NCBI GenBank assembly: GCA_036172245.1
Contig: JAYWIR010000006.1
Coordinates: forward strand, 1,054,001 to 1,118,000
Direction: 5' to 3'
Source: Raillietiella orientalis
Lineage: Eukaryota
Length of the DNA stretch: 64,000 bases
Made by a program: the position numbers and the translations under genes. Of this stretch, positions 1 to 64,000 are shown piece by piece; position 1 is the first letter of the stretch; the number at the start of each line of letters is the position of its first letter. The notes beneath the pieces are model-generated. The model worked only from the letters and a program-made list of their open reading frames with translations, did no database searches and was not told the origin of the DNA.

Positions 1-2044
1 TGGTTCGCAGATAAGATAGAACTTGAACGAAGTACGCTAAACATTACCATTGTGCGTTCTGTGAATTGCTTTTCACGTGTTTTGCAAAATTTTGCTTGAA
101 AAAACTGACGCTTGATGACTCCACGAATTTTACTTAGCTTATATCTAAACATTAATGAAGACGGGTAACATGATGAAACGGTTCAGTCCAGATTTTGTAA
201 GAAAAAAAAAACTATAACTATAACTCAGTACCATTCAACAATGCATTTGTCCATATATTTTCAAAAACTTTTAATTTTTCAATTGAAACAGAAAAGATAT
301 ATAAAAATCCACAGACTTGAATTGACATAAATGTTGTAGATTAAAAAGAGGCAGAGAACTGCAAAGTTTCTCAGACACCTTAAAATGCCTTTCCGATACT
401 GGGAGTCTTAATTTCATAGAGCATAAACAAAATAGTATATACATATTTCTATTAATTTTATTCTTGAATAAGTCTGGGCATCTGTAAAGATGATTTCGAA
501 AGCCAGAAATTTTTTAAGCCGACTTACGAAACCTAAAATTTTTCGTGCCACCAATTCTATGTCCACCATGAGGAAGTCAAATGAAAGGGATTTTAGCTAA
601 GAATAGAAAATCACGAAACAAATATTTGACATCGAATTGAGAAGCTGTAACAACGGAGTCATTATCAAAGGTGCGAATTATGGCATTTGTAAAGAGAGTA
701 AACTATGTACAAAGAGAAGAATGAGATGAGATGAGAAATGAGATGTATATGAGAAAAGTCCTGATTTCAAATATTTTTTTATTTACAGATTGTTTTATAT
801 ATTATAAAACTATCTTCTGATTTGCTATGATAAATTATCAATTTGCTAAGTTAACGTCAAAGAAAATGCGACTCAAACCCCTTCTTAAAAAACAGTTGTA
901 ACAAGCAAACAATAACAAAATCGCATTACATTGTCTTACATCAATCTTAACATCCGATAACACGAAGATATCGACAATAATATTACTTTAGTTTCTACTG
1001 ACTAATACATTCCAACAACCCCCTACTCCTCCAAAAATTCCAGAGACCATTAAAATCAAAGTCTTAAAAGAGTTTAGTCTAGCACGCAAACACTTCCCTC
1101 AGGTAGTGCGTGAGAATAATTTGTAATTATTTGTAAACTTCAAAATAATGCCAAATTATATGATTCTCAGAAAACATGAAACCTCGAATTCCAGATGTGT
1201 TTTTGCACAGAGAATCGTACGCGGAATCTAAATCGAAAAAGAAACTGAATCGAAGAAAAATTCAAAAGAATAAGGGAAATAATGATTTCATTCTCCATAA
1301 AATGCCAGGATGCTGAAATTCACTAGATATGACCACAATGAGAATTATTCTACTGTCAGAACTCTCTACAGGCTTATTTCGGTACGAAAAGAGGAATGAA
1401 TATGTTTTTCGCTGTATGATTGTTTGACAACATTTCAATTACTCAGCTCAATTCTGTGAAATTTATGCTCATATTCTCAGTCTGTAATGTGCATCTGTTA
1501 AAATCGAGCCTCCCTATTTGCCTCATGCAGCTGTGCGGGTCCTGGCAACCAGTGAACGGTCCATTGGATGGCACGAAACATATCGTGCGGCAATAACAGT
1601 TGTATTTCTCTTGAATCTCTCTCTTGAATTTCTCTTCCCCGAAACACCATAGGTTGCATGCTTTGCATACACTTTTAGTAGGAGCAAAAGGGCACTTATC
1701 ACGAAATAATAGAATTCTCAACCACTTCTGGTGACCGTGTTTCTACCTTTTGGTTCAAAATTTATTAATGGCTCATTTAATACAGACCGAAAAGCAAAAA
1801 CGATTCCTGGTTTATACTTAGAAAACTATATCCTTATACATTCCATTATGTTTATTTAATGATTCCACAAACAACAGCATGTTTTGTTTTGTTTTTTCCA
1901 AACATGTGAATGATAATTTCTACGTATGAGTATTGGATTTAAAAATCCATCGGGCTAACCATGGCATTGGCTGATGACATAGAATTGCAGATTTATGTTA
2001 ACTGCATTTTACTTTTCGAAAGAACACACTTTTTCATTTACCAC

Positions 2045-4699
2045 TCAACATTTCTGCTTACTGGAATCCTCTTTAAGAGCAACCACTCTGTTGAATACCA
2101 ACTGAAACGTAAATTCACTTTACCACTTTTATTTGTTGGCTGACAGCTTACCTGTGATTCAGTACTATCTGGATCGACCGAAAAAAATCCTATTCTTTCA
2201 AATTGGAATTTGTCATAAACCTTGGCTGACTGAACATGTTTCTCAACCAAGACGTGGTCCAATGTGATCAAGGAGTTGACATTACAATCAGACAGGAATC
2301 CATCAGGAACCTCTGAAGGATCTTCTGGGTTCTTGTGCTGAAACCTATTTACCACTATGATGCACAAATTACTATGAGATACTTACAAACGAGTATACAC
2401 ACGAACTTTGCATTCTACATAATCACTAACCCAATGAATGAATGACCGAGGTTTATTGTGTTCATTGAGTGCTTCACATCTGACATGCAACTCTTTGGGT
2501 TTACCATCTACACTGTGTAGCACTTTCTCCAGATGAATAACATAGCCAGTGTGGCTTAATCCAACTGGCTGTATCTTTGTTAATCTCCAAAAATTTTCAT
2601 TTGCTTCCTAGAAATTCATCTAAATAAAGAACTGGACGACATCATAACTAACCTCTAGGAAATCATTTTCATCTATGTAAATAACACTCCCAAATTGAAT
2701 TTGATGAGAACCTTTTTCAGGATCATGTGGAAAATCAGGAACATTAAGCATGATAGGCTGCTCTAAGGGTAAGTTGGATATTCGCACAAGCAGAGGTGAT
2801 GTGACAGCCATGACCCGAGGGGCAGTCTTGTTTAAAGAGTCCCTCACACAAGCTTCCAAGAGTTCTGGACTAATAGAGGTTTGTGCACCTGTCAGTCCCA
2901 CTTTTGCACAGAAATTATTTATTGCACTGGGAGGGAACCCCCTCCTCTGCAATGCAGAAAGTGTGAATAATCTAGGATCATCCCAGTCTTTGACAATTTT
3001 TTTTTGAATAAGCTGTGCAATCTTTCGCTTGGAAACTACTGTATAATCTAAATTGAGCCTGCCATATTCCCACTGAACAGGACAATATATTCCCAAAGAA
3101 TTACACAACCAATAGTAAGCTGAGCGGCGTGATTGGAATTCCTTAGTGCACAATGAATGTGTTATATGCTCCAAGGAATCGCATATAGCATGCGTGAAGT
3201 CATAAGTGGGATAAATGCACCACCTATTTCCTGTGCGTGCATGGGGGATATATTTAATTCTATATGCCACTGGATCTTGTTTTCCTTCCTCCAAAGTAAT
3301 TTTCATGCGCAATGTGGCTTCCCCCTCAGCAAACAATCCATGTTTCATATCCTAAAATAAAAAAGTTCAAAGTTCAGATAACACCATGACTAACCCAAAA
3401 TAATTTTGTGCTCTCAGACACTGGACGATTTCTCCAGGGAGAAGGTGGAGGATTGAAACCTTGTATTTCTTCTTGAGGCATATGGCAAACATATGCTTGA
3501 TTTTGTGCTATCAACTGGTGGGCAAACATGTACAATTGATCAAAATAATCAGAAGAATAATTTATTTTATATGGTTGGTAACCTATTGTGTGTGGTTAGC
3601 AAACATAAGCAAATAACAATAGCTAACTTACCTAACCACTTTACCATCTCCTGAATAGCTAAAAAAAAGTATTCTTCTTCCTTTTCCGGATTCGTATCAT
3701 CATAGCGAAGCAAGCATACACCATTATGTGCCTGGGCATATCCAAAGTTGATATTAATTGCTTTTGCATGGCCAATATGCAATAAGCCATTGGGCTCTGG
3801 TGGAAAACGTGTGCGGACTATTCCTCCTGTTATTTTCATGTGCTCATGAAGAAGGCGTAAAGTATCAGGGGTGACCACATAACCAACAGTAGTATGGTTC
3901 TGACCAGGAGCATGGAAACGTGCCTTTGTGCCCATCAACTCATTAACTGTTGCTGCCCCACAATCTTCAGGTGTACTTCCAGCATTCTGAGCTTTTTTTT
4001 TTTTCTTATTTGGTTGATGAGCATCCTGATTTGGGCAGGAACCCAGCAACTTTTGCAACTGGGTATCCAGTTCCATTTTAACAGCCTTTCCATCAGCCCA
4101 TTGTAAGGAACACTTGACACTCTGAAGAAGGGGTCCTATATTTATTTGATTCCTATGCAAAACATGTAGTTCATCACTTTATTCCTTTACCCATGTTCGA
4201 TCAACAAATCCTGATTCCGAATCAATACTTCTTTAACTGCCTCAGAGATTTGCTCTTGAGTGATTTCTACACCTGCTCCATAACTGGCTTCCCACTTTTT
4301 TTCATCAACTGGTTGTTCAGGATGATTAAGAAGGTAGTTTAAAGCAGCTGACTTATTATTTAACAATTATTCTTGATATACGTTATGTACCTGTTAACCG
4401 CACTTCAGAGTTGATTTTCCCTTGTGCTATGCTAGAAACCAGTAAAGGAAGATGTATTAAAATTTGTTTTTTGCACTGACTGGCTACATGGTATAGCAAA
4501 TTAGCTACCACCTTGGGAATAACATCTGGGAATTCATGCCGTACCTACACAAGAATCACAAAAGTGGACTGACTATGCTACTAACCTCGTTGACAGCCAG
4601 GACAAGATTTTCAGTCAAAACCTTGTTTTTCAATGTTTCTAACAGCTTTTGGTTACTCAAACCTAAAGCTACTAAAATCTCCTTAGAATCCATCATCAT
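2045..4699 (-). CDS. QARS1: Glutaminyl-tRNA synthetase (7 exons)
   Basis: Class I aaRS motifs [66 protein letters not shown]-terminus [25 protein letters not shown]. In-phase GT-AG introns at 4545-4585, 4348-4390, 3583-3631, 3352-3394, 2608-2652, 2345-2386, 2102-2151 define the exons (8 counting both terminal exons). Stop TGA 2045-2047; AATAAA near 1851-1856. Confidence 0.97.
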
Positions 4700-4735
4700 G
4701 ACTCTAGAAAATTACACACTTTATTTAAATGATCA
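4700..4735 (-). promoter_or_regulatory. 36-nt intercistronic spacer: poly(A) signal plus unpaired 3' splice acceptor
   Basis: Minus strand reads TGA-tgatcattta-AATAAA-gtgtgtaattttcTAG-agtc-ATG; AATAAA at 4720-4725, acceptor AG at 4704-4705. Confidence 0.7.
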
Positions 4736-6160
4736 TCATGCCTTTGCTTCATTGGTTTCTTTAAATTGTTTTTGCACATTCAAGTGATCAATCATTTCTT
4801 TCTGTCTAACCCATGCATAACCCAAACTCCCAATCAGGACAATGCCGTTGGAAAACCACCACAGGTAAGAGCGTTCTTCCTGATACCAAATGCAAGCTAA
4901 TATGGTCTGCACGCAAGCTTTGGCTGTACCAGACACATTATGTGTCAGTGGAGATGTAAACTGCTCAAAGCGAATCAGTATTTTCCAAGGCAACTTTATG
5001 CTAACCTGTATCTGTAGTCCAGTTACATATGAGATTGAGAATCCAAGCAAACTAGATGTTAACATCAGCTTCCAGAAAACACTGGTATCCATTAATGATA
5101 AAAGCATACTATGAGTAATTTCTCCAAAGAGGAATAACAAAGGAATAAACAGTAAACTGGCATTAAGATTGTTATAGTACGTTAACAACCAAATGCTTTT
5201 GTTCACTTGTGGTAGGACTTTCTTAGTGTAAATAGAATTAAGGGAAACAAAAACGGAAGCTAGTGTTCCAAAAAGGATTCCTGCTTTAGACAGACTGCCT
5301 AGACAAGAAATAAATGGATGTCTATGTTTACTTAATTGTTATCATCATTCCTGAGTCAAAATAATACCAGATATCTCCTCTTGATCAATTCCTAGATAAT
5401 ACCCTCCAACGATCAGAATACTGCAACACACTGCATTCAGAGATGTAGATTCATCTGCAAAATTCCTGTACTTTAGAATTCAAGTAATAACTAGACTTAC
5501 ACAGAATTAGATAAGTAAAAATCATGTTGAAAACTGGCGTCAATGATCTTCCAATATAATAAAATGCAACACTAGCATATTTCAAACAAAAATTATTGAA
5601 TGTCACCATCCCAATAAATAGACAGCTTAACGGTAAAATCTAAAATACTACAAAATAACACCTATCTGGTCAGTTATTGAAGAATATTCATGCAAGATAA
5701 ACAATCAAGCAAACAAACAAAAATTGAAACTCTTAATGAATATATAGCAATCACATGAAGGCATCGAATAAATATACACCTTAACCATAGTAATCGCATT
5801 AAATGTTACATCAGGTATTCTCCTGTGTTCTACCGTAGCTGCTTCTACCAAAACTGCAATGTGACAAAAGACAACTGTCATGAAACACTGGAACCATGTT
5901 ATAAATAATGGTGCATCAATATCCTGAGTGGTGGCTCCGTTCAGTAATTCTTTATTTACGAAGACCATTGTTATGGAAACGAACCTGCACCCCAGTTAGG
6001 GGAAGAAAAAGAAAAAAAAAACTTTGAATGGCGCCTACGGGGAGCCGACACCTTACCAATAAAGTGCTACAATACCAGCAATTTGGAAACTGTGTTTCCA
6101 TTCGTGCACGCGTTTCATGAAACGCTCGACAGATGTGTTGATGCTCTCCTTAAGGGGCAT
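4736..6160 (-). CDS. SLC35C1: GDP-fucose transporter 1 (nucleotide-sugar transporter)
   Basis: Spliced translation [87 protein letters not shown]. Introns at 5985-6056, 5640-5779, two more near 5.3-5.5 kb, and 4961-5005. Start at 6160 or the in-frame ATG at 6118. Confidence 0.93.
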
Positions 6161-6169
6161 TTTGCAAAA

Positions 6170-6720
6170 GCCATAGACTCATCGACCTTCGTTGGATAGT
6201 CAGGCACCGGTCACCACATGCACTGCCACGGGGGAACACATTTTTCTTTCTCCTTCTCCTTCGAACCCCCCCTTCCCCTCCAGATGCGGCGCGCCGATCT
6301 TCGCCTCGCAGAGACGCGCGTGTTCCCGGCTGCTGCTGCTGACGTGTTTTTCTTCCTTTTTTTTTTTTTTTTTTTCCTCTCTCTCTCTCTCTCTCTGCCT
6401 CTTCTTTTCCAAAGTCCCATCCTCGGTCGGGAAGGGGGGGGTTCCGCCCGCGGTGGAACCCTGCGGGCCTGCCCGGCAGCGTAGGTCGTAGGAACCGGAC
6501 CGGCCTCGAGGTGTGCAGCCCAAAGCCGAAGAACGTGAGGAGGAAGGAGTTCTTTGGCATTTAGGAGATAACGGAACTGCGATTGCAGTGTCGTCAGTGG
6601 GGGTGGGGGGAGAGAGAGAGACAGTAGGAGGCTGTGATTCGGTCTGTGAAGCAGGTGGTGAAGAGTATCGGAGGGGAAACGCCCCCCCCAACAAATGGGG
6701 AAAAGTGACCCTTTTAGGAA
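6170..6720. promoter_or_regulatory. CpG-island-like, probably bidirectional promoter between SLC35C1 and GST
   Basis: Local GC/CpG-rich island with (T)n and (CT)n tracts, set in AT-rich DNA between divergent genes. Confidence 0.6.
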
Positions 6721-7365
6721 AGTGCATCGCGAATTCACGTTTTGTGTTTTCGATTATGAAAGCGATTGAAATCCTGTGATCTTGATCGGAGTAGGGAATC
6801 TTTTCGAAACTTTCCCAGAAAATTGGGAATGAAAGTAAACAAACGTCTTCTGCTGTGTATTGTGCTTGATTTCTCATTACCATCCCTTCAGAGCATGATG
6901 CGATGCATAACCCAATAATTGTTCTATCGTATTTGGTGAAAGAAGTGTGGAGAAATCGAGTTGTTTCAGAAACAAACTTCATTGTTACTTTAACTTAACA
7001 TACTTTCTCTTCTGTTATTTTTTATTTCTATAATAAAGTAACATATTTATGCCAGTTCCTTTACTTTTTGGCACATTTGTCAATTAAAACCATGAATGCA
7101 ATGCAGTACTAAAGTTCAAAAGAGACCAAGATTAGATTAATTTACCCTCAGTGCTTCACGTTGACATTGTGGATTCAGGGAACATTTTAGAGAAATAATT
7201 CTTCCGTAACCTTGCTGGATATCGGCACAAAAAAAAAATATATCTGTGTTGTTGAGCTTTTTTTTTTTTTTTTTTTCTTTGATTGTTCATTTCTTATTGA
7301 GTTACCTTGTGTGAATGTTTATTGGTTTTAATTAGTTTATGGAGATTATGCAATTTCTTTCAGCC

Positions 7366-8213
7366 ATGAAGCCAATTCTAGGATATTGGGACATTAGAGG
7401 GGTGAGTTCTATTATGTTGTTTCATATGTTACTTTTTGTATGTTGTAGCTGGCACAGCCTATCCGACTTCTTCTGGCTTACACAGAAACTGATTTTGAAG
7501 ACAAAAGATACAGTGCTGGATTAGCACCGGATTATGATAAATCCTGTTGGTTCGATGTCAAATATTCTTTAGGACTGGATTTTCCCAATGTATGTTAATT
7601 GCCACAACCATTGCATCTAGTTTTTGATGTTTTTGCAGTTACCATATTATATAGATGATGATGTCAAACTAACACAATCCAATGCAATTTTGCGTTATTT
7701 GGCGAGAAAAAATGGTTTATCTGCAAGCAATGAATCACAGCAAGATGTCCTGGAGAATGTAGCATCAGATTTCCGTAGAGCATGGGGTTCTCTTTGCTAT
7801 AACCCCAAATTTGTAAGATAAGATAAGGTATACTTATAATATTTACTTCCATCTCATGATTAGGAAGAATTGAAGGAAGATTACTTAGAAAATCTTCCTA
7901 GAACCCTTGAAACCTTTTCAGATTACTTAGGAGACCAACTTTGGTTTTTAGAAGAGGTAATCATCTCCAAATAATTTCCAGTTTGTTTATCAGTTTTAAG
8001 TATTTTTAGCTTTCTTATGTTGATTTCCTTCTCTATGAACAGTTTGATGTACATCAGTATTTGGATTCAGAATGTCTGGCCAATTTTCCTAATCTTTCGG
8101 ACTTTTTATGTCGTTTTGAAGATTTGCCAACTATTGCAGCATATATGCAGTCCAATAGATTTCTGAAATGGCCACTGAATAACCCAATCGCCAAATTCGG
8201 ACAATTAAAGTAA
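7366..8213 (+). CDS. Glutathione S-transferase, mu class (5 exons)
   Basis: [33 protein letters not shown], mu-loop [47 protein letters not shown]-terminus [15 protein letters not shown]. Introns 7402-7448, 7590-7638, 7813-7863, 7957-8009. Confidence 0.95.
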
Positions 8214-10324
8214 TTTTGAAGCATTTCTGGAAAGCTTACTATAGTCAGAAATGGCACTATTGTATATTTTCGTGAAAATGGGTTATAGTATTTTTTTTTA
8301 CAAGCACATGGTCTTCAAAATTAATTTTGTCCAAGAAACAAGCCTCAAATGCTTGGAAAAACTATTTTTGTCTTTTCAATTCATATTGTGATCAGCACCT
8401 ATGTATTAGGATCTTCATGCAAATAAAAATTTGAAGTTATGATTAAAAATTAAAAATATAGTAATGACTCATATTGGCTAATAGTATGTTTGTGTGAAGT
8501 TGGCATTTTCAGAGGTTATAAAGCCATGAGTCAATCCTGTAGTACATCTGACAGTTTTAAATAGCTTGATCATAATTTCAAGTTGGATTTTTTCATGTTT
8601 TTGATATTTTTTGTTTTTAAATATTTACCATGTAAGATACCCTATGCAAGGCACATTGCATAAGGTATTGCAATTCATAATCACAAATAAAAAGAAAATA
8701 AAAGACCACAAAATTTTCTTAGCCAGCACTTTTCATTTCATGGGTATTCTTTGTGTTATTGACAAATACGACTGCTTTCATGAACACTGAGTATTTTCAA
8801 AATATGTGCTTATTAATAAGTGGATTAACAAGAATCAGTAATCACGGTAATCAAAATGTTCTAAGCAGAAGCTGATTCAACACAGAATTTTGCAAGAGCT
8901 AGGATTCACACAAAACAGCCTGTTTTGTTGTATGAACAATGAAAATGTAAAATTCCTATCAGTTTCTAATCACCAAACTTTCATTTATTTTTAGTCTCAT
9001 AACAAAAATAAAACATTCTAAGGAAATGCCAGATTTAGAGTGGCATAATTTCGATTCAAATCAAATTATGAGGGGGAAATTTCAGATTAGCACATTTAAA
9101 AAGCATACAATGAAGTATGCAAAATAAGTAAACAAATGCTACTATACTGGAGCTACATGAGTACACATAATGTGAGCAAAATAAATCAGCCATTGAAAAA
9201 TAAATTTCTTTACAAATTTGATGTATCTTAAATGTCCTTAAATATCTCGTGCATTAAATGAAGTAATTGAACGTTAATGACCACCTGCTGTGAGAGTACT
9301 GTGTAAAAGCACAGAGTAAAAACATTTTGATTGGCTGTTGAATGTAATTAAATGCTTCAATTCTAGCTTACCTTTGTCTGTGACCTCTGCATGTAAAAAA
9401 CAGCTCTAGCATTTATTTGAAATGTTGACTTTATTCACAATCTTATTTACAAAAAAGCAATTGCATCTGCTTTTACATTTTGTATATTTGCACATATCAT
9501 ACACATACACACTTCATGACAAAATACAAACTCAAATTGATATTTTCCGCCATAGTTCATGATAACAGTAAAAAAAACACTGATCTTTTCTGCAATTCAG
9601 CATATGAACAGAATTATTCCACTTTAAACTCACTTGTTATCACAGAAACAATCTGTGTTAAGAAATGGGAAAAGCTTTCATGATTCTCCAATATTTTCAC
9701 TACAAACATGATTTCTGTTACTTATGTGCATCACTGTGTTGTTAAAAAGCTCATTGGAAACTTGTTGCATAGCAGTAAAACAATGCTACTCCAACAAGTA
9801 ACTAAAATTTACATGCTGCTAAACTAAAATGGTAATTTATTCCAGTGATCGTGGAATTAACAAATCAATGATGTAAAAACAATTTCCACATACTAAACCT
9901 GCTTCCTCACCTGCAAATCAATAAGCAAACAATATTTTTAATATAACTGCTGTAAGGTACTTATGTAAAAATTTATTATTAAAGAAAATGGAACATGGAC
10001 AGTATATGGAATTACACAGCAGACTTCTTTTGTAAACATGGCATGCTGTTCATTTGGCACTCTTGTCTGGCATAAATTGCTAACAAAAGTATTGCAAGGA
10101 AAAAAATTCCAAAATTTTTGCACTGTCATGGAAAGAATGAGTGTTGTATCTCTGTCAAGCCTAAGGGTACACTATACAAGCAACCAGCATTGTGGGGAAT
10201 TTGATTTTGATGAGCAACACTTGTTGTGGATTCATGCATGCAATTACATTTCATATGCATGTAGTTGGACTTGCAGTCAAGTCATGTGTCTCGTTTACAG
10301 GAAACAATCCACCAAGTTTTTGTG

Positions 10325-13167
10325 TCACGCAACCAAACTTTCTTTAGTATCCATTTTATCTCCTAAAGAAAAAGCAATAAATAGAAAACAAAAGGCAACA
10401 AAGTAACAGCAAGCAGTAGCTGAACTTACCCTTGTCATCCTTAAGCAATTCTTTAGTTTCCATTTTCTCAAAGGGTTTTTCTTCCTTTTCCTCAGTTCTA
10501 GCTTTCTTACGTACTTTATCTTTATATATTCTAAGAGAGGATGGATGACTCATTTTTCATGCATGTGTTATTCTACCTATGATCTTTCCTTCCTTCTGGA
10601 TCCTCCTCTTCTGAATCACTATATTCATTATCATGAGCTACCCTTTTATCAGAAGCTCGAATAGAAATCCGCTCATCTGGACTGGCCTTCTCATCATCAT
10701 CACTATCCTCAGGTAAGGCATCCTCCGGGATATCTACCAAAATTAATAGCCACAACAGTTTCATTACCTACTTTGCATTTGAATGCCTGGAGCATGAGGA
10801 AGCATCCTCAAGTTTTCAAATAGACGGGTTCTGTGGAGCAATCAAAAGATCTCTGAGAGGCATACTCGAATACCTACTTGATTTTCTCCAAATACTCAGG
10901 CGTATTTTGATTGGCCATATTTGAGGGGGAGATATGCAGCTTGAAATCAGGCCCAAAATATTCAAAATAGTCATTGTAAGGCAGCTCATTGGCAATTTCC
11001 ACATTCAGTGCTATGGAAGTCTCATATGCCCAACAGCGTGCTACATTTCTTATGGTGTAACCTCCACCACCAAGCATCAACATGGGTAAGTTGAATTTTT
11101 TAATGAATTCCACACACTTTCCATGGCCTTTGATTCTTAATGAAGAAATGAAATGAAAAATACAGATTACCTTTGAGAGTTAAGTTGAAACAACCTAGCC
11201 TATCGCCTGTTAGAGAGTCTGAACCACATTGTAAGATCACTGCACTTGGTTGATATGTTTCCATGACCTTAGAGATAACAGGTACAAACACTGACTGATA
11301 GCTGTCATCATCCATTCCATCCCTGAGAGGGAAATTCAGTGCATAATACTTCCCCTTGCCAGCACCAATATCCTAAGAAACCATGAGCCATATAGCAAAT
11401 ACAATTGTTGTTACCCGGAGATCTCCTGTTCCTGGAAAATATTCTCCATATTTATGAAAAGACACTGTCATAACACGATCTGTCGTGTAAAAAGCTTCCT
11501 CCACACCATCTCCATGATGGATATCAATATCCACATAAAGAACACGCTGATGGTACTTTAATAATTCCAAAATAGCTAATGCAATATCATTGACATAGCA
11601 AAATCCAGATGCTTCCGATTTTTTGGCATGATGAAGGCCACCTGCCCAATTTATAGCAATTTCTGTTGCCTGCTTGTTTAATTTTACAGCAGCAGCAACA
11701 GTGCCTCCTGTTGACAATTGACAAAACTCGTAGAGACCATCAAATACTGGGCAATCTTCCCCAACATTAACTAAAAATTCGCTCAATCAAAATAAAGTAC
11801 AGCATGTTCCCATAGTTACATCTTTGCATTTGCTTGTTGTACTCAGACATGTTGTCAGGTCTTATGCTTCTCAAAAATCTAATGTATTCATCACTGTGAA
11901 ACTTGGTCATCTCTTCAGCTGTTGCTTTATGAGGTCTCTGAATGGATAAAAAACCTTCTTTCATGAAGTTTCAAGCTTGCAATACTTACATAGATTTCCA
12001 TTTTTCGATATAAACCATAATTCAAGAGCAAATTGTGTGTCATTCGTATTCTGTGTGGTTTCATTGGATGCCCCTGTCCATAGTAATAATTGCCAACATC
12101 ACCTGCATAACAATTACACTCTTAAAGTTTGCAAACTCAATTCATTTGCACTGTGCTCTTTCAAGGGACACTAGTTTTTGCGAACATACACTTTACAACA
12201 AGGATTTAAAATGCTACTATGAAACAGGAAGAACCATTTCTCAATACTTGTGCAGAAACTAATTTGGACGCAAAGTAATTTTAAAAAAGATTTAAAAACC
12301 TCTTAATAATCTGTCATTGCAAGATTTACGAGACGTTACCACAAGTATTAACAACAAAAAACACTTAAGTTTAATGCTAAACTTGAAAATTCCAAGTGTT
12401 TCATTGCACCAATACCAAATTCAATTCATTTGACGCCTAAATTTTTTGAAAATCATGCTTGTTGATTTTCGGATAATTGCCACAATCTTTTCAAATAATC
12501 AAATGTAAGCAAATATAGCTAGAAAAATCGTTTTTCTAACACAAATGGCTCTTGTGAGCACGGAAATTTAATATCACAAAACCATTAAAACCATTCAAAT
12601 GTAATCTAGACTTCAACAGGTTAGCAAACCAGGAGATGCAAGCTTCAAACACTATCACAACGCGAGGTACCACAAAGCATTCTATACATGCAGACTGCTA
12701 TGCTTCATGCATCACAAGCAGATCAGATTAAACACTCCATTCCAGAGTAGAAGACATTCATCAAAAATTTTGGGAATTTATTTTGCACTTATTTATAAAA
12801 CCCAAAGTATTCGCTGCATTGGGCTATTTATTTTTTTTTAATTTTATTATGCAATTGATTATTTTATAAAGAATTACAAAATCAAGTACGTAACCATACT
12901 GGACACAAACACAATACGAGATATTATTAGATGGAATATATCGATGAAGTTTCCCTTGAAAATTCATCACAACAGTTATCTTTGCAATAAAATCGTCCAG
13001 TATACTGAAGAAAAACTTAAATTACACTCAAAATATAACTACATATTGTGACCCTTTAAGACTGGAATTGCTTTTTCATCTTCCTATTAAAATTTAAAAC
13101 TTATATACATTAACTTACTATCGTAATAATAACAAACTTTTTTTCGAGAATGAGCAGGACTTGTCAT
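10325..13167 (-). CDS. HDAC1: Class I histone deacetylase HDAC1/Rpd3
   Basis: [16 protein letters not shown](S)[65 protein letters not shown], acidic tail. First intron 12103-13118; the other introns are about 38-67 nt. Confidence 0.97.
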
Positions 13168-16100
13168 TCTACTTTTTTGGAGAACACTATTCAATAAACA
13201 TCGTATGAAGCTCAATCACAAGTGATATTTCACAAATTCACTCAATAACAAACCCAGGACGCTCGAATTCACCTCTCTAGATCAAATACCAAGTTTGCAC
13301 ACCAAAATTTATTTTCGGTATTAATCTCAATAATTGCATTTTTCCACATATAAGAGCCTCCAGATTCCAAAAAATTAAGATAAAGAAAAATATGACACAT
13401 TTAAAAAAAAATTTAGTGCATGCCGTAAAAGATACAAAAGATTTTTATTGTTCTAACGTTCAAATCTTTATTAGATAACGGTCCCAAAGTTGCATTATTA
13501 TTAAATTGCTATTTCTAAAGTAAAGTTTAAACAAGACTGATTTAATTGAAGATGAAAAAACCTTCATAGTATGATACAATAAGAAAAAAGAAAGACAGCT
13601 AATTATTCGGGTGCCTATTCTGATGAACCGTGTTTCAACATTACTTTACAAATCGTAATTTCATAGCAATTCCAACAAATGGCTGCGTTGTCTATTTGCT
13701 ATCAGCATTTAGACTTAAAAAAAAAAAAAGGAGATATTGATGATATGAGGAAAAATAGCCTTACTTTCCATTTTAAAATTAGATAACGACAAAAATTCGT
13801 ATTTGATTCATTAAATAAAGTCCGAAAGACAAATGGTTTTGTTAATAGGGGAAATTTCTGTTTTCTGGATGTTCAGTTATTATAATTTTTTTCTTTTCTA
13901 GAACGTCCTAATCATTCACTACGTTCTTAAATTCAGATAGCCGAGAGTCGAGTACTATATATCATCTCAGCAACATGGTCATATACATAATAATCCAGAA
14001 AGACTGAAAACTAAAACATATTTACTAAAGGATTAGCGTAAGACGTTGAACTCCGGAAATTACTAACATATTCTGCAAGTAGGATATTGAAGAGCAAAGT
14101 TAACTGAAAATACAGTACACGAAATCCGTTGAAGATCTTTTGCTTTTCTATTGCAACTTCAAAAATATTCATCTAGATTCGTTTACTTGCTCTGCTTTCT
14201 TTCATTTCCACAAAGCAACTAACCAAAAATTTATGTAGATATTGTGAGTGCCATCTTAGAGATTACTAGTTGACTTTGTATGATTTCAAATTTTGCTGGA
14301 AAGTAGTTATATTCATGCATGCCCCATGTTGACTTTTCAAATGTTCGGTAGCCATTTTGTTTTCCGAGCTTTTCCGGTTCTTTCCAAAATACCTGTTAGC
14401 GTCTAATGCTTCCTATAATAGTTTTCATGATCGAATGCTCACCGTATTCGGAATATGTGACTTACCTTAATTCTTATTCAAGTTTCATTAGAGGTAATTT
14501 ATAGCATGATGACTTTCTTTACCTAATTTTAAAATGCATATATGATTTAAAATATTTTAAAGAAGAAATTTATTGGAAAACTATTTCAATGCATTAGTTG
14601 ATTTTCAATGGCAAGCCGGAAATTATATGTATGAATTGATAAAGTTGAATCACGAATATTTGATATTCAGAGTTTCGAAAGTGCTGCAGCTGTACAGAGG
14701 AATACATTTCTCTAGGATACTTATCCCACAACAGAGCATAAATCTTTTTACCAAAAATTACGTGAATTTTGTAACGCTGAGTGATATGCTAACAGTACAT
14801 GCTACCTCGTAAACAAGGAATGAACTGTGTGGTTGTGATGGTACTTTACGTAGCAGAGGATTCACAAAACTAGAACGTAGATCGTGGAATGCTATGAAAC
14901 AAAGTTTTCCCTAATAATGCTGATCATTTCTTTTGCAAAATGTCTATAACGTTTCATTGATAAGGAGTCAAGTGAATTTCTGTGCTAAATAAATGTGTGC
15001 AACGAATTAATTCTCTTCCTCTATGTTTTCTGGAAAGGACATTCGGCACAAAAATGTTTCGAAAGAAGGAGCTTCCTTGTATCCGTGTAACAAGATGAAA
15101 ATTCTTTATGTAATAAACTGTCCTGTAATAAGAGTCATGGAAGGCCGCACTGTATTTTTTTAAGCGCGTATTTAAAATTTGCAGTTCTCAAATGGCGTTT
15201 GTGAGCCTATTAACTTTTTAATGACTAGCAGCACCCTCATCATTGTTCATCAAGACGTTCACAAAATCACAATTGCTCATTCTCCAGTACTTTATCATTA
15301 GAAAAAATCTTGATGCACTTCAGCAGTGCAAATGCTTAATTTTTCAAAAATTCTCTTAAATACCCCATGTAAAAAAAATGTACATTAAATGAAAAAGACA
15401 TTTTTAGCATTACTCTTTAGCATTTGACAGGGGCGATGTTTCCAGAGTGCGATTTGGGCGCAGATGAAGTCCTTTCGAAACGTACCTTCCGGTTTGCATG
15501 TTAAAAGAAACATCGAGCTGACCGAGTTTACTGTAATCTTTTTTCCTGAAAATATGAAGTCGACTGAGCAGGATTGAAATTAAATGCATATTAAATCAAA
15601 GGGAATGGCTTGTGAGAGGGAGAAAGGTGCTGTTTCAAGAATTTCGAAAAAGGCAAGTCAATTATATTTTCAATGAGTGTTTATTTATTCAATCCTGTTT
15701 GGTCGTGCATCGAAACGATATCTTCAAAGTATTTTTCGAAAATGCAGGTCAACTACGTATTTCTAGCAAGCTATGAACTTGTATTTTGATATGCCTGTGT
15801 ATTTATTTCTTGTTTTTCGAGAGAACTGGGATCTCAAGTGAAGGTGCCTCCTACCCTGTTAAAGTGATTTTCTTTCGCATCAGTGTTTTGATGATGTTCG
15901 TATGGGTTACTGATTCAAGACCTTTCTTTAGGTTACCCTTAAATTCGTCACCTGGAATGATCGAAATTCCTTTCCGTTACAAACTTCCAACATACTTCAC
16001 ATGCTGCTTTGAAAGTCATTAACCCTATCGTTTTAATCGTTTCCCTTTGGCGCTGGTTGTTTTGGAAAACCCCTCATGTTTCAAAAGTAGATGTCAAGGG

Positions 16101-16389
16101 AACATCGGGACCAATCCGAGTTTCATTCAGAGAACACAGCTCTTGAAATGGTGGCTTTCGGATGGACATTTTCATCATTTTCCACAGGGAAGCATTCGTC
16201 ACAAGTCCCTTCATTTACATGGAGGATTTAGATTTTAGAAAACTATTTCCTCCCCAAATGCGGATGCACGTGCAAATCCAAGATGATTTTCATGTACAAT
16301 GGAATAAGCATCAGTGTTTTAATGCAAATGGCTTGCTAATGATCTTCTGAATCTAGCGATTACTCTTGTTTCTTGATACCTTTCGAGGT

Positions 16390-18650
16390 GTTTTAGGTAG
16401 CAGGAAGGACAGCTTCGCCAAAGAGAAGTAGGAAATCTAACATTTTCGTGACGAAATTTCTTCGTTCCACGCTGGAAGTGCCAAGTGGTTGCCCTCCAGT
16501 TGTTTTTGCACTTTTAGAGGAATTATCGACCTTTAAGTTTCCTAGGGATACTAAGATGGAAATTAGAGCTCCCTGAATAACTTCACCCACTCTTCCGCCT
16601 TCCAACTTCACCCTTCACCCAATTTCAGAATAGGTTACAAGCAATTCTTGAGCTTACGAACCACAGTGACTTGGAGAAGATGATGAAATGTCACTACGAA
16701 TACGTTGAACAGGGATCGTCAGATACCGCAGGAATGCCTCTCTAATTCCGCCGATTCGAAATCGCGAAACCTTGCTCTTAATGACAAAGACAGAAAATAA
16801 CTTTTGAATGAATGCTAAAATTGAAACAAGCAAACGATGAAAATGAATTTTTGGAAACGAATTCGAGGTAGAGAGAAAAAAAGAAAGGAAGGGGGGGGGA
16901 TCTTTTTAAGAATATCTCGTGAAATGAACTTTTCGTTACTTGCGATTATCTGAATATCCAAAGAATTAGGAGGAAAAATGGGTCATCAGTGACCTGTTTC
17001 GAAATACGAGAGTGGTGGTAACTGGATGATGGATAATTACTGGATTGTGGACACCAAAATCTAAATGAATGCCGGCTATTTTTCCTTTTGTTTTGTTTTC
17101 GAGAGAAACAGAACTTGTCTGATTTTGGCAACAGTTTCGGGTTGCAATCCTCCATGCAGCATTAGACAGCTAAAGGGAAAACAAGTTCCTTGGTAAGATA
17201 TTTGAAAATCACACTACAGAACGATGGAATGATCAGATTGGAAATTCATTATACCGCTCGTGTCATCTTAGTTTGTTTCATGTTAAAAACGATCTCAGAA
17301 TGAATGTAACTGGCACTTTCATCAGCACTACTATCATAGGGAGTTCACGTTTCTCGAGTATTAGTGTTTATCAACAAGAGACAAAAGCAGATTTCTCATA
17401 GCATACCGGAAAATTCGCAAACATTGTTCTGAGGCCATGTATCCCAAAATGTACATGTCCACGGCTGGAGATCTCATTTCCAACTGTTGAATTTCAAGGT
17501 AACCAGTGTTGCACTAGTAATTTCCAGTACTCTTGTGTTCTTGTGCTTGCAAGATAAGAAATGGATGAACTGTTTATACATGGATCACTTAAATCTGAAA
17601 TGGAGAATTTCAATCCCTAAAGGAGCAATCCAACCTTCGAATCCTACGGAAACACCTTATAAAAAATCCCCACTCCACGGCGTGGGACTGTACTCATTTG
17701 TCTTCGCGATCCTCAGCAGCCACGTTGCTATTAGATATTCTTACAGAAACACCCACAGCTATTGGGAGTTATCGGTCAAGACTTTAACGAGGATTTATTT
17801 AAACCAACTGCAGCAATAAAGTGAGTTATAACGAATTCAACGAAATTCAATTTAGACCTGTAAGGGAAAAGCGAATAGAGAAGAATAAAGTGAATTTCAA
17901 TTAGTCTTTGATAAGTCTACAAGTTAAAGATGGAATGATATATGTTACGCATAAATGCCTCTTTGGATTCAAATTTGCCACTTAAAGTCATCAGATGAAT
18001 GGTTGGAATACTCGTAGTAAAGGTTTCTTTGAAAAATTTCGGTAGTGACTTTAATCTTACGAGTTGCAACCTGTATTGCCATTGTTTCACAAGTGTTCCA
18101 CCTAATGCTTCTTTGGTTATTTTCAACGATTTCAAAAAATTTTAATTAACGTGGTTGGGAAGTTGCCATCTGTCCTGATCATGTTTTTGCAAAATTTTTA
18201 TTAGAATGTCTGGAATCTGTATACCCATTTCCTGCAATTCCAACTTGTTTCAACTGCTTCCCAGATTTCTCCATGTTCACAGCCAAGTATTCTTCATAAA
18301 GGTTTTATCATAATTAAAGAAAAAATTCTATGTGTTCATGTTCTTGGATCTAACTCCTGAATTTGTTAAATTATAAATCCTCTTTTGAATGTTTGTGAGC
18401 CTCGAAATGTGGGAAGTATATGAACCCAAAGCAGACATTCTCTTTGCTCCTGTTGCATTTAGCTATGTCAAAGCTGAGGTTTCTGAATTTGCTTCTACAT
18501 AAGCACCAGCCCAAACTAAAGCACAGTGTTTCCTTTTCCATATGAAGGAAAATTCTTATTGAAATTGTGGATTCCTTTTCTCCTTGCAAATGTCTTCCGT
18601 ATACATGATCTTCATAATTCATAAATCATGGAGATCTCCAAGATCCCTAG
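16390..18650 (-). mobile_element. Heavily decayed Ty3/Gypsy pol fragments (RT, RNase H, integrase)
   Basis: Frameshifted motif remnants: PFSLSNAA (~17156-17178, cf. MPFGLxNAP); HLSIPRKLK/VDN and TTGGQPLGTSSVERRNFVTKML (~16439-16559, cf. GIPxxxxSDNG...TTxYHPQxNGxVERxN); EKETLCFSLGW (~18507-18539, cf. EKEALAIVW). Boundaries approximate. Confidence 0.5.
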
Positions 18651-19779
18651 AATGTGTCGTTCTTCTATTTATGATATGCATCCAACATCAAGGAAAATAT
18701 CGAAAAACCAATCATCAGTAAGCGAGATGATTTATTATTTTTCAATATTGGGGGGGGAGGCGGAGGGGGGGATCTTCCATCGGTGTCAACAGCATCATTT
18801 TAAATAATCTCTAGGCTTCTTACTCTGCTGTTTAAGCTTTGTAATAGATACAAACTATGCAGTATTAAAGAAGTGTTTTCTAAGCTGTGTTCAGATATTA
18901 TTCAGAAAGAGGAATGAACATGATAAACTATCCTTTTAAAAACGAACTTTGTGTAACACAAAGATTTTTGCAAGGATGCCAATTTCAGTGTTATGGAAAA
19001 ATGTACAGAAATGTCAGTTACAATCGGAATGAACAAGCTTATATCCTCCTTCAATTCACAGCGCTCAGCTGTTTAAGCTGAGTATTCGAGTATTTCGTAA
19101 AAGACAAGTAAGCAGAATCCACACTTGATGGGATGAGCTTGTCTGCATACCGAACTTGATTAAAAGAAAGAGGAACCAAAGGGAAAGTTAGTGTTGACAC
19201 TTGTTCTGATAATTTTAACAGAAATGCAAATGAGAAGTCTAAGAATGCAGGATCAAATAAAGAAACTTTCGTTCAAAAACTAAGATTTCACGGTTTACAC
19301 ATAATTGACACATACTCCAAGAAACATAAAATGAATATTCAGAGATATATAAGGTCTCACTGAAAGAATCATAAAAGAAAGAAATTCCGGAAAATGTGAA
19401 GGTGAGGAAGATGGATTTTTAAAAGTGAGGGCACAATAGAAAGGATGAAGAATTGCTAATTGATGAGCCGTCATCATTACATAATTATCTAATCTGATGT
19501 AAATCCAAGTTATATTCCACAATAAATCGTAAACAATTAGGTCTTGCTTGTTGGAGTTTTCATTTTAAAAATTTCGAGAAATAATGAAAAATTTACAATT
19601 TTATAATTTGGTAGTGCTGCTTTGCCGGTGTGCATGTTCCTGCTTGTATATAGTTTAAGCGAACCCGGGAACGTGTCTGTGTACTCCAGAATTGACTGAC
19701 ACGTACTGTAGCGTGCCATATAAAATATAATCTATCTTGTGCCGTAATTTTCCTTGGCTGCACTTGCAATATAGTTGAA

Positions 19780-21409
<1,630 letters not shown>

Positions 21410-21414
<5 letters not shown>

Positions 21415-21512
21415 AGAGATTGTGTGGGCTTGATGAATGTCTTTTTACTTTGTGGGTGGTGATTTCAATGTCTTAATGTTTTTTCATAATTGCAGACAAA
21501 TATGCCTAAGTT
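21410..21512 (+). promoter_or_regulatory. About 100-nt intercistronic spacer: ATTAAA, GT/T-rich tract, unpaired 3' splice acceptor
   Basis: ATTAAA overlaps the AHCY stop (21410-21415), followed by a GT/T-rich stretch, then ttttttcataattgCAG ending at 21495, with the kinase ATG at 21513. Confidence 0.6.
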
Positions 21513-23281
21513 ATGGAACAAGTGAATGCTGGTTGCCAACATATGCTTTTCACAGTGCTCAACCATGCTCTGTTGGATTTAGTGTGCTCCTATTGTGAAC
21601 GAGATACTTTCTTTCAGAATAAGCTTTATGAAGGTAAAAGAAAAAAAAAAAGATATTGCTGTCGATGTCACAGAACTTGATAGAAATGTGCTGCCAGCTA
21701 AAGCCTTTTGGACTTGGCCAGCTTTCCTCCAGGGCTGAATTGGCCAGACCTCCTTACACGAAAGCATTAAAGAACTTACTCTTATGGACACAGCAGGCAG
21801 TTCATGAAGTTTACCAGCAGTCATTAGTGCCATTTTCTGCCGGATCTTGTCCTTATACCAAAGACTGCTTGTCTTGCTTCCCTTCTCGCCTGCAGTCAGA
21901 ATTCCAGATTTTAGAGCAAATCGGAAAAGGAGGATTTGGTGTTGTGTACAGAGCACAACACCGATTAGATAATGTCCAGTATGCCCTCAAGGAAATTCAC
22001 TTCAGGTATTCCTAGATATAGTTCCCAGTGCAGCAATAGTTTGATTTAGTTGCTCAAATGGACTGCAAATGACGAAAATATTGAATGAGGTGAGGGCCAT
22101 GGCTGTGCTTAGTCATCCCAACATTGTGGCATATAAAAGTGCTTGGTTGGAGCATGCAGTAAGAGTATCAGCTAACATTACCAGTCACTTGCAAATTTCT
22201 CAACCTGGTGAAAATCCATGGACTACGTCAGTGCGGAATTCTGGGTGAGGGGCTTTTCTGTGTTGGTAACAGCAACAATTCCTGATCCATAGCAAGGAAT
22301 CTGATGAGGATTCCTATGTCATATTTCTCCACTCTGATAAAGATAATAATAATGCCCATAGTTGCCCATCATGTGGCTCTAAACATTGCCAATGTGAAAA
22401 CTGTTCTGTGGTTACTTGTTCAAAGCATCGGTCAATGCATATGCCATTTTCCTTTAAACTGTATTTACAAATGGAACTCTGTGGTATCTCCTTAGCTTTA
22501 TGGCTTAATACTCGAAACTTTGATCAGGGGTTGGTAGCACTGGATTATCAAACAAATACAAGACTCTTGCGAGAGATTCTTCAGGGCTTGCAATACATTC
22601 ATGAACATAATTTGGTGCATCGAGACATAAAGGTAGTGTAATTACTATTCTAGAGTGCCCCACCCAAACTGATATAGCCACATAATATATATTTCAACAA
22701 ACGCACAAATCAAGTGCAGATAGGTGATTTTGGTTTGGTGCATGCTGCTTGCTCAGAGCTTCTAGAGTCACAGCATGCACTAGCTATACAAGCATGTAGT
22801 GCAGGGATAGGAACGCTGCTCTATGCTGCTCCCGAGCAACTGTCTGGGCATCTCTGCTCCTCCAAGGTCAGTTGTTGATGAGCAACCTGATGCTGATCAT
22901 GATATATGTAGTGTGATATGTATAGCATTGGAATTGTTATTTTTGAACTATGGCAGCCATTCAGCACTGCAATGCAAAGAGAAGAACAAATACGACAGTT
23001 GCGAGCCGGTAGTTTGCCGTCAGAGTTTGTTGAGCTTAAACCTCAGCAGGTAAAAACTGAAGGAAATCTTTGCTAACTGACATTTGGTTAGGCAAACCTG
23101 ATCCATCAGCTAACTTGTCTACATCCTAATGAAAGGCCTTCAGCTGCTGAGACATTAGCCATCCTAGAAACACACCAGAATTGGACTTTGGTGCAACCTT
23201 TACTTAGAATTAATGAACGCTAAGTGTTCTTGTCAGATCATCAGCAAATCGGACCGTTTTCCTCCCAGAACTGTGCAATGA
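21513..23281 (+). CDS. EIF2AK1: eIF2-alpha kinase, HRI-like
   Basis: N-terminal helix region NHALLDLVCSYC..KLYEEMCCQL; kinase motifs SRLQSEFQILEQIGKGGFGVVY, YALKEI, HPNIVAYKSAWLE, a kinase insert, LYLQMELC, HRDIK|PHN, IGDFGL, GTLLYAAPEQ, CDMYSIG. Introns 21634-21683, 22006-22049, 22245-22292, 22633-22677 and others. Stop at 23279-23281 if the last intron is spliced, otherwise 23221-23223; AATAAA at 23447. Confidence 0.88.
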
Positions 23282-23749
23282 AGCCAACTGCGAACTCTTG
23301 GCGATCTCATACAGTTTTCTCATACAGTTGGAAACTGCCAGAAGTGGATTTTGGTATCCGGCGGTGATTCGTATCTGGTGGACAAAGGCTCAACACCGTC
23401 GTTGTTCCGCCAAAGTATTCCGCAGACCTTATTTGTTGAAAGAAAGAATAAAAGCTCGCGGAAATCTTTTTTTTACCGTTCAGAAAGTGAAGCCCACGAG
23501 ATCGAGATCAAGTGATTAACAAAGATCTTCAAGTTCCTTGAACTCAAGCTGGGTATTTGCATTGCAATTGGGAAAACGGAAAATGTTTCATGTCGAGATT
23601 TGTCACCGACAATAGCCCGGTGCACTGCAATCTTCGAGAGCATCAGGTCGAGCTATGGGGTGAGCAAAGGGCTGGGTTCCGATCAACCAGTGATGGGGAA
23701 CGTTCGAATTTTCGAATCCTTCCTCCGGGGCCGCGCGCACCCCAAGTCC

Positions 23750-26300
23750 CGCGAAACGAGGGCGGGTGTGGACTTTCGGCGGCAACTCCTCGGCCAGGAG
23801 GGTTCAGCGATGGACCTCATTGAGCCTCTTGCACCCGTGTCCCTTTTGTGTGCATTCGCCAAGTTGCGTAGCTCCCAGTGCCCTGACCTCCCGGTTTCAC
23901 TCTTCCTGGACTGGGTGGCCGTCCTGTGAAGGCCCCTAGGGCAAGGAGGGGTATTCTGCGTTGCACCCCACCCCACCCTTGAATTTCTCAAGGAATTTTC
24001 CCTCCGGAGCGGGTCAGTGCCAGCCATCCGCCCGCGTGCTTCCACTCTGGAGGTCGAACACCTTTAGGGAGTCAAGTGACTTCCAGGACGCTCTTCCTAT
24101 TCGGTGCCTTCCCCCTCTCCACGAGCCCCCTCCTTCCGGCTGCGTTCATGGGTTCACGGGGGAAGAGATCGCTGCGCAGCGTGTATACCGCCCTCCCTGC
24201 TTCTCAAACGAGGCGGAAGCGTTTCGGCAGGGGCAGGGGCGGGGGTAAGTCAAGATCACGCTCGCAGAGGCGAGCTCTGAGGTCGTGGGCAGGGAACAAT
24301 CGGAAGTCGTTCGCATCCAGTGCGCCCCAGGTTCGCTCGCGACGAACGTCAAGGTCACACGCGCTTCATCGAACACCTCGGGGGCGGCGACCTCGGCGCG
24401 AACGAGAGATGATGGAACGAGCGAGCAGAGACCACGTTCGCGGGGTCCGCTGCGGTTTTCCCTCTCCGGCCACCCACACACACCCTTCGCTGGCACTCTG
24501 GCCCGGACATCGAACGCCTCTGCCCTGCAGACATTTCAAATTCAGAGTCGAGTAGAGGTACGGTGCGCTCCCCCCCCCTCCTTCACACGCGAAACCCCAG
24601 TCGCGCCGACTGCTGTGACTCCACAAGCGCGCGCCTTCCAGCCCTCAGGAGTCGGAGAGTCACTGCAGCGCGGGATTCGACCGAGATGAACAGGGAGGGA
24701 AGGAGCGAGAGAGAGTCGGAGCCGCGTAATCGAGGAAACTGCGCATTACGCTTTCGATTGCCGACTGCCCCGCAGTCCGGCACACTTCGAGAAGCGAACC
24801 CGACCCGGACGTTTTCAGAAGTCGCAGGCGTGTCTGACGCAAGGAACGGTCCAGGATCTCCAGCTTCCCAACAGAAGGCGAGTGGGCTCAGCATCCGAGT
24901 GCACAGGGAGGGGGAAGGAAAGGAAGTCGAGGCGAGATCTGGCCCCGGCCGTTGCAGCCGGCACAGCTCTACTCTGCGCCCACCTATCACCAGGGTGCGG
25001 TCCAGGGGATAAGAGAGGGTGCTCCGCAGGACTCGCCGGCGAGCCCCACTCCCGTCAGGCCGCGTCGCCGTGGAGACCGGAAGCCAGATCTCCATCCGTA
25101 GAGTCCCCCGCGTTGTATTCGTCTAAGGGCACCTTCGTTGGCCTCCTGGCGCGGGATTGAGGGTGTCTCTGCATGCTGCGGATTCAAGAGCAGCAGCGTC
25201 TCCAAGAGCGTGCTCCGTCCTTCCCCTCCCGTAGTCTGAGGCCGGAAACCCCATCGCTCCCCCAAAACTGTGGCGATTCCACTGGCTGCGGTTCCACGCC
25301 ACCGACGCCTGAGCCCCACCAGTGCAGACCCTGGGTCTCTCCAGAGGACGGAGGAGCTCGGCGTCCCCCCCTGTCTCCTTCCCCAGGACGCACCAAGTGG
25401 TCTCCCCGACCGTCCTCCTGGACAGTTCCGCCCGCAGCACTTCCGATGGCAGTGAGCGCGGCGACACTCTTCCCAAGCCGGGAATTTTCCTTCGCGCGAC
25501 CGACACCGGAAGCGTTGGGAAGGAGGGAAGGGACACGTGCCGGGGGGCGGGGAGGCTGGATCGTCCCCGTACCTGCTCCTGGACCGCTATCTCCTCCGCA
25601 GTACTTCTGCACCTGAAGGACACCCCTCGGCGGCAGCTCCTGCGGCGGTTCTTCTTCACGCCTTCCGGGGCCGCCGGCAACGTCTCGCTGCATCCGGCAG
25701 GCGGCCGCGAGTCGCCACGCGGTGGCGCCGGAGGGCAGCCGGTCGCTTCGTCCCAACCGTGAAGCAGAGGCGGCCTAGCTCCCGTCCTGAAACCAAGGAG
25801 GGAGCCGCCTAGACGGTGGGAAGGCGGCGAGAAAGATGCTGGACGAACACCCGCTGCCCCTCCGCCTACCACTCCCCTCCCTTTCCCTTCCGTATTTCCC
25901 TGCGGCGGCGGGCGTTCGGCGTTCCCCCACGTGTGCGTGGCCGTTGCTGTTTTTTCCTTCATCCCCAGCTTCCCCCTTGATCCCAGGGCGCGTTGAGTGC
26001 CTTTCCTATCTTGGCAACCAACATGCGTGCGTGAGTTTCCCGATTCGTTCCATCGAGGGCATGTGAAAACGCGTGAACCGTCCCGGAGTGCCGGAGGGCG
26101 TGACCAGGCGCTTGCGATAGGATGCCGCTTCGCCGGAGGTGCCGGAGGAGAAAGAGATGCACGGGGGATGAAACGCCCCTAGGGGCGCCGGTTCCTTCTC
26201 TCCCAATCGAGCCCCACCTCGAACGACCCAGAGGCTCCCCTTGATCCTCAGTGCCCACATCCGCAGGTGCGGAGGTGTCGCGGTGACCTACAAAGATGCT
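23750..26300 (-). mobile_element. Decayed non-LTR retrotransposon (L1/Tx1-like), RT region
   Basis: Degenerate RT motifs in the expected order: SLDSLKVFD (24053-24079, cf. LDxEKAFD), GWGATQNTPPCP (cf. GVRQGCPLSP), LANAHK (cf. LAYADD). Possible endonuclease remnant SGIATVL near 25270. Boundaries approximate. Confidence 0.45.
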
Positions 26301-26740
26301 CCGCCGCTCCGCGGCACGGCGATCCGAGGGCCGCGGGAAAGGAGAGAGGGAAACTGGATGTACCCCCGCAAGTTACCCCACCGCCCCTTCCCGAAAGAGG
26401 CAGAGCTCGTCGGAGAAGCGGGCGGACCAAAGGCGTCGCGGAGTGGCGGCCACCGACGGGTGTAGCAGCACTGCGCGTCCCGAGTGTCCTCCACGGGTCG
26501 CCTGCGGCAGGATGCCACCTGGTCCCCGAAAGCGCTGCCCACACCTTGTCTAAGGGCCCCGCGGCCCTTCGTGGCGACGGCAGGAAAGGGGGAACTCACC
26601 TTCCGCCGGTCGGCGTTCCCCCTTCCCCCCTTCCCTCCCGGATGACGCTTCTTTTGCTGCAGCAAAAGGTGCGAGGGTTCCTTCGAGATGGGGCATCACC
26701 TCCTGCCACGGTCGGGATTCCACTCTCCCATGCTACCTCG

Positions 26741-29700
26741 CGGAACTCCTGGGAGATCCCGGATGCTCCCTTCCTTTCCCTATGCTGCCAGCATGACTCC
26801 ATCTTGAGGGGCATCCCCCGTAGCGATAAGAGGCTTTAGGTTCCCAAAGAACTTGAGCATGCCGCGAGGTCACAGGTTCCTTGTCCTCGCAGGCGCAGGC
26901 GCGATGGCTCCGCGCGTCGGGAGAGAAATCGCCCTGGCACCTCTCCCAGACCGAAGTATGCGCGGAGCGTTCTTCTGGCGACTTCCCGCCCCCATAAACA
27001 TTCTACTCGCCCCATTCATTATCCCTTCCCTTGCACTTCCCCGGTGCTTGCTCGCAACCGACCTGTAGCGGGTCGGTGACCCGTTCCTGGACTTGTGAAG
27101 GTGGAACTCGTTTCTCTGTTGTCCCTTACTGCCGTTAGCATTGTCGGAGTGGGTTTATCCGCATGGTAAGAGCTACGGCGTGACCAGGTGGGAAGCCTTC
27201 CCGCTCAGGGGACGTCGGCCAGGCTAAGCAGCAGCAGCGCCTCTTTGCGGTTACACTCTCGCCGCGAGAAAGGGGGAGCCTGAACTCGTGCTACCCGGAC
27301 GGAAGCAGATGCGAACGTGGTGCGGACGGGTGGTGCTAGCGAAGAGACTGTGGAACACACTGGTGTCTCCCTCCTCGGGCATTCTCCTGGATTGCCACCC
27401 GGGTGCGCTGGGGCATTCACTGTATGTAAAAATAAACACTTGGAATTTCTGTGGTCCAACCACGCCCTCCTCAAAACAAACCTGCCACGCTACCGGTGCG
27501 CAGGCTGGAGGGGTCCTCCACGGCAGTAGGGGGGGGGGGACAAAAACAGAGAAGGAAACAAAATTAAAAGCAAATCAATAAATTTGGGGGATGCGGGAAG
27601 GGATTACGCTCTGCTGGAGGCGCGTCCTCTGAATCCTTTGAAGGATGCCTGCAAGCTCTCGCTGGATGTTGCTTTCCAGGTGGGGCCATCTCGTTGTCAT
27701 CCTCAGGAAGCGGACGGCAAAGTGGTTGTGGTACCCCTGTAGCTCCGTCTTCTTGCATCGCTCCAGGAGGCTACAATCCCACGTAGGATGCCGGCCGATG
27801 GGCGTTTTGTAGGAGGGGGGCCGTAAAGCACCCCTGGAGTTGCTGCCGAGGGTTCCTAGAGTCCTGGCAGAGCTGGAGGGGCAAGAGGGCCACGCAATTC
27901 ATGAGCATGTGGGGGAGGGATTCGCGCTCCCCTCTCCTGCCACAGTTCGGGTCCACATCTCCCCCTTGTCCAGTGATGCCGACGAGCGTTGCACGGGAGG
28001 TCCCAGAGCAGCAGCAGCAAGAACGCTGACTCCCACCACTTCAAGGGGAGAATGAGGGTGCCCAAGAACACTGGGAGCCACTGCAGATCTTCCAGCGGAC
28101 TATCCAGCAGCTTGCTCCTATGCAGAATTCCTCGAGGCTGGGCATTAGGCGTCTCAGAGTCCGTGAACGGGCCCGTCGTCCACTCACCCAGTCCTCCTGC
28201 CGGAGATTTCCTCTGAGACCTCTTTAGCTAGCCGGAAGGCTGCTGCCCATGTGTTCCCTTAGGGTCAGCAGAGCTGCGGCGAGGGGGGTTCCTCCTGCCC
28301 ACGCAGCTTTTCCCCGGATCTTGAAGGAACTCCTGGAGCGTGCGGTTGCTGCAGGGACCGTGCAGGAAACGTTGTGTCTGTTCCGGGCATCGCTCCTGGT
28401 TCCCCGCCCACAAGAAAACGGTTTCCTGCAACCAGACACTACCGTTCGCAGGTTCCTGAATTATCCTGGAAGAACGCAGGGACGGCGAGGGATTGGCGTC
28501 CGTCGCCTCACGAAACCTCAGGTGCGAGCGAGGTTTGGACCACCTCTGGACCACCCGCTAGAGCCTGACTGCGTTGTTGATGGAGGAACGCGGCTGGCCA
28601 TCCTGCCCCCCGCCGAATGAGAATGCTTGGCGGGCGGCTGGACTTGTCGGAAACGTGGATGCAGGTGGGAAGTCCAAGCCTCCCTAGCAGCAGTGCCATC
28701 ATCGGCCGTGGAAGGTCCTCCTCCTAGCAGGGATACCGACGCTGCCAGCCTCCTGCCCAGACCTCAGAGCGCGACCATGGAGGACGCCATGCTCCATCTT
28801 TGGGGACCAAGAGGAAGAGGATGCCCCTGCAGAGAAGGAGGTGACCTTCCTTTTTCTCCGAGGTCACCTAGCCGGCGGAAAACCCCTCGCCTAGAGGACG
28901 AGTCCGCTCCCAAAGTTCCAGCTCGGGGTCCCGAAGGATTAATGGGATCTCCGGAACTCCCCCAGGAGAACTCCAAGATCCCGAGCTTCCTGGTGGACGC
29001 CTCCGTCCTGCACGGAGTGGTGGAGACGAGGGAGGGAGGCAACGAGGCGTTCCCAAACAGCAGTTCGTCGGAAGACGCACTGAGTTTACACCCGGATATG
29101 CCGGGGCATTTATTTTTGAAAAATAAAAACACATTACATTATCGCGTGTCGAACCCAAAGGCTCACCACACCAAAACAGCTTGCTGCTTGACGGTGCTGT
29201 GCCGGCGAGGTCCATCCGACGCGCGGGGGTGGGAATAAAAACAAAACAAACAAAAAGTTCAAACGTGGGAGGGCACAAATGAAGACGCACTGAGAGCAGA
29301 TGAAGGATCGCAAGAGACAACTACAACTATTCCAACCATTCCCTCCCCCCTTTTCTTCCTCCTCCACTTCTCTCTCCTCACTTCTTCCCCTCCCTTCCTT
29401 TCCCCTCCGTTCCCTCCCTTCTCTACCTTCCTTTTTTTCTTTTTTTTCAGGAGGCTCTCATGGCCTCGTAAAACCGCCAGATGTACGGAACGCGGGATGT
29501 TCTTGCAGAGAAGTCAGGAGTTCTGCACCTCCAGTAGAGCCATGGGCGGTGCGATTTTTCCCTCTGGGGGCACTCTGACCTCTCCTGGTGGAGTCTCCTG
29601 TGCTGCACTTTGCACTTATCGCGCTCGCAGACGTCTGGGAAGAGGGGATCGTGACGGATTCATCCCAGAGGGCTGCTGCCAGACCGATGGGTCCTCCAGG

Positions 29701-29944
29701 TGCCACCGCTAGTGCGGGACGAAGCAGATGCCAACCGAGACTCTCTCCCGAGAAATCTGCTCCGGGAAACTCAGGAATACCCTCGGAGTTTTCCCTCCCG
29801 GAACTCTTGGGAGATCCCGGATGCTCCCTTCCTTTCCCTGTGCTACCAGATGCCTCCATCTTGAGGGGGCATGCCCCCCAAAGAAGGGGGCTTCAGGTTC
29901 CCAAAGTACTTGCGCCCGTTGTGAGGTCATGGGCTCCTTGTCCT
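26741..29944 (+). repeat. Diverged direct repeat of about 146 bp (26741-26887 and 29799-29944)
   Basis: Both copies share cggaactc(c/t)tgggagatcccggatgctcccttcctttccct...ctccatcttgagggg...ggttcccaaag...ccttgtcct. Confidence 0.85.
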
Positions 29945-30100
29945 TGTCCGAGCTCCTGAAAGGTGGCAGGCTGCAGCCTGATTGGATGCTGGACGAGTAC
30001 GAAGATGGCATCCAAGACCTGCTGCGGAGTGCATCCACCCCTTCGGTCCACTGGTCGCCTTCCCATTTGGGCTCTTTTTCGCCGCTCGCGGTGACGGTGG
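27395..30100 (-). mobile_element. Tandem decayed L1/Tx1-like LINE 3' segments
   Basis: ORF2 C-terminal CCHC region LPCNARRHHWTRG/VDPNCGRRGERESLPHMLMNCVAL (~27890-28000) and T-rich 3' tails at 27395-27590 and 29090-29270. Homologous to 42930-43700. Confidence 0.7.
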
Positions 30101-31433
30101 CGACCTGAGACGAAGAGGAGCGTCGGCTTTCCGAAACCCTCCTCCTCCTCTTCCCTCCCTTCCTTCCCTCTTCCTCCTTCCTTCCTCTTCCCAACCTCCA
30201 TTGTGGAGTGGCTCCCCGAATCAAGGGCGGACACCGAAGAGAGCCTCAGGGCAACTGCGTAGAGACGCGCCTGTCCAAATCAGTTCAAAAGAACCTTCTT
30301 CCCCTCCCCACCTCGCTTCCCATCAGACACCTCCGACGGGGACATTTGTCCTGGTTGCCCCGAGCAGGCTCCTATGGAAGCGCCCCCACGCGAAGCGGAC
30401 GCCACTGCGGGGCATCTCGCAGGGCCACGCAAGGGAAAACGTATCCTCACGCTGCGGCTGCTGTCCTGAGAGCGGGAAGGACCCCATTCTTGCAAGGGGC
30501 TCATCCAGTCTACAGACGCCTTCAGCCCTTCCTCTTCCTCCTCCTCCCCCTTGCTCGTTCTGCCCACCGTAGCCCAGCGTCCCCCGCTCTTGCTCCTGGT
30601 CGTCATTGCCCTTCCCAAGGTCGACCATTTCGAGACTTCCGGCTTCGGCACGGACGAGTGGTTTCCGGTTCCCTTGCGAGCGTTCCCGACGCTCCCGCTC
30701 TCCTCTGGAGCTTCAGCGGCGCCGGTTGCCGCGCGGGAACAGCGATGGAAGCCTCCCTCGTAGCCGCTGCCCTGCGCGCACGAGCGCGCGTTCACCCGCG
30801 CCGGCGACATCCAGACGCTGCTCGTCTTCCGTCTGGACTCTGCCTCTGCAGAGTCCGCATCCCGAAGAGCAGACCACTCGACTCGAGCTGTGCCCCTTCT
30901 CTGACGCCACTTCTCCCCACATAGCGTAACGAGTGGCCTGCAACCTGCGACGGGAACCTTTCAGACGCGCGCACGCGTGCGACCCCGAGGGTTCGACCTG
31001 ACCACCTCGAGCCTCCCTCCCTTTGGTGGCGCCACCTCCTCGCTCTGGGGAACGCTTCGGTTGCCAGAAGGGCGGAAGCGACGGGTTCGCGTGGGGAAGG
31101 GAAGGGAAGGGAAGGGACGACGTAGTTCGGGGACCCTCCACTCCCATCGTGGAGCGCTGCCGTTCGCCGTCAGCCGGAAAGGTCCCGCCCGCGCCCTGCC
31201 GTGTGTTTCTGCGGCAGTCCGGAGGGGATCGCGACGCGCCCTCCGCCTCCGTGAGTCTCCGCGGAGCCCCCGAGCGTCGGCGCGACCGCCCTGATGGAGA
31301 GCGACAGGGCGGGGGTGCATGCAGAGTACGCCCGCAGCGGCAAGTCCCTGCCTCAGCTGGGCGCTCAACGAGACTGCGGAGGAGTCGGAGAAGGATGGCC
31401 GCTGCCAGCACGCTGGCGGGGACAGCTGTTTAT

Positions 31434-34400
31434 TTACAAGGTTGTCCTGGAGACGGCGTCGATGGTGGTGGGAGCAGCGGCTTCCGGCCTGCCGAGGAGG
31501 TGCATCCTGCTGGAGGGTGAAGGGAAGGGGACGGAGCGGAAGGCGGAGGCTTCCTTCCCAGCGCCGAAGGGCGAAAAAGAACACCCGGACGCGGCGACGG
31601 ACCTCAGAGGGCGACGCCGAGGCTTTCCCAGCGTGGAGGGCGGCATGCGGGCGGCCGCCCTACATCTTGAAGCAGCATCCCGCCGTCGTCGCATGCTGCC
31701 TCTGCGGAAGGTACTCTTCGCTGCAAGTAAAAGAACAACGCGGTTCCCCCGTTAGCGGCTCCGCGAGCAGCGCAGCAGCCTCTCAGCGTCCCCTGGCAGC
31801 TCCTCGGTGCGCAAATCCACGACGGAAGGGGGGGGGGGGAGAGGAGGGGAAGGGAAGTCGCTCGCCGCCGGCTGGGAAGCGGTGGCTCGGGCCGGCTAGC
31901 GCGAGCTCGGCTTTCCCGTGTCACAGATGCGGCGGAGCCGCCGAGGCCTCCGGCCAACCGCGAAGAGGCGCCCCGCCATTCTGAACGATGGAGTCGCGGA
32001 GACGCAGCTTTCCCCGCCTGACGGGTGCCGGATGCCGTCTGCGCGCGGCCTTTCGCCGGAGGCTATCGGGGAGGGGGAAAGGGGGGTCGCGTGAGGCGGC
32101 TGCCCGGCTTCGCGCGCGGAAGCACAGGACTTTTTTTTTTTCTTTCGCGCGCCTTTTCCTCCCCCCTCTCCCCCTCCCCTTCCTCTTCCTCCGAAGCGCG
32201 CAACGACGACAAAGCTCCCGAGTTCCTCCTGAGCGCGGCTTTCGGGATCGGAAGGAAGAGGCCGGAAGGGTCCGGACACACCTGGTCCTCAGCGTGACAA
32301 GCGTCTGGTCCTCGGTGATGCTGTCCGTTCCCTTGTGGCAGGAGGCCGTGTAGTGGTCGTGGTGGAGGCTCCTCTGCCTCCTGCCATGCGGCGTCGCCGC
32401 AGCCTCCCTCGAGAAGAAGACCATGCGGTTGCCGCTGCAATCCACGAGGGACACTTCCGCCACGGAGGAAGTGCTCTCCCGGGGATCGCTGATCCTGATC
32501 TCCCGCATTTCCCACTGCCCGCCGCCGCCGCCGCCGCCGCCCAACACGCTCTTCCGCGGGAGGTCCTTCGGGCTGCAAGGAGGACGCTTCCGGTTCCGTC
32601 ACCCCTGTCTCACCCCTTTGCTCACCATCCTTCGACACTGTCTCTCTTGGATGCAGGCCTGGAATCGTGGCGGCCTCTTTCCGCCCCGTGCCGGGAAGAA
32701 TCCCTGGAACTCATGGAGGTGAACTTACGGGAATAGCAGGGAGAGAGGAGGAGGGGGGAGGGTTTTTCATCTCGTCTCGGAGACTCGGGGATCCTCCTCC
32801 TCCTTCCTTTTGTCCCCTCCCTTTTGCACGGGGCAACCTCTGGCCTCAACCCCGCGCAGAAGGCAGCAAACGCGCGTCGGCGGGAGCTTCACGAACCTCC
32901 CGCTAGATGGGAGACAGGGCGCAGCACGACCTGATAGCTTCCCGTTGGACGATACCGGCCCACAACCCAAACCCCCCTCTCCCTTCAGGAGCCGTGAGAG
33001 CCCTCTTCCCTATCCCCACAACAACCAACCAACCAACCTCAAAGGGCTGCAGCAGCGTCTGGCGTCCGGGCCGGGCCGGCTGGCCGCAGCCGAGGACCTC
33101 CGGTAGCACGAGGACCTCCGGCAGCGGCGCTCCTCACCCTCCTCCTCCTCCTCCTCTTCCTCCTCTTCTCTGTGGTCACCGGAGCAGAGAGACGACGACC
33201 GGTAGCGCTCCTGCAAGAGAGGTCAGTGTGAGAGCGGGGAGGGAGGGGGAGGCTAGAGAGGGAGATGTCGAACGGACGTGAAAAGTGGCGGGGCAATCCC
33301 CGGACTCGAACTCCACCCTGGAGACCTGAAAACAAGGAAAGCATCGGGATCGTGTGGCTCTCGAACCACGCGCGCCCATCCGCGCATCCTCGGGGGGCCG
33401 ATGGAGCCCTCTCTCACCATGGCGACGTGTTTCTCTGCCTCGTTCCCCGAGATTATCTCCCGCGAGGCTCCCACCCATGCTCCGAGGCGGGTCGCATCCT
33501 ACCTACCCACCCCTGGCCGTCTGCCACGGCGACTCCGCGCCACTGGACGAAAGGGTCTTTCACCCTTTTCGTCTCCCCCTCGCGTGGCCGAGACCGGCTC
33601 CGAGGGATAGGAGAGAGAAGGGTGGGGGGCTGGTTCTTCGGATGGCAGCGCAACCGCAGCGCCAGAAGGAGGCGGCGACGGCGGCGGCGAGCGCAGTCAT
33701 AAGGAAGGCGGAAGGGGGAGAGCCTCGTGGAGCTCTCCTGGAACCGCTGCCATCCTCTCTTCCCTGCCCAAGGAGGCACCTGAAGGAGCGAAGGGAAAGG
33801 CACCTTCCCAAGGGCCGGGTGCCTTCTTCCACCCCCATCTGGAGCGGAAGGGGTGCCGGGTGCGGCTCTCTCGCGCACCTTCCCTGCCTCGATGCTCCCG
33901 ACGCCGGCCGAGAGCATTGGTACGCCCACGAGGGAGGAGGGTCACACGCACCTGGAACTCGCGGGCGAGGTCGCACAGCTCCCGGCGCAGCTCCTCGTTC
34001 TCCCGCCGCAGGGAGAAGTTGTCATCCTTGGCGCGCTCCATCTCGCGAATGGCGCTGTCTCGGTCCGCGGTCAGGTGCCTCACGGCGTTGTCGCGTTCCT
34101 TCAGCAGCCTTCTCAGCTCCTGCATCTGTGAAGAGGGAAACAGAACGGAGTCCCATCACACCCACGAGCATCCATCAGGCAGCCTCCCCCCCTTTCTGCT
34201 GCCCCCTTCCCTCTACCCCACCTCGTCCCGCCCTCGTAGCGACTTCGTGCGCAGGAGAAAAAAGGGAGACAGCCAGACTGCCAGCTGACCTTCCGCCGTG
34301 CGGCACAGATAGCGCCTTGGTGTTCCCGGCTCTTCGTCGCCGTAGGGGGGGGGGGGGGAGCGGCTAAGGCAGAGAGAGAGTTGGAACGAAGAAGCGAGAG

Positions 34401-37400
34401 GTCCGTCACGAATGGGAACGAAGGAGGAGGGTTGAATGAGCACGAGAGAATCTTCTGAATGCATCTGAACTCCTGGAGGCAGCGCCGCGAGTTTCAGGAA
34501 GGTCGGGAGGGAGCCGAGGTGAGTCCATGCAGAGGAAAGTAGGGCAAGGGAGAGAAAGGAGGAGAAGCAGGAGGGGGAGGAGGAAGAAAAGAGGAGAAAG
34601 AGGAAGGAGGAAGAGGAGGAAAGAAAAGGGAAGAAAGGTACCTGGTCCTCGAGACTGCGCTGGTGGGTCATGAAGCGCTGCACCTCCTGGTCCTGCAGCG
34701 CCACCTTCTCGCCGACCGACAGCAGCTCCTCCGTCTTGCTGCAGAGCTCCTTCTTCAACCGCTCCAGGTCCTCGTCCATGTTCTTCTGCAGAGACAGCAG
34801 ACTCTGGTTCTCCTGGGCCACCTTCCTGCAGTGGTTCCTCAGCTGCTCCAGAGCAGCCTCCTGGAAGCACGGGACGGGTGGGTGGGTGGAGGAACTGGCT
34901 GTGTCTGCGGATGGGTGCTACCAGGAGGGAGGTGGAAGTTCGGAAGGGTCCAGGAGGACGCAGGGGTGGGGGGGGGGGGAGAGGTCGTCGGGCGGCACCA
35001 TGGAGGCGGCTGTGGTGGGCGCACCCATCCCTCTCGCCCCATCTCCTACCTTGGTCGAGAGCTCCTCCACGCACCTCTGGGAGAGGGCCTTCTGCTCCTC
35101 CATCTGCTCTCGCAGCTGCCCGCACTGCAGATTGCTCTTCTCGAGCTTCGAGGCGAGCGTGTGGGCGTCCTGGACCAGCTGGTGGTGCTCTTCTCCCCGC
35201 TGGCTACGGGGGCGGCATGGACGCTCTCGTGCCACCCTTTCTCTCCCCCCGACCTGTTCTCCGCCGCCAGGAGGCGGTTCTCGGTCTTCGCCTGCTCCAG
35301 CATGACCTCGAGCTTGGAGATGCTCTGGCGGTGCCGGTTTACGTCGTTCTGCTTGTCCGTCAGGTCGATGAGGGCGTTCCTGGGGGCGGGAGGTGGGGAG
35401 AGAGGGGGCAGGGAGACCCACGTCCCCTCGTCTTGGATGAACGCGCCTTGAGGGTCGGCAGGAGGCAGCTGCGGCGACCGGTCCAGAGAAACCACTAGCA
35501 GGATGCTGCCGCCTCCCGGATTCATCCGTCCTTTCTCCCCTCACTCCCGCATCCTTCCCCGAGATCCCACGTGCAGGGGGGAAGCTCGGAGAGCGCACGG
35601 ACGCTGTTCTTGCCCATCCATCCTTCCGTCACTCTCGCTGAGACAGGATCGCCACCCCACTGCGGAACGCGCAGCCCGACCCTCCCCCCGGCGCAACAGG
35701 GGTCAACCTTACTGCAAGGATTGTTCCACTGCGGCCTTCGAGGACTCTACGCTGGTCAGCAGCGCGTCCCTCTGGGAGAGCATCCGGCGCAGGTCCTCCT
35801 TCTCATCCTGCTCCTGGCGCAGGCGCAGCTAGAAGAACGGAAGGCGGTTGACGGGTGAACGGGGTCGTCACGTAGTGAGGACGGGAACAGGGCGTGCCAT
35901 CCTCTCCACTCCCTCGCCCTGCCCGCGTACTGCGGAGAAGGGGAGGGGGAGGAGAAGGGGGCAGAAAAGGGGAGAGAAGGGGAGCGCCCTTTCCTCGTGG
36001 CTGTGAGAACGGAGAAGCTCTGCTGGGGACTCAGCTGAAATCTCCCTCAGGCAATGGGGGGCAATTCCACGATCTCCTCCCCCCTTCCCAGAGAAGTACA
36101 GTGGGTGGCAGACGGGCACCTCCCCCGGGCGTCTGCCTCTTCCTGGCCGCTCCTCGATCACGGCTTTCCCTTACTCCTCTCTGGAGAAGAGTTCCCAGCG
36201 GAGGAGGAGGAAGAGGAGGAGGAAGAGAATGATGATTATAAGAGGCAAAAGAGGGGTTCCTTTTACTTTACCCTCCCTCTCATCAAGTAACCCCACAAAC
36301 CTGCAGGCGGTTCCTCTTTTCGTTGCTTGACAACAGCTCCGTCTCCATGCTCTTGAGCGCGGACTCCAGCTCCACGATGCGGGCGGTCCTTTCGCGGACC
36401 TCTTTTCGGGACTCGCTCAGGAACCGCTCTACCCTGTTGCACAGCAACGTCTTCTCGTTGAGCCTCTGCGAGGCCTCTTTCATGGCCTGCTCCATGTCCC
36501 TAGAGACGATCCTGGGAAGGAAAGGGAGGCGATCCCGTCGACTGCGCCTCTCCTGGAGGGAGGGAGGCAGCCAGCGCGCTCCCTCCCACCTGACCCACGA
36601 GCCCGGGGGTACTCCCTGCAGATGCTAGAGGCCTCCCGGAATCTCTCAGGCCGGAGCGTCGCCGCCACCTCGCCGTTTCCCTCCCGAGAGAGATACGGCG
36701 ACGCTTCTAGAGTCGCACCGGGAAGGAGAAGGCGGAATCGCGCGCCCATTGCCCGCCATCCTCAACCCACCCCATTCTCTCCCTTCTCGCGGCCAAGTCT
36801 TCGTACAGGGAGGTCCTTTGTGCTCCCCCCTACTCTTGCACAGCTGTACCCCACTCTCTCACGACATCCAGCTTCTCCCCAGTCGCCAGCGGCAACCGCC
36901 GCCGTCAAGTAGCCTGCTCGAACGCGAGCACCACTCGCGGCGGCTGCCAGTGAGGGGGGGCACGGAGAGATTGGGTCCCACCACCAGCGCACCTCCTCCT
37001 CCTCCTCCTCCTCCTGGCTCCTCTTCTTCCCCGCCTTTGGGGCGTCGCGCGCACCCCGCGCGAACAAGGCCGTCCGTCCGTCCGTCTTCCGGCACGCCTC
37101 CCCCTCCCCCGCATCCCGGCATGGAAGGATACCTCTTGCACTCCAGCGCGTTCTTCTCCTCCAACAGCCTGCGCTGCGACTCCATCATCTGGGAGTGCAG
37201 GTCCTCCAGCTGAGCTTCCTGAGAGAGGATGAGTTCCTTCTGGTAGGTCAGCGTGGCATTCAGGGAGGCGTTCTCGGACCGCAGGAGCTCCAGCTGGGCG
37301 ACGGCCTTACCCAGCTGCGTGCCCTTGCCCGAGGAGGAGTGGCGCATCCTGTCGGACAGCGCCCCGCAGAGAAGTGAGTCCTTCCCTTCCTCCTCCTGCT

Positions 37401-37721
37401 CTTCCTCCTCCTCCGGCTTCAAGGGAGGTTTCCTGGCTTTCCCCGGCCTGCGCGCGAGCTGCCACTCCGGCTCAGGAGAGAACTCCACCACTCCGGCAGG
37501 CAGAGTGCCGACCTCCGAGCTCTACGGACCACAGGAAGGGGCGCATTTAGCGAAGGAAGGCGCTAGGGGCGGCCTCACGTTGTAAGGGCTGAAGTCGCTC
37601 TCCGAGATGAAAGGCACGGGCGACGAGCAAGCAGAGTTGGGGATGGAGTAGGTGGCGCTCACGGAGTACACGGAGACTGGGTCGCAGGACGACAGGCTGC
37701 TCACCTGGATGGCAGCGATCC
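31434..37721 (-). CDS. Unassigned multi-exon coiled-coil protein with a basic low-complexity tail (5' end not found)
   Basis: Chain of phase-compatible GT-AG exons with GC3-rich codons: ..LELLRSENASLNATLTYQKEL.., RIVSRDMEQAMKEASQRLNEK, LRLRQEQDEKEDL, NALIDLTDKQNDV, EAALEQLRNHCRKV, MQELRRLLKERDNAV. Last exon RMHLLGRPEAAAPTTIDAVSRTTL*, with AATAAA at 31429-31434. Confidence 0.7.
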
Positions 37722-40700
37722 CTGGGTGAGGCGGGGAGGAACACGTCCCACTGGACCGGCGGCGGGACCCAGCGCACGCCAGGGCGCGGGACGCGCGAGA
37801 CGGAGATCCCCGGGGAGAGCAAGGTCAAACGCGGGCGGGGCGCGTGCTCCGGCGTCGACGACCTCGCAAAGCGGCCAACGCGAGCGCAGAAGGCTCCCTC
37901 CCCCATCCTCGTCTCGAGAGCAGGTCAGCCCGTCCAAATGTCTCGCCCGCAATAACGGCGGCAGGACGCCTGCGGCGCCGCCGAAGACCGGAAGCACGGG
38001 AAGGCGAAGGGAGGAAGAGGGCGCGGCGATCTTCGCGCCGTTTCGCGAGCGGTCCCTCGTGCCGAGCGAGCCAGGCGCCAAAAAAGGAAGAGAAGGGGGG
38101 GGAAAAAAAAAAACGTCTGGCGCGGAAGGCGCCGATCGCAAAAGAGTCGGGGTGGTTCCATCCCGGAGGAAGTTCCGCCGGCTGCATCGATCGCAGTCGA
38201 AAGAATCACACGGCACGGAGGAATTCCGAGGTCCCTGATAACGCGAAAGGTCAGCTTCTGCGCAGCTTCGCCGCATGCAGCCGCACCGTACGAAAAGCAG
38301 CACAAAGAGCATTCGGACGCGGACGGACGCAGCGTGAAAGACGCGCCATCCGCTTGGAAGCGACGACGGTTGTTGCGTTCTTCAATGCGCGGCGAACTCC
38401 GAAAAGAACGGCGTTCCGAGGCGCGCGGGGATGTTCCGCCCCTGCGAGGCACGCCAAGGGTGGCACACGTTTAGAAAACGCATCTGTTCACCCTTGTCTA
38501 AAACTCAAGTGACCGGGGGAACACGTACGTACTCGGTGTGTACGGCATAGCACAATGTCTGCGGTGTCAGATGCGTGTAACGTATACGTATTGCTACTCC
38601 CTTATTTGGATCCTTCGGCTAAAGTGAAATCCCTTGTGGACACTTCGGTTATGGGGATCAAAATGTGGAAGTTTTCACTTCTGATGTACTTTTTTCAGTT
38701 TGGGGGAGTGGCTTTTCGCTTCCCTGGTACTCTCTTCGCCGCAGTGCTTTCTTGCCAGGAACAAATTCTCTTCGGTGGGCATGCTCTCTACAACTCCAAA
38801 CTGCAACAGAAATGTCGAGTTCTGAGCACTCCGAGCGGCCAATTTTTGCGTTTGTTCCTTTTTTTTTTTTTTCTTTTCTTTATACGCTGAGACAATGCAA
38901 CGCTCGTGGGTGTTTTTCGATCCTTCGGCGCTGATCAGAAGGGTGGTCAAAGGCTTCGGGGCGTTGCCACCCGGGACAGCAACTCGCGGCGCCCGACAGG
39001 GGGAGGTGAGAGGAAACCTCGGGACACGTAATTCGTTTCGAAGCGCTGACCAAAGAAGGAATTCTCTCCGGGGAACGGGAAGGGGATTCTGGCGCTGGCA
39101 CGCAAAGCACTCGGGAAGGCGAGCAGGCGCGCGCCCGTCGGACTGGAACAAACTGCTGGGACACACCGCGCGCGGACGGACCACCCGATGGAGGGCGCTT
39201 TCGGCTACGACCGCTGAACGCGGGATGCCCCAAGGCGGGCGTCCATTCGCGGGGGCGCCTTTGCGCGTGCCGCGGTGGTGTACACGGCATCAAGAAGGCA
39301 ATCCATGCGGACATCCAGCCCACGGTTGCAACGAATTACGAGTTGGCAGGAGATTCAGGTCAAGGCATCCAAGAAGCACCTTGGTTGGTGCACACATACC
39401 TCGCTGGGACGCTTTTCAAGAACAAATTCCAGAACCTGTACCTCGGATTTCAAACGTGGGCGCAAACGCCGAAGATTCTTCCGAAGAATAACTGCAAATT
39501 TCAACTTCCGAATAAAGGAAACGGATGAAGTTCACGCCTGTTGCCTGGTTACTTAAATCAGACCAGTCCTCGCACACGTCTCGAGTAGCGAAGACACGCT
39601 TTGCACGCGCAAGGTAACCCTGACGAAGCGAAGACACAGTGGACCCAAGATACGGGTGTTCCCCACGCTTCCCAAACGCGAGCAAGAGCAAACTGTGGAG
39701 GAACTGTGGATTTCGGAACGTCGAGACAGAGCGAGGGCGAGCGGGAGGCCCGGGGAGTCGTTCCCCGCTCGATCCAGGAAGGTGCGGAGGGCGAGGTGCC
39801 GAGCCGCCGGGAACAGGGATCAATGGGAAGCCTCTCTCGTTTTCGATCCCGGTCGTCTCCAGCACTTCCATGGCGGCGGGCACCCGAGCGCGTCTCGAAA
39901 GAGGAGGAGGGGCAGAGCAGACCGCGGCGGGACCCCGGTCCGCAGGGGGCCACAGACACAGCGGACTCGGCCTGGCCACGAACGAGACGGCCGCCGCCAA
40001 TTCCGTTCCGTTCGCAACGGCAGCCTTTCGCCTCTAGCAGTTTTTTTTTTTCTCGCTCCGGAGGCGACCGCCGGACGCCAGCCCCGACGACACCCGAAGG
40101 GGCGGGCGAAGGGCGCCAACGCCCGTTAGCGCTGGGTCGGGCGCCTCGAAGCGGGCGCGCTCCGACGACACGCTAGTTCGCAAGGCGGCCGCCGCCGTCG
40201 CGGCGCGCGCGCTACTCGACGCCGGACGAGTCCATGTGGGGGGAACAGTTCGGCAGCGGTCGGACGGGTCCAAAGCGGGGCGGAAGCGCAGCGGAGGCTC
40301 CGGACGGCGGGCGGGCCCGCTCGGGGAGGCGGTCGCTCCCTCGGCCCGCCTGTCGCAGACGGAGACGTCGTTTCGAAGGCGCTCGCGCAGCGGAACGCCC
40401 AGTCTCGGGGTTTCGCTCGGCCCACGGCACGCCCGCCGCCCCGCGCGACGGCCTGCCCACCGCGCTTGCGCCTGCGCGCGCGCTCGCGCCAGGCTGAGAG
40501 GGTCGGCTGCGCGGAGGCGAGCACCCGGCAGAGGGCTGGTCGGACGGCGCGAGGGTAGGGAGCGGGCGCGGGAGCGGGAGGGCGCGCGCTCGCTCGCTCG
40601 CATGCTTCCGGGTGCCTCTGGCGCGCAATCCTAGCGGGCGCTCCCCCATGGCGCTTCCCCTGCGCAAGGCAGCGTGGTGCGCGCGCGCGTGCGTGCGAGC

Positions 40701-42879
40701 GGGGAGGGGGAGGGGGGGAGGGAGCGGATGTTCGAGGAGGTCAGGTCCGTGCCAGGGCATCCGCGTATGAACTTAGAGTCTTCGCGCCATCCGAGCCAAG
40801 CACCCCAGGGTCCCACTGGGAACCGCGAGAGGGAGAATGCCTGCATGGGTGTCGAGAGCGCTCGACGGCAGCAGACGGTACTGGAGGGAGGAACGAGGGC
40901 GGTGACGTCATCTGTCTAGCGGCCTGCACGCGCGGCAGACGACAACGACGCGGGAACCGTCGGATGGAGAAGAAGCAGCGAAGCCCGGTGTTCCCTTCGC
41001 TGGCCACTCGAGTCGATCCGCCGCTCCCGCCGGAAAAGCAGCCACCGACCGGTGGCCCGGAAGCGGTGGCGGAGCGACCTCCAGAAGGCTGCCGACCACG
41101 CGAACCGGACGCTGCGCGCGGCGCTTCCGAGCGCCCCGGGCAAACTTGTTGCCTGGGCACCGTCCAATTCTTCCGCTTCCGTCGCCGGCTCGCTAAGCTC
41201 CCCCTCCTAGCCACGGGCAGCTATGCCATCCGCGAGAGCGGCCCGGTCCTCCGCTCTATGGCTCTTGGCACCACCACCGAAAGCAGCCCGAGGAGACTGC
41301 CGTTGTAACCCTCGATCCCGAGGCGCACCGTCGCCAACGGCCACCTCCTCCAGTCCCCCTGCAGCGCGCCTCCCTTGCTGCAGGTACGTCGCCGAGCTTC
41401 TCGCGCCCATACGCTCGGGGCGCAGCGGTCGCTCGCTCGCCGCGACAGAGGACGCCGGCGCAATCAGGGCTCCACAGCGCGTGCGCGACGCAGGTAGACC
41501 CCTCCTGCGGCGCCACTCCCATGGAGAAAGCTGCGCGAGAGTAGAGGGCTGCAGCCCCGGGTCCCGCCATGCTCCATCGGCACTCAGGTGCCGCCTTCTG
41601 TGCAGGTGTCCCGGGCTGTCGATGTCAGCAGCCCAGGGTGACGCGCAACACGCCGGCTCTTCCTCACTCCTCCCACGCACGCGCACCACCACCCGCCACT
41701 GCGACACTCCTGCCGAACGGCGCAGTCACCCGTACCGCCGCCCTATAGTGCCGTCGTCGCCACAGGGAGGGCAGTCGTCCTCCTACCCCTTACGCAGTGA
41801 CCGCCCTTGCCAGCGGCTCGCTTGCATCCTAAAGACGATGCCGCGCCGCCTGCACGCTCGTCCGCCCGGTCAGGCATCTGACCAGGAGGACGCGAGGGCA
41901 GGCGGGAGACGGGCGATGGCGGGAAACGTGGAGTCCCCTGTGCGCCTCTCCCGTTGGAGTCTCTAGCGAGACACCTGCCGAAGACGCCGCGCAGCTGAGC
42001 GGGACTGCGTGCTCCCGGGAAGCGCGCAGTTTTGACAGTCGCCCTGTCATCGTCGAAGGATGACGGGGAGCTAGCCAATGACAACAGCTCCAAGGAGACG
42101 AGAAATCGCTGAGCAGCAGCCGCGCCCGCGCCAGCAGTCCTCCGCCTCCGGGTCCGGCAGCCTCGTCAGGCAGGGCAGGAGCAAAGAGCAGGTGCGTCCT
42201 TCCGGTCAACGAAGAGCGCCAACGGGCCGCCCGCCGACTTCAGAACGACAACCGGCAACCCCCGACCCACCCACTGCAAAACGGTCCCGGCGCCAATCGA
42301 TGCGCGCGCGCCAACGAACAGGTGACGCTGGTGGTGCACCCTGGCCCTCGTTCTCGCACCCCGCAAGGGACCCAGCTCGCCAAGCGACCAGCGTCCCCGC
42401 AACCGACACGGCGGCTCCCCACCTCCCCCTCCGTCACCCAGGAGAACAAGCCACTTCTTCGAAAAATAGAATCCTTTCATTTCTGCGCGCTTTGCTCCAG
42501 ACGGGAGGCCTCCCCTGCCCGGCAGCCGCTGGTCACGTGAGCACCAAATCCTCACGAGCGCCCATCGGTCGGCTGTCGTGAGATCAAACTGGACGTCTGG
42601 TTGGGCGACTTCAATGGCTCACCACTTGTGCGCGGGCGCAAGGAACTTCCCTAGCCGGACACTGATCTCTTTCAGGGCGAGACCTGGGCAGTAACCAGCC
42701 GGCCGGATGGGAGATCCGATGCGAGATCGGTGGAAGAGCGAAGGAATTAGGTGGTTGGACAACGGGCCTGCTCACGGACTCTGCGACCCCAAGTGCCCCA
42801 TCGAAAAGACTATTGCGCTGGGGCGAGCTGCTGAGAATCCCACAGAAAGACCCCATCGAGTGGCCTCCAGCTGCGCTGA

Positions 42880-43700
42880 GAATAACCGGGTCCTCCCCCC
42901 TCTGAAGTGGTAGGAGTCGGCACTGGAGGCTCCCATGCAACGCCTGCCGCTCTCGCTGGAACCGGGGGACTGTGAACCCCAACTGTTGCAGGTGCGGGGA
43001 ACGGGAATCCCAGCTCCCTCACCTGCTTGTAGGCTGTGTTGCCCTCCGGCCCCTGTGGTAGCCTTATGTAACGTGCGCACCAACGGAACGCTTCACGATT
43101 TTGCGTGTCGTCCTTGCGCAGGGGTCACGCCAATCTTCTCTGTATCGTTTCAATTTTAGTTTACGTAAAGACGAAGCGTGTACATATAATAAAATGAACG
43201 GGCAATCCCTTGGAGCACGGACGGACAATCTCGGGGACGCCTCTTCGTGTGCGACGCCTTTTCGCCTGGCGCATCCCCAGCAGCTCTTTGCTGCTGCCTA
43301 CGTGGGATTGTGGCGGCCTGGAGCCACTCGAGAGGAGGACGGCGTTGTGGGGACGTCATCTGCTTCTCTTTGCGCTTCCTGCGGACGGCTACAAAATGAT
43401 GGCCCTCTCTGGGGCATACTCCGATGGAACTTCCCAACATCCTTCCCAGGATGCCGGGAGGGCGTCCTCCAGCTCCCGGTGATCCCTTCCCCAACCCTCC
43501 CAATTTTTTGTATATATTGTTTTGCTTTATTTTTATTTTTGTTTGCCCCTCCTCCTCTGTTGCTGAGGAGAACCTCGCCGGCCTGCGTGCCGGTTACTCG
43601 GTAGGTTCCGAGTATTCTCGGACGATGTAGGGAGATGGCCCTACACATGTATGTTTATTTTCTATAATAAACGTCCCTGCGTGACCGGATGAGAAACCAA
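42880..43700 (+). mobile_element. Decayed L1/Tx1-like LINE 3' end (may extend upstream to about 40.9 kb)
   Basis: LPCNACRSRWNRGTVNPNCCRCGERESQLPHLLVGCVALRPLW (42930-43058) with a CCHC knuckle; cctacgtgggattgt..cctggagc is shared with the 27.8 kb copy; T-rich tail with AATAAA near 43666. Confidence 0.75.
43067..43227 (+). mobile_element. Candidate 161-bp solo LTR inserted in the LINE relic
   Basis: AT-richer insert absent from the homologous 27.8 kb copy; starts TGTAAC, ends GGACA, internal AATAAA; no clear target-site duplication. Confidence 0.45.
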
Positions 43701-44008
43701 GGAGGGTGCGCGGCGGCTGGGAAACCAAGGAAACGGCGCGCGATCGGCGAGAGCGGGGCAGCTCGGGAAAGCACCGGCAGCATCGTCCGGGGTCCGCGCG
43801 CACGAGCTGCCTCCCCGGCGGAAAGGGCGCTAATGTGGGGAACGCGTGACTCCACCCCTTTTCGAAGCAGGAAAGGGGTTGTTGGCTAGGCTCGCTCTTC
43901 GCATCGGCTCCGCCTGACTCCGCTTCGACCGTCCGCGGGAAGAATCGGAGGCTCTGGAGCCGACTTTCCGGCTCCGTCGCTACCTCCCCGCGCCATCTCC
44001 TGTTGCAG

Positions 44009-44677
44009 AAGCACTTCGGATTCCCCGGGGAAGGTGCTCTTGAGGGAGCCGCGCGCGAAGAAAGCGCGGGAGCCCGTCCTGAGTCTCGGAACTCCGGCGA
44101 GCGCGCGCCGCCGGCCGCTGTGCTCCTTCTTCTCGCTCAGGGAGGTGTCCGGACAGCAGCGGATCCCAGAAGACGGCAGTCGCGGTTCCCGCATTCAGAG
44201 GCAGACTCCGGTATCGCACAGGCAACCGGTTGCCTGTGCGATACCGGAGCTCTCCCGGGCGTCGTTTCCTTGGTTTACCGGCCGTCGCACTCCCTCCTTG
44301 GCGCGCCCTTTCGGTCGCCCGCGCTGGCACGGCTGCATGGATGCGAGGAAGTGCCGACTCCCGCACGACCCTCCACCCCTCTCCTCTCTGCGGACCACAG
44401 GAACTGGGGCGCCGAGCGGGGACTGCCCCAGGGCTTCGCCTTGACTTCCCGTTCCCTTGCATTGCAGCAGTCCCTGAGCAAGGCGCTGGGCCTGAAGCTG
44501 AGGAGCGAGCTGGGGAGGAGCTGCACCGCCGAGGAAGAGCAGATGAACGCGGAAGACGGCGTGCCCGTAGAACAGCAGCAGCAGCAGCAGCAGCTGCGGA
44601 ACTTCCCGAAGAACGAGAACGGGGGATCCAAAGACCCGTTCTCCAGCATCTCCTCCGTGATAGTGGCTCCCATTTGA
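44009..44677 (+). CDS. Last two exons of an unknown gene (poly-Q in the final exon)
   Basis: Exon 44009-44210 STSDSPGKVLLREPRAKK..RQTP, phase-0 intron 44211-44467 with a CAGCAG acceptor, then QSLSKALGLKLRSELG..EQQQQQQQLRNF..VIVAPI*; GC3-rich codons. Confidence 0.5.
   Translation, partial: KHFGFPGEGALEGAAREESAGARPESRNSGERAPPAAVLLLLAQGGVRTAADPRRRQSRFPHSEADSGIAQATGCLCDTGALPGVVSLVYRPSHSLLGAPFRSPALARLHGCEEVPTPARPSTPLLSADHRNWGAERGLPQGFALTSRSLALQQSLSKALGLKLRSELGRSCTAEEEQMNAEDGVPVEQQQQQQQLRNFPKNENGGSKDPFSSISSVIVAPI
44206..44249. repeat. Perfect 44-bp palindrome
   Basis: ctccggtatcgcacaggcaacc|ggttgcctgtgcgataccggag; the two halves are exact reverse complements. Confidence 0.97.
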
Positions 44678-45108
44678 CGCTCGCCTCCCTCTCGCCTGGT
44701 TCGGGAAGAAACGGGAAGGCGCCCCGGGCGCGGAGCGGTCCTGCGACGAGTCGGAGGACGATAGGACGGCGGGGGGGCGTTGTCGTCTGGTGCTTTCCGT
44801 CCTCTCCCTTGTGACGTCACGGAGACATTGCCGGGCAGGGAGGGCCTCTGGGATAGCACGGGCATTCCAGGACCGTCTTGAGGAGGAAAGCTTGGACGGA
44901 CATCAGCTGTTTGGAAGAGCGAAAGGAGTGGGAAAGAATGGCCAGTGGCCGGGTCAAAAGAAGATGTTTACTGTTAGCCAGCTCCACTGCTGGCTTCATG
45001 CAGTCTAAAAATAGAACGGAGGTCGCATGGGAGCGTCCCTCCTCGTTGCGGCCAGCGGCGGAGGACCCTCAGTCTACGTTCCCCTTCCCCTTGTGCTTCT
45101 CCCGTTCC

Positions 45109-47833
45109 TCATTCTCGCGGGGTTGCGTGGCTTTCCGGAACGGACGGGGGCCTCCCTGGTGCGGTGGGCGACCGGAGCTGCTCCCGGAAGGCGTTCAGGA
45201 GCGTCTCGGTCTCCGAAAGCCACCTGCGGCCGGAGACGATCCTCTCTCGGAGCTCCCCGGAGCGCATCGCTTCCAGCTGCGCGAGGCACGCGAGCGCCTC
45301 GGGGCACCGGTCGGGGAGGATGCCGACGGTCTGCTGACCGCTGACCTCAGCCCTCGGCATCCGGGCGGCAGCTTCAAGGGACGCCTCGGCCGCCCGCGCC
45401 TCCTCTTCTGCTTCCCGCCGCGCGCCTTCCTCCACCTCGGCCTCCTCCAGGATGTGCCGCAGCTTCTCCTCCCGGCGCAGCACCTGCAAAAGTGGGGGAC
45501 GGAAGAAGGGAAGGGGGCGGTACCGCCCGCCCACCTCGTCCCTCCTCCCCTTCTTCGCCGTTGCCTACCTCCTCGGCGGCGGCGGCCGCCCTCCTGCGCG
45601 CGTCCTCGCTCCTGCTCATTAGGAGCACCCTCTCCCTGTCCAGTTTTCCCAGCAAGCGCTGCGTCGCCCCCTCCCACCGCCTGCCGAGGGGGGAGCCGGG
45701 AGTACGCCGCCGCTCCCGGGGCACCGCAGGTCCCACCCCACCGAGGGCCGACAGGGCGCTCCGACGCGCCGGCGTGGGCGGCGGCCTGGAGGCTTTCTCG
45801 CCCGGCCCCCTCTGGAGCTCCCGCCGCCGGCGCTCCAGGGCCGCTGACGCGGCCACCAGCTGCTCCCGGGCAATCACTGCTCGCTTCTCCAGGAGCTCCT
45901 TGTAGTCCAGGGCGTCCTTCAGCTGTAGAGGGAATGGAGAGATCATGGTAGGGTAAGGATGGTCAGATATTCTTCCAGTGCGGGGAAGTGACGGGACGTG
46001 CGTGGGGGGAGGGAGGGGGGAAGTGGCAGTCTCCCGTAGGAACGCGCGGACGATGAGGCGCGGTGAGCGGGGGTGTTCGGAAGCTTGCGGAGAGGTAACC
46101 GCGGCGCGAGGCGACACCGGTTTGCCCGGAATGGCACGTGGTCCTTGCCGCGCAGAGTGAAAGGGCGAACGGGGGTGTTCAAAAGGAAGAGGGGCAGGAA
46201 AGGTGCCAGAGGCTCACAAGGGTGCACGCGGGGGACCGCGAAAGACTCTCCCCTCCCACCTCACTCCCCCTCGCACTTACCAGGATGCGCTGGTCTTCCA
46301 AGACGGCCACCAGGTGGGTCTGCTCGTCCTTCACGTTGGAGATGGCGCAGACGAGGTCGTTCGCCTGCTGACCCAGAAGGACTTCTTGCCGGCTCCTCGC
46401 TCCCCTGTCGGCTTCCGCCTGGAACTTCAGCTCAACCTGCTCCCGGATGAGCTGCAGGGCGTGCTCCTGGCCGTCCCGGATGGCGAGCGCGCGGGCACGC
46501 GCGGCCTCGGCCAGGGCCCTGCGCGTCGCTCGCGCGTCGCTCAGGTTGTTCCGCAGCTCCTGGGTGAGGGGCAGCCACGCCTCGCGGTCGCGCTCCAGGG
46601 ACGACAGCTGCACACCCAGCTGCCGGAGGAGGTCGTCAAGTAGGCGCACCTGACCGCGGAGGATGAGCGTGAGGGAAGGCAACTGACCGGCCCCGGGGCG
46701 ACGACCCCTCGCCGGAAGCCCCGCGAGCCTCCAAGCCGCCCCCGAGGCGAGCGATGAAAGCGCGCGAAGGGGGCGGTGCCTGGCGAGGGACCGCCTCGTG
46801 CCTCGAAGAGCGGGTGGGGAGGGGCGCTTACCCTCTCCCTGCCTCGGTCGGCCTGGACCCGCAACTTCCTCTCCTTCAGCAGCCGCTGGTCCTCCTCCAC
46901 ACCCACCAGCATCCGGCGCATCCCGAATCGGCCGACGTCCTCGGCAGCCGACCGCAGGGCGCGGACCTCTTCGGCGGCGCGGCAGAGGTCCTGCCGCGCC
47001 TCCCGGGCCCTCCCCAGGAGCGACGCCCGCTGCCTGCTCAGCTCGCCTTCCCGGTCACCGATCCTCCGGCAGAGTTTCTTCACCGCCAACAGGCGGCGCC
47101 GGGCTTTGAGGTTCGCCTGTCTCCTCCGGGACGCTTCCCCCTCCACCCGGGACAGCTCTGACGACGCCTCCTGCCTCCTTTCCCGCAGTTCCGCCAGCTG
47201 CGGAAGAAGGAAGGGAGGGTGGGAAAGGGAGTTCGAGGGGCGCCCCCTTCCCACAATCCTCCCCCGTTTTCGGGATCTCATCAGCAGCTCCGCTCGAGGC
47301 GAAAACCCCGGAAGACATCGGAGAGGGTGGGTCCGGGAAGCGGTTGCACTCCTCCCCACTTCCCCCCCATCCTTTTCCCGCCCGGAAGCATCGCCGGAGG
47401 AAAGAAGAAGCAGAGCTGGTCGTAAGGGAGAGGAAGGAGGCACGGGAGAAGCGCTCCGACTGACCTCTTCCTGGACGCACTTCCTCCTAGAGACCAGGGC
47501 GCCCTTCGACATCGCCACGTCCTCGGCCTGCTGTCGCAGCCTCTCGAGGGCGCGACCTAGGGAGAACTCCTCCTCCCGGCAGCGCCTGTGCCGCTCGAAG
47601 GCCGCCTCCAGGAACTCCTCCGCCCGCCGGAGGTCCCCCGCCGAGGTCAGGTCCCCCTCGTTCCTCTCCTCCTGGACACTCGCCCTCGTCTCGTCGAACT
47701 CCTGGGTCGCGCGGAGGGCGCTCCGCGAGCGAGCGCTCTCATGCCGCAGTCTGGCAACCTCTTCCCGCACGGCCACGATCCTCTCTTCCAGGAAATGTAG
47801 TCTTCCCTCGAGAGATTCCTGTTCCAGGAGGCA
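45109..47833 (-). CDS. Unassigned multi-exon Arg/Glu-rich coiled-coil protein (ends uncertain)
   Basis: Phase-0 exon chain CLLEQESLEGRLHFLEERI..VQEE | LAELRERRQEASSEL..GRER | VRLLDDLLRQLG..DQRIL | LKDALDYKELLEKR..AAEE | VLRREEKLRHILEE, with canonical donors (gtcagt, gtaagc, gtaagt, gtaggc). Confidence 0.7.
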
Positions 47834-49149
47834 CTGCGGGGGAGAAATGAGCAGTTAGTGCGCGGCGCAGGGACGCACTTCGGAAGGAATGGGGACTGGA
47901 AAAGGAGGAGGAGGAAGAGGAAAGGAGGGAGAAGAAGGGAGGGAAGGAGGGAGGGAAGAGAGGGAGAAAAAGAGGAAGAAGAAAAGACTCTTCGTACAGA
48001 ATCCGTGAGTCCCAGGAGCCTGCCGGTCGCAGAGACTCCAGAAGCCCACGTGCATCTTGGAGCTGGAAAAGGAGGATGGAAAAACGAAGCAGCCACATTC
48101 GAGGGAGACTGCAGGAGTAGGAAGTGGCCTTCAGGAGAATTCCGGAGCGAGACGATAACCCAATCCGTGCCCCCTCCCGGTCACCCGCATCCAGGTCGAC
48201 TTGCTGGCAGAAGTGGGGCGACGGGCCCTGACCGTGGCTCTTGAGGAAGATGACCGCCAGTCGGGTCATCGCTTCACCATCTGCTGCCGCCCGACCAGTT
48301 GAGGTGCATCTCACCTCATCGTCTATTGCCGATCCTTTTTTCTCCTCCCCCTGTTCGGATCCTCGGTTTCCTGGCGGGCGGACGACCTCGCTCCGAGCAC
48401 CCTGGAAGCTTTTCTGGCTGGTCAGGATGTTAAAGTTGCCTGAGGCGTCCCTCACTAAGAGAAGGGGGGAAAGGAGGAGGGAGGGACGAAATGGAACGAC
48501 TGTCTGGAACCGCGCTCCTTCCCCTCTTTCCCCAGCCGCATTTTCCATGGGGAGTTCCGCGGGAGGGGGGTGGGCATCCAATCGATTCAACTGGTTCGTG
48601 GAGTCCGCCTGAGGCCCGTCGCGCGTGCGCGAACAACGCGCACCGGCGCCACCCCAGGCAGCTCGCTGCAACTTTGAAGACGCTCCGTGAGAGGTGCTTT
48701 TGTGCACGAGCAGCCGAGCCGGGCAGCCCAATTGAGGATTTTGCTCGCTGCAGCTTCTGTTCTCCTCCGGGAGTGCAGATCCCTCGCTCGGTGCGCCGAG
48801 AGCACGACGCAGTTGGAGAGAATCCGCTAGGCGACGGATGCATGCCTCCGGGAGCACCTCCCCCGCCTGCCACTACCCTCGCTTCCCGGATTCGACTGGA
48901 TCTGCGACAGGACCCCGCTCCGAGGTGTGACGTAACGCGCGGTTCACTGTCGGTGGGACGCGCTGCACCGCTCGCTCCGCCCGGGGCGGAGCGCACTTCA
49001 CTGGGATCCCTCTTCCACGCGGGGGGCATGCGCAGTCGGAGCTGCACAGCTCACGCACAAATCGAATGTTATGAGGGATGAGGGGGGGGGGGGCGAGAAG
49101 GGAAGGGAGAGAGGCCCATTTGAAGGGAGGGGGGAAGGGGATCGTACTC

Positions 49150-51900
49150 GCAGCTGGGGACAGACTTTTTGCGCATCGTCAGGAATGCCAGCATACGCCG
49201 ATACGTACGTTCCGTTCGTGCTAACGGGAGCGCGTCGCAGGAGAATTTGCACAGAGGTCAAATATTCTTTGTCCACGAGTGCTTCGTCGTCTCGAGCCGT
49301 CCAGCTTTTCTTGCCTTTCGGCAACTGCGACGCCTGACGGCTCAGTGCGCGCGATTATTTGCCCCGCACAATTTGCTCCCCGTGCTGATCCATTCGCTGG
49401 CTCGTGGGCGTATGTTCGCCGGCATGGTCAGGGATGGTGCTTCGCCTCTCTGATCCGTTCCTCGCTCTTCTTTTCCTCGAGTGGCTTCCGCTGAAATCCT
49501 GTACGCTCCGCTCCTTCGCGGTCCAAGAGCGAGGCGATGAACGGAAATCCGAACGGCCGAGACGAAGAATGAAAGAAAGGAGGACCGACAAGCAGAGAGT
49601 CGCTGTGGAAAGGCAAGCGGATAGGGAAATCAGCGACGAGAAGACCAAATGAGGCATGGATGGGGTCAGCACGAGGGGTCAGAATAACCACGATGTTGGA
49701 GACTACGCTTGGGCTATGAGGATGGTCCGACAGACTCTACCCGCAGACGCTGCTCCCACCCCCAGCGTCGTCCGCTTCCTCCTTCCCCCCCCCCCCCCCT
49801 GCCGAGCAAATCGCTTGCCGCACGTCACGTCATCCTTAGCCGACTCTCAGACAACGGCAGCACATCTTCAGCGAGGGACGCCGTGCTGACGTGGAGGCGG
49901 TGTTCCCACGCGCCGTACACCTCTCCTTTCAAGCTGACGCGAGCGCTAAGAAAGCGACGCGTGCCAGCGGTTTCGCTCACCGGGAAAACACACCGGCGCT
50001 CCACCGGAAGACAGCAAGGCAATCAACAGGAAGAAATACTTTGCGCTTTGCTGTTGTGGTTTGGCCTTTCCCTTTCGGATCGGATCGTAGGTGCGTCACG
50101 CAACACGGAGAGGGCGCTGGAGGCTTTTCCCGCGGAGGAACCTTCCTTTGCCGATCGAGAGCGCAACGGAAGGTCTCGAAAAGACACAGCGCCTCGTGCT
50201 GTAAACCAAACAGAAATGAATTCCACACTCCCGTGTGCGCAAGACGAGCTGATGAACGGGCCAACTTCGCTTCCGTGTGTGTCCCCCCAAGCAGCCCCAG
50301 CAAGTGGGCGGTGAATGAGTTCGGATGTACGCTGCGGCGACACTTCCTTGTGTCTACACGAGCAGACACACGGCACGTGCCACATGTGAGCCGCTGCGAG
50401 GCAAAGCCGCGTGAATGAACGGACGAACGTACGCCGACTGCTCTGGCGCGCTCCCCGCCTTCTTTCGAGCAGCAGCTGCTTCCCAGCCGCCGTGCTCGCT
50501 CTCTTATCGGAAAGGTTTAAATTCCTCCGCAACGGCACTCGGGAGAGGGCAAGCTAAGAGCCCGGGAATCCCCGGCCCGAGAACGACGCGGATCCACGCA
50601 GTCGAGATTACCAAGAAGCACTTTCGGGGAGATAACCAGCAGCAATCGACAGTGTGTATAGGAGGCCCAAGGGCAAGACGTGCGCACAACCAACCACTGT
50701 ACAGTCGACATGGTCACCATCCAGTGCACGCTCGAGGGGAAGAATCGGGAAAGCACTTACTTTCCTTCCTCAGCTTGACCAGCATTTGCTTCATGGTTCG
50801 AGTTTTTCGCTGATGGGGATAGGGAAGGAGGGGGTGGGGGGACGACGACGAGCCGAATCACAAAGCCCCAGACTCCGCAAATGCTTTCATCGTGGAACCG
50901 TGCTCGCGCGAACTTCCAATCCGTGTAGAGACACAAACCTCGTCACTTAGTAACCATGGATACTGAGCCGCACACCCCGTGTTTCGTGTTTTCAAGTGTG
51001 TGTCCTCTCAGTGTGGAAAGGTTTGTAAGAAACTCAGAGGAGACGCAAAGGGCTGCGCCTCGAGAAGCTGAACGGAACATGGGCACCTCTCTAATCGTTT
51101 ACCACACCCTTTTTTTCCTTCAACAGCGAAGCTCTTCACGATCACCGCAAAAGGACTTTCAGCCAGGATGAACTTGCAGAACACGCAGAAAGTGAACAGG
51201 TCAAGGTCTTTTCCCCTTCCATATGCTCGCCGCAAGCAAGGGTGCTGCAACCCTTATCCATCGGAAGCTTCAGGTTTTCGACTACCTTGCGCAAATACCC
51301 GGGCCCCAAATTCCTCACCCCACACCTCAAGTTTGTCCTCGATGGAGCACGGTCGGCCGTTGTCTGGGGGCATGCAAAACTCGGATATTTGAATTTGGGG
51401 GAAGGAGCCGGTTTGTCGGACTCTCCCGAGCTGTTGAACTCTAACGCTTATCCCGGGATCAGAATCCAGGAACGATGCACTCTGCATCCTGCATTCACTC
51501 GGATTCCTACTGGAGCCAGTCTTAGTGAGTTCGGGGTGTGACTGCGCGTACTATTAATCCCAAGGCTCTTCGGAAGGATGCAGCGCGCACGTGCAACATC
51601 TCTGGAGGAGAAAACCGATCGCCACTTCAGTTCCTTTCCGAACTAAGCAAAGCAGCAGAGCAATTTAAAACTGACGATCAGCATTATTAATGAGGACAAG
51701 TCGCTGGAGAATTCGAGCATTTGAGGTTCGGCTCTGGAGATGGAAATACGCAAAAAATCGTTTGCAGACAGAGGAGCACTCGGCGCTGCCCTTCGACCAA
51801 AGACACTCCATCCCCTATCATCAGCACCTTCCAGGAGACTCTGCACGCGTACAGACTCCGAGTTGAGGAGGTCACCGATTTTCTGCATTCCACCCAGGAA
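49150..51900 (-). other. Possible additional exons (upstream part of the 45-48 kb gene or a separate gene)
   Basis: Splice-bounded open segments such as ASQLPKGKKSWTARDDEALVDKEYL, FILAESPFAVIVKSFAVEGKKG and MQSASFLDSDPG..IEDKLE. No consistent model could be assembled. Confidence 0.3.
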
Positions 51901-52745
51901 TCCAAAAGAAAACGCCCAATTCGGCGAAACCGACGATTTGCAACATCTGCAACAACAACAACAACAAAAAAAAAAAAAAAATCGCCGAATGCAAAAACAT
52001 GGGCAACTGGGAAAACGGCCAAAAAAAAATGCACGCACGCACGCAACTCGGAGAACACGTGCTGCTGATAAACCAACGAGAGAAAAACGTCCGGTGAGAG
52101 ATGAGGTTGGGGAAGTGGGGTCTGATTTTATTTCACCTTAAAGACTGAGCCTCAGAGATACATATGATCGTTTGGAACGGATGCACACTTCTGCCGACGT
52201 ACGGACTTCAAAGGTGGCCATTCATCGAGAATTATTATTATTATTATTTTTACATCGTGCACCCGTCATATAAAACTCGTGAGTGTACACCTGCGGCTAT
52301 AGACACTTTCCTGACGAGACAAACTCTGCGCACCGAGGCGGCGGAGGAGGAAACACAGAAAGGCAACCAACACCACTGCTGCTCAAAGTTAGGAGGGAAT
52401 GCATTTGGACGGCGCGCGTCAAAAACGGCTGCTGCAGACCATGAAAAAATACTGATATATTTTCGACTTCCTTTTTTTTTTTTTTTTTTTTTTGCACACG
52501 ATAGCTAGCAAGCGTCAAAGACTGCTCTCTCATCGACTGGACGATTGCAACAGCAACGGGAGTTGTCGGTTCCTCCACGCCTGCAGCTTTTTTTCCTCCA
52601 CGCCGCAGAGACCATCCGCGCAGAGTGTTTCCGCACGTTTGAAACACCCTCTGTGTCTTCGGAGTTGTTGCTCCAAGTACTGATGCAGGAGAGATTTGAA
52701 GCGACGTGAGCTAACAGGGAGGGGCTGCACGTGTGCACACTCTCG

Positions 52746-55700
52746 TCAATTCGAGCGCTTCCTTTCGTACTTTTTGACGAACTTTTTCCACTGATCGTGG
52801 TTCAAGTGGTCCAACTGGGCCATGTGGGAGATGGCTTTCAGATACTTCGAAAGGTACACCAATTCTTCGTCTGTGTGCCTGGAGAAATGCGCTTTGCGGA
52901 AAGCCTTTATTTTCAAGCCGTTCTGAGGGTTCATAAGGAAGTTGTGCCTCACGTCGTCGAACATGATGGTGTTGTGGGCTCCGTACATGGGGAGCAAACC
53001 CCATATCACCCCCAAAGGTTTCACCTGAAAAACAGCAATGATTTCAGTTATCCAGCGAACACCTCAGTCAGCATTTTCCCCAAGCGCACCGAGTTCGGGC
53101 AAATTTCCTTTGGAGGTATTCCCAACACAGTGATGGAAAAGAGAGAACGAATACTTCACCAGAATTGAAAAACAAAATTCAGCGAAAAAAACAAATTCAC
53201 CAAAAAGGCAAGACGGAGATGGCATTGGGTTTGAGTGGCCCGCTGAAAACATTTCATTTATAGATATCGACCTCCATTCAACAAGATACAGATTTCATCT
53301 GTTTTGATCTCTCCCAAGCCGTCCACCCACTACCGCTGGTCTCGCAACTGCACTCCAAAGGAAGCACACCGTACGGAACACTGTTCGAGAGAATAGGAAA
53401 CCAAACAGAACAAAAAAGTGAACACGTGAAGTTCTTTGGACGCGTTGGCTTAGGTGGGCGGAAATGTGCGATGCCATCCTCGGAATGGTTTACGGCTCTT
53501 CGACATTCCCTGAATGCAACTTTGGTGACATCCCTTGCCGACGGGAACGAGCACTTGCTGCCCGTCTTCGGGGCTTACCCATGACCCAGTATTATACCCA
53601 ACAAAATCACTGTACTGCATTCCAATCGCCTATGTCCGAGTGTTCGTCTTGCTTTGTAAACTAAACTTTCAAGTACCATGCAACAAGTCGAGAGGACATG
53701 TATATGGGCGTACGTACGTGCGGCGTTTCCGCTACAAACTGCGTGCGTAGAAGTGCAGTCTTGGATCTCTGCACCCCAACAGAAATGCCGAGGTCTATGG
53801 TGACGGCGGTAGGAAAAAAAAAAAAAAAAATCGCGCACCATCCAAAAGAAATCGGCGGCATTCTGAACTCTGGTGTTTCCAGAATAAGTACCTCGCGTGA
53901 TTTTAGGAGTGTTTCTTTCCTTTTTCCTCTTTGGAAAGGTAACTCGTGCCGATTTCCGGCAGAACTGAAACATCGATGAGCGAAATACCGAAAAAGATGT
54001 CGAAACCGAATCGCGATCCCCGTCGACTGTGGGATCAAAGATGAGTTGAGGCTTTAGTCGAATCTGCCTGCATCATTTTCTGATAAACTATTCCAAGCGT
54101 ATGCGTAAATTCTAAACAAAAGTTTTCTCCGGATCCTTCTTGAAACTTTAAATCAACGGCAGATGCTCGGTTGAGACTATCGCTCAGATTTACTGGGGCG
54201 ATCCGTTTGGATGGTCACAAAACCGAGTTTTCGAACCCCTGTTCGCAAAAAAAAAAAAAAAAAAAGAAAAAGAAAAAGAAAAGAAAAAGAAAAACAAGGA
54301 AAAAGGACCTCACTCCGAGAACGACACGGATTCACACATTGGAGAGCACAGAGAAGCACTTTTGGGCAGACACCAGCAACTGGCATTCATACAAGATCCT
54401 CGAGCAATAGGTGCACATTAACAACCATAGAACAATCAACGTGATCACCATCATCCATGATCACAGGAAAAAAAAAAAAAAAAATACATGGCACGGTTAC
54501 GGACTTGCCATGTGATATAAACCCATGACATGACACCACGAGGGAGCACTCGCTAGTAAACGGATCCATGAAGCTGCATCATTTGCTGGGGAAAATCTGT
54601 GACTGCCGCTTTGAAAATTGTTTATTCGAAGGCCTTTGTAAGCTGTAATCTTACTACAACCTCCAAAACACGTGTAAAGCATTTCGAAACATATGAAATC
54701 ATTAAAGAACAAGAAATATTTTGACCACCGGAATCCAGAGAAGGGAGAATTCCCCAAAATTTATATTAACTGCGTACAAATTATGAAACTGCTTCCTCAC
54801 ATCGAATAAACTGCGGCTTTATTACATTTTAAACGCAGCCTGATTAGCTCTTCAAGCAATACTGAGCAATTAGTCTGAGTGGTTATTTTTTGTAAGCGTC
54901 ACTTACTTTCTAATAAATTTTAGGAGGGCTAATGCAAAACATAAGGAGGGTTTGGTGAATTTTCAAATAACACCTCCCTCGCTGACTTTTAGACAATACA
55001 AAGAATCAAGCACTGTCTGAAGAAACACGAGTTTTACGCTAATCTGCTTGAAATCACATTCTTCCCTGCAAGGACGACTGATAGCCACGTTGCAGCCGTC
55101 GGTTTGCAGATGTTTTTATCTCCCGCATGGACAACATACTGTATGGGCAATCCAAGTGAAACGGGCCAGGAATCAGATGTGCTACTTGACCTATGTTTTT
55201 AACTGGGAAACATTAGTTTCCAGAAGAAAAGCTAATTCAGGGCAACAACAACAACATTGCAAGCTTGTAGTTTCCGCAGAAAAGGAATTTTTTTATATTA
55301 ATTTTTTATAAATTTTTTTCAGGGTAACTCTCAAATCATTACGCATCCAAATCTGCAGAAACCAAGCAGAGATTAAACATGATAAATTTCGATTCCACTA
55401 TTGCCAACATATGCAAATTTAATCATTTTATAGCACGTAAAATACGATAATGACGTGCCCTCTTGGCTATGTGCAACTCAAGCAAACACTGTACGCATAA
55501 TCAAAAACAGAAATTGTGGGTCAAGCTGCCATTATCCTTTCACACTTGCAAATAACCTTTTGCACTTTTAACTCCCCCATTAGTGTGAAATTAAAATGAT
55601 TCAATTAATTTCAAACGAACTTGCAGTTAATAAGATCTAAAATACATCCGCAAAAGTAAACTAAATATTTTGCTTACATCCACTACTCCTTCACCAGTAT

Positions 55701-58700
55701 TAACACTTATCATTGCTTCTTCGTCCATACAGCCAAGCAGTGAATAATGAAGATTGCCAGTTATGCCCAATACCTTTAATTTGTTGTCTATCCATTTCAT
55801 ACTTGTTGCAGACCAGATCATGATGTCATAATCCTCAATGGAGTAAAAACATAAATAAAAAGTTGAAATTAAGAAATAGAAAATAACGTTTATAATGGAA
55901 TGAAATTGAAAAAAAACCTCGTAAGCTAATGTTAGAAACTCGTGAAGATATGGTCTCATCAATTCTGCTCCATTTTCTCCAACAGAATGATGGTCAAATA
56001 AAGTGTAATCGATATCTAGAACTAATAACTTCTTTCCTGTTCTAGGACTACTTAGAAATTTTATTTGGTATTTTTTTATTCTATTGGCTATCTAAAACAA
56101 ACAACAAAAACTAAAATAGTATCTGAAATATTAAAGTAATACCTAAGACAGATAATTACATTTTTACAGATACTTTATTTCTTTCATAATTACACACATA
56201 TGCTACAAAAAAGTCACTGAATTGCGCTGAATTAAAATCTCAAGTCTTATTTTGAAGAAACAAAGCTAAAACAAATACTTCTAGCCACTTAATCAAACTG
56301 ATGGAATGTTTTTCTAACCTTTGTCAAATATTCAACTCGACACTGTAATGGAGTTTCTTCCCAAACAAAATCATTTATCACATTATTATCACATGATGAT
56401 GCAGCTTGCACCTGTTCTATATCTTTTTCCTGAGATCCGATGACCACCAATTTCCCATCTGGAAATAAAGTCAATTATTTTCAAAGCTATCCCAGATTTG
56501 TTTCTTTAGATGTTAAACACAATTTTTTAAAAAATACGAAAATTCCAGACCGTCATTATTTATGTAGATGGAGAAAAACTTCCTGAATGATACCCATTTA
56601 AGTTTGCAACCTTTATCATTCAAGTTGTTCCACCATCAACACCCTATTTTGTCTATGAGTTCATTGTTTTTTTTTTTTTTTCTTAAAAAAAAAGAACTGT
56701 TCCATTATTTTATAGTATTTTCAGTTATCACAAGTATCAAGTTTTTCCTATTTCTGGGTCATAAAAAACTAAATTAAATATTTATGCATTTTGTGAACAC
56801 ATCTTATATATATTTTCCGCAGTTTGTGAGTTTTTCGATTACTCAAAGCTTTATAGTTACAAATTATGCTGGAAAAAAAACAAATCCTTGTGCCTTATGT
56901 CCTTATTTTTACTGTCTTACTAATGCTATTTTTAGTGTTTTACACTTATTGTATAAAAATGTGACTTGGTGCATTGATAATCTCTTCAGAAGATTTATGA
57001 CACTTACTCTTTTATTTATAAAATCGTTATTTCAATGAATCATAAAGTAAATTACACTGACTTACTGCTTAACAGCTGCCTTTGCTGTCCCCCAAAAACA
57101 CATGCAAAAAATCCATTAGAAGAGACAGAAATCAAGAGACAAAACAACCAAATTTTTGGTTCTCATCTTCTAAGTTTTATAAATTCCATTGGGAACAGTT
57201 TTGGGGAAAGCACTAGCAAGAACAATTCTATAATCGGAAGGATTATGAAATTGTTAAAGTATTTCAAAAGCAATGAAAACCAGTTTTAAAAAAACTTTAA
57301 ATGACTTGAGCAACTGTGACAAAAACAGTTACAAAGGACTCCATAAAGTAAATATCTAGAGATTGAAAACAAACTGAAAACATGCTAATAAACTAAAAAT
57401 CTGTAATTAAAAAAAAACTGGCTCTATTATCAAAGAACAATCAATCAAGCATCCCATGAAGATGATATTTATCAAATTTTCATAAACCCAAAATCAAAAC
57501 CAGAATGAACTAAGTACTTTGTGTAGCCATAGCATAGTAAGTGAAAAATGCCACTGAACTAAAAGAATAAATTAATCTGAAGAAAAAAAATCGAATCTTT
57601 GAAATAAACATTGATAACAGATGGCACTTTGAATGCATGTATACAAGCTTTCACTTTTAATACAAGCTTTCTTTCAAAGCAAAATCATAATTCAACATCA
57701 CTTGTTTAGATTACCATGTTGTGCTCTACCCTCGATCTTAAATTGAAATTTATCAATTTACTTTTTTTTTCCAGGAGTTTATTCATTCTTTCATCATTGA
57801 CCATGAATGTTTCACATGTGCGGACAAATAAAATATGAAATGTTAAACAGAAATGCTGGAAGACTTTGCATCATGCTTAAAAAGTCTCCCTTGCATGAAA
57901 AACAGAATGCTAAATTGTCTCAGCTAAAAGGTTAGAAAATCACTGTATTTAATAGTTGCAAATTACAAGATACTTGAAAAAAAAACAAAAAAAGGACAAC
58001 TTTTAGAGTCCAAAGTTTTTCTTCTTTCTGAATACAAATTCAAAAAGAAACTTTTCTTGGTGAACAAACTGAAACTTTCACTATGATCAGCGACTAAAGA
58101 CATACTGATCAATTACTAAATAACTGAATAATTTTGTGGCTGATTTTCGAAATTTGCCGAAAGTTCAAATTGAAAATTGCAAACATAATAATAATAATCG
58201 GATTACACTTTGTGTTTCGATAATTGAAAATGTGGTGCTTTTCGAAACTGTCTTTATATCCAAACCTGAAACATTCTGCTTTGATGGATTTTCCAAGTCT
58301 TAGAATGACTTGAAATCTTACTAAAAAAAAAGTTTGCACCAGACCAACCATGAAAACAATTATACCATGCTTGGTTTTCAAAGATGCTGTTACCAGCAAT
58401 TTTTTCAAAAAATGCACCCGTTATGAGTATCAATGGAACAAACACGAGAAAATAAAATCACATTTTCATATAAAAAATGAATTACATAATTACCAATAAG
58501 ATTACAATTTTATTTACGCACAAAAAAACTGAAACCGAAATTGAAAACCTTTCGAAAAGTTCTATGCTGAATTCTGATAACAATGCAAACAAGAGAATCA
58601 AAATACACTCTGGGATTTGATTTATTATTTAAAATGAGAGAATAACAACAGAACTTCACTTCGACTTTGGAACTTTAGAAAATTATGGAATTATGAAAAT

Positions 58701-59471
58701 AGGAATAAAAAACCAGCACCTATTAAGACTGCATACAATGCAAACACCAATACGTGACTGAAACATTAACACAATTTCTTTGGGATAAAAATCTCAAATA
58801 GGGAATGCAACATATAAAACGGGAACTTGGATTCTTTTTATTAATTCTATGGAAGATGAATTTGACTGTTTTTATTAGGGTTCAGGACACTTTAACATAG
58901 TTAAAAAAAGAAGAAAAAAGGCTTCTCTAGCTTTTAGAAAATAGCTTTTGTACAATTCTGAAGCAAAATTTTGTGGCCATGAAAAATTTGCAAGTACCAG
59001 TTTCAAAGATTGTGCAAAATATTAGGATTATATATGTGTTATTATTAATGTAAGCAACTTTGCAAACAACCAAATTATTGTTCAATTGGAACACCATTTT
59101 CAAAGTTCTCTTACTGAAGGCATTCATATAAGCACCAAGATAACAATCATTAAGGTTGACTCAACAACATGTGTGTAAACACATGATGCTCAAATTCTTA
59201 CCCTTTGGAAGTCTGAATTCACTTAAAGGCAGGGAGTCCGTTATTAGTGTTCCTATGATACAACGAGAACACTTACATTATTAGAAAAAAACACACACAC
59301 ACAACCTGCAGTTTTCGGCTTTAGATTTATTAATTTCTGTCTGTGAGGCATCACTTGAATTTGTTTGGAAATTTCTTCTTTAAGGTCTTCGAGAGTGTTG
59401 CATGCTGTTAAATTCTTTAACTCAAACTCAACATTTCCCCACTTTCCTTTAAGAAGCAGAACTTCCTCCAT
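52746..59471 (-). CDS. UBLCP1: Ubiquitin-like domain-containing CTD phosphatase 1 (6 coding exons)
   Basis: UBL domain MEEVLLLKGKWGN..VMPHRQKLINLK; HAD motif PRTGKKLLVLDIDYTLFDH, LMRPYLHEFL, DYDIMIWSATSMKWI, VKPLGVIW, TIMFDDVRHNFLMNPQNGLKI. Two introns of about 2.7 kb. Confidence 0.95.
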
Positions 59472-59849
59472 TTCTTTTTTCTTTTTTTTTTTTAAAAAAA
59501 AAAAAAAATTTGAATGCCTAATGGATTATGAATAAAAATAGGTTGCACTTATTTCTTTTGAAAGATTTCCATCGATCTGAAAGCAGAATTTCGTAAACTG
59601 GAATGTCACTCAAGTCGTCGTTTGGTGAAACAACAAAAACGGATCACATTCAGGCACACATCTGCAGCGGCTGCTCACAAGAAGAAAAAAAAAAGGGTGG
59701 GGGTTGGTCGGGGGTGGAGGGAAAGGAAAAAAAAAAAAGGGGGGGGAGAAAAAAAGGAGGGAAAAAAAGGCAAATGAGATTCCACATGATGCCATGAGCC
59801 TCACTACCACCCAATTTCCTGCACTGCGGGAAAAAGTGACAGCTTGGGA

Positions 59850-60150
59850 GCCTTGGCAAACGGACGGCTGTCACGTAGCCGCGCTGCGGGTTGGGCACGC
59901 GCGTAGGCCGCCGCTGCCGCACACCGACGGTGCACCTCGGATCGAGGAGGAATTCCCGAAAGCTAACACCAGGGCTGTTGTTGTTTCGGGGGGGGGGGGG
60001 GGGGGATGGGAGAAGCCCTGGCACACTTCGGATACCCTGTGCAATTTTCCTTTTCGGGCGCACGGTTTCTTTTTGGAGCACGCTTGGCCAAGGTTGGGCA
60101 GGCATCAAACCAAACCGACCCGACAAGGTGCTGGGAAGAAAACTCCAGCA
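59850..60150. promoter_or_regulatory. CpG-island-like promoter upstream of UBLCP1
   Basis: Short GC/CpG-rich island about 400-700 nt upstream of the UBLCP1 ATG; possible 5'UTR acceptor ctgctttcag near 59577. Confidence 0.5.
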
Positions 60151-63089
60151 GGAACTCATACGAAAGAAGGAACCGCGTAAAAGAAACCAAGAAAACCAGC
60201 TCAAAAGAAAAAAAAAAAAGAAAGAAAGCACCAGGTGACGCCATGAAAACTATTCGAAAAAGCTTGTGCGAGTTCCAGGAACTCAAAAAAAGCTGAAGAC
60301 ACCGCAAAGCACCGTAAACTTAAAAGGAGAAAAAAAAAAAAAAAATGCCCCGGATCGATCATGTGAAATGCAAAAAAAAAAAACCTATTGCTGACGTAGT
60401 GAGGAAGCTCACAGGGTTAACGAACCCCCCCCCCTTCCTCCCCCCATACACACAACACAGATCCAAGAGGTCATGGGTCAATACGCCAAAATTACGTTTG
60501 GTACAGCAGTTTCAGACAAACAGCAAGGGAGAGCTCGCTGGCTGCATTGTGCTCAGCCTGTGAAACACAGATAGGGACTGAAAGTATTGAGCATGAGCGT
60601 CTGTGGATGCTATCCAACGGCTGCGGACGTTGTCATCCTTAAGATCACTGAGTGATGTTGCACACAAACTGGCAGCGTATCCCGGAAACATCATTTGCGT
60701 CTGCAGTCGGCTATTGTAAACTGGGAGAGACATTATTAAGATGATTATTTGAAGATGCCCCTCCTGTCCGATTGCCGTGTTTAAGCTTCAAAAGCGTGAT
60801 GTCACTTTCTTCCTTCTTCACAATCGGGTGCTCTTAACCAAAAATGAGAACCTCTCAGCAAACAAAAGTTCGAATGACCAGATACCCTAAGTGATTCCAT
60901 CAACGAAGAAAATTCAAAGATTTCAGATTCCACAGCGGCCAACCAGATAACACTGGGAACTGATTTGAAGTGAAAAAAATTGACAATTCATCCACATGCT
61001 GAAAACCCTTCAGCGTCATTTCAACCTCAGAAAAGAACACAAATCATCAACTTCGGCTGCATTTTTTCACAATAGTTATAATGCCAAAAAAAAAAAAAAA
61101 AACACGAATGTTATTAAATACATAAGTGTGTGCATTGAAACACAGGAGCAGATTCCATATCCCATGAATGCCTCCTACAGATCGTATCTGCTGGAAAATT
61201 TGTTCTAGGGAAGCCTGCGTAAATTAGAATTGTTAAAAAAAAAAAAAAAAAAAAGGAAAATAGCATTAAATTAAATACTGAGTATCCAATTCATTTGAAG
61301 CACGCTATCCAACACATTACAAGATGAGGCAAGTCAAGCACAATCTAATCAAGGAGCAAGAATCTGCCGTCGTCTCTAAGGAAACATATTAAAAACTACG
61401 TTCTAAATTCCATGCCTACACCAGATGCAGGTGCAGATCACAGATAAAGCACTTGCTGTAACTCCACTCTTTACAGAACATCCTTCTGTTTCCATTATAT
61501 AGCTAATTTATCTCATGACATTTTGAGAACGTTTCATCAAAATCTATCTCTGTTTTCTTTTTCTTTTTTTTTCCTTCTTTTGCTTAATGATTGAAGCAGT
61601 TCCGGTTCCAGCGATCCGGAAAAGGTACACTTCTTCTTTGAATACCACAGATTAATCCGAGATGAAAGTCTATGGATTTCTCACGTGTGGGCGCCGAGTA
61701 TATTTGCAGTCTTTTTGAATTTCGTTCTTTCAAGAAGTTTCGACTCCGAAACGAAGCGAGGCTAAGAGCGGTGCACTTCATGGCAGCCACGACATCCAAC
61801 TGAATTACTGGAAGAAAATTCCTTCATCGATTCCCAGTCTTTCTTATTATTATGTTTCTCGTTCTCATATGCATGCGAAGACAAAATCTGTTGATACTGC
61901 AACACGGAATTATTAATTTGATTGTTCTAGGGTGCTTTAATAGATTTATCAAGTTGATCGTTTCACATTAGCAGTCAGTAAAAAGCATCACTAATGAAAG
62001 AGTTAATTGGTAGTGTTGATCAAATCAACATGAAGATAAATTTTTCACCTTCCTTTGATGGATATTTTGCAAATTCCCCTAACTTATGTTCTTGGATTGA
62101 ATGTTAGTATATGTTTATTACTCGTAATTGGTTTAATGCCGTCTGAAGTTTTCAAATGCTGCATTTGACTCTATTCTGTATACCAATGATCTGGACTCTT
62201 TTTTTGGCAAAGTGCACCATTTTCGTCATTACACTGATCTCTTGTTTTTTTTTTTTTTTTTTTTCTATTACCTTTTTCCTGCAACTCTATTCTTTCCCCA
62301 TTTCAAATGAGGAACCTTTATACAGCACCTTTCCACGTGGTCATTCTCCTGAATGATATTCGGAAATGAAGTTAGACTATGTAATACCAACAGTTTTAAC
62401 CCTTTAAATGCACGGCAGATCACTCTAAACTGATTTCCATTTTCGCTCATTCTGAGCCTCAAAACCCTGCTAAGGAATTTGAGTCCTTTTAACTATGCGT
62501 ATTATTTTAGATCTTGAAGTTTCAGAACTAGTGTCGACATAAGCAAGCGTAAGTGTATTTCTTTACCCATCTCGAATGGGAGATTTGGGGAAAATAAGTG
62601 TTCTAAAAGTACAATAACTCTTAGACTTATTGTACAGAACAAGCAGAATAGTGATCCAAGGAGGAGACTGATTCATTCAGTTATTACGAATTACATTTAG
62701 AACGTAATCATAAGGAACGAAGCATTGCAAAAATGGTGTACTTCATTCATCAACGGTGTACTGTAGCATAAGAGCCACCATGTTATCTGCGCATGGAAGT
62801 TTAATGGGTACACCAAATCAAAGGGATAGAGAACCTGGATGAACACGAAATTTTGAAGACGAAAATTTTGAAATATGAAAAGAAGCAAGGAAGGGGGAAA
62901 CAAAAAACCCCATTCCGGAAGCCGAATAAGAACTAAGGAATGCCTCCGGTTATTTGCTTCGGACAAATGATAAACACAACTGAAGTCACTGAAAAATAGA
63001 CGGGAAAAAAATATGTAGAAACTTGAAATGAAAAAAAAAAAAAAAAAAAGGAAAAAGAAAGAAAAAATTACTGAAATTTTTAGATTCAG

Positions 63090-63990
63090 AGACAAAACAG
63101 GAACCCCATCCACGAATGAAGTATGAAGTTCGGGGAGGGGTTCAGTTTCTTGTGAGCTTGGCGTAACCAATTCCTTGAGGATTGCAGCGGAAAGTCATCA
63201 GTTAGTGGTGTTGACTGATTTACCGATGGATGGGAACTCTGTTGTGAGTCGACAACGGGGGTATAAAGCGCGTCGTATAAATAAGCACCACTCTTTAGTT
63301 CTTCCATTCATCAACGGTATTTAGTAACCCCATATGTTGAGCTTCTTATAAAATGTAATTGCTGCCAAGAGCATGGAAATATGTAACGTCTCCAGGATAA
63401 AAACTTACTGCAAGAGGTAAACTGAAGGAAAACGAAAATCCTTGTTTCTCACGCGCCAGCGTGTACTGAAGTTCGCTTGCCTTTCTGTGAAAATGCCCGA
63501 GAAGTCGAAGATGTTCTGGACCTTGATGGAAATCCAGGACATCTCCGATTGCGAAGGAATGCAAACTCATTCCCTAATTGCATTGTAACAAATGCCTTTG
63601 AGGAACGACCTGGAAGTTTGGCACACACTGTTGTGGACACTAGTGTAGTAATGCCACGGCTCGACAACATCGATTACAACGGTCAACTCCTTCGAAATTT
63701 CGCTTCCATAATTTTCAGGAGTGTCTTAATCACCTACTGCCAACGATAATCCAGGCTGCTATCATAGATTTGATTTTCAACGGATCCGTGTTGATGTGGG
63801 ATACCAGAATGTTGTGGAATGCTTGCTATGGTTACTCCTGGTTCAACAGACACTCCACCGCTCATCTGTTAAAAGACTACAATCTCACTTGGCTGGGATC
63901 AATGAAGATTCTCCAATCGAAGTCTGAAAAATCAAATCACTTCAGGTTACTGAGGGTTCTTCTTCCTCACTAGTTTCTTAGGAAGGAAAG
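63090..63990 (-). mobile_element. Decayed Ty3/Gypsy integrase 3' region
   Basis: Ordered remnants HSTTFWYP/HQHGSVEN (cf. TTxYHPQxNGxVE), YTSVHNSVCQTSRSFLKG (cf. YNTSVHSSTGxTP), FAIGDV..GP, and the tail PLQSSRNWLRQAHKKLN. Confidence 0.6.
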
Positions 63991-64000
63991 CATCAAAGAA

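Follow-up and report, generated by a model that had tools for sequence, protein, structure and literature searches.

The genes for the GDP-fucose transporter SLC35C1 and for glutaminyl-tRNA synthetase (QARS) follow one another on the minus strand of the window (the whole 64-kb stretch of DNA analysed here), with a spacer of 36 nt (4735-4700) between the stop codon of the former and the start codon of the latter. We regard this pair as a well-formed candidate, short of a demonstrated case, for a known kind of operon, that of the Ciona or C. elegans SL1 type, which lacks intercistronic DNA; to this reading we tentatively assign a probability of about 0.4. The anatomy of the junction, the identity of both genes and the absence of a promoter-type CpG footprint at QARS are established (Table 1), and the same-strand neighbours are closer together than the roughly 100 nt taken as the upper limit for operons of these two types.

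Anatomy of the SLC35C1-QARS junction

The six exons of SLC35C1 join into a stop-free model of 350 codons, and the last of them match GDP-fucose transporter 1 proteins with the PF03151 domain at no more than 57% identity (best 120 of 528 matches). The exons of QARS encode the tRNA_synt_1c_R1 and R2 domains, the catalytic domain and both anticodon-binding domains (PF04558, PF04557, PF00749, PF03950, PF20974), and its introns are 41-50 nt long. The tblastn alignment of horseshoe-crab QARS begins at its residue 4 and base 4696, which identifies the ATG of QARS as its true start, and the reading frame is closed upstream by an in-frame TAA (4714-4712). For the large exon of QARS the best identity is 74% (best 120 of 2559 protein matches), and no full-length QARS above this value was found among the best 120 of 2559 matches listed from a collection of 5.8 billion clustered proteins. 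The best 120 protein matches of each gene are spread across arthropods, vertebrates and molluscs. In a quick tree with approximate exon limits, QARS has an end branch of 1.21 and stands unresolved beside chelicerates and the root, while SLC35C1 (tree without the Artemia row) has an end branch of 1.57 and stands at the root; both are long branches outside arthropods, vertebrates and molluscs, and SLC35C1 also outside acoels and an annelid. Of the lineages considered (tunicates, larvaceans, chaetognaths, mites and bryozoans), none received support. QARS was found in none of 28 metagenome loci that encode a relative of SLC35C1 (49-77% identity in the best segment), a weak negative given that only eight of them extend more than 1 kb downstream.

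The layout of the spacer given in the original prediction (stop codon, AATAAA, ttttcTAG, 4 nt, ATG, 36 nt in all) was recovered in full, with each element in its place on the minus strand. The AATAAA is embedded in tttaaataaa (4729-4720), which may alternatively be read as a weak TATA-like element; it sits 15 nt ahead of the acceptor AG and is the sole AATAAA or ATTAAA in the 550 nt past the SLC35C1 stop, the next one being 553 nt away. The acceptor-like site is overlapped by a TCTAGA (4708-4703), and the four bases agtc separate its AG from the cluster of QARS ATG codons. With a matrix built from 16 hand-checked introns (15 of them 41-72 nt long and one, in HDAC, of 1016 nt) this acceptor scores 3.7, compared with leave-one-out scores of the real sites with a median of 2.9 and a range of -6.8 to 13.9; TAG acceptors account for eight of the 16 curated sites. 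Among 23,358 non-genic strand positions, 133 reach a score of 3.7 or more, i.e. one per 176 nt per strand, so that about 0.2 sites this good are expected by chance in a 36-nt spacer; for AATAAA (one per 776 nt per strand) the corresponding expectation is about 0.04. The motifs of the junction are thus individually unremarkable, and what chance does not explain is that two conserved genes lie in tandem only 36 nt apart.

Table 1. Features of the SLC35C1-QARS locus and of the AHCY-kinase junction (positions in the window)
Feature	Position	Strand	Remarks
SLC35C1 (GDP-fucose transporter) gene, six exons	4736..6160	-	PF03151-bearing relatives, tblastn, joined model
SLC35C1 exons	6160-6057, 5984-5780, 5639-5501, 5454-5368, 5298-5006, 4960-4736	-	joined model; last exon includes the stop
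SLC35C1 stop codon TGA	4736..4738	-	read from sequence; coding region ends ...GCA TGA
AATAAA, likely SLC35C1 poly(A) signal	4720..4725	-	begins 11 nt past the stop; use as signal putative
Splice-acceptor-like site ttttcTAG	4704..4711	-	AG at 4705-4704; first exon base would be 4703
QARS start ATGATGATG (ATG ATG ATG, three consecutive ATG codons)	4691..4699	-	homology from codon 2
QARS (glutaminyl-tRNA synthetase) coding region	2045..4699	-	Pfam, tblastn
Candidate cis donor TGG/GTTAGAC in last SLC35C1 exon	4810..4811	-	score 6.5; range of real donors 2.7-10.2
SLC35C1 exon-1 donor TTG/GTAAGG	6056..6057	-	score 8.5; candidate shared cis donor for 4704
CpG-rich island between divergent SLC35C1 (-) and GST (+)	6001..7000		likely shared promoter region
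AHCY to protein kinase, tight tandem junction	21412..21673	+	second junction of similar pattern
AHCY stop	21412-21414	+	
Strong acceptor ctttctttcAG	AG at 21616-21617	+	matrix score 6.6
AATAAG	21618-21623	+	
Candidate kinase starts	ATG 21628 (with 40-nt intron 21634-21673) or ATG 21665	+	

CpG context and a second tandem pair

The two 500-nt windows of the CpG-rich island have a GC content of 0.53 and 0.45 and a CpG observed/expected ratio of 0.98 and 0.88, compared with 0.2-0.45 in the flanking gene bodies. In 400-nt windows the ratio is 1.01 and 0.90 on the island and 0.88-0.98 past the 3' end of QARS, whereas it stays at 0.16-0.58 over 2001-6000 and reaches its minimum of 0.16 across the junction. 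Depletion of the gene-body type extends without interruption between the 3' end of QARS and exon 1 of SLC35C1. The flanks of SLC35C1, HDAC, AHCY and the NIF-phosphatase gene have a pooled CpG observed/expected ratio of 0.89; the 500 nt upstream of the QARS ATG contain 5 CpGs versus about 15-16.7 expected from these four promoter-side flanks (Poisson P 0.003; P 0.03 over 300 nt), a deficit that is partly trivial because the same sequence is the body of another gene. The assertion that there is no room for a promoter is correct for the 36-nt spacer and too broad for the last SLC35C1 exon, which could accommodate one. Transcription of QARS from the island, as originally proposed, receives indirect support from the single CpG-depleted block that it shares with SLC35C1 and that starts at the island. 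Altogether, the CpG context favours co-transcription of SLC35C1 and QARS from the island at 6.0-7.0 kb. GST adjoins the far side of this island; its ATG is preceded, at a distance of 2 nt, by an acceptor that lies about 0.5-1 kb away from the island.

A gene map of the window was derived from Pfam searches with 141 and 103 ORFs, which gave zero matches in the GC-rich block. Both tandem pairs seen in the AT-rich parts (SLC35C1-QARS and AHCY-kinase) look alike, being tight and devoid of a CpG footprint, while divergent pairs lie 1.2 and 6.6 kb apart. In the AHCY-kinase pair 203 nt separate the AHCY stop from the strong acceptor, the CpG observed/expected ratio is 0.15-0.32 over 20100-22900 and does not rise at the junction, a CpG footprint is lacking (P 0.0002 over 500 nt), and no matching upstream donor is evident among the top-scoring donors of 19000-21600. 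An Rfam search across the 64-kb window found no SL RNA family up to an E-value of 5, and only U6 at the gathering score. Ten further weak Rfam matches up to E 5 belong mostly to microRNA families.

The operon reading and its rivals

For the operon reading we infer that both genes are transcribed together and that the AATAAA and the acceptor are used; the trans-spliced leader is its most conjectural element. A single transcription unit would start in the CpG-rich island at about 6.0-7.0 kb, and the polymerase would read through both SLC35C1 and QARS. Some precursors would be cleaved and polyadenylated about 10-30 nt past the AATAAA, at a point that coincides with or adjoins the acceptor and the ATG of QARS, so that the 3'UTR of SLC35C1 mRNA would measure about 25-40 nt; others would be trans-spliced at the AG (4705-4704) to a short leader with a cap, yielding a QARS mRNA whose own 5'UTR would consist of agtc only. 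The putative poly(A) site overlaps with the acceptor, and a given precursor could therefore take only one of these two routes. This reading is favoured by the 36-nt distance between two conserved, unrelated genes of the same strand, by an acceptor that equals the median real one and belongs to the common TAG type, and by the presence of a poly(A) hexamer within the spacer, while the first AATAAA or ATTAAA past the stop codon is about 185 nt away in QARS and about 210 nt away in GST. Against it speak the frequency of such acceptors by chance, the presence of cis donors that could pair with this one, the AATAAA itself, unlike most upstream cistrons of Ciona and Oikopleura, the lack of an Rfam match to SL RNA within the 64 kb, long branches in the protein trees that place the animal in no group known for trans-splicing, and gene-body CpG depletion, given the link made in chaetognaths between trans-splicing and loss of methylation. 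Moreover, only three of the seven gene starts examined (QARS, GST and the kinase) have an acceptor no more than 10 nt from the ATG; among these seven, no such acceptor precedes the ATG of SLC35C1, HDAC or the NIF-phosphatase gene, and at AHCY a TATA-like box is accompanied by no more than a weak TAG. The acceptor had been described as an orphan; it is of median strength and lies 4 nt before an ATG, but candidate cis donors at 4810, 6056 and 6266 could pair with it.

It is possible, if rather doubtful, that QARS possesses a compact promoter of its own inside the 3' part of SLC35C1. Transcription could start upstream of 4811, in which case the SLC35C1 stop and the AATAAA would be removed with a 5'UTR intron of 107 nt, running from the donor at 4810 to the acceptor at 4704; the donor score is close to the median of real donors, and the length is acceptable in a genome with introns of 41-72 nt plus one of 1016 nt, although each strand has one donor with a score of 5.8 or more per 573 nt and one within 110 nt has a chance of about 0.2. 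Alternatively, tttaaataaa could serve as a TATA-like box with a start about 30 nt further on, at the ATG cluster, where the three tandem ATG codons that open the QARS ORF would secure initiation on a very short leader; the acceptor would then be a chance motif, as its expectation of about 0.2 per spacer allows, but transcripts starting further upstream would meet the AATAAA within their first bases. Internal promoters do occur within true operons, 693 of them in Oikopleura according to the text of PMC6389100 that deals with them. Both versions are at odds with the missing CpG-retaining footprint in the 300-500 nt upstream of QARS, unlike at the four other starts, even if promoters need not be unmethylated, and with the recurrence of a similar arrangement at the AHCY-kinase junction.

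Cis-splicing from a shared upstream exon, driven by a single promoter in the island and joined either to the rest of SLC35C1 or over its body to 4704, is in our view unlikely. The observations that speak for co-transcription in the operon reading apply here as well, the donor of SLC35C1 exon 1 is real and one near 6266 (score 5.8, ending an untranslated exon near 6267) is plausible, HDAC provides a precedent for a long intron, and the GST acceptor, which fits a cis-spliced 5'UTR intron, makes the design conceivable in this genome. Yet the junction of exon 1 (..TG at 6057) with 4703 creates a TGA followed by 3 nt and the QARS ATG, so that a 34-codon upstream ORF would burden the mRNA of a housekeeping synthetase; the donor at 6266 is weak and its use hypothetical; polymerase and spliceosome would have to bypass five good internal acceptors and the AATAAA; and the AHCY-kinase pair lacks an evident upstream donor in the region scanned. 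The original prediction that the exon-1 route makes no fusion protein is borne out and extends to every SLC35C1 donor, none of which gives an in-frame fusion, and QARS must accordingly be translated from its own processed mRNA. Translation of QARS from a bicistronic mRNA by reinitiation, leaky scanning or internal entry appears highly implausible: the 36-nt spacing would permit it in principle, but an upstream ORF of 350 codons with 26 ATG triplets (all frames counted) excludes leaky scanning and makes reinitiation very inefficient, as judged from general knowledge of eukaryotic translation, and a poly(A) signal lies between the two ORFs.

If the operon reading is confirmed, an essential tRNA synthetase would have no promoter of its own, and its expression would hinge on whether a shared precursor is polyadenylated or spliced. 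Gene callers that do not consider trans-splicing are likely to merge or shorten SLC35C1 and QARS. Should the species stand outside the groups known for trans-splicing, the pair would represent an additional independent origin of animal operons and would bear on the coexistence of operons with gene-body methylation. The strongest form of this idea, that Ciona-like operons without intercistronic DNA arose independently in a lineage with no described SL trans-splicing or operons and with gene-body methylation kept, we consider quite improbable; if true, two such junctions in 64 kb would imply that a large share of tandem genes is operonic, and the lineage would be a counter-example to the proposed link of trans-splicing with loss of gene-body methylation.

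Comparison with known systems

A limited literature search for this gene pair together with the term "operon" returned no report on such a pair. In the cholinergic ChAT/VAChT locus one promoter serves two genes, one of which lies within the first intron of the next. A shared upstream exon would give SLC35C1-QARS a similar design, with one promoter, two unrelated proteins, nesting and a choice between splicing and polyadenylation; unlike in ChAT/VAChT, the sole donor known to be used, that of SLC35C1 exon 1, would place an upstream ORF on the QARS mRNA.

Among trans-splicing animals, Oikopleura dioica resembles the locus in its introns (peak at 47 bp versus 41-72 nt here) and dense genes (one per 3.9 kb), as given in the genome description in PMC4122922, and in its median intercistronic distance of 31-33 bp (1 bp in Ciona), as given in the comparison in PMC7986045, versus 36 nt here. 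The parts of these sources on Oikopleura sequence elements further describe an A that usually follows the acceptor AG (AG/A at our junction) and a T-rich TCTAGA whose AGA can coincide with the trans-splice site, as the TCTAGA of the junction would; as a promoter element of the Oikopleura type it would direct a start 40-50 nt downstream, here past the QARS ATG codons. With 11 TCTAGA observed versus 11.5 expected in the window, the hexamer is not enriched, and we treat its role as an Oikopleura-type element only as a lead. The window contains a 28-kb GC-rich block, which would not be expected of that genome. The upstream cistron also has an AATAAA, unlike upstream operon cistrons of Oikopleura as summarized in PMC1488885. 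In chaetognaths, 18% of genes lie in operons, in which housekeeping functions are over-represented, and the sections of the genome study on methylation tie trans-splicing to loss of gene-body methylation, which Paraspadella genes lack (Piovani et al. 2025, PMC12460157). The strong gene-body CpG depletion of our locus differs from this, and a chaetognath affinity therefore fits badly, as far as that account of methylation goes.

The Ciona operons without intercistronic DNA, as presented in the relevant passages of Satou et al. 2006 (PMC1488885), are mostly dicistronic, have the poly(A) site of the upstream mRNA right at the acceptor AG, and probably undergo two mutually exclusive processing outcomes on one precursor; SLC35C1-QARS shares with them the same-strand arrangement and a spacer with no room for a promoter, and its putative poly(A) site would likewise lie at or beside the acceptor. 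It differs in that the AATAAA lies shortly before the AG, whereas 16 of 18 such Ciona operons have no canonical AATAAA within 40 nt of the poly(A) site (PMC1488885), and in that trans-splicing is established in Ciona and putative here. No tunicate and no nematode protein is among the best 120 matches listed for SLC35C1 or QARS. The gene-body CpG depletion points to germline cytosine methylation, which most nematodes are not known to have. In its sequence elements the junction nevertheless resembles the C. elegans SL1 type, since the three characterised operons of that type retain the AATAAA (Williams et al. 1999, as cited in PMC1488885), and in both cases there is scant intercistronic sequence, the upstream AATAAA is kept, and the poly(A) and trans-splice sites (both putative here) adjoin one another.

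Two conserved genes separated by 36 nt

What is firmly established at this locus is that SLC35C1 and QARS (QARS1), both conserved and unrelated to each other, lie in tandem on the minus strand with 36 nt from the SLC35C1 stop to the QARS start. The last exons of SLC35C1 match GDP-fucose transporter 1 proteins with PF03151, and a full set of glutaminyl-tRNA synthetase domains is present in QARS, whose coding region ends at 2047-2045 (minus). We take the ATG cluster to be the true start, because the alignment with a horseshoe-crab QARS begins at base 4696 with residue 4 of that protein. The best identities among the matches listed (74% for QARS, 57% for SLC35C1) are scattered across several phyla, and in the trees each protein sits on a long branch outside the sampled groups. 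A metagenome scan yielded 28 loci with SLC35C1 relatives, none of them close, and none had QARS downstream, with just 8 of them extending more than 1 kb in that direction.

The original prediction described a poly(A) signal and a splice acceptor within this spacer; both are indeed there, on the minus strand, in the described order. TCTAGA (window 4703-4708) coincides exactly with the QARS acceptor, amid T-rich sequence, and the acceptor reads AG/A.

Features of the SLC35C1-QARS junction and of other loci in the window
Feature	Position	Strand	Remark
SLC35C1, six-exon model	6160-6057, 5984-5780, 5639-5501, 5454-5368, 5298-5006, 4960-4736	minus	350 codons, stop-free
SLC35C1 stop TGA	4738-4736	minus	36 nt from QARS start
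AATAAA	4725-4720	minus	11 bases past SLC35C1 TGA
TAA in QARS frame	4714-4712	minus	shuts QARS frame upstream
Acceptor ttttcTAG	AG 4705-4704	minus	15 bases past AATAAA
agtc, then ATG ATG ATG (QARS start)	ATGs 4699-4691	minus	directly after acceptor AG
GST acceptor tttctttcAG	AG 7362-7363 (window 7354-7369)	plus	2 nt 5' of ATG 7367
AHCY	ATG 19781, stop 21412-21414	plus	
Strong acceptor ctttctttcAG	21616-21617	plus	score 6.6; 203 nt past AHCY stop
AATAAG, then kinase start candidates	ATG 21628 (with 40-nt intron) or ATG 21665	plus	after 21616-21617 acceptor
U6 snRNA gene, full-length	43077-43183	minus	Rfam 81.7 bits, E 3e-19; inside GC-rich block

Sixteen introns of QARS, SLC35C1, GST, HDAC and AHCY (window 2000-21100) were curated by eye against conserved protein sequence. 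They are very short (41-72 nt in 15 of 16, the remaining one, in HDAC, being 1016 nt), with weak polypyrimidine tracts and TAG acceptors in half of the cases (8/16). On a small acceptor matrix made from these sites the junction acceptor scores 3.7, against a leave-one-out median of 2.9 for the real ones. Acceptor-like sites scoring at least 3.7 are frequent by chance (133 in 23,358 presumably non-genic positions, or 1 per 176 nt per strand), and AATAAA occurs at 1 per 776 nt per strand; each motif taken alone is therefore weak evidence. The junction AATAAA carries some weight, since in the 550 nt past the SLC35C1 stop it is the sole AATAAA/ATTAAA; in QARS and GST the first poly(A) hexamer lies ~185 and ~210 nt past the stop.

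CpG depletion across the pair

The AT-rich parts of the window (1-23000 and 54000-64000; 36% GC) show a mosaic CpG pattern, with observed/expected ratios of 0.15-0.45 in gene bodies and ~0.9-1.0 in non-genic stretches. Methylation of cytosine in the germline leads to loss of CpG, and on this ground the mosaic points to methylation of gene bodies in the germline of this animal. One depleted block (2001-6000) has its limits exactly at the QARS 3' end and at SLC35C1 exon 1, and reaches its minimum, 0.16, across the junction. The ratio is 1.01 and 0.90 on the CpG-rich island between SLC35C1 and the divergent GST gene (6001-6800), and 0.88-0.98 past the QARS 3' end. The island's 6.2-6.7 kb part includes a (GA)n/(CT)n tract as well as a run of A/T.

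If QARS had its own promoter, one would expect a CpG footprint like the one seen for SLC35C1, HDAC, AHCY and the NIF-phosphatase gene, whose 500-nt stretches 5' of the ATG have a pooled ratio of 0.89. No promoter-type footprint was seen 5' of QARS, where the nearest 500 nt hold 5 CpGs where base composition predicts 16.7 (P 0.003 at a promoter-like rate) and the nearest 300 nt hold 4 against 11.1 (P 0.03), a shortage that is partly trivial, because the sequence there is the body of another gene. The unbroken depletion thus supports, indirectly, the predicted co-transcription of SLC35C1 and QARS from the island.

Other gene starts and the rest of the window

The sole other tandem pair seen in the AT-rich parts, likewise closely spaced, consists of AHCY and, 3' of it, a protein kinase gene recognised from Pkinase fragments. 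The gap between them holds no canonical poly(A) hexamer, and the CpG ratio stays at 0.15-0.32 throughout 20100-22900, with no footprint at the junction. Divergent pairs are spaced more widely (SLC35C1/GST 1.2 kb, HDAC/AHCY 6.6 kb). The acceptor at the GST start, ~0.5-1 kb from the island and with its best upstream donor at 6511 (score 6.5), could belong either to a 5'UTR intron or to an outron. No acceptor was found 5' of the ATG of SLC35C1, HDAC or the NIF-phosphatase gene (presumably UBLCP1-like), and AHCY has a TATA-like box ~50 nt upstream; altogether, three of the seven gene starts examined have an acceptor near the ATG.

Amid this 36% GC, CpG-poor landscape lies a ~28-kb block (window 23500-52000) of 58-74% GC and CpG ratio ~0.9-1.1, which, its edges being gradual, does not look like a mis-join. 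Every one of its six frames contains long ORFs, and Pfam matched none of the 71 that reach 170 aa; the minus strand holds ORFs of coiled-coil appearance (~33.7-37.5 kb and 46.2-47.9 kb). U6 is the only RNA family that reaches the Rfam gathering score in the whole window. A second GC-rich island (59600-60450), upstream of the NIF-phosphatase gene, combines CT-rich tracts with long homopolymers (C14 and T-runs).

Expression of QARS

Any explanation must account for the QARS 5' end, with the inferred SLC35C1 poly(A) site falling on the QARS start codon. We prefer, at a probability of roughly 0.4, an operon in which a single precursor would be transcribed from the island across both genes and then either be polyadenylated past AATAAA, yielding SLC35C1 mRNA, or receive at 4704/4703 a trans-spliced leader, yielding QARS mRNA. 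Against it stand a lineage not known to trans-splice, the chance frequency of the acceptor motif and the minority of gene starts that have one; Rfam found no spliced-leader RNA gene in the 64-kb window. [quoted passage not shown]

A QARS promoter inside the last SLC35C1 exon is conceivable but doubtful. Transcripts from it could carry a 107-nt 5'UTR intron from a donor of median strength at 4810 to the junction acceptor, which would neatly take out AATAAA; alternatively, tttaaataaa could act as a TATA-like box. Cis-splicing from a shared upstream exon seems unlikely: the exon-1 donor would create an upstream ORF of 34 codons that stops 3 nt 5' of the QARS ATG, although a weaker donor at 6266 could yield a clean leader. 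No SLC35C1 donor spliced to the junction acceptor gives a fusion protein. Translation of QARS from a bicistronic mRNA is highly improbable, as ribosomes would face an upstream ORF of 350 codons with 26 ATG triplets in its coding sequence.

If correct, the operon would be a further case of a known type, and would go beyond this only should the species prove to fall outside the known trans-splicing groups. Search results, screened as such, offered nothing relevant on SLC35C1 and QARS as an operon. The proposed layout is found in Ciona operons that have no intercistronic DNA and in the SL1-type operons of C. elegans, the latter with AATAAA kept (both from excerpts of PMC1488885). Spacing and intron size resemble those of Oikopleura in the excerpted parts of PMC7986045 and PMC4122922. 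In Oikopleura TCTAGA can serve as a trans-splice site and as a male-specific core promoter element, its AGA being a possible splice site (PMC6389100, in excerpt); the QARS acceptor lies within the same hexamer, though TCTAGA is not enriched across our window (11 observed, 11.5 expected).

Follow-up and report, generated by a model that had tools for sequence, protein, structure and literature searches.

The window analysed here, a stretch of 64,000 nt (64 kb), holds a gene for S-adenosylhomocysteine hydrolase (AHCY) and, 98 nt past its stop codon on the same strand, a gene for an HRI-type kinase, and the question raised by this locus is how the downstream gene obtains its mRNA. The reading favoured below, with a probability of roughly 0.55, is that AHCY and HRI form an operon resolved by spliced-leader trans-splicing; it is drawn from sequence, and the broader proposition that the two genes share transcription by some route is likely. 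The locus looks like an operon because the gap is short, because there is no sign of a second promoter and because worm-like signals for cutting the transcript are present. The features of the locus are as follows.

19500..19779, plus strand: CpG-rich stretch 5' of AHCY, likely promoter of the whole unit (CpG o/e, TATA-like box)
19733..19741, plus strand: TATCTTGTG, a TAYYTTGTG copy 42 nt 5' of the AG at 19774, before the AHCY ATG
19780..21414, plus strand: AHCY, the upstream gene (open spliced frame, Pfam)
21410..21415, plus strand: ATTAAA over the AHCY stop, a candidate poly(A) signal by sequence, putatively used
21415..21512, plus strand: spacer of 98 nt, 34% GC, with no CpG and no stable fold (sequence, folding)
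21446..21454, plus strand: TACTTTGTG, a Ur-type TAYYTT hexamer plus GTG, starting 50 nt before acceptor 21495
21479..21495, plus strand: T-rich tract and CAG, a candidate splice acceptor with no good donor nearby (sequence, matrix)
21502..21525, plus strand: 7-codon upstream ORF, out of frame with the kinase and overlapping its ATG (sequence)
21513..23223, plus strand: HRI / EIF2AK1-type kinase, the downstream gene (open spliced frame, K/HRD/DFG/APE motifs)

The AHCY gene model is intact, with eight exons, 433 aa and seven GT-AG introns of 41-61 nt, and two of its exons match the Pfam families AdoHcyase_NAD (2.5e-38) and AdoHcyase (5.8e-17). The kinase model is likewise intact, with seven exons (the last of them uncertain), 478 aa and six GT-AG introns, and it keeps all of the catalytic motifs K, HRD, DFG and APE. 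Among 150 fetched proteins, EIF2AK1-named entries are the best full-length matches at 30-35% identity, and tardigrade and nematode proteins match best (30-35%) in this set, whose selection used only the beginning of the kinase domain. The N-terminal helical region, residues 5-82, matches Hri2/EIF2AK1 entries weakly (E 3e-4 to 7e-4 within the 150-protein set); since the first ~80 residues match the N-terminal region of these entries, ATG 21513 yields a plausible complete protein. The best PDB matches of the kinase are GCN2 and EIF2AK1. None of 126 candidates passed in a homologue search with kinase exon 2, an atlas search with that exon stayed below the recognition threshold and was uninformative, and none of 391 pattern matches was confirmed in a metagenome scan with the N-terminal region. 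By its eIF2-alpha kinase domain with insert and its N-terminal region the protein is an HRI / EIF2AK1-type kinase, for which haem binding is at most a prediction.

The coordinates of the junction in the preliminary description all hold: the AHCY TAA at 21412-21414, ATTAAA at 21410-21415, the AG ending at 21495, a TAA in the kinase frame at 21507-21509 and the kinase ATG at 21513, as does the distance of 98 nt from the AHCY stop to the kinase ATG between two intact genes. The next A[AT]TAAA lies 352 nt past the AHCY stop, within the kinase coding region, and the chance of finding such a hexamer in a given 25-nt window is 5.4%. From ATTAAA to acceptor 21495 is 80 nt, which, if cleavage is assumed to occur 15-30 nt past the hexamer, leaves a gap of ~50-65 nt between the poly(A) site and the acceptor, within the 50-200 nt range and under the C. 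elegans median. The spacer contains five ATGs (21433, 21437, 21468, 21476 and 21502), all out of frame or opening short frames. Those at 21468 and 21476 fall between the motif and the acceptor, and splicing would remove both. The ATG at 21502, which the preliminary description does not mention, is the first ATG 3' of acceptor 21495, is out of the kinase frame and opens the upstream ORF 21502-21525, which stays in the kinase mRNA if the acceptor is used. It can be speculated that a 7-codon upstream ORF overlapping the start of an eIF2-alpha kinase could damp translation or confer stress responsiveness.

Acceptor 21495 was scored with a splice matrix built from the 39 introns of six gene models in the window. 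At 3.6 bits it outscores 11 of the 39 true acceptors, and 12.7% of the 2599 background AGs score at least 4 bits. A rule for T-richness (YAG with at least 10 T in 17 nt), set after the site had been seen, is passed by 29 of the 2599 background AGs and places 21495 within the top 1.1%; a T-rich YAG lies within 20 nt of 22 of 1048 ATGs. Measured with this matrix, derived from the window, 21495 is a credible acceptor of average quality, not an exceptional one. Cis donors in its vicinity are poor: those at 21456, 21452 and 21439 would give introns of 40, 44 and 57 nt and score at or below all but one of the 39 true donors, and the donor at 21459 scores better, above three of the 39 true donors, but would give an intron of 37 nt, below the shortest intron modelled. 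Stronger donors are found at a distance, 5' of AHCY, at 19402 (7.9 bits) and 19499 (6.3 bits). Only 3 of the 39 acceptors have the sequence TTTCAG.

The surroundings of the locus bear on whether such spacing is general. Six genes were modelled in the AT-rich first 23 kb of the window, namely QARS, SLC35C1, a mu-class GST, HDAC1, AHCY and HRI, and their 39 introns have a median length of 46 nt, with 33 of them between 38 and 54 nt. Both pairs of same-strand neighbours in this cluster are tight, at 36 nt (SLC35C1-QARS) and 98 nt (AHCY-HRI), and the three opposite-strand pairs lie 1205, 2111 and 6612 nt apart. Tight spacing restricted to same-strand neighbours, over five pairs only, is what would be expected if operons, and not general compaction, were at work. 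The second junction is the following.

4700..4735, minus strand: second tight junction, SLC35C1 stop to QARS ATG, 36 nt (spacing, AATAAA, AG 4704)

Here AATAAA precedes AG 4704 by 16 nt, and this AG is weak at 0.7 bits. The poly(A) site and the acceptor would almost coincide, as in Ciona operons.

Gene bodies in the window are CpG-poor (o/e 0.30-0.40) and most flanks stand at ~0.9-1.1, a profile that suggests gene-body methylation. Upstream of AHCY, CpG o/e is 1.0-1.1 across 19500-19900 (200-nt bins) and falls to 0.16 by 20100, and a TATA-like TATAAAA lies at 19719. Within 300 nt of the ATG, CpG o/e is 0.90 for AHCY, 0.90 for SLC35C1 and 1.0 for HDAC1, all three of them first genes, and around the ATGs of HRI and QARS it is 0.22 and 0.32. 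The HRI start has five CpGs against the 20 predicted at an o/e of 0.9 (P 7e-5, with reference values taken from the same data). Depletion is unbroken over 20100-23100, from AHCY through the kinase, with no 200-nt bin recovering, and the kinase ATG has no match to TATA, Inr or DRE within 400 nt. Downstream genes are not alone in having low CpG at the start codon: the first gene GST has an o/e of 0.36, because its CpG-rich stretch sits 400-1000 nt upstream, the value for UBLCP1 is 0.56, and the interval 8400-10300 is CpG-poor with no gene found there. Nor would a promoter lying inside a methylated gene have to be rich in CpG.

The hexamer in the spacer motif TACTTTGTG is TACTTT and starts exactly at -50 from the acceptor; the motif also falls within the GU/U-rich tract expected 3' of a poly(A) site. 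A TAYYTT hexamer occurs at -50, -42 and -61 of the 5' AGs of HRI, AHCY and GST, respectively, and in all three it is followed by GTG. The copy at GST is the third.

7303..7311, plus strand: TACCTTGTG, third TAYYTTGTG copy, 61 nt before AG 7363 and 5' of the mu-class GST ATG

The window contains four TAYYTTGTG copies, three of which precede the orphan acceptors of GST, AHCY and HRI; the AG at 19774 is the orphan acceptor before the AHCY ATG. The count itself is unremarkable, as 11 of 100 shuffles reach four. At a comparable distance the hexamer precedes 3 of the 39 cis acceptors and 7-9% of background YAGs, and between -60 and -40 it precedes 165 of 2650 background AGs. The probability of TAYYTT at three or more of five genes is 0.003-0.006, or ~1e-5 when the shared next three bases are counted, for a distance window that was fixed after the data were seen. 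The hexamer is absent at QARS, HDAC1 and UBLCP1 (-65 to -38), the last of these examined after motif discovery, and SLC35C1 has no clear 5' acceptor; counted as three of six or three of seven genes, the probability becomes 0.007-0.02. Run on random sets without a literature prior, motif discovery reaches seven identical columns in 30 cases out of 300, and TAYYTTG is also found 43-65 nt before three of the six cis acceptors of introns longer than 60 nt.

Two of the copies, those of AHCY and GST, sit at first genes. The AHCY copy lies 14 nt past the TATA-like box and so could belong to promoter DNA. At GST, the AG lies 2 nt before the ATG and three ATGs fall between the motif and AG 7363; upstream ATGs in this position, three at GST and two at HRI, favour the segment being spliced off. 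The GST segment 7303-7365 (plus strand) may be an outron or a long 5' UTR intron. HDAC1, on the minus strand, has motif-like sites at window positions 12277 and about 13226: its 1016-nt first intron carries TACTTTGCG, which precedes a pyrimidine-rich AG by 60 nt, and a near-match, TCACTTGTG, lies ~57 nt before the AG adjoining the ATG. A leader RNA was sought in the 64-kb window by three routes. Rfam returned none, its only match being U6-like; a scan for a donor with an Sm-site pattern gave no match; and a scan for complements of the motif gave seven matches, four of which are the motif copies, with no convincing leader gene among those examined.

Taken together, these signals are consistent with the following mechanism. 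AHCY and the kinase would be transcribed as one unit from the CpG-rich region 5' of AHCY, where the promoter is presumed to lie. Cleavage and polyadenylation of the pre-mRNA soon after ATTAAA would yield an AHCY mRNA whose 3' UTR is very short, and the uncapped downstream piece would be rescued by trans-splicing of a putative leader to the AG at 21495. The U-rich TACTTTGTG, 50 nt upstream, may recruit the leader RNA in the manner of the nematode Ur element, and the weak signal together with the overlapping ATG 21502 may hold kinase output well under that of AHCY. The nematode Ur element pairs with the splice donor of the leader RNA; if the motif here pairs in the same way, the leader should end near CACAAG, followed by GUA. 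The motif and this prediction of the leader end are the contribution of the AHCY-HRI junction itself. In the proposal of polycistronic transcription with trans-splicing, the shared transcription is the part that gains support, from the missing CpG footprint at the kinase, the weak cis donors and the Ur-type hexamer; the trans-splicing part carries the probability given at the outset.

Shared transcription could also be achieved with no leader RNA. A non-coding first exon 5' of AHCY might be cis-spliced either to AG 19774 or over AHCY to 21495, placing AHCY inside a 5' UTR intron of the kinase. This arrangement would account for the missing second promoter and for the orphan acceptors at both genes, could draw on the good donors at 19402 and 19499, and has counterparts among the 130 Drosophila genes that FlyBase flags as having a common promoter and 5' non-coding exons (PMC4528330). 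It is nonetheless judged unlikely, as the two donors sit on the upstream edge of the CpG-rich stretch or beyond it (o/e 0.42 and 0.74 in bins 19300 and 19400), the splice would have to skip eight exons amid introns that are mostly 38-54 nt long (33 of 39), and the arrangement predicts no Ur-type hexamer at -50. A dicistronic mRNA of the Drosophila type, of which 159 pairs are annotated in that genus (PMC4528330), would arise by occasional read-through of the weak ATTAAA, with the kinase translated by reinitiation or internal entry and AG 21495 unused. The non-canonical poly(A) hexamer and the CpG profile fit such a transcript, but the five out-of-frame or short upstream ATGs in the spacer do not, and the T-rich YAG and the motif at first genes such as GST are left unexplained, so that it is considered quite improbable.

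Alternatively, the kinase may be driven by a promoter of its own, situated in the spacer or in the last exons of AHCY, with TAYYTTGTG serving as a core-promoter element, or with 21452-21495 as a 44-nt 5' UTR intron, and with the close spacing reflecting compaction. The GT at 21452 would indeed give an intron close to the median of 46 nt, the AHCY copy of the motif follows a TATA-like box, and a compact annelid genome has been described without operons or trans-splicing (PMC7854359), which shows that compaction alone does not imply operons. Against this, neither CpG recovery nor a core-promoter match is seen within 400 nt of the kinase ATG, donor 21452 beats only one of 39 true donors, an unspliced 5' UTR would hold three upstream ATGs and the opposite-strand neighbours are not compact; a separate promoter is accordingly held to be an improbable explanation. 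The in-frame TAA rules out an AHCY-kinase fusion only for splicing through 21495; a weak splice from donor 21407 to acceptor 21510 would leave one open frame running from AHCY into the start of the kinase. Such a fusion is very improbable: the donor scores -2.0, under all 39 true donors, the acceptor scores -1.4, and the intron of 104 nt would bypass the better AG at 21495. In a metagenome scan with AHCY exon 7, a kinase match was found in none of the best 80 of 590 AHCY loci, none of which belongs to a close relative, the best full-length identity among these 80 being ~75%.

The leader-resolved operon reading was compared with systems in which operons have been described. Like nematode SL2-type operons of C. 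elegans and Trichinella spiralis, the locus has unrelated housekeeping genes arranged head to tail (PMC7668243, bioRxiv 10.1101/642082), and, as in nematode operons, where TAYYTT lies ~50 nt before trans-splice sites, a poly(A) signal and a U-rich tract are followed by an acceptor just 5' of the next ATG, with TAYYTT ~50 nt ahead (PMC7668243). Unlike in nematodes, the gap between poly(A) site and acceptor is likely to be 50-65 nt, compared with a median of 129 nt in C. elegans operons and 74-213 nt in T. spiralis control operons (PMC7668243, bioRxiv 10.1101/642082). The locus further differs from nematode operons in that no stem-loop precedes the motif, the motif also occurs at first genes and only 3 of 39 acceptors read TTTCAG; neither a leader nor an SL2 stem-loop 3 was found in the window, and the host is probably not a nematode. 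In nematode SL2-type operons, a stem-loop lies just before the Ur hexamer. Directly 5' of the hexamer here such a stem-loop is absent, the spacer folding more weakly than its shuffles (z +1.0 to +1.7), and on the same grounds the idea that the spacer holds a structured RNA element was discarded. The "SL2 geometry" attributed to the spacer is overstated: the poly(A)-acceptor gap is likely to be 50-65 nt, the neighbouring junction has hardly any gap, and an operon-specific leader would be putative.

Very short spacers are a feature of the single-leader operons of Ciona intestinalis, Oikopleura dioica and the chaetognath Paraspadella gotoi, with tunicate medians of 1 and ~31 bp and a criterion of <250 bp in the chaetognath (PMC7986045, PMC12460157). 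In these systems one leader set serves first and downstream genes alike, which fits the orphan acceptors of GST and AHCY and the 36-nt SLC35C1-QARS spacer (PMC7986045, PMC12460157). The present locus differs in belonging to another phylum and in having a leader that is only putative; in addition, CpG-poor gene bodies are kept here, whereas P. gotoi is described as having retargeted methylation away from gene bodies (PMC12460157, PMC7986045). By this comparison, AHCY-HRI would operate as tunicate and chaetognath single-leader operons do, with a nematode-like Ur hexamer in addition, and its membership of that group is putative.

The identity of the host was approached through protein matches. 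The best 120 of 2521 matches to an exon of GlnRS (QARS) are mostly arthropod proteins at 70-75% identity, with vertebrates at ~70% and no named nematode among them, and a clade I nematode host was dropped from consideration for this last reason. A quick GlnRS tree of the window model and 48 of the 120 fetched proteins, hand-picked for spread and with no nematode, tunicate or flatworm rows, places the window protein on a long branch within no supported group. The mu class of the GST is confirmed by a PDB match, which does not confirm a lineage, and a search with a GST exon gave two matches at 59%. An arthropod-type genome, as supposed in the preliminary description, is plausible from these matches, and the host may be a slow-evolving non-arthropod.

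Within arthropods, spliced leaders are known in calanoid and siphonostomatoid copepods and in the amphipod Parhyale, so that trans-splicing is present in crustaceans, and the word "operon" occurs zero times in the main text of either report (PMC4664967, PMC5111886). Drosophila provides a different likeness, as its dicistronic and shared-promoter pairs also place adjacent arthropod genes in one transcription unit (PMC4528330); these pairs need no leader RNA, cover 2.5% of genes and supply the main rivals at this locus. Leader-resolved operons have been described in nematodes, tunicates and chaetognaths (PMC7668243, PMC7986045, PMC12460157), and a literature search of partial coverage, with few subscription papers, found no report of one in an arthropod. 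It is tentatively suggested, as a possibility that goes well beyond this one locus, that the host is an arthropod, probably a crustacean, with many leader-resolved operons and an independently evolved Ur-like TAYYTTGTG 40-60 nt before its trans-splice sites. If true, leader-resolved operons would have arisen independently once again, in a group with known leaders but no known operons, and an arthropod case would probe the proposal that trans-splicing, where it exists, is followed by operons (PMC3342872). A convergent Ur-like signal, if true, would show which component of the nematode mechanism the spliceosome imposes. Such loci are also relevant to annotation because gene pairs of this kind get fused.

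Several further observations concern the remainder of the window. The interval 8400-10300, between the convergent GST and HDAC1 genes, is CpG-poor with no convincing ORF and may represent long 3' UTRs or an unrecognised transcript. From 23500 to 52000, base composition shifts abruptly from 30-41% GC to mostly 55-72% GC over ~28 kb; CpG is undepleted in this block and introns are longer, giving an isochore-like mosaic beside the AT-rich housekeeping cluster. Ribosomal DNA was rejected as an identity for the block, as Rfam found no rRNA match in the window. Exons of one or two long coiled-coil proteins lie within it on the minus strand (~33900-37700 and 45300-47850), with weak Pfam matches only, on one of the scanned stretches. 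A full-length U6 match of 81.7 bits at 43077-43183 (minus strand) appears diverged and has no terminal T run, and may be a variant or a pseudogene. Beyond the block, a gene at ~52750-59471 on the minus strand, which we take to be UBLCP1-like from its sequence likeness, encodes an NIF phosphatase domain (Pfam) and has kilobase introns and an ATG at 59471; a T-rich AG lies at 59518, and the sequence is CpG-rich from 59600 to 60400.
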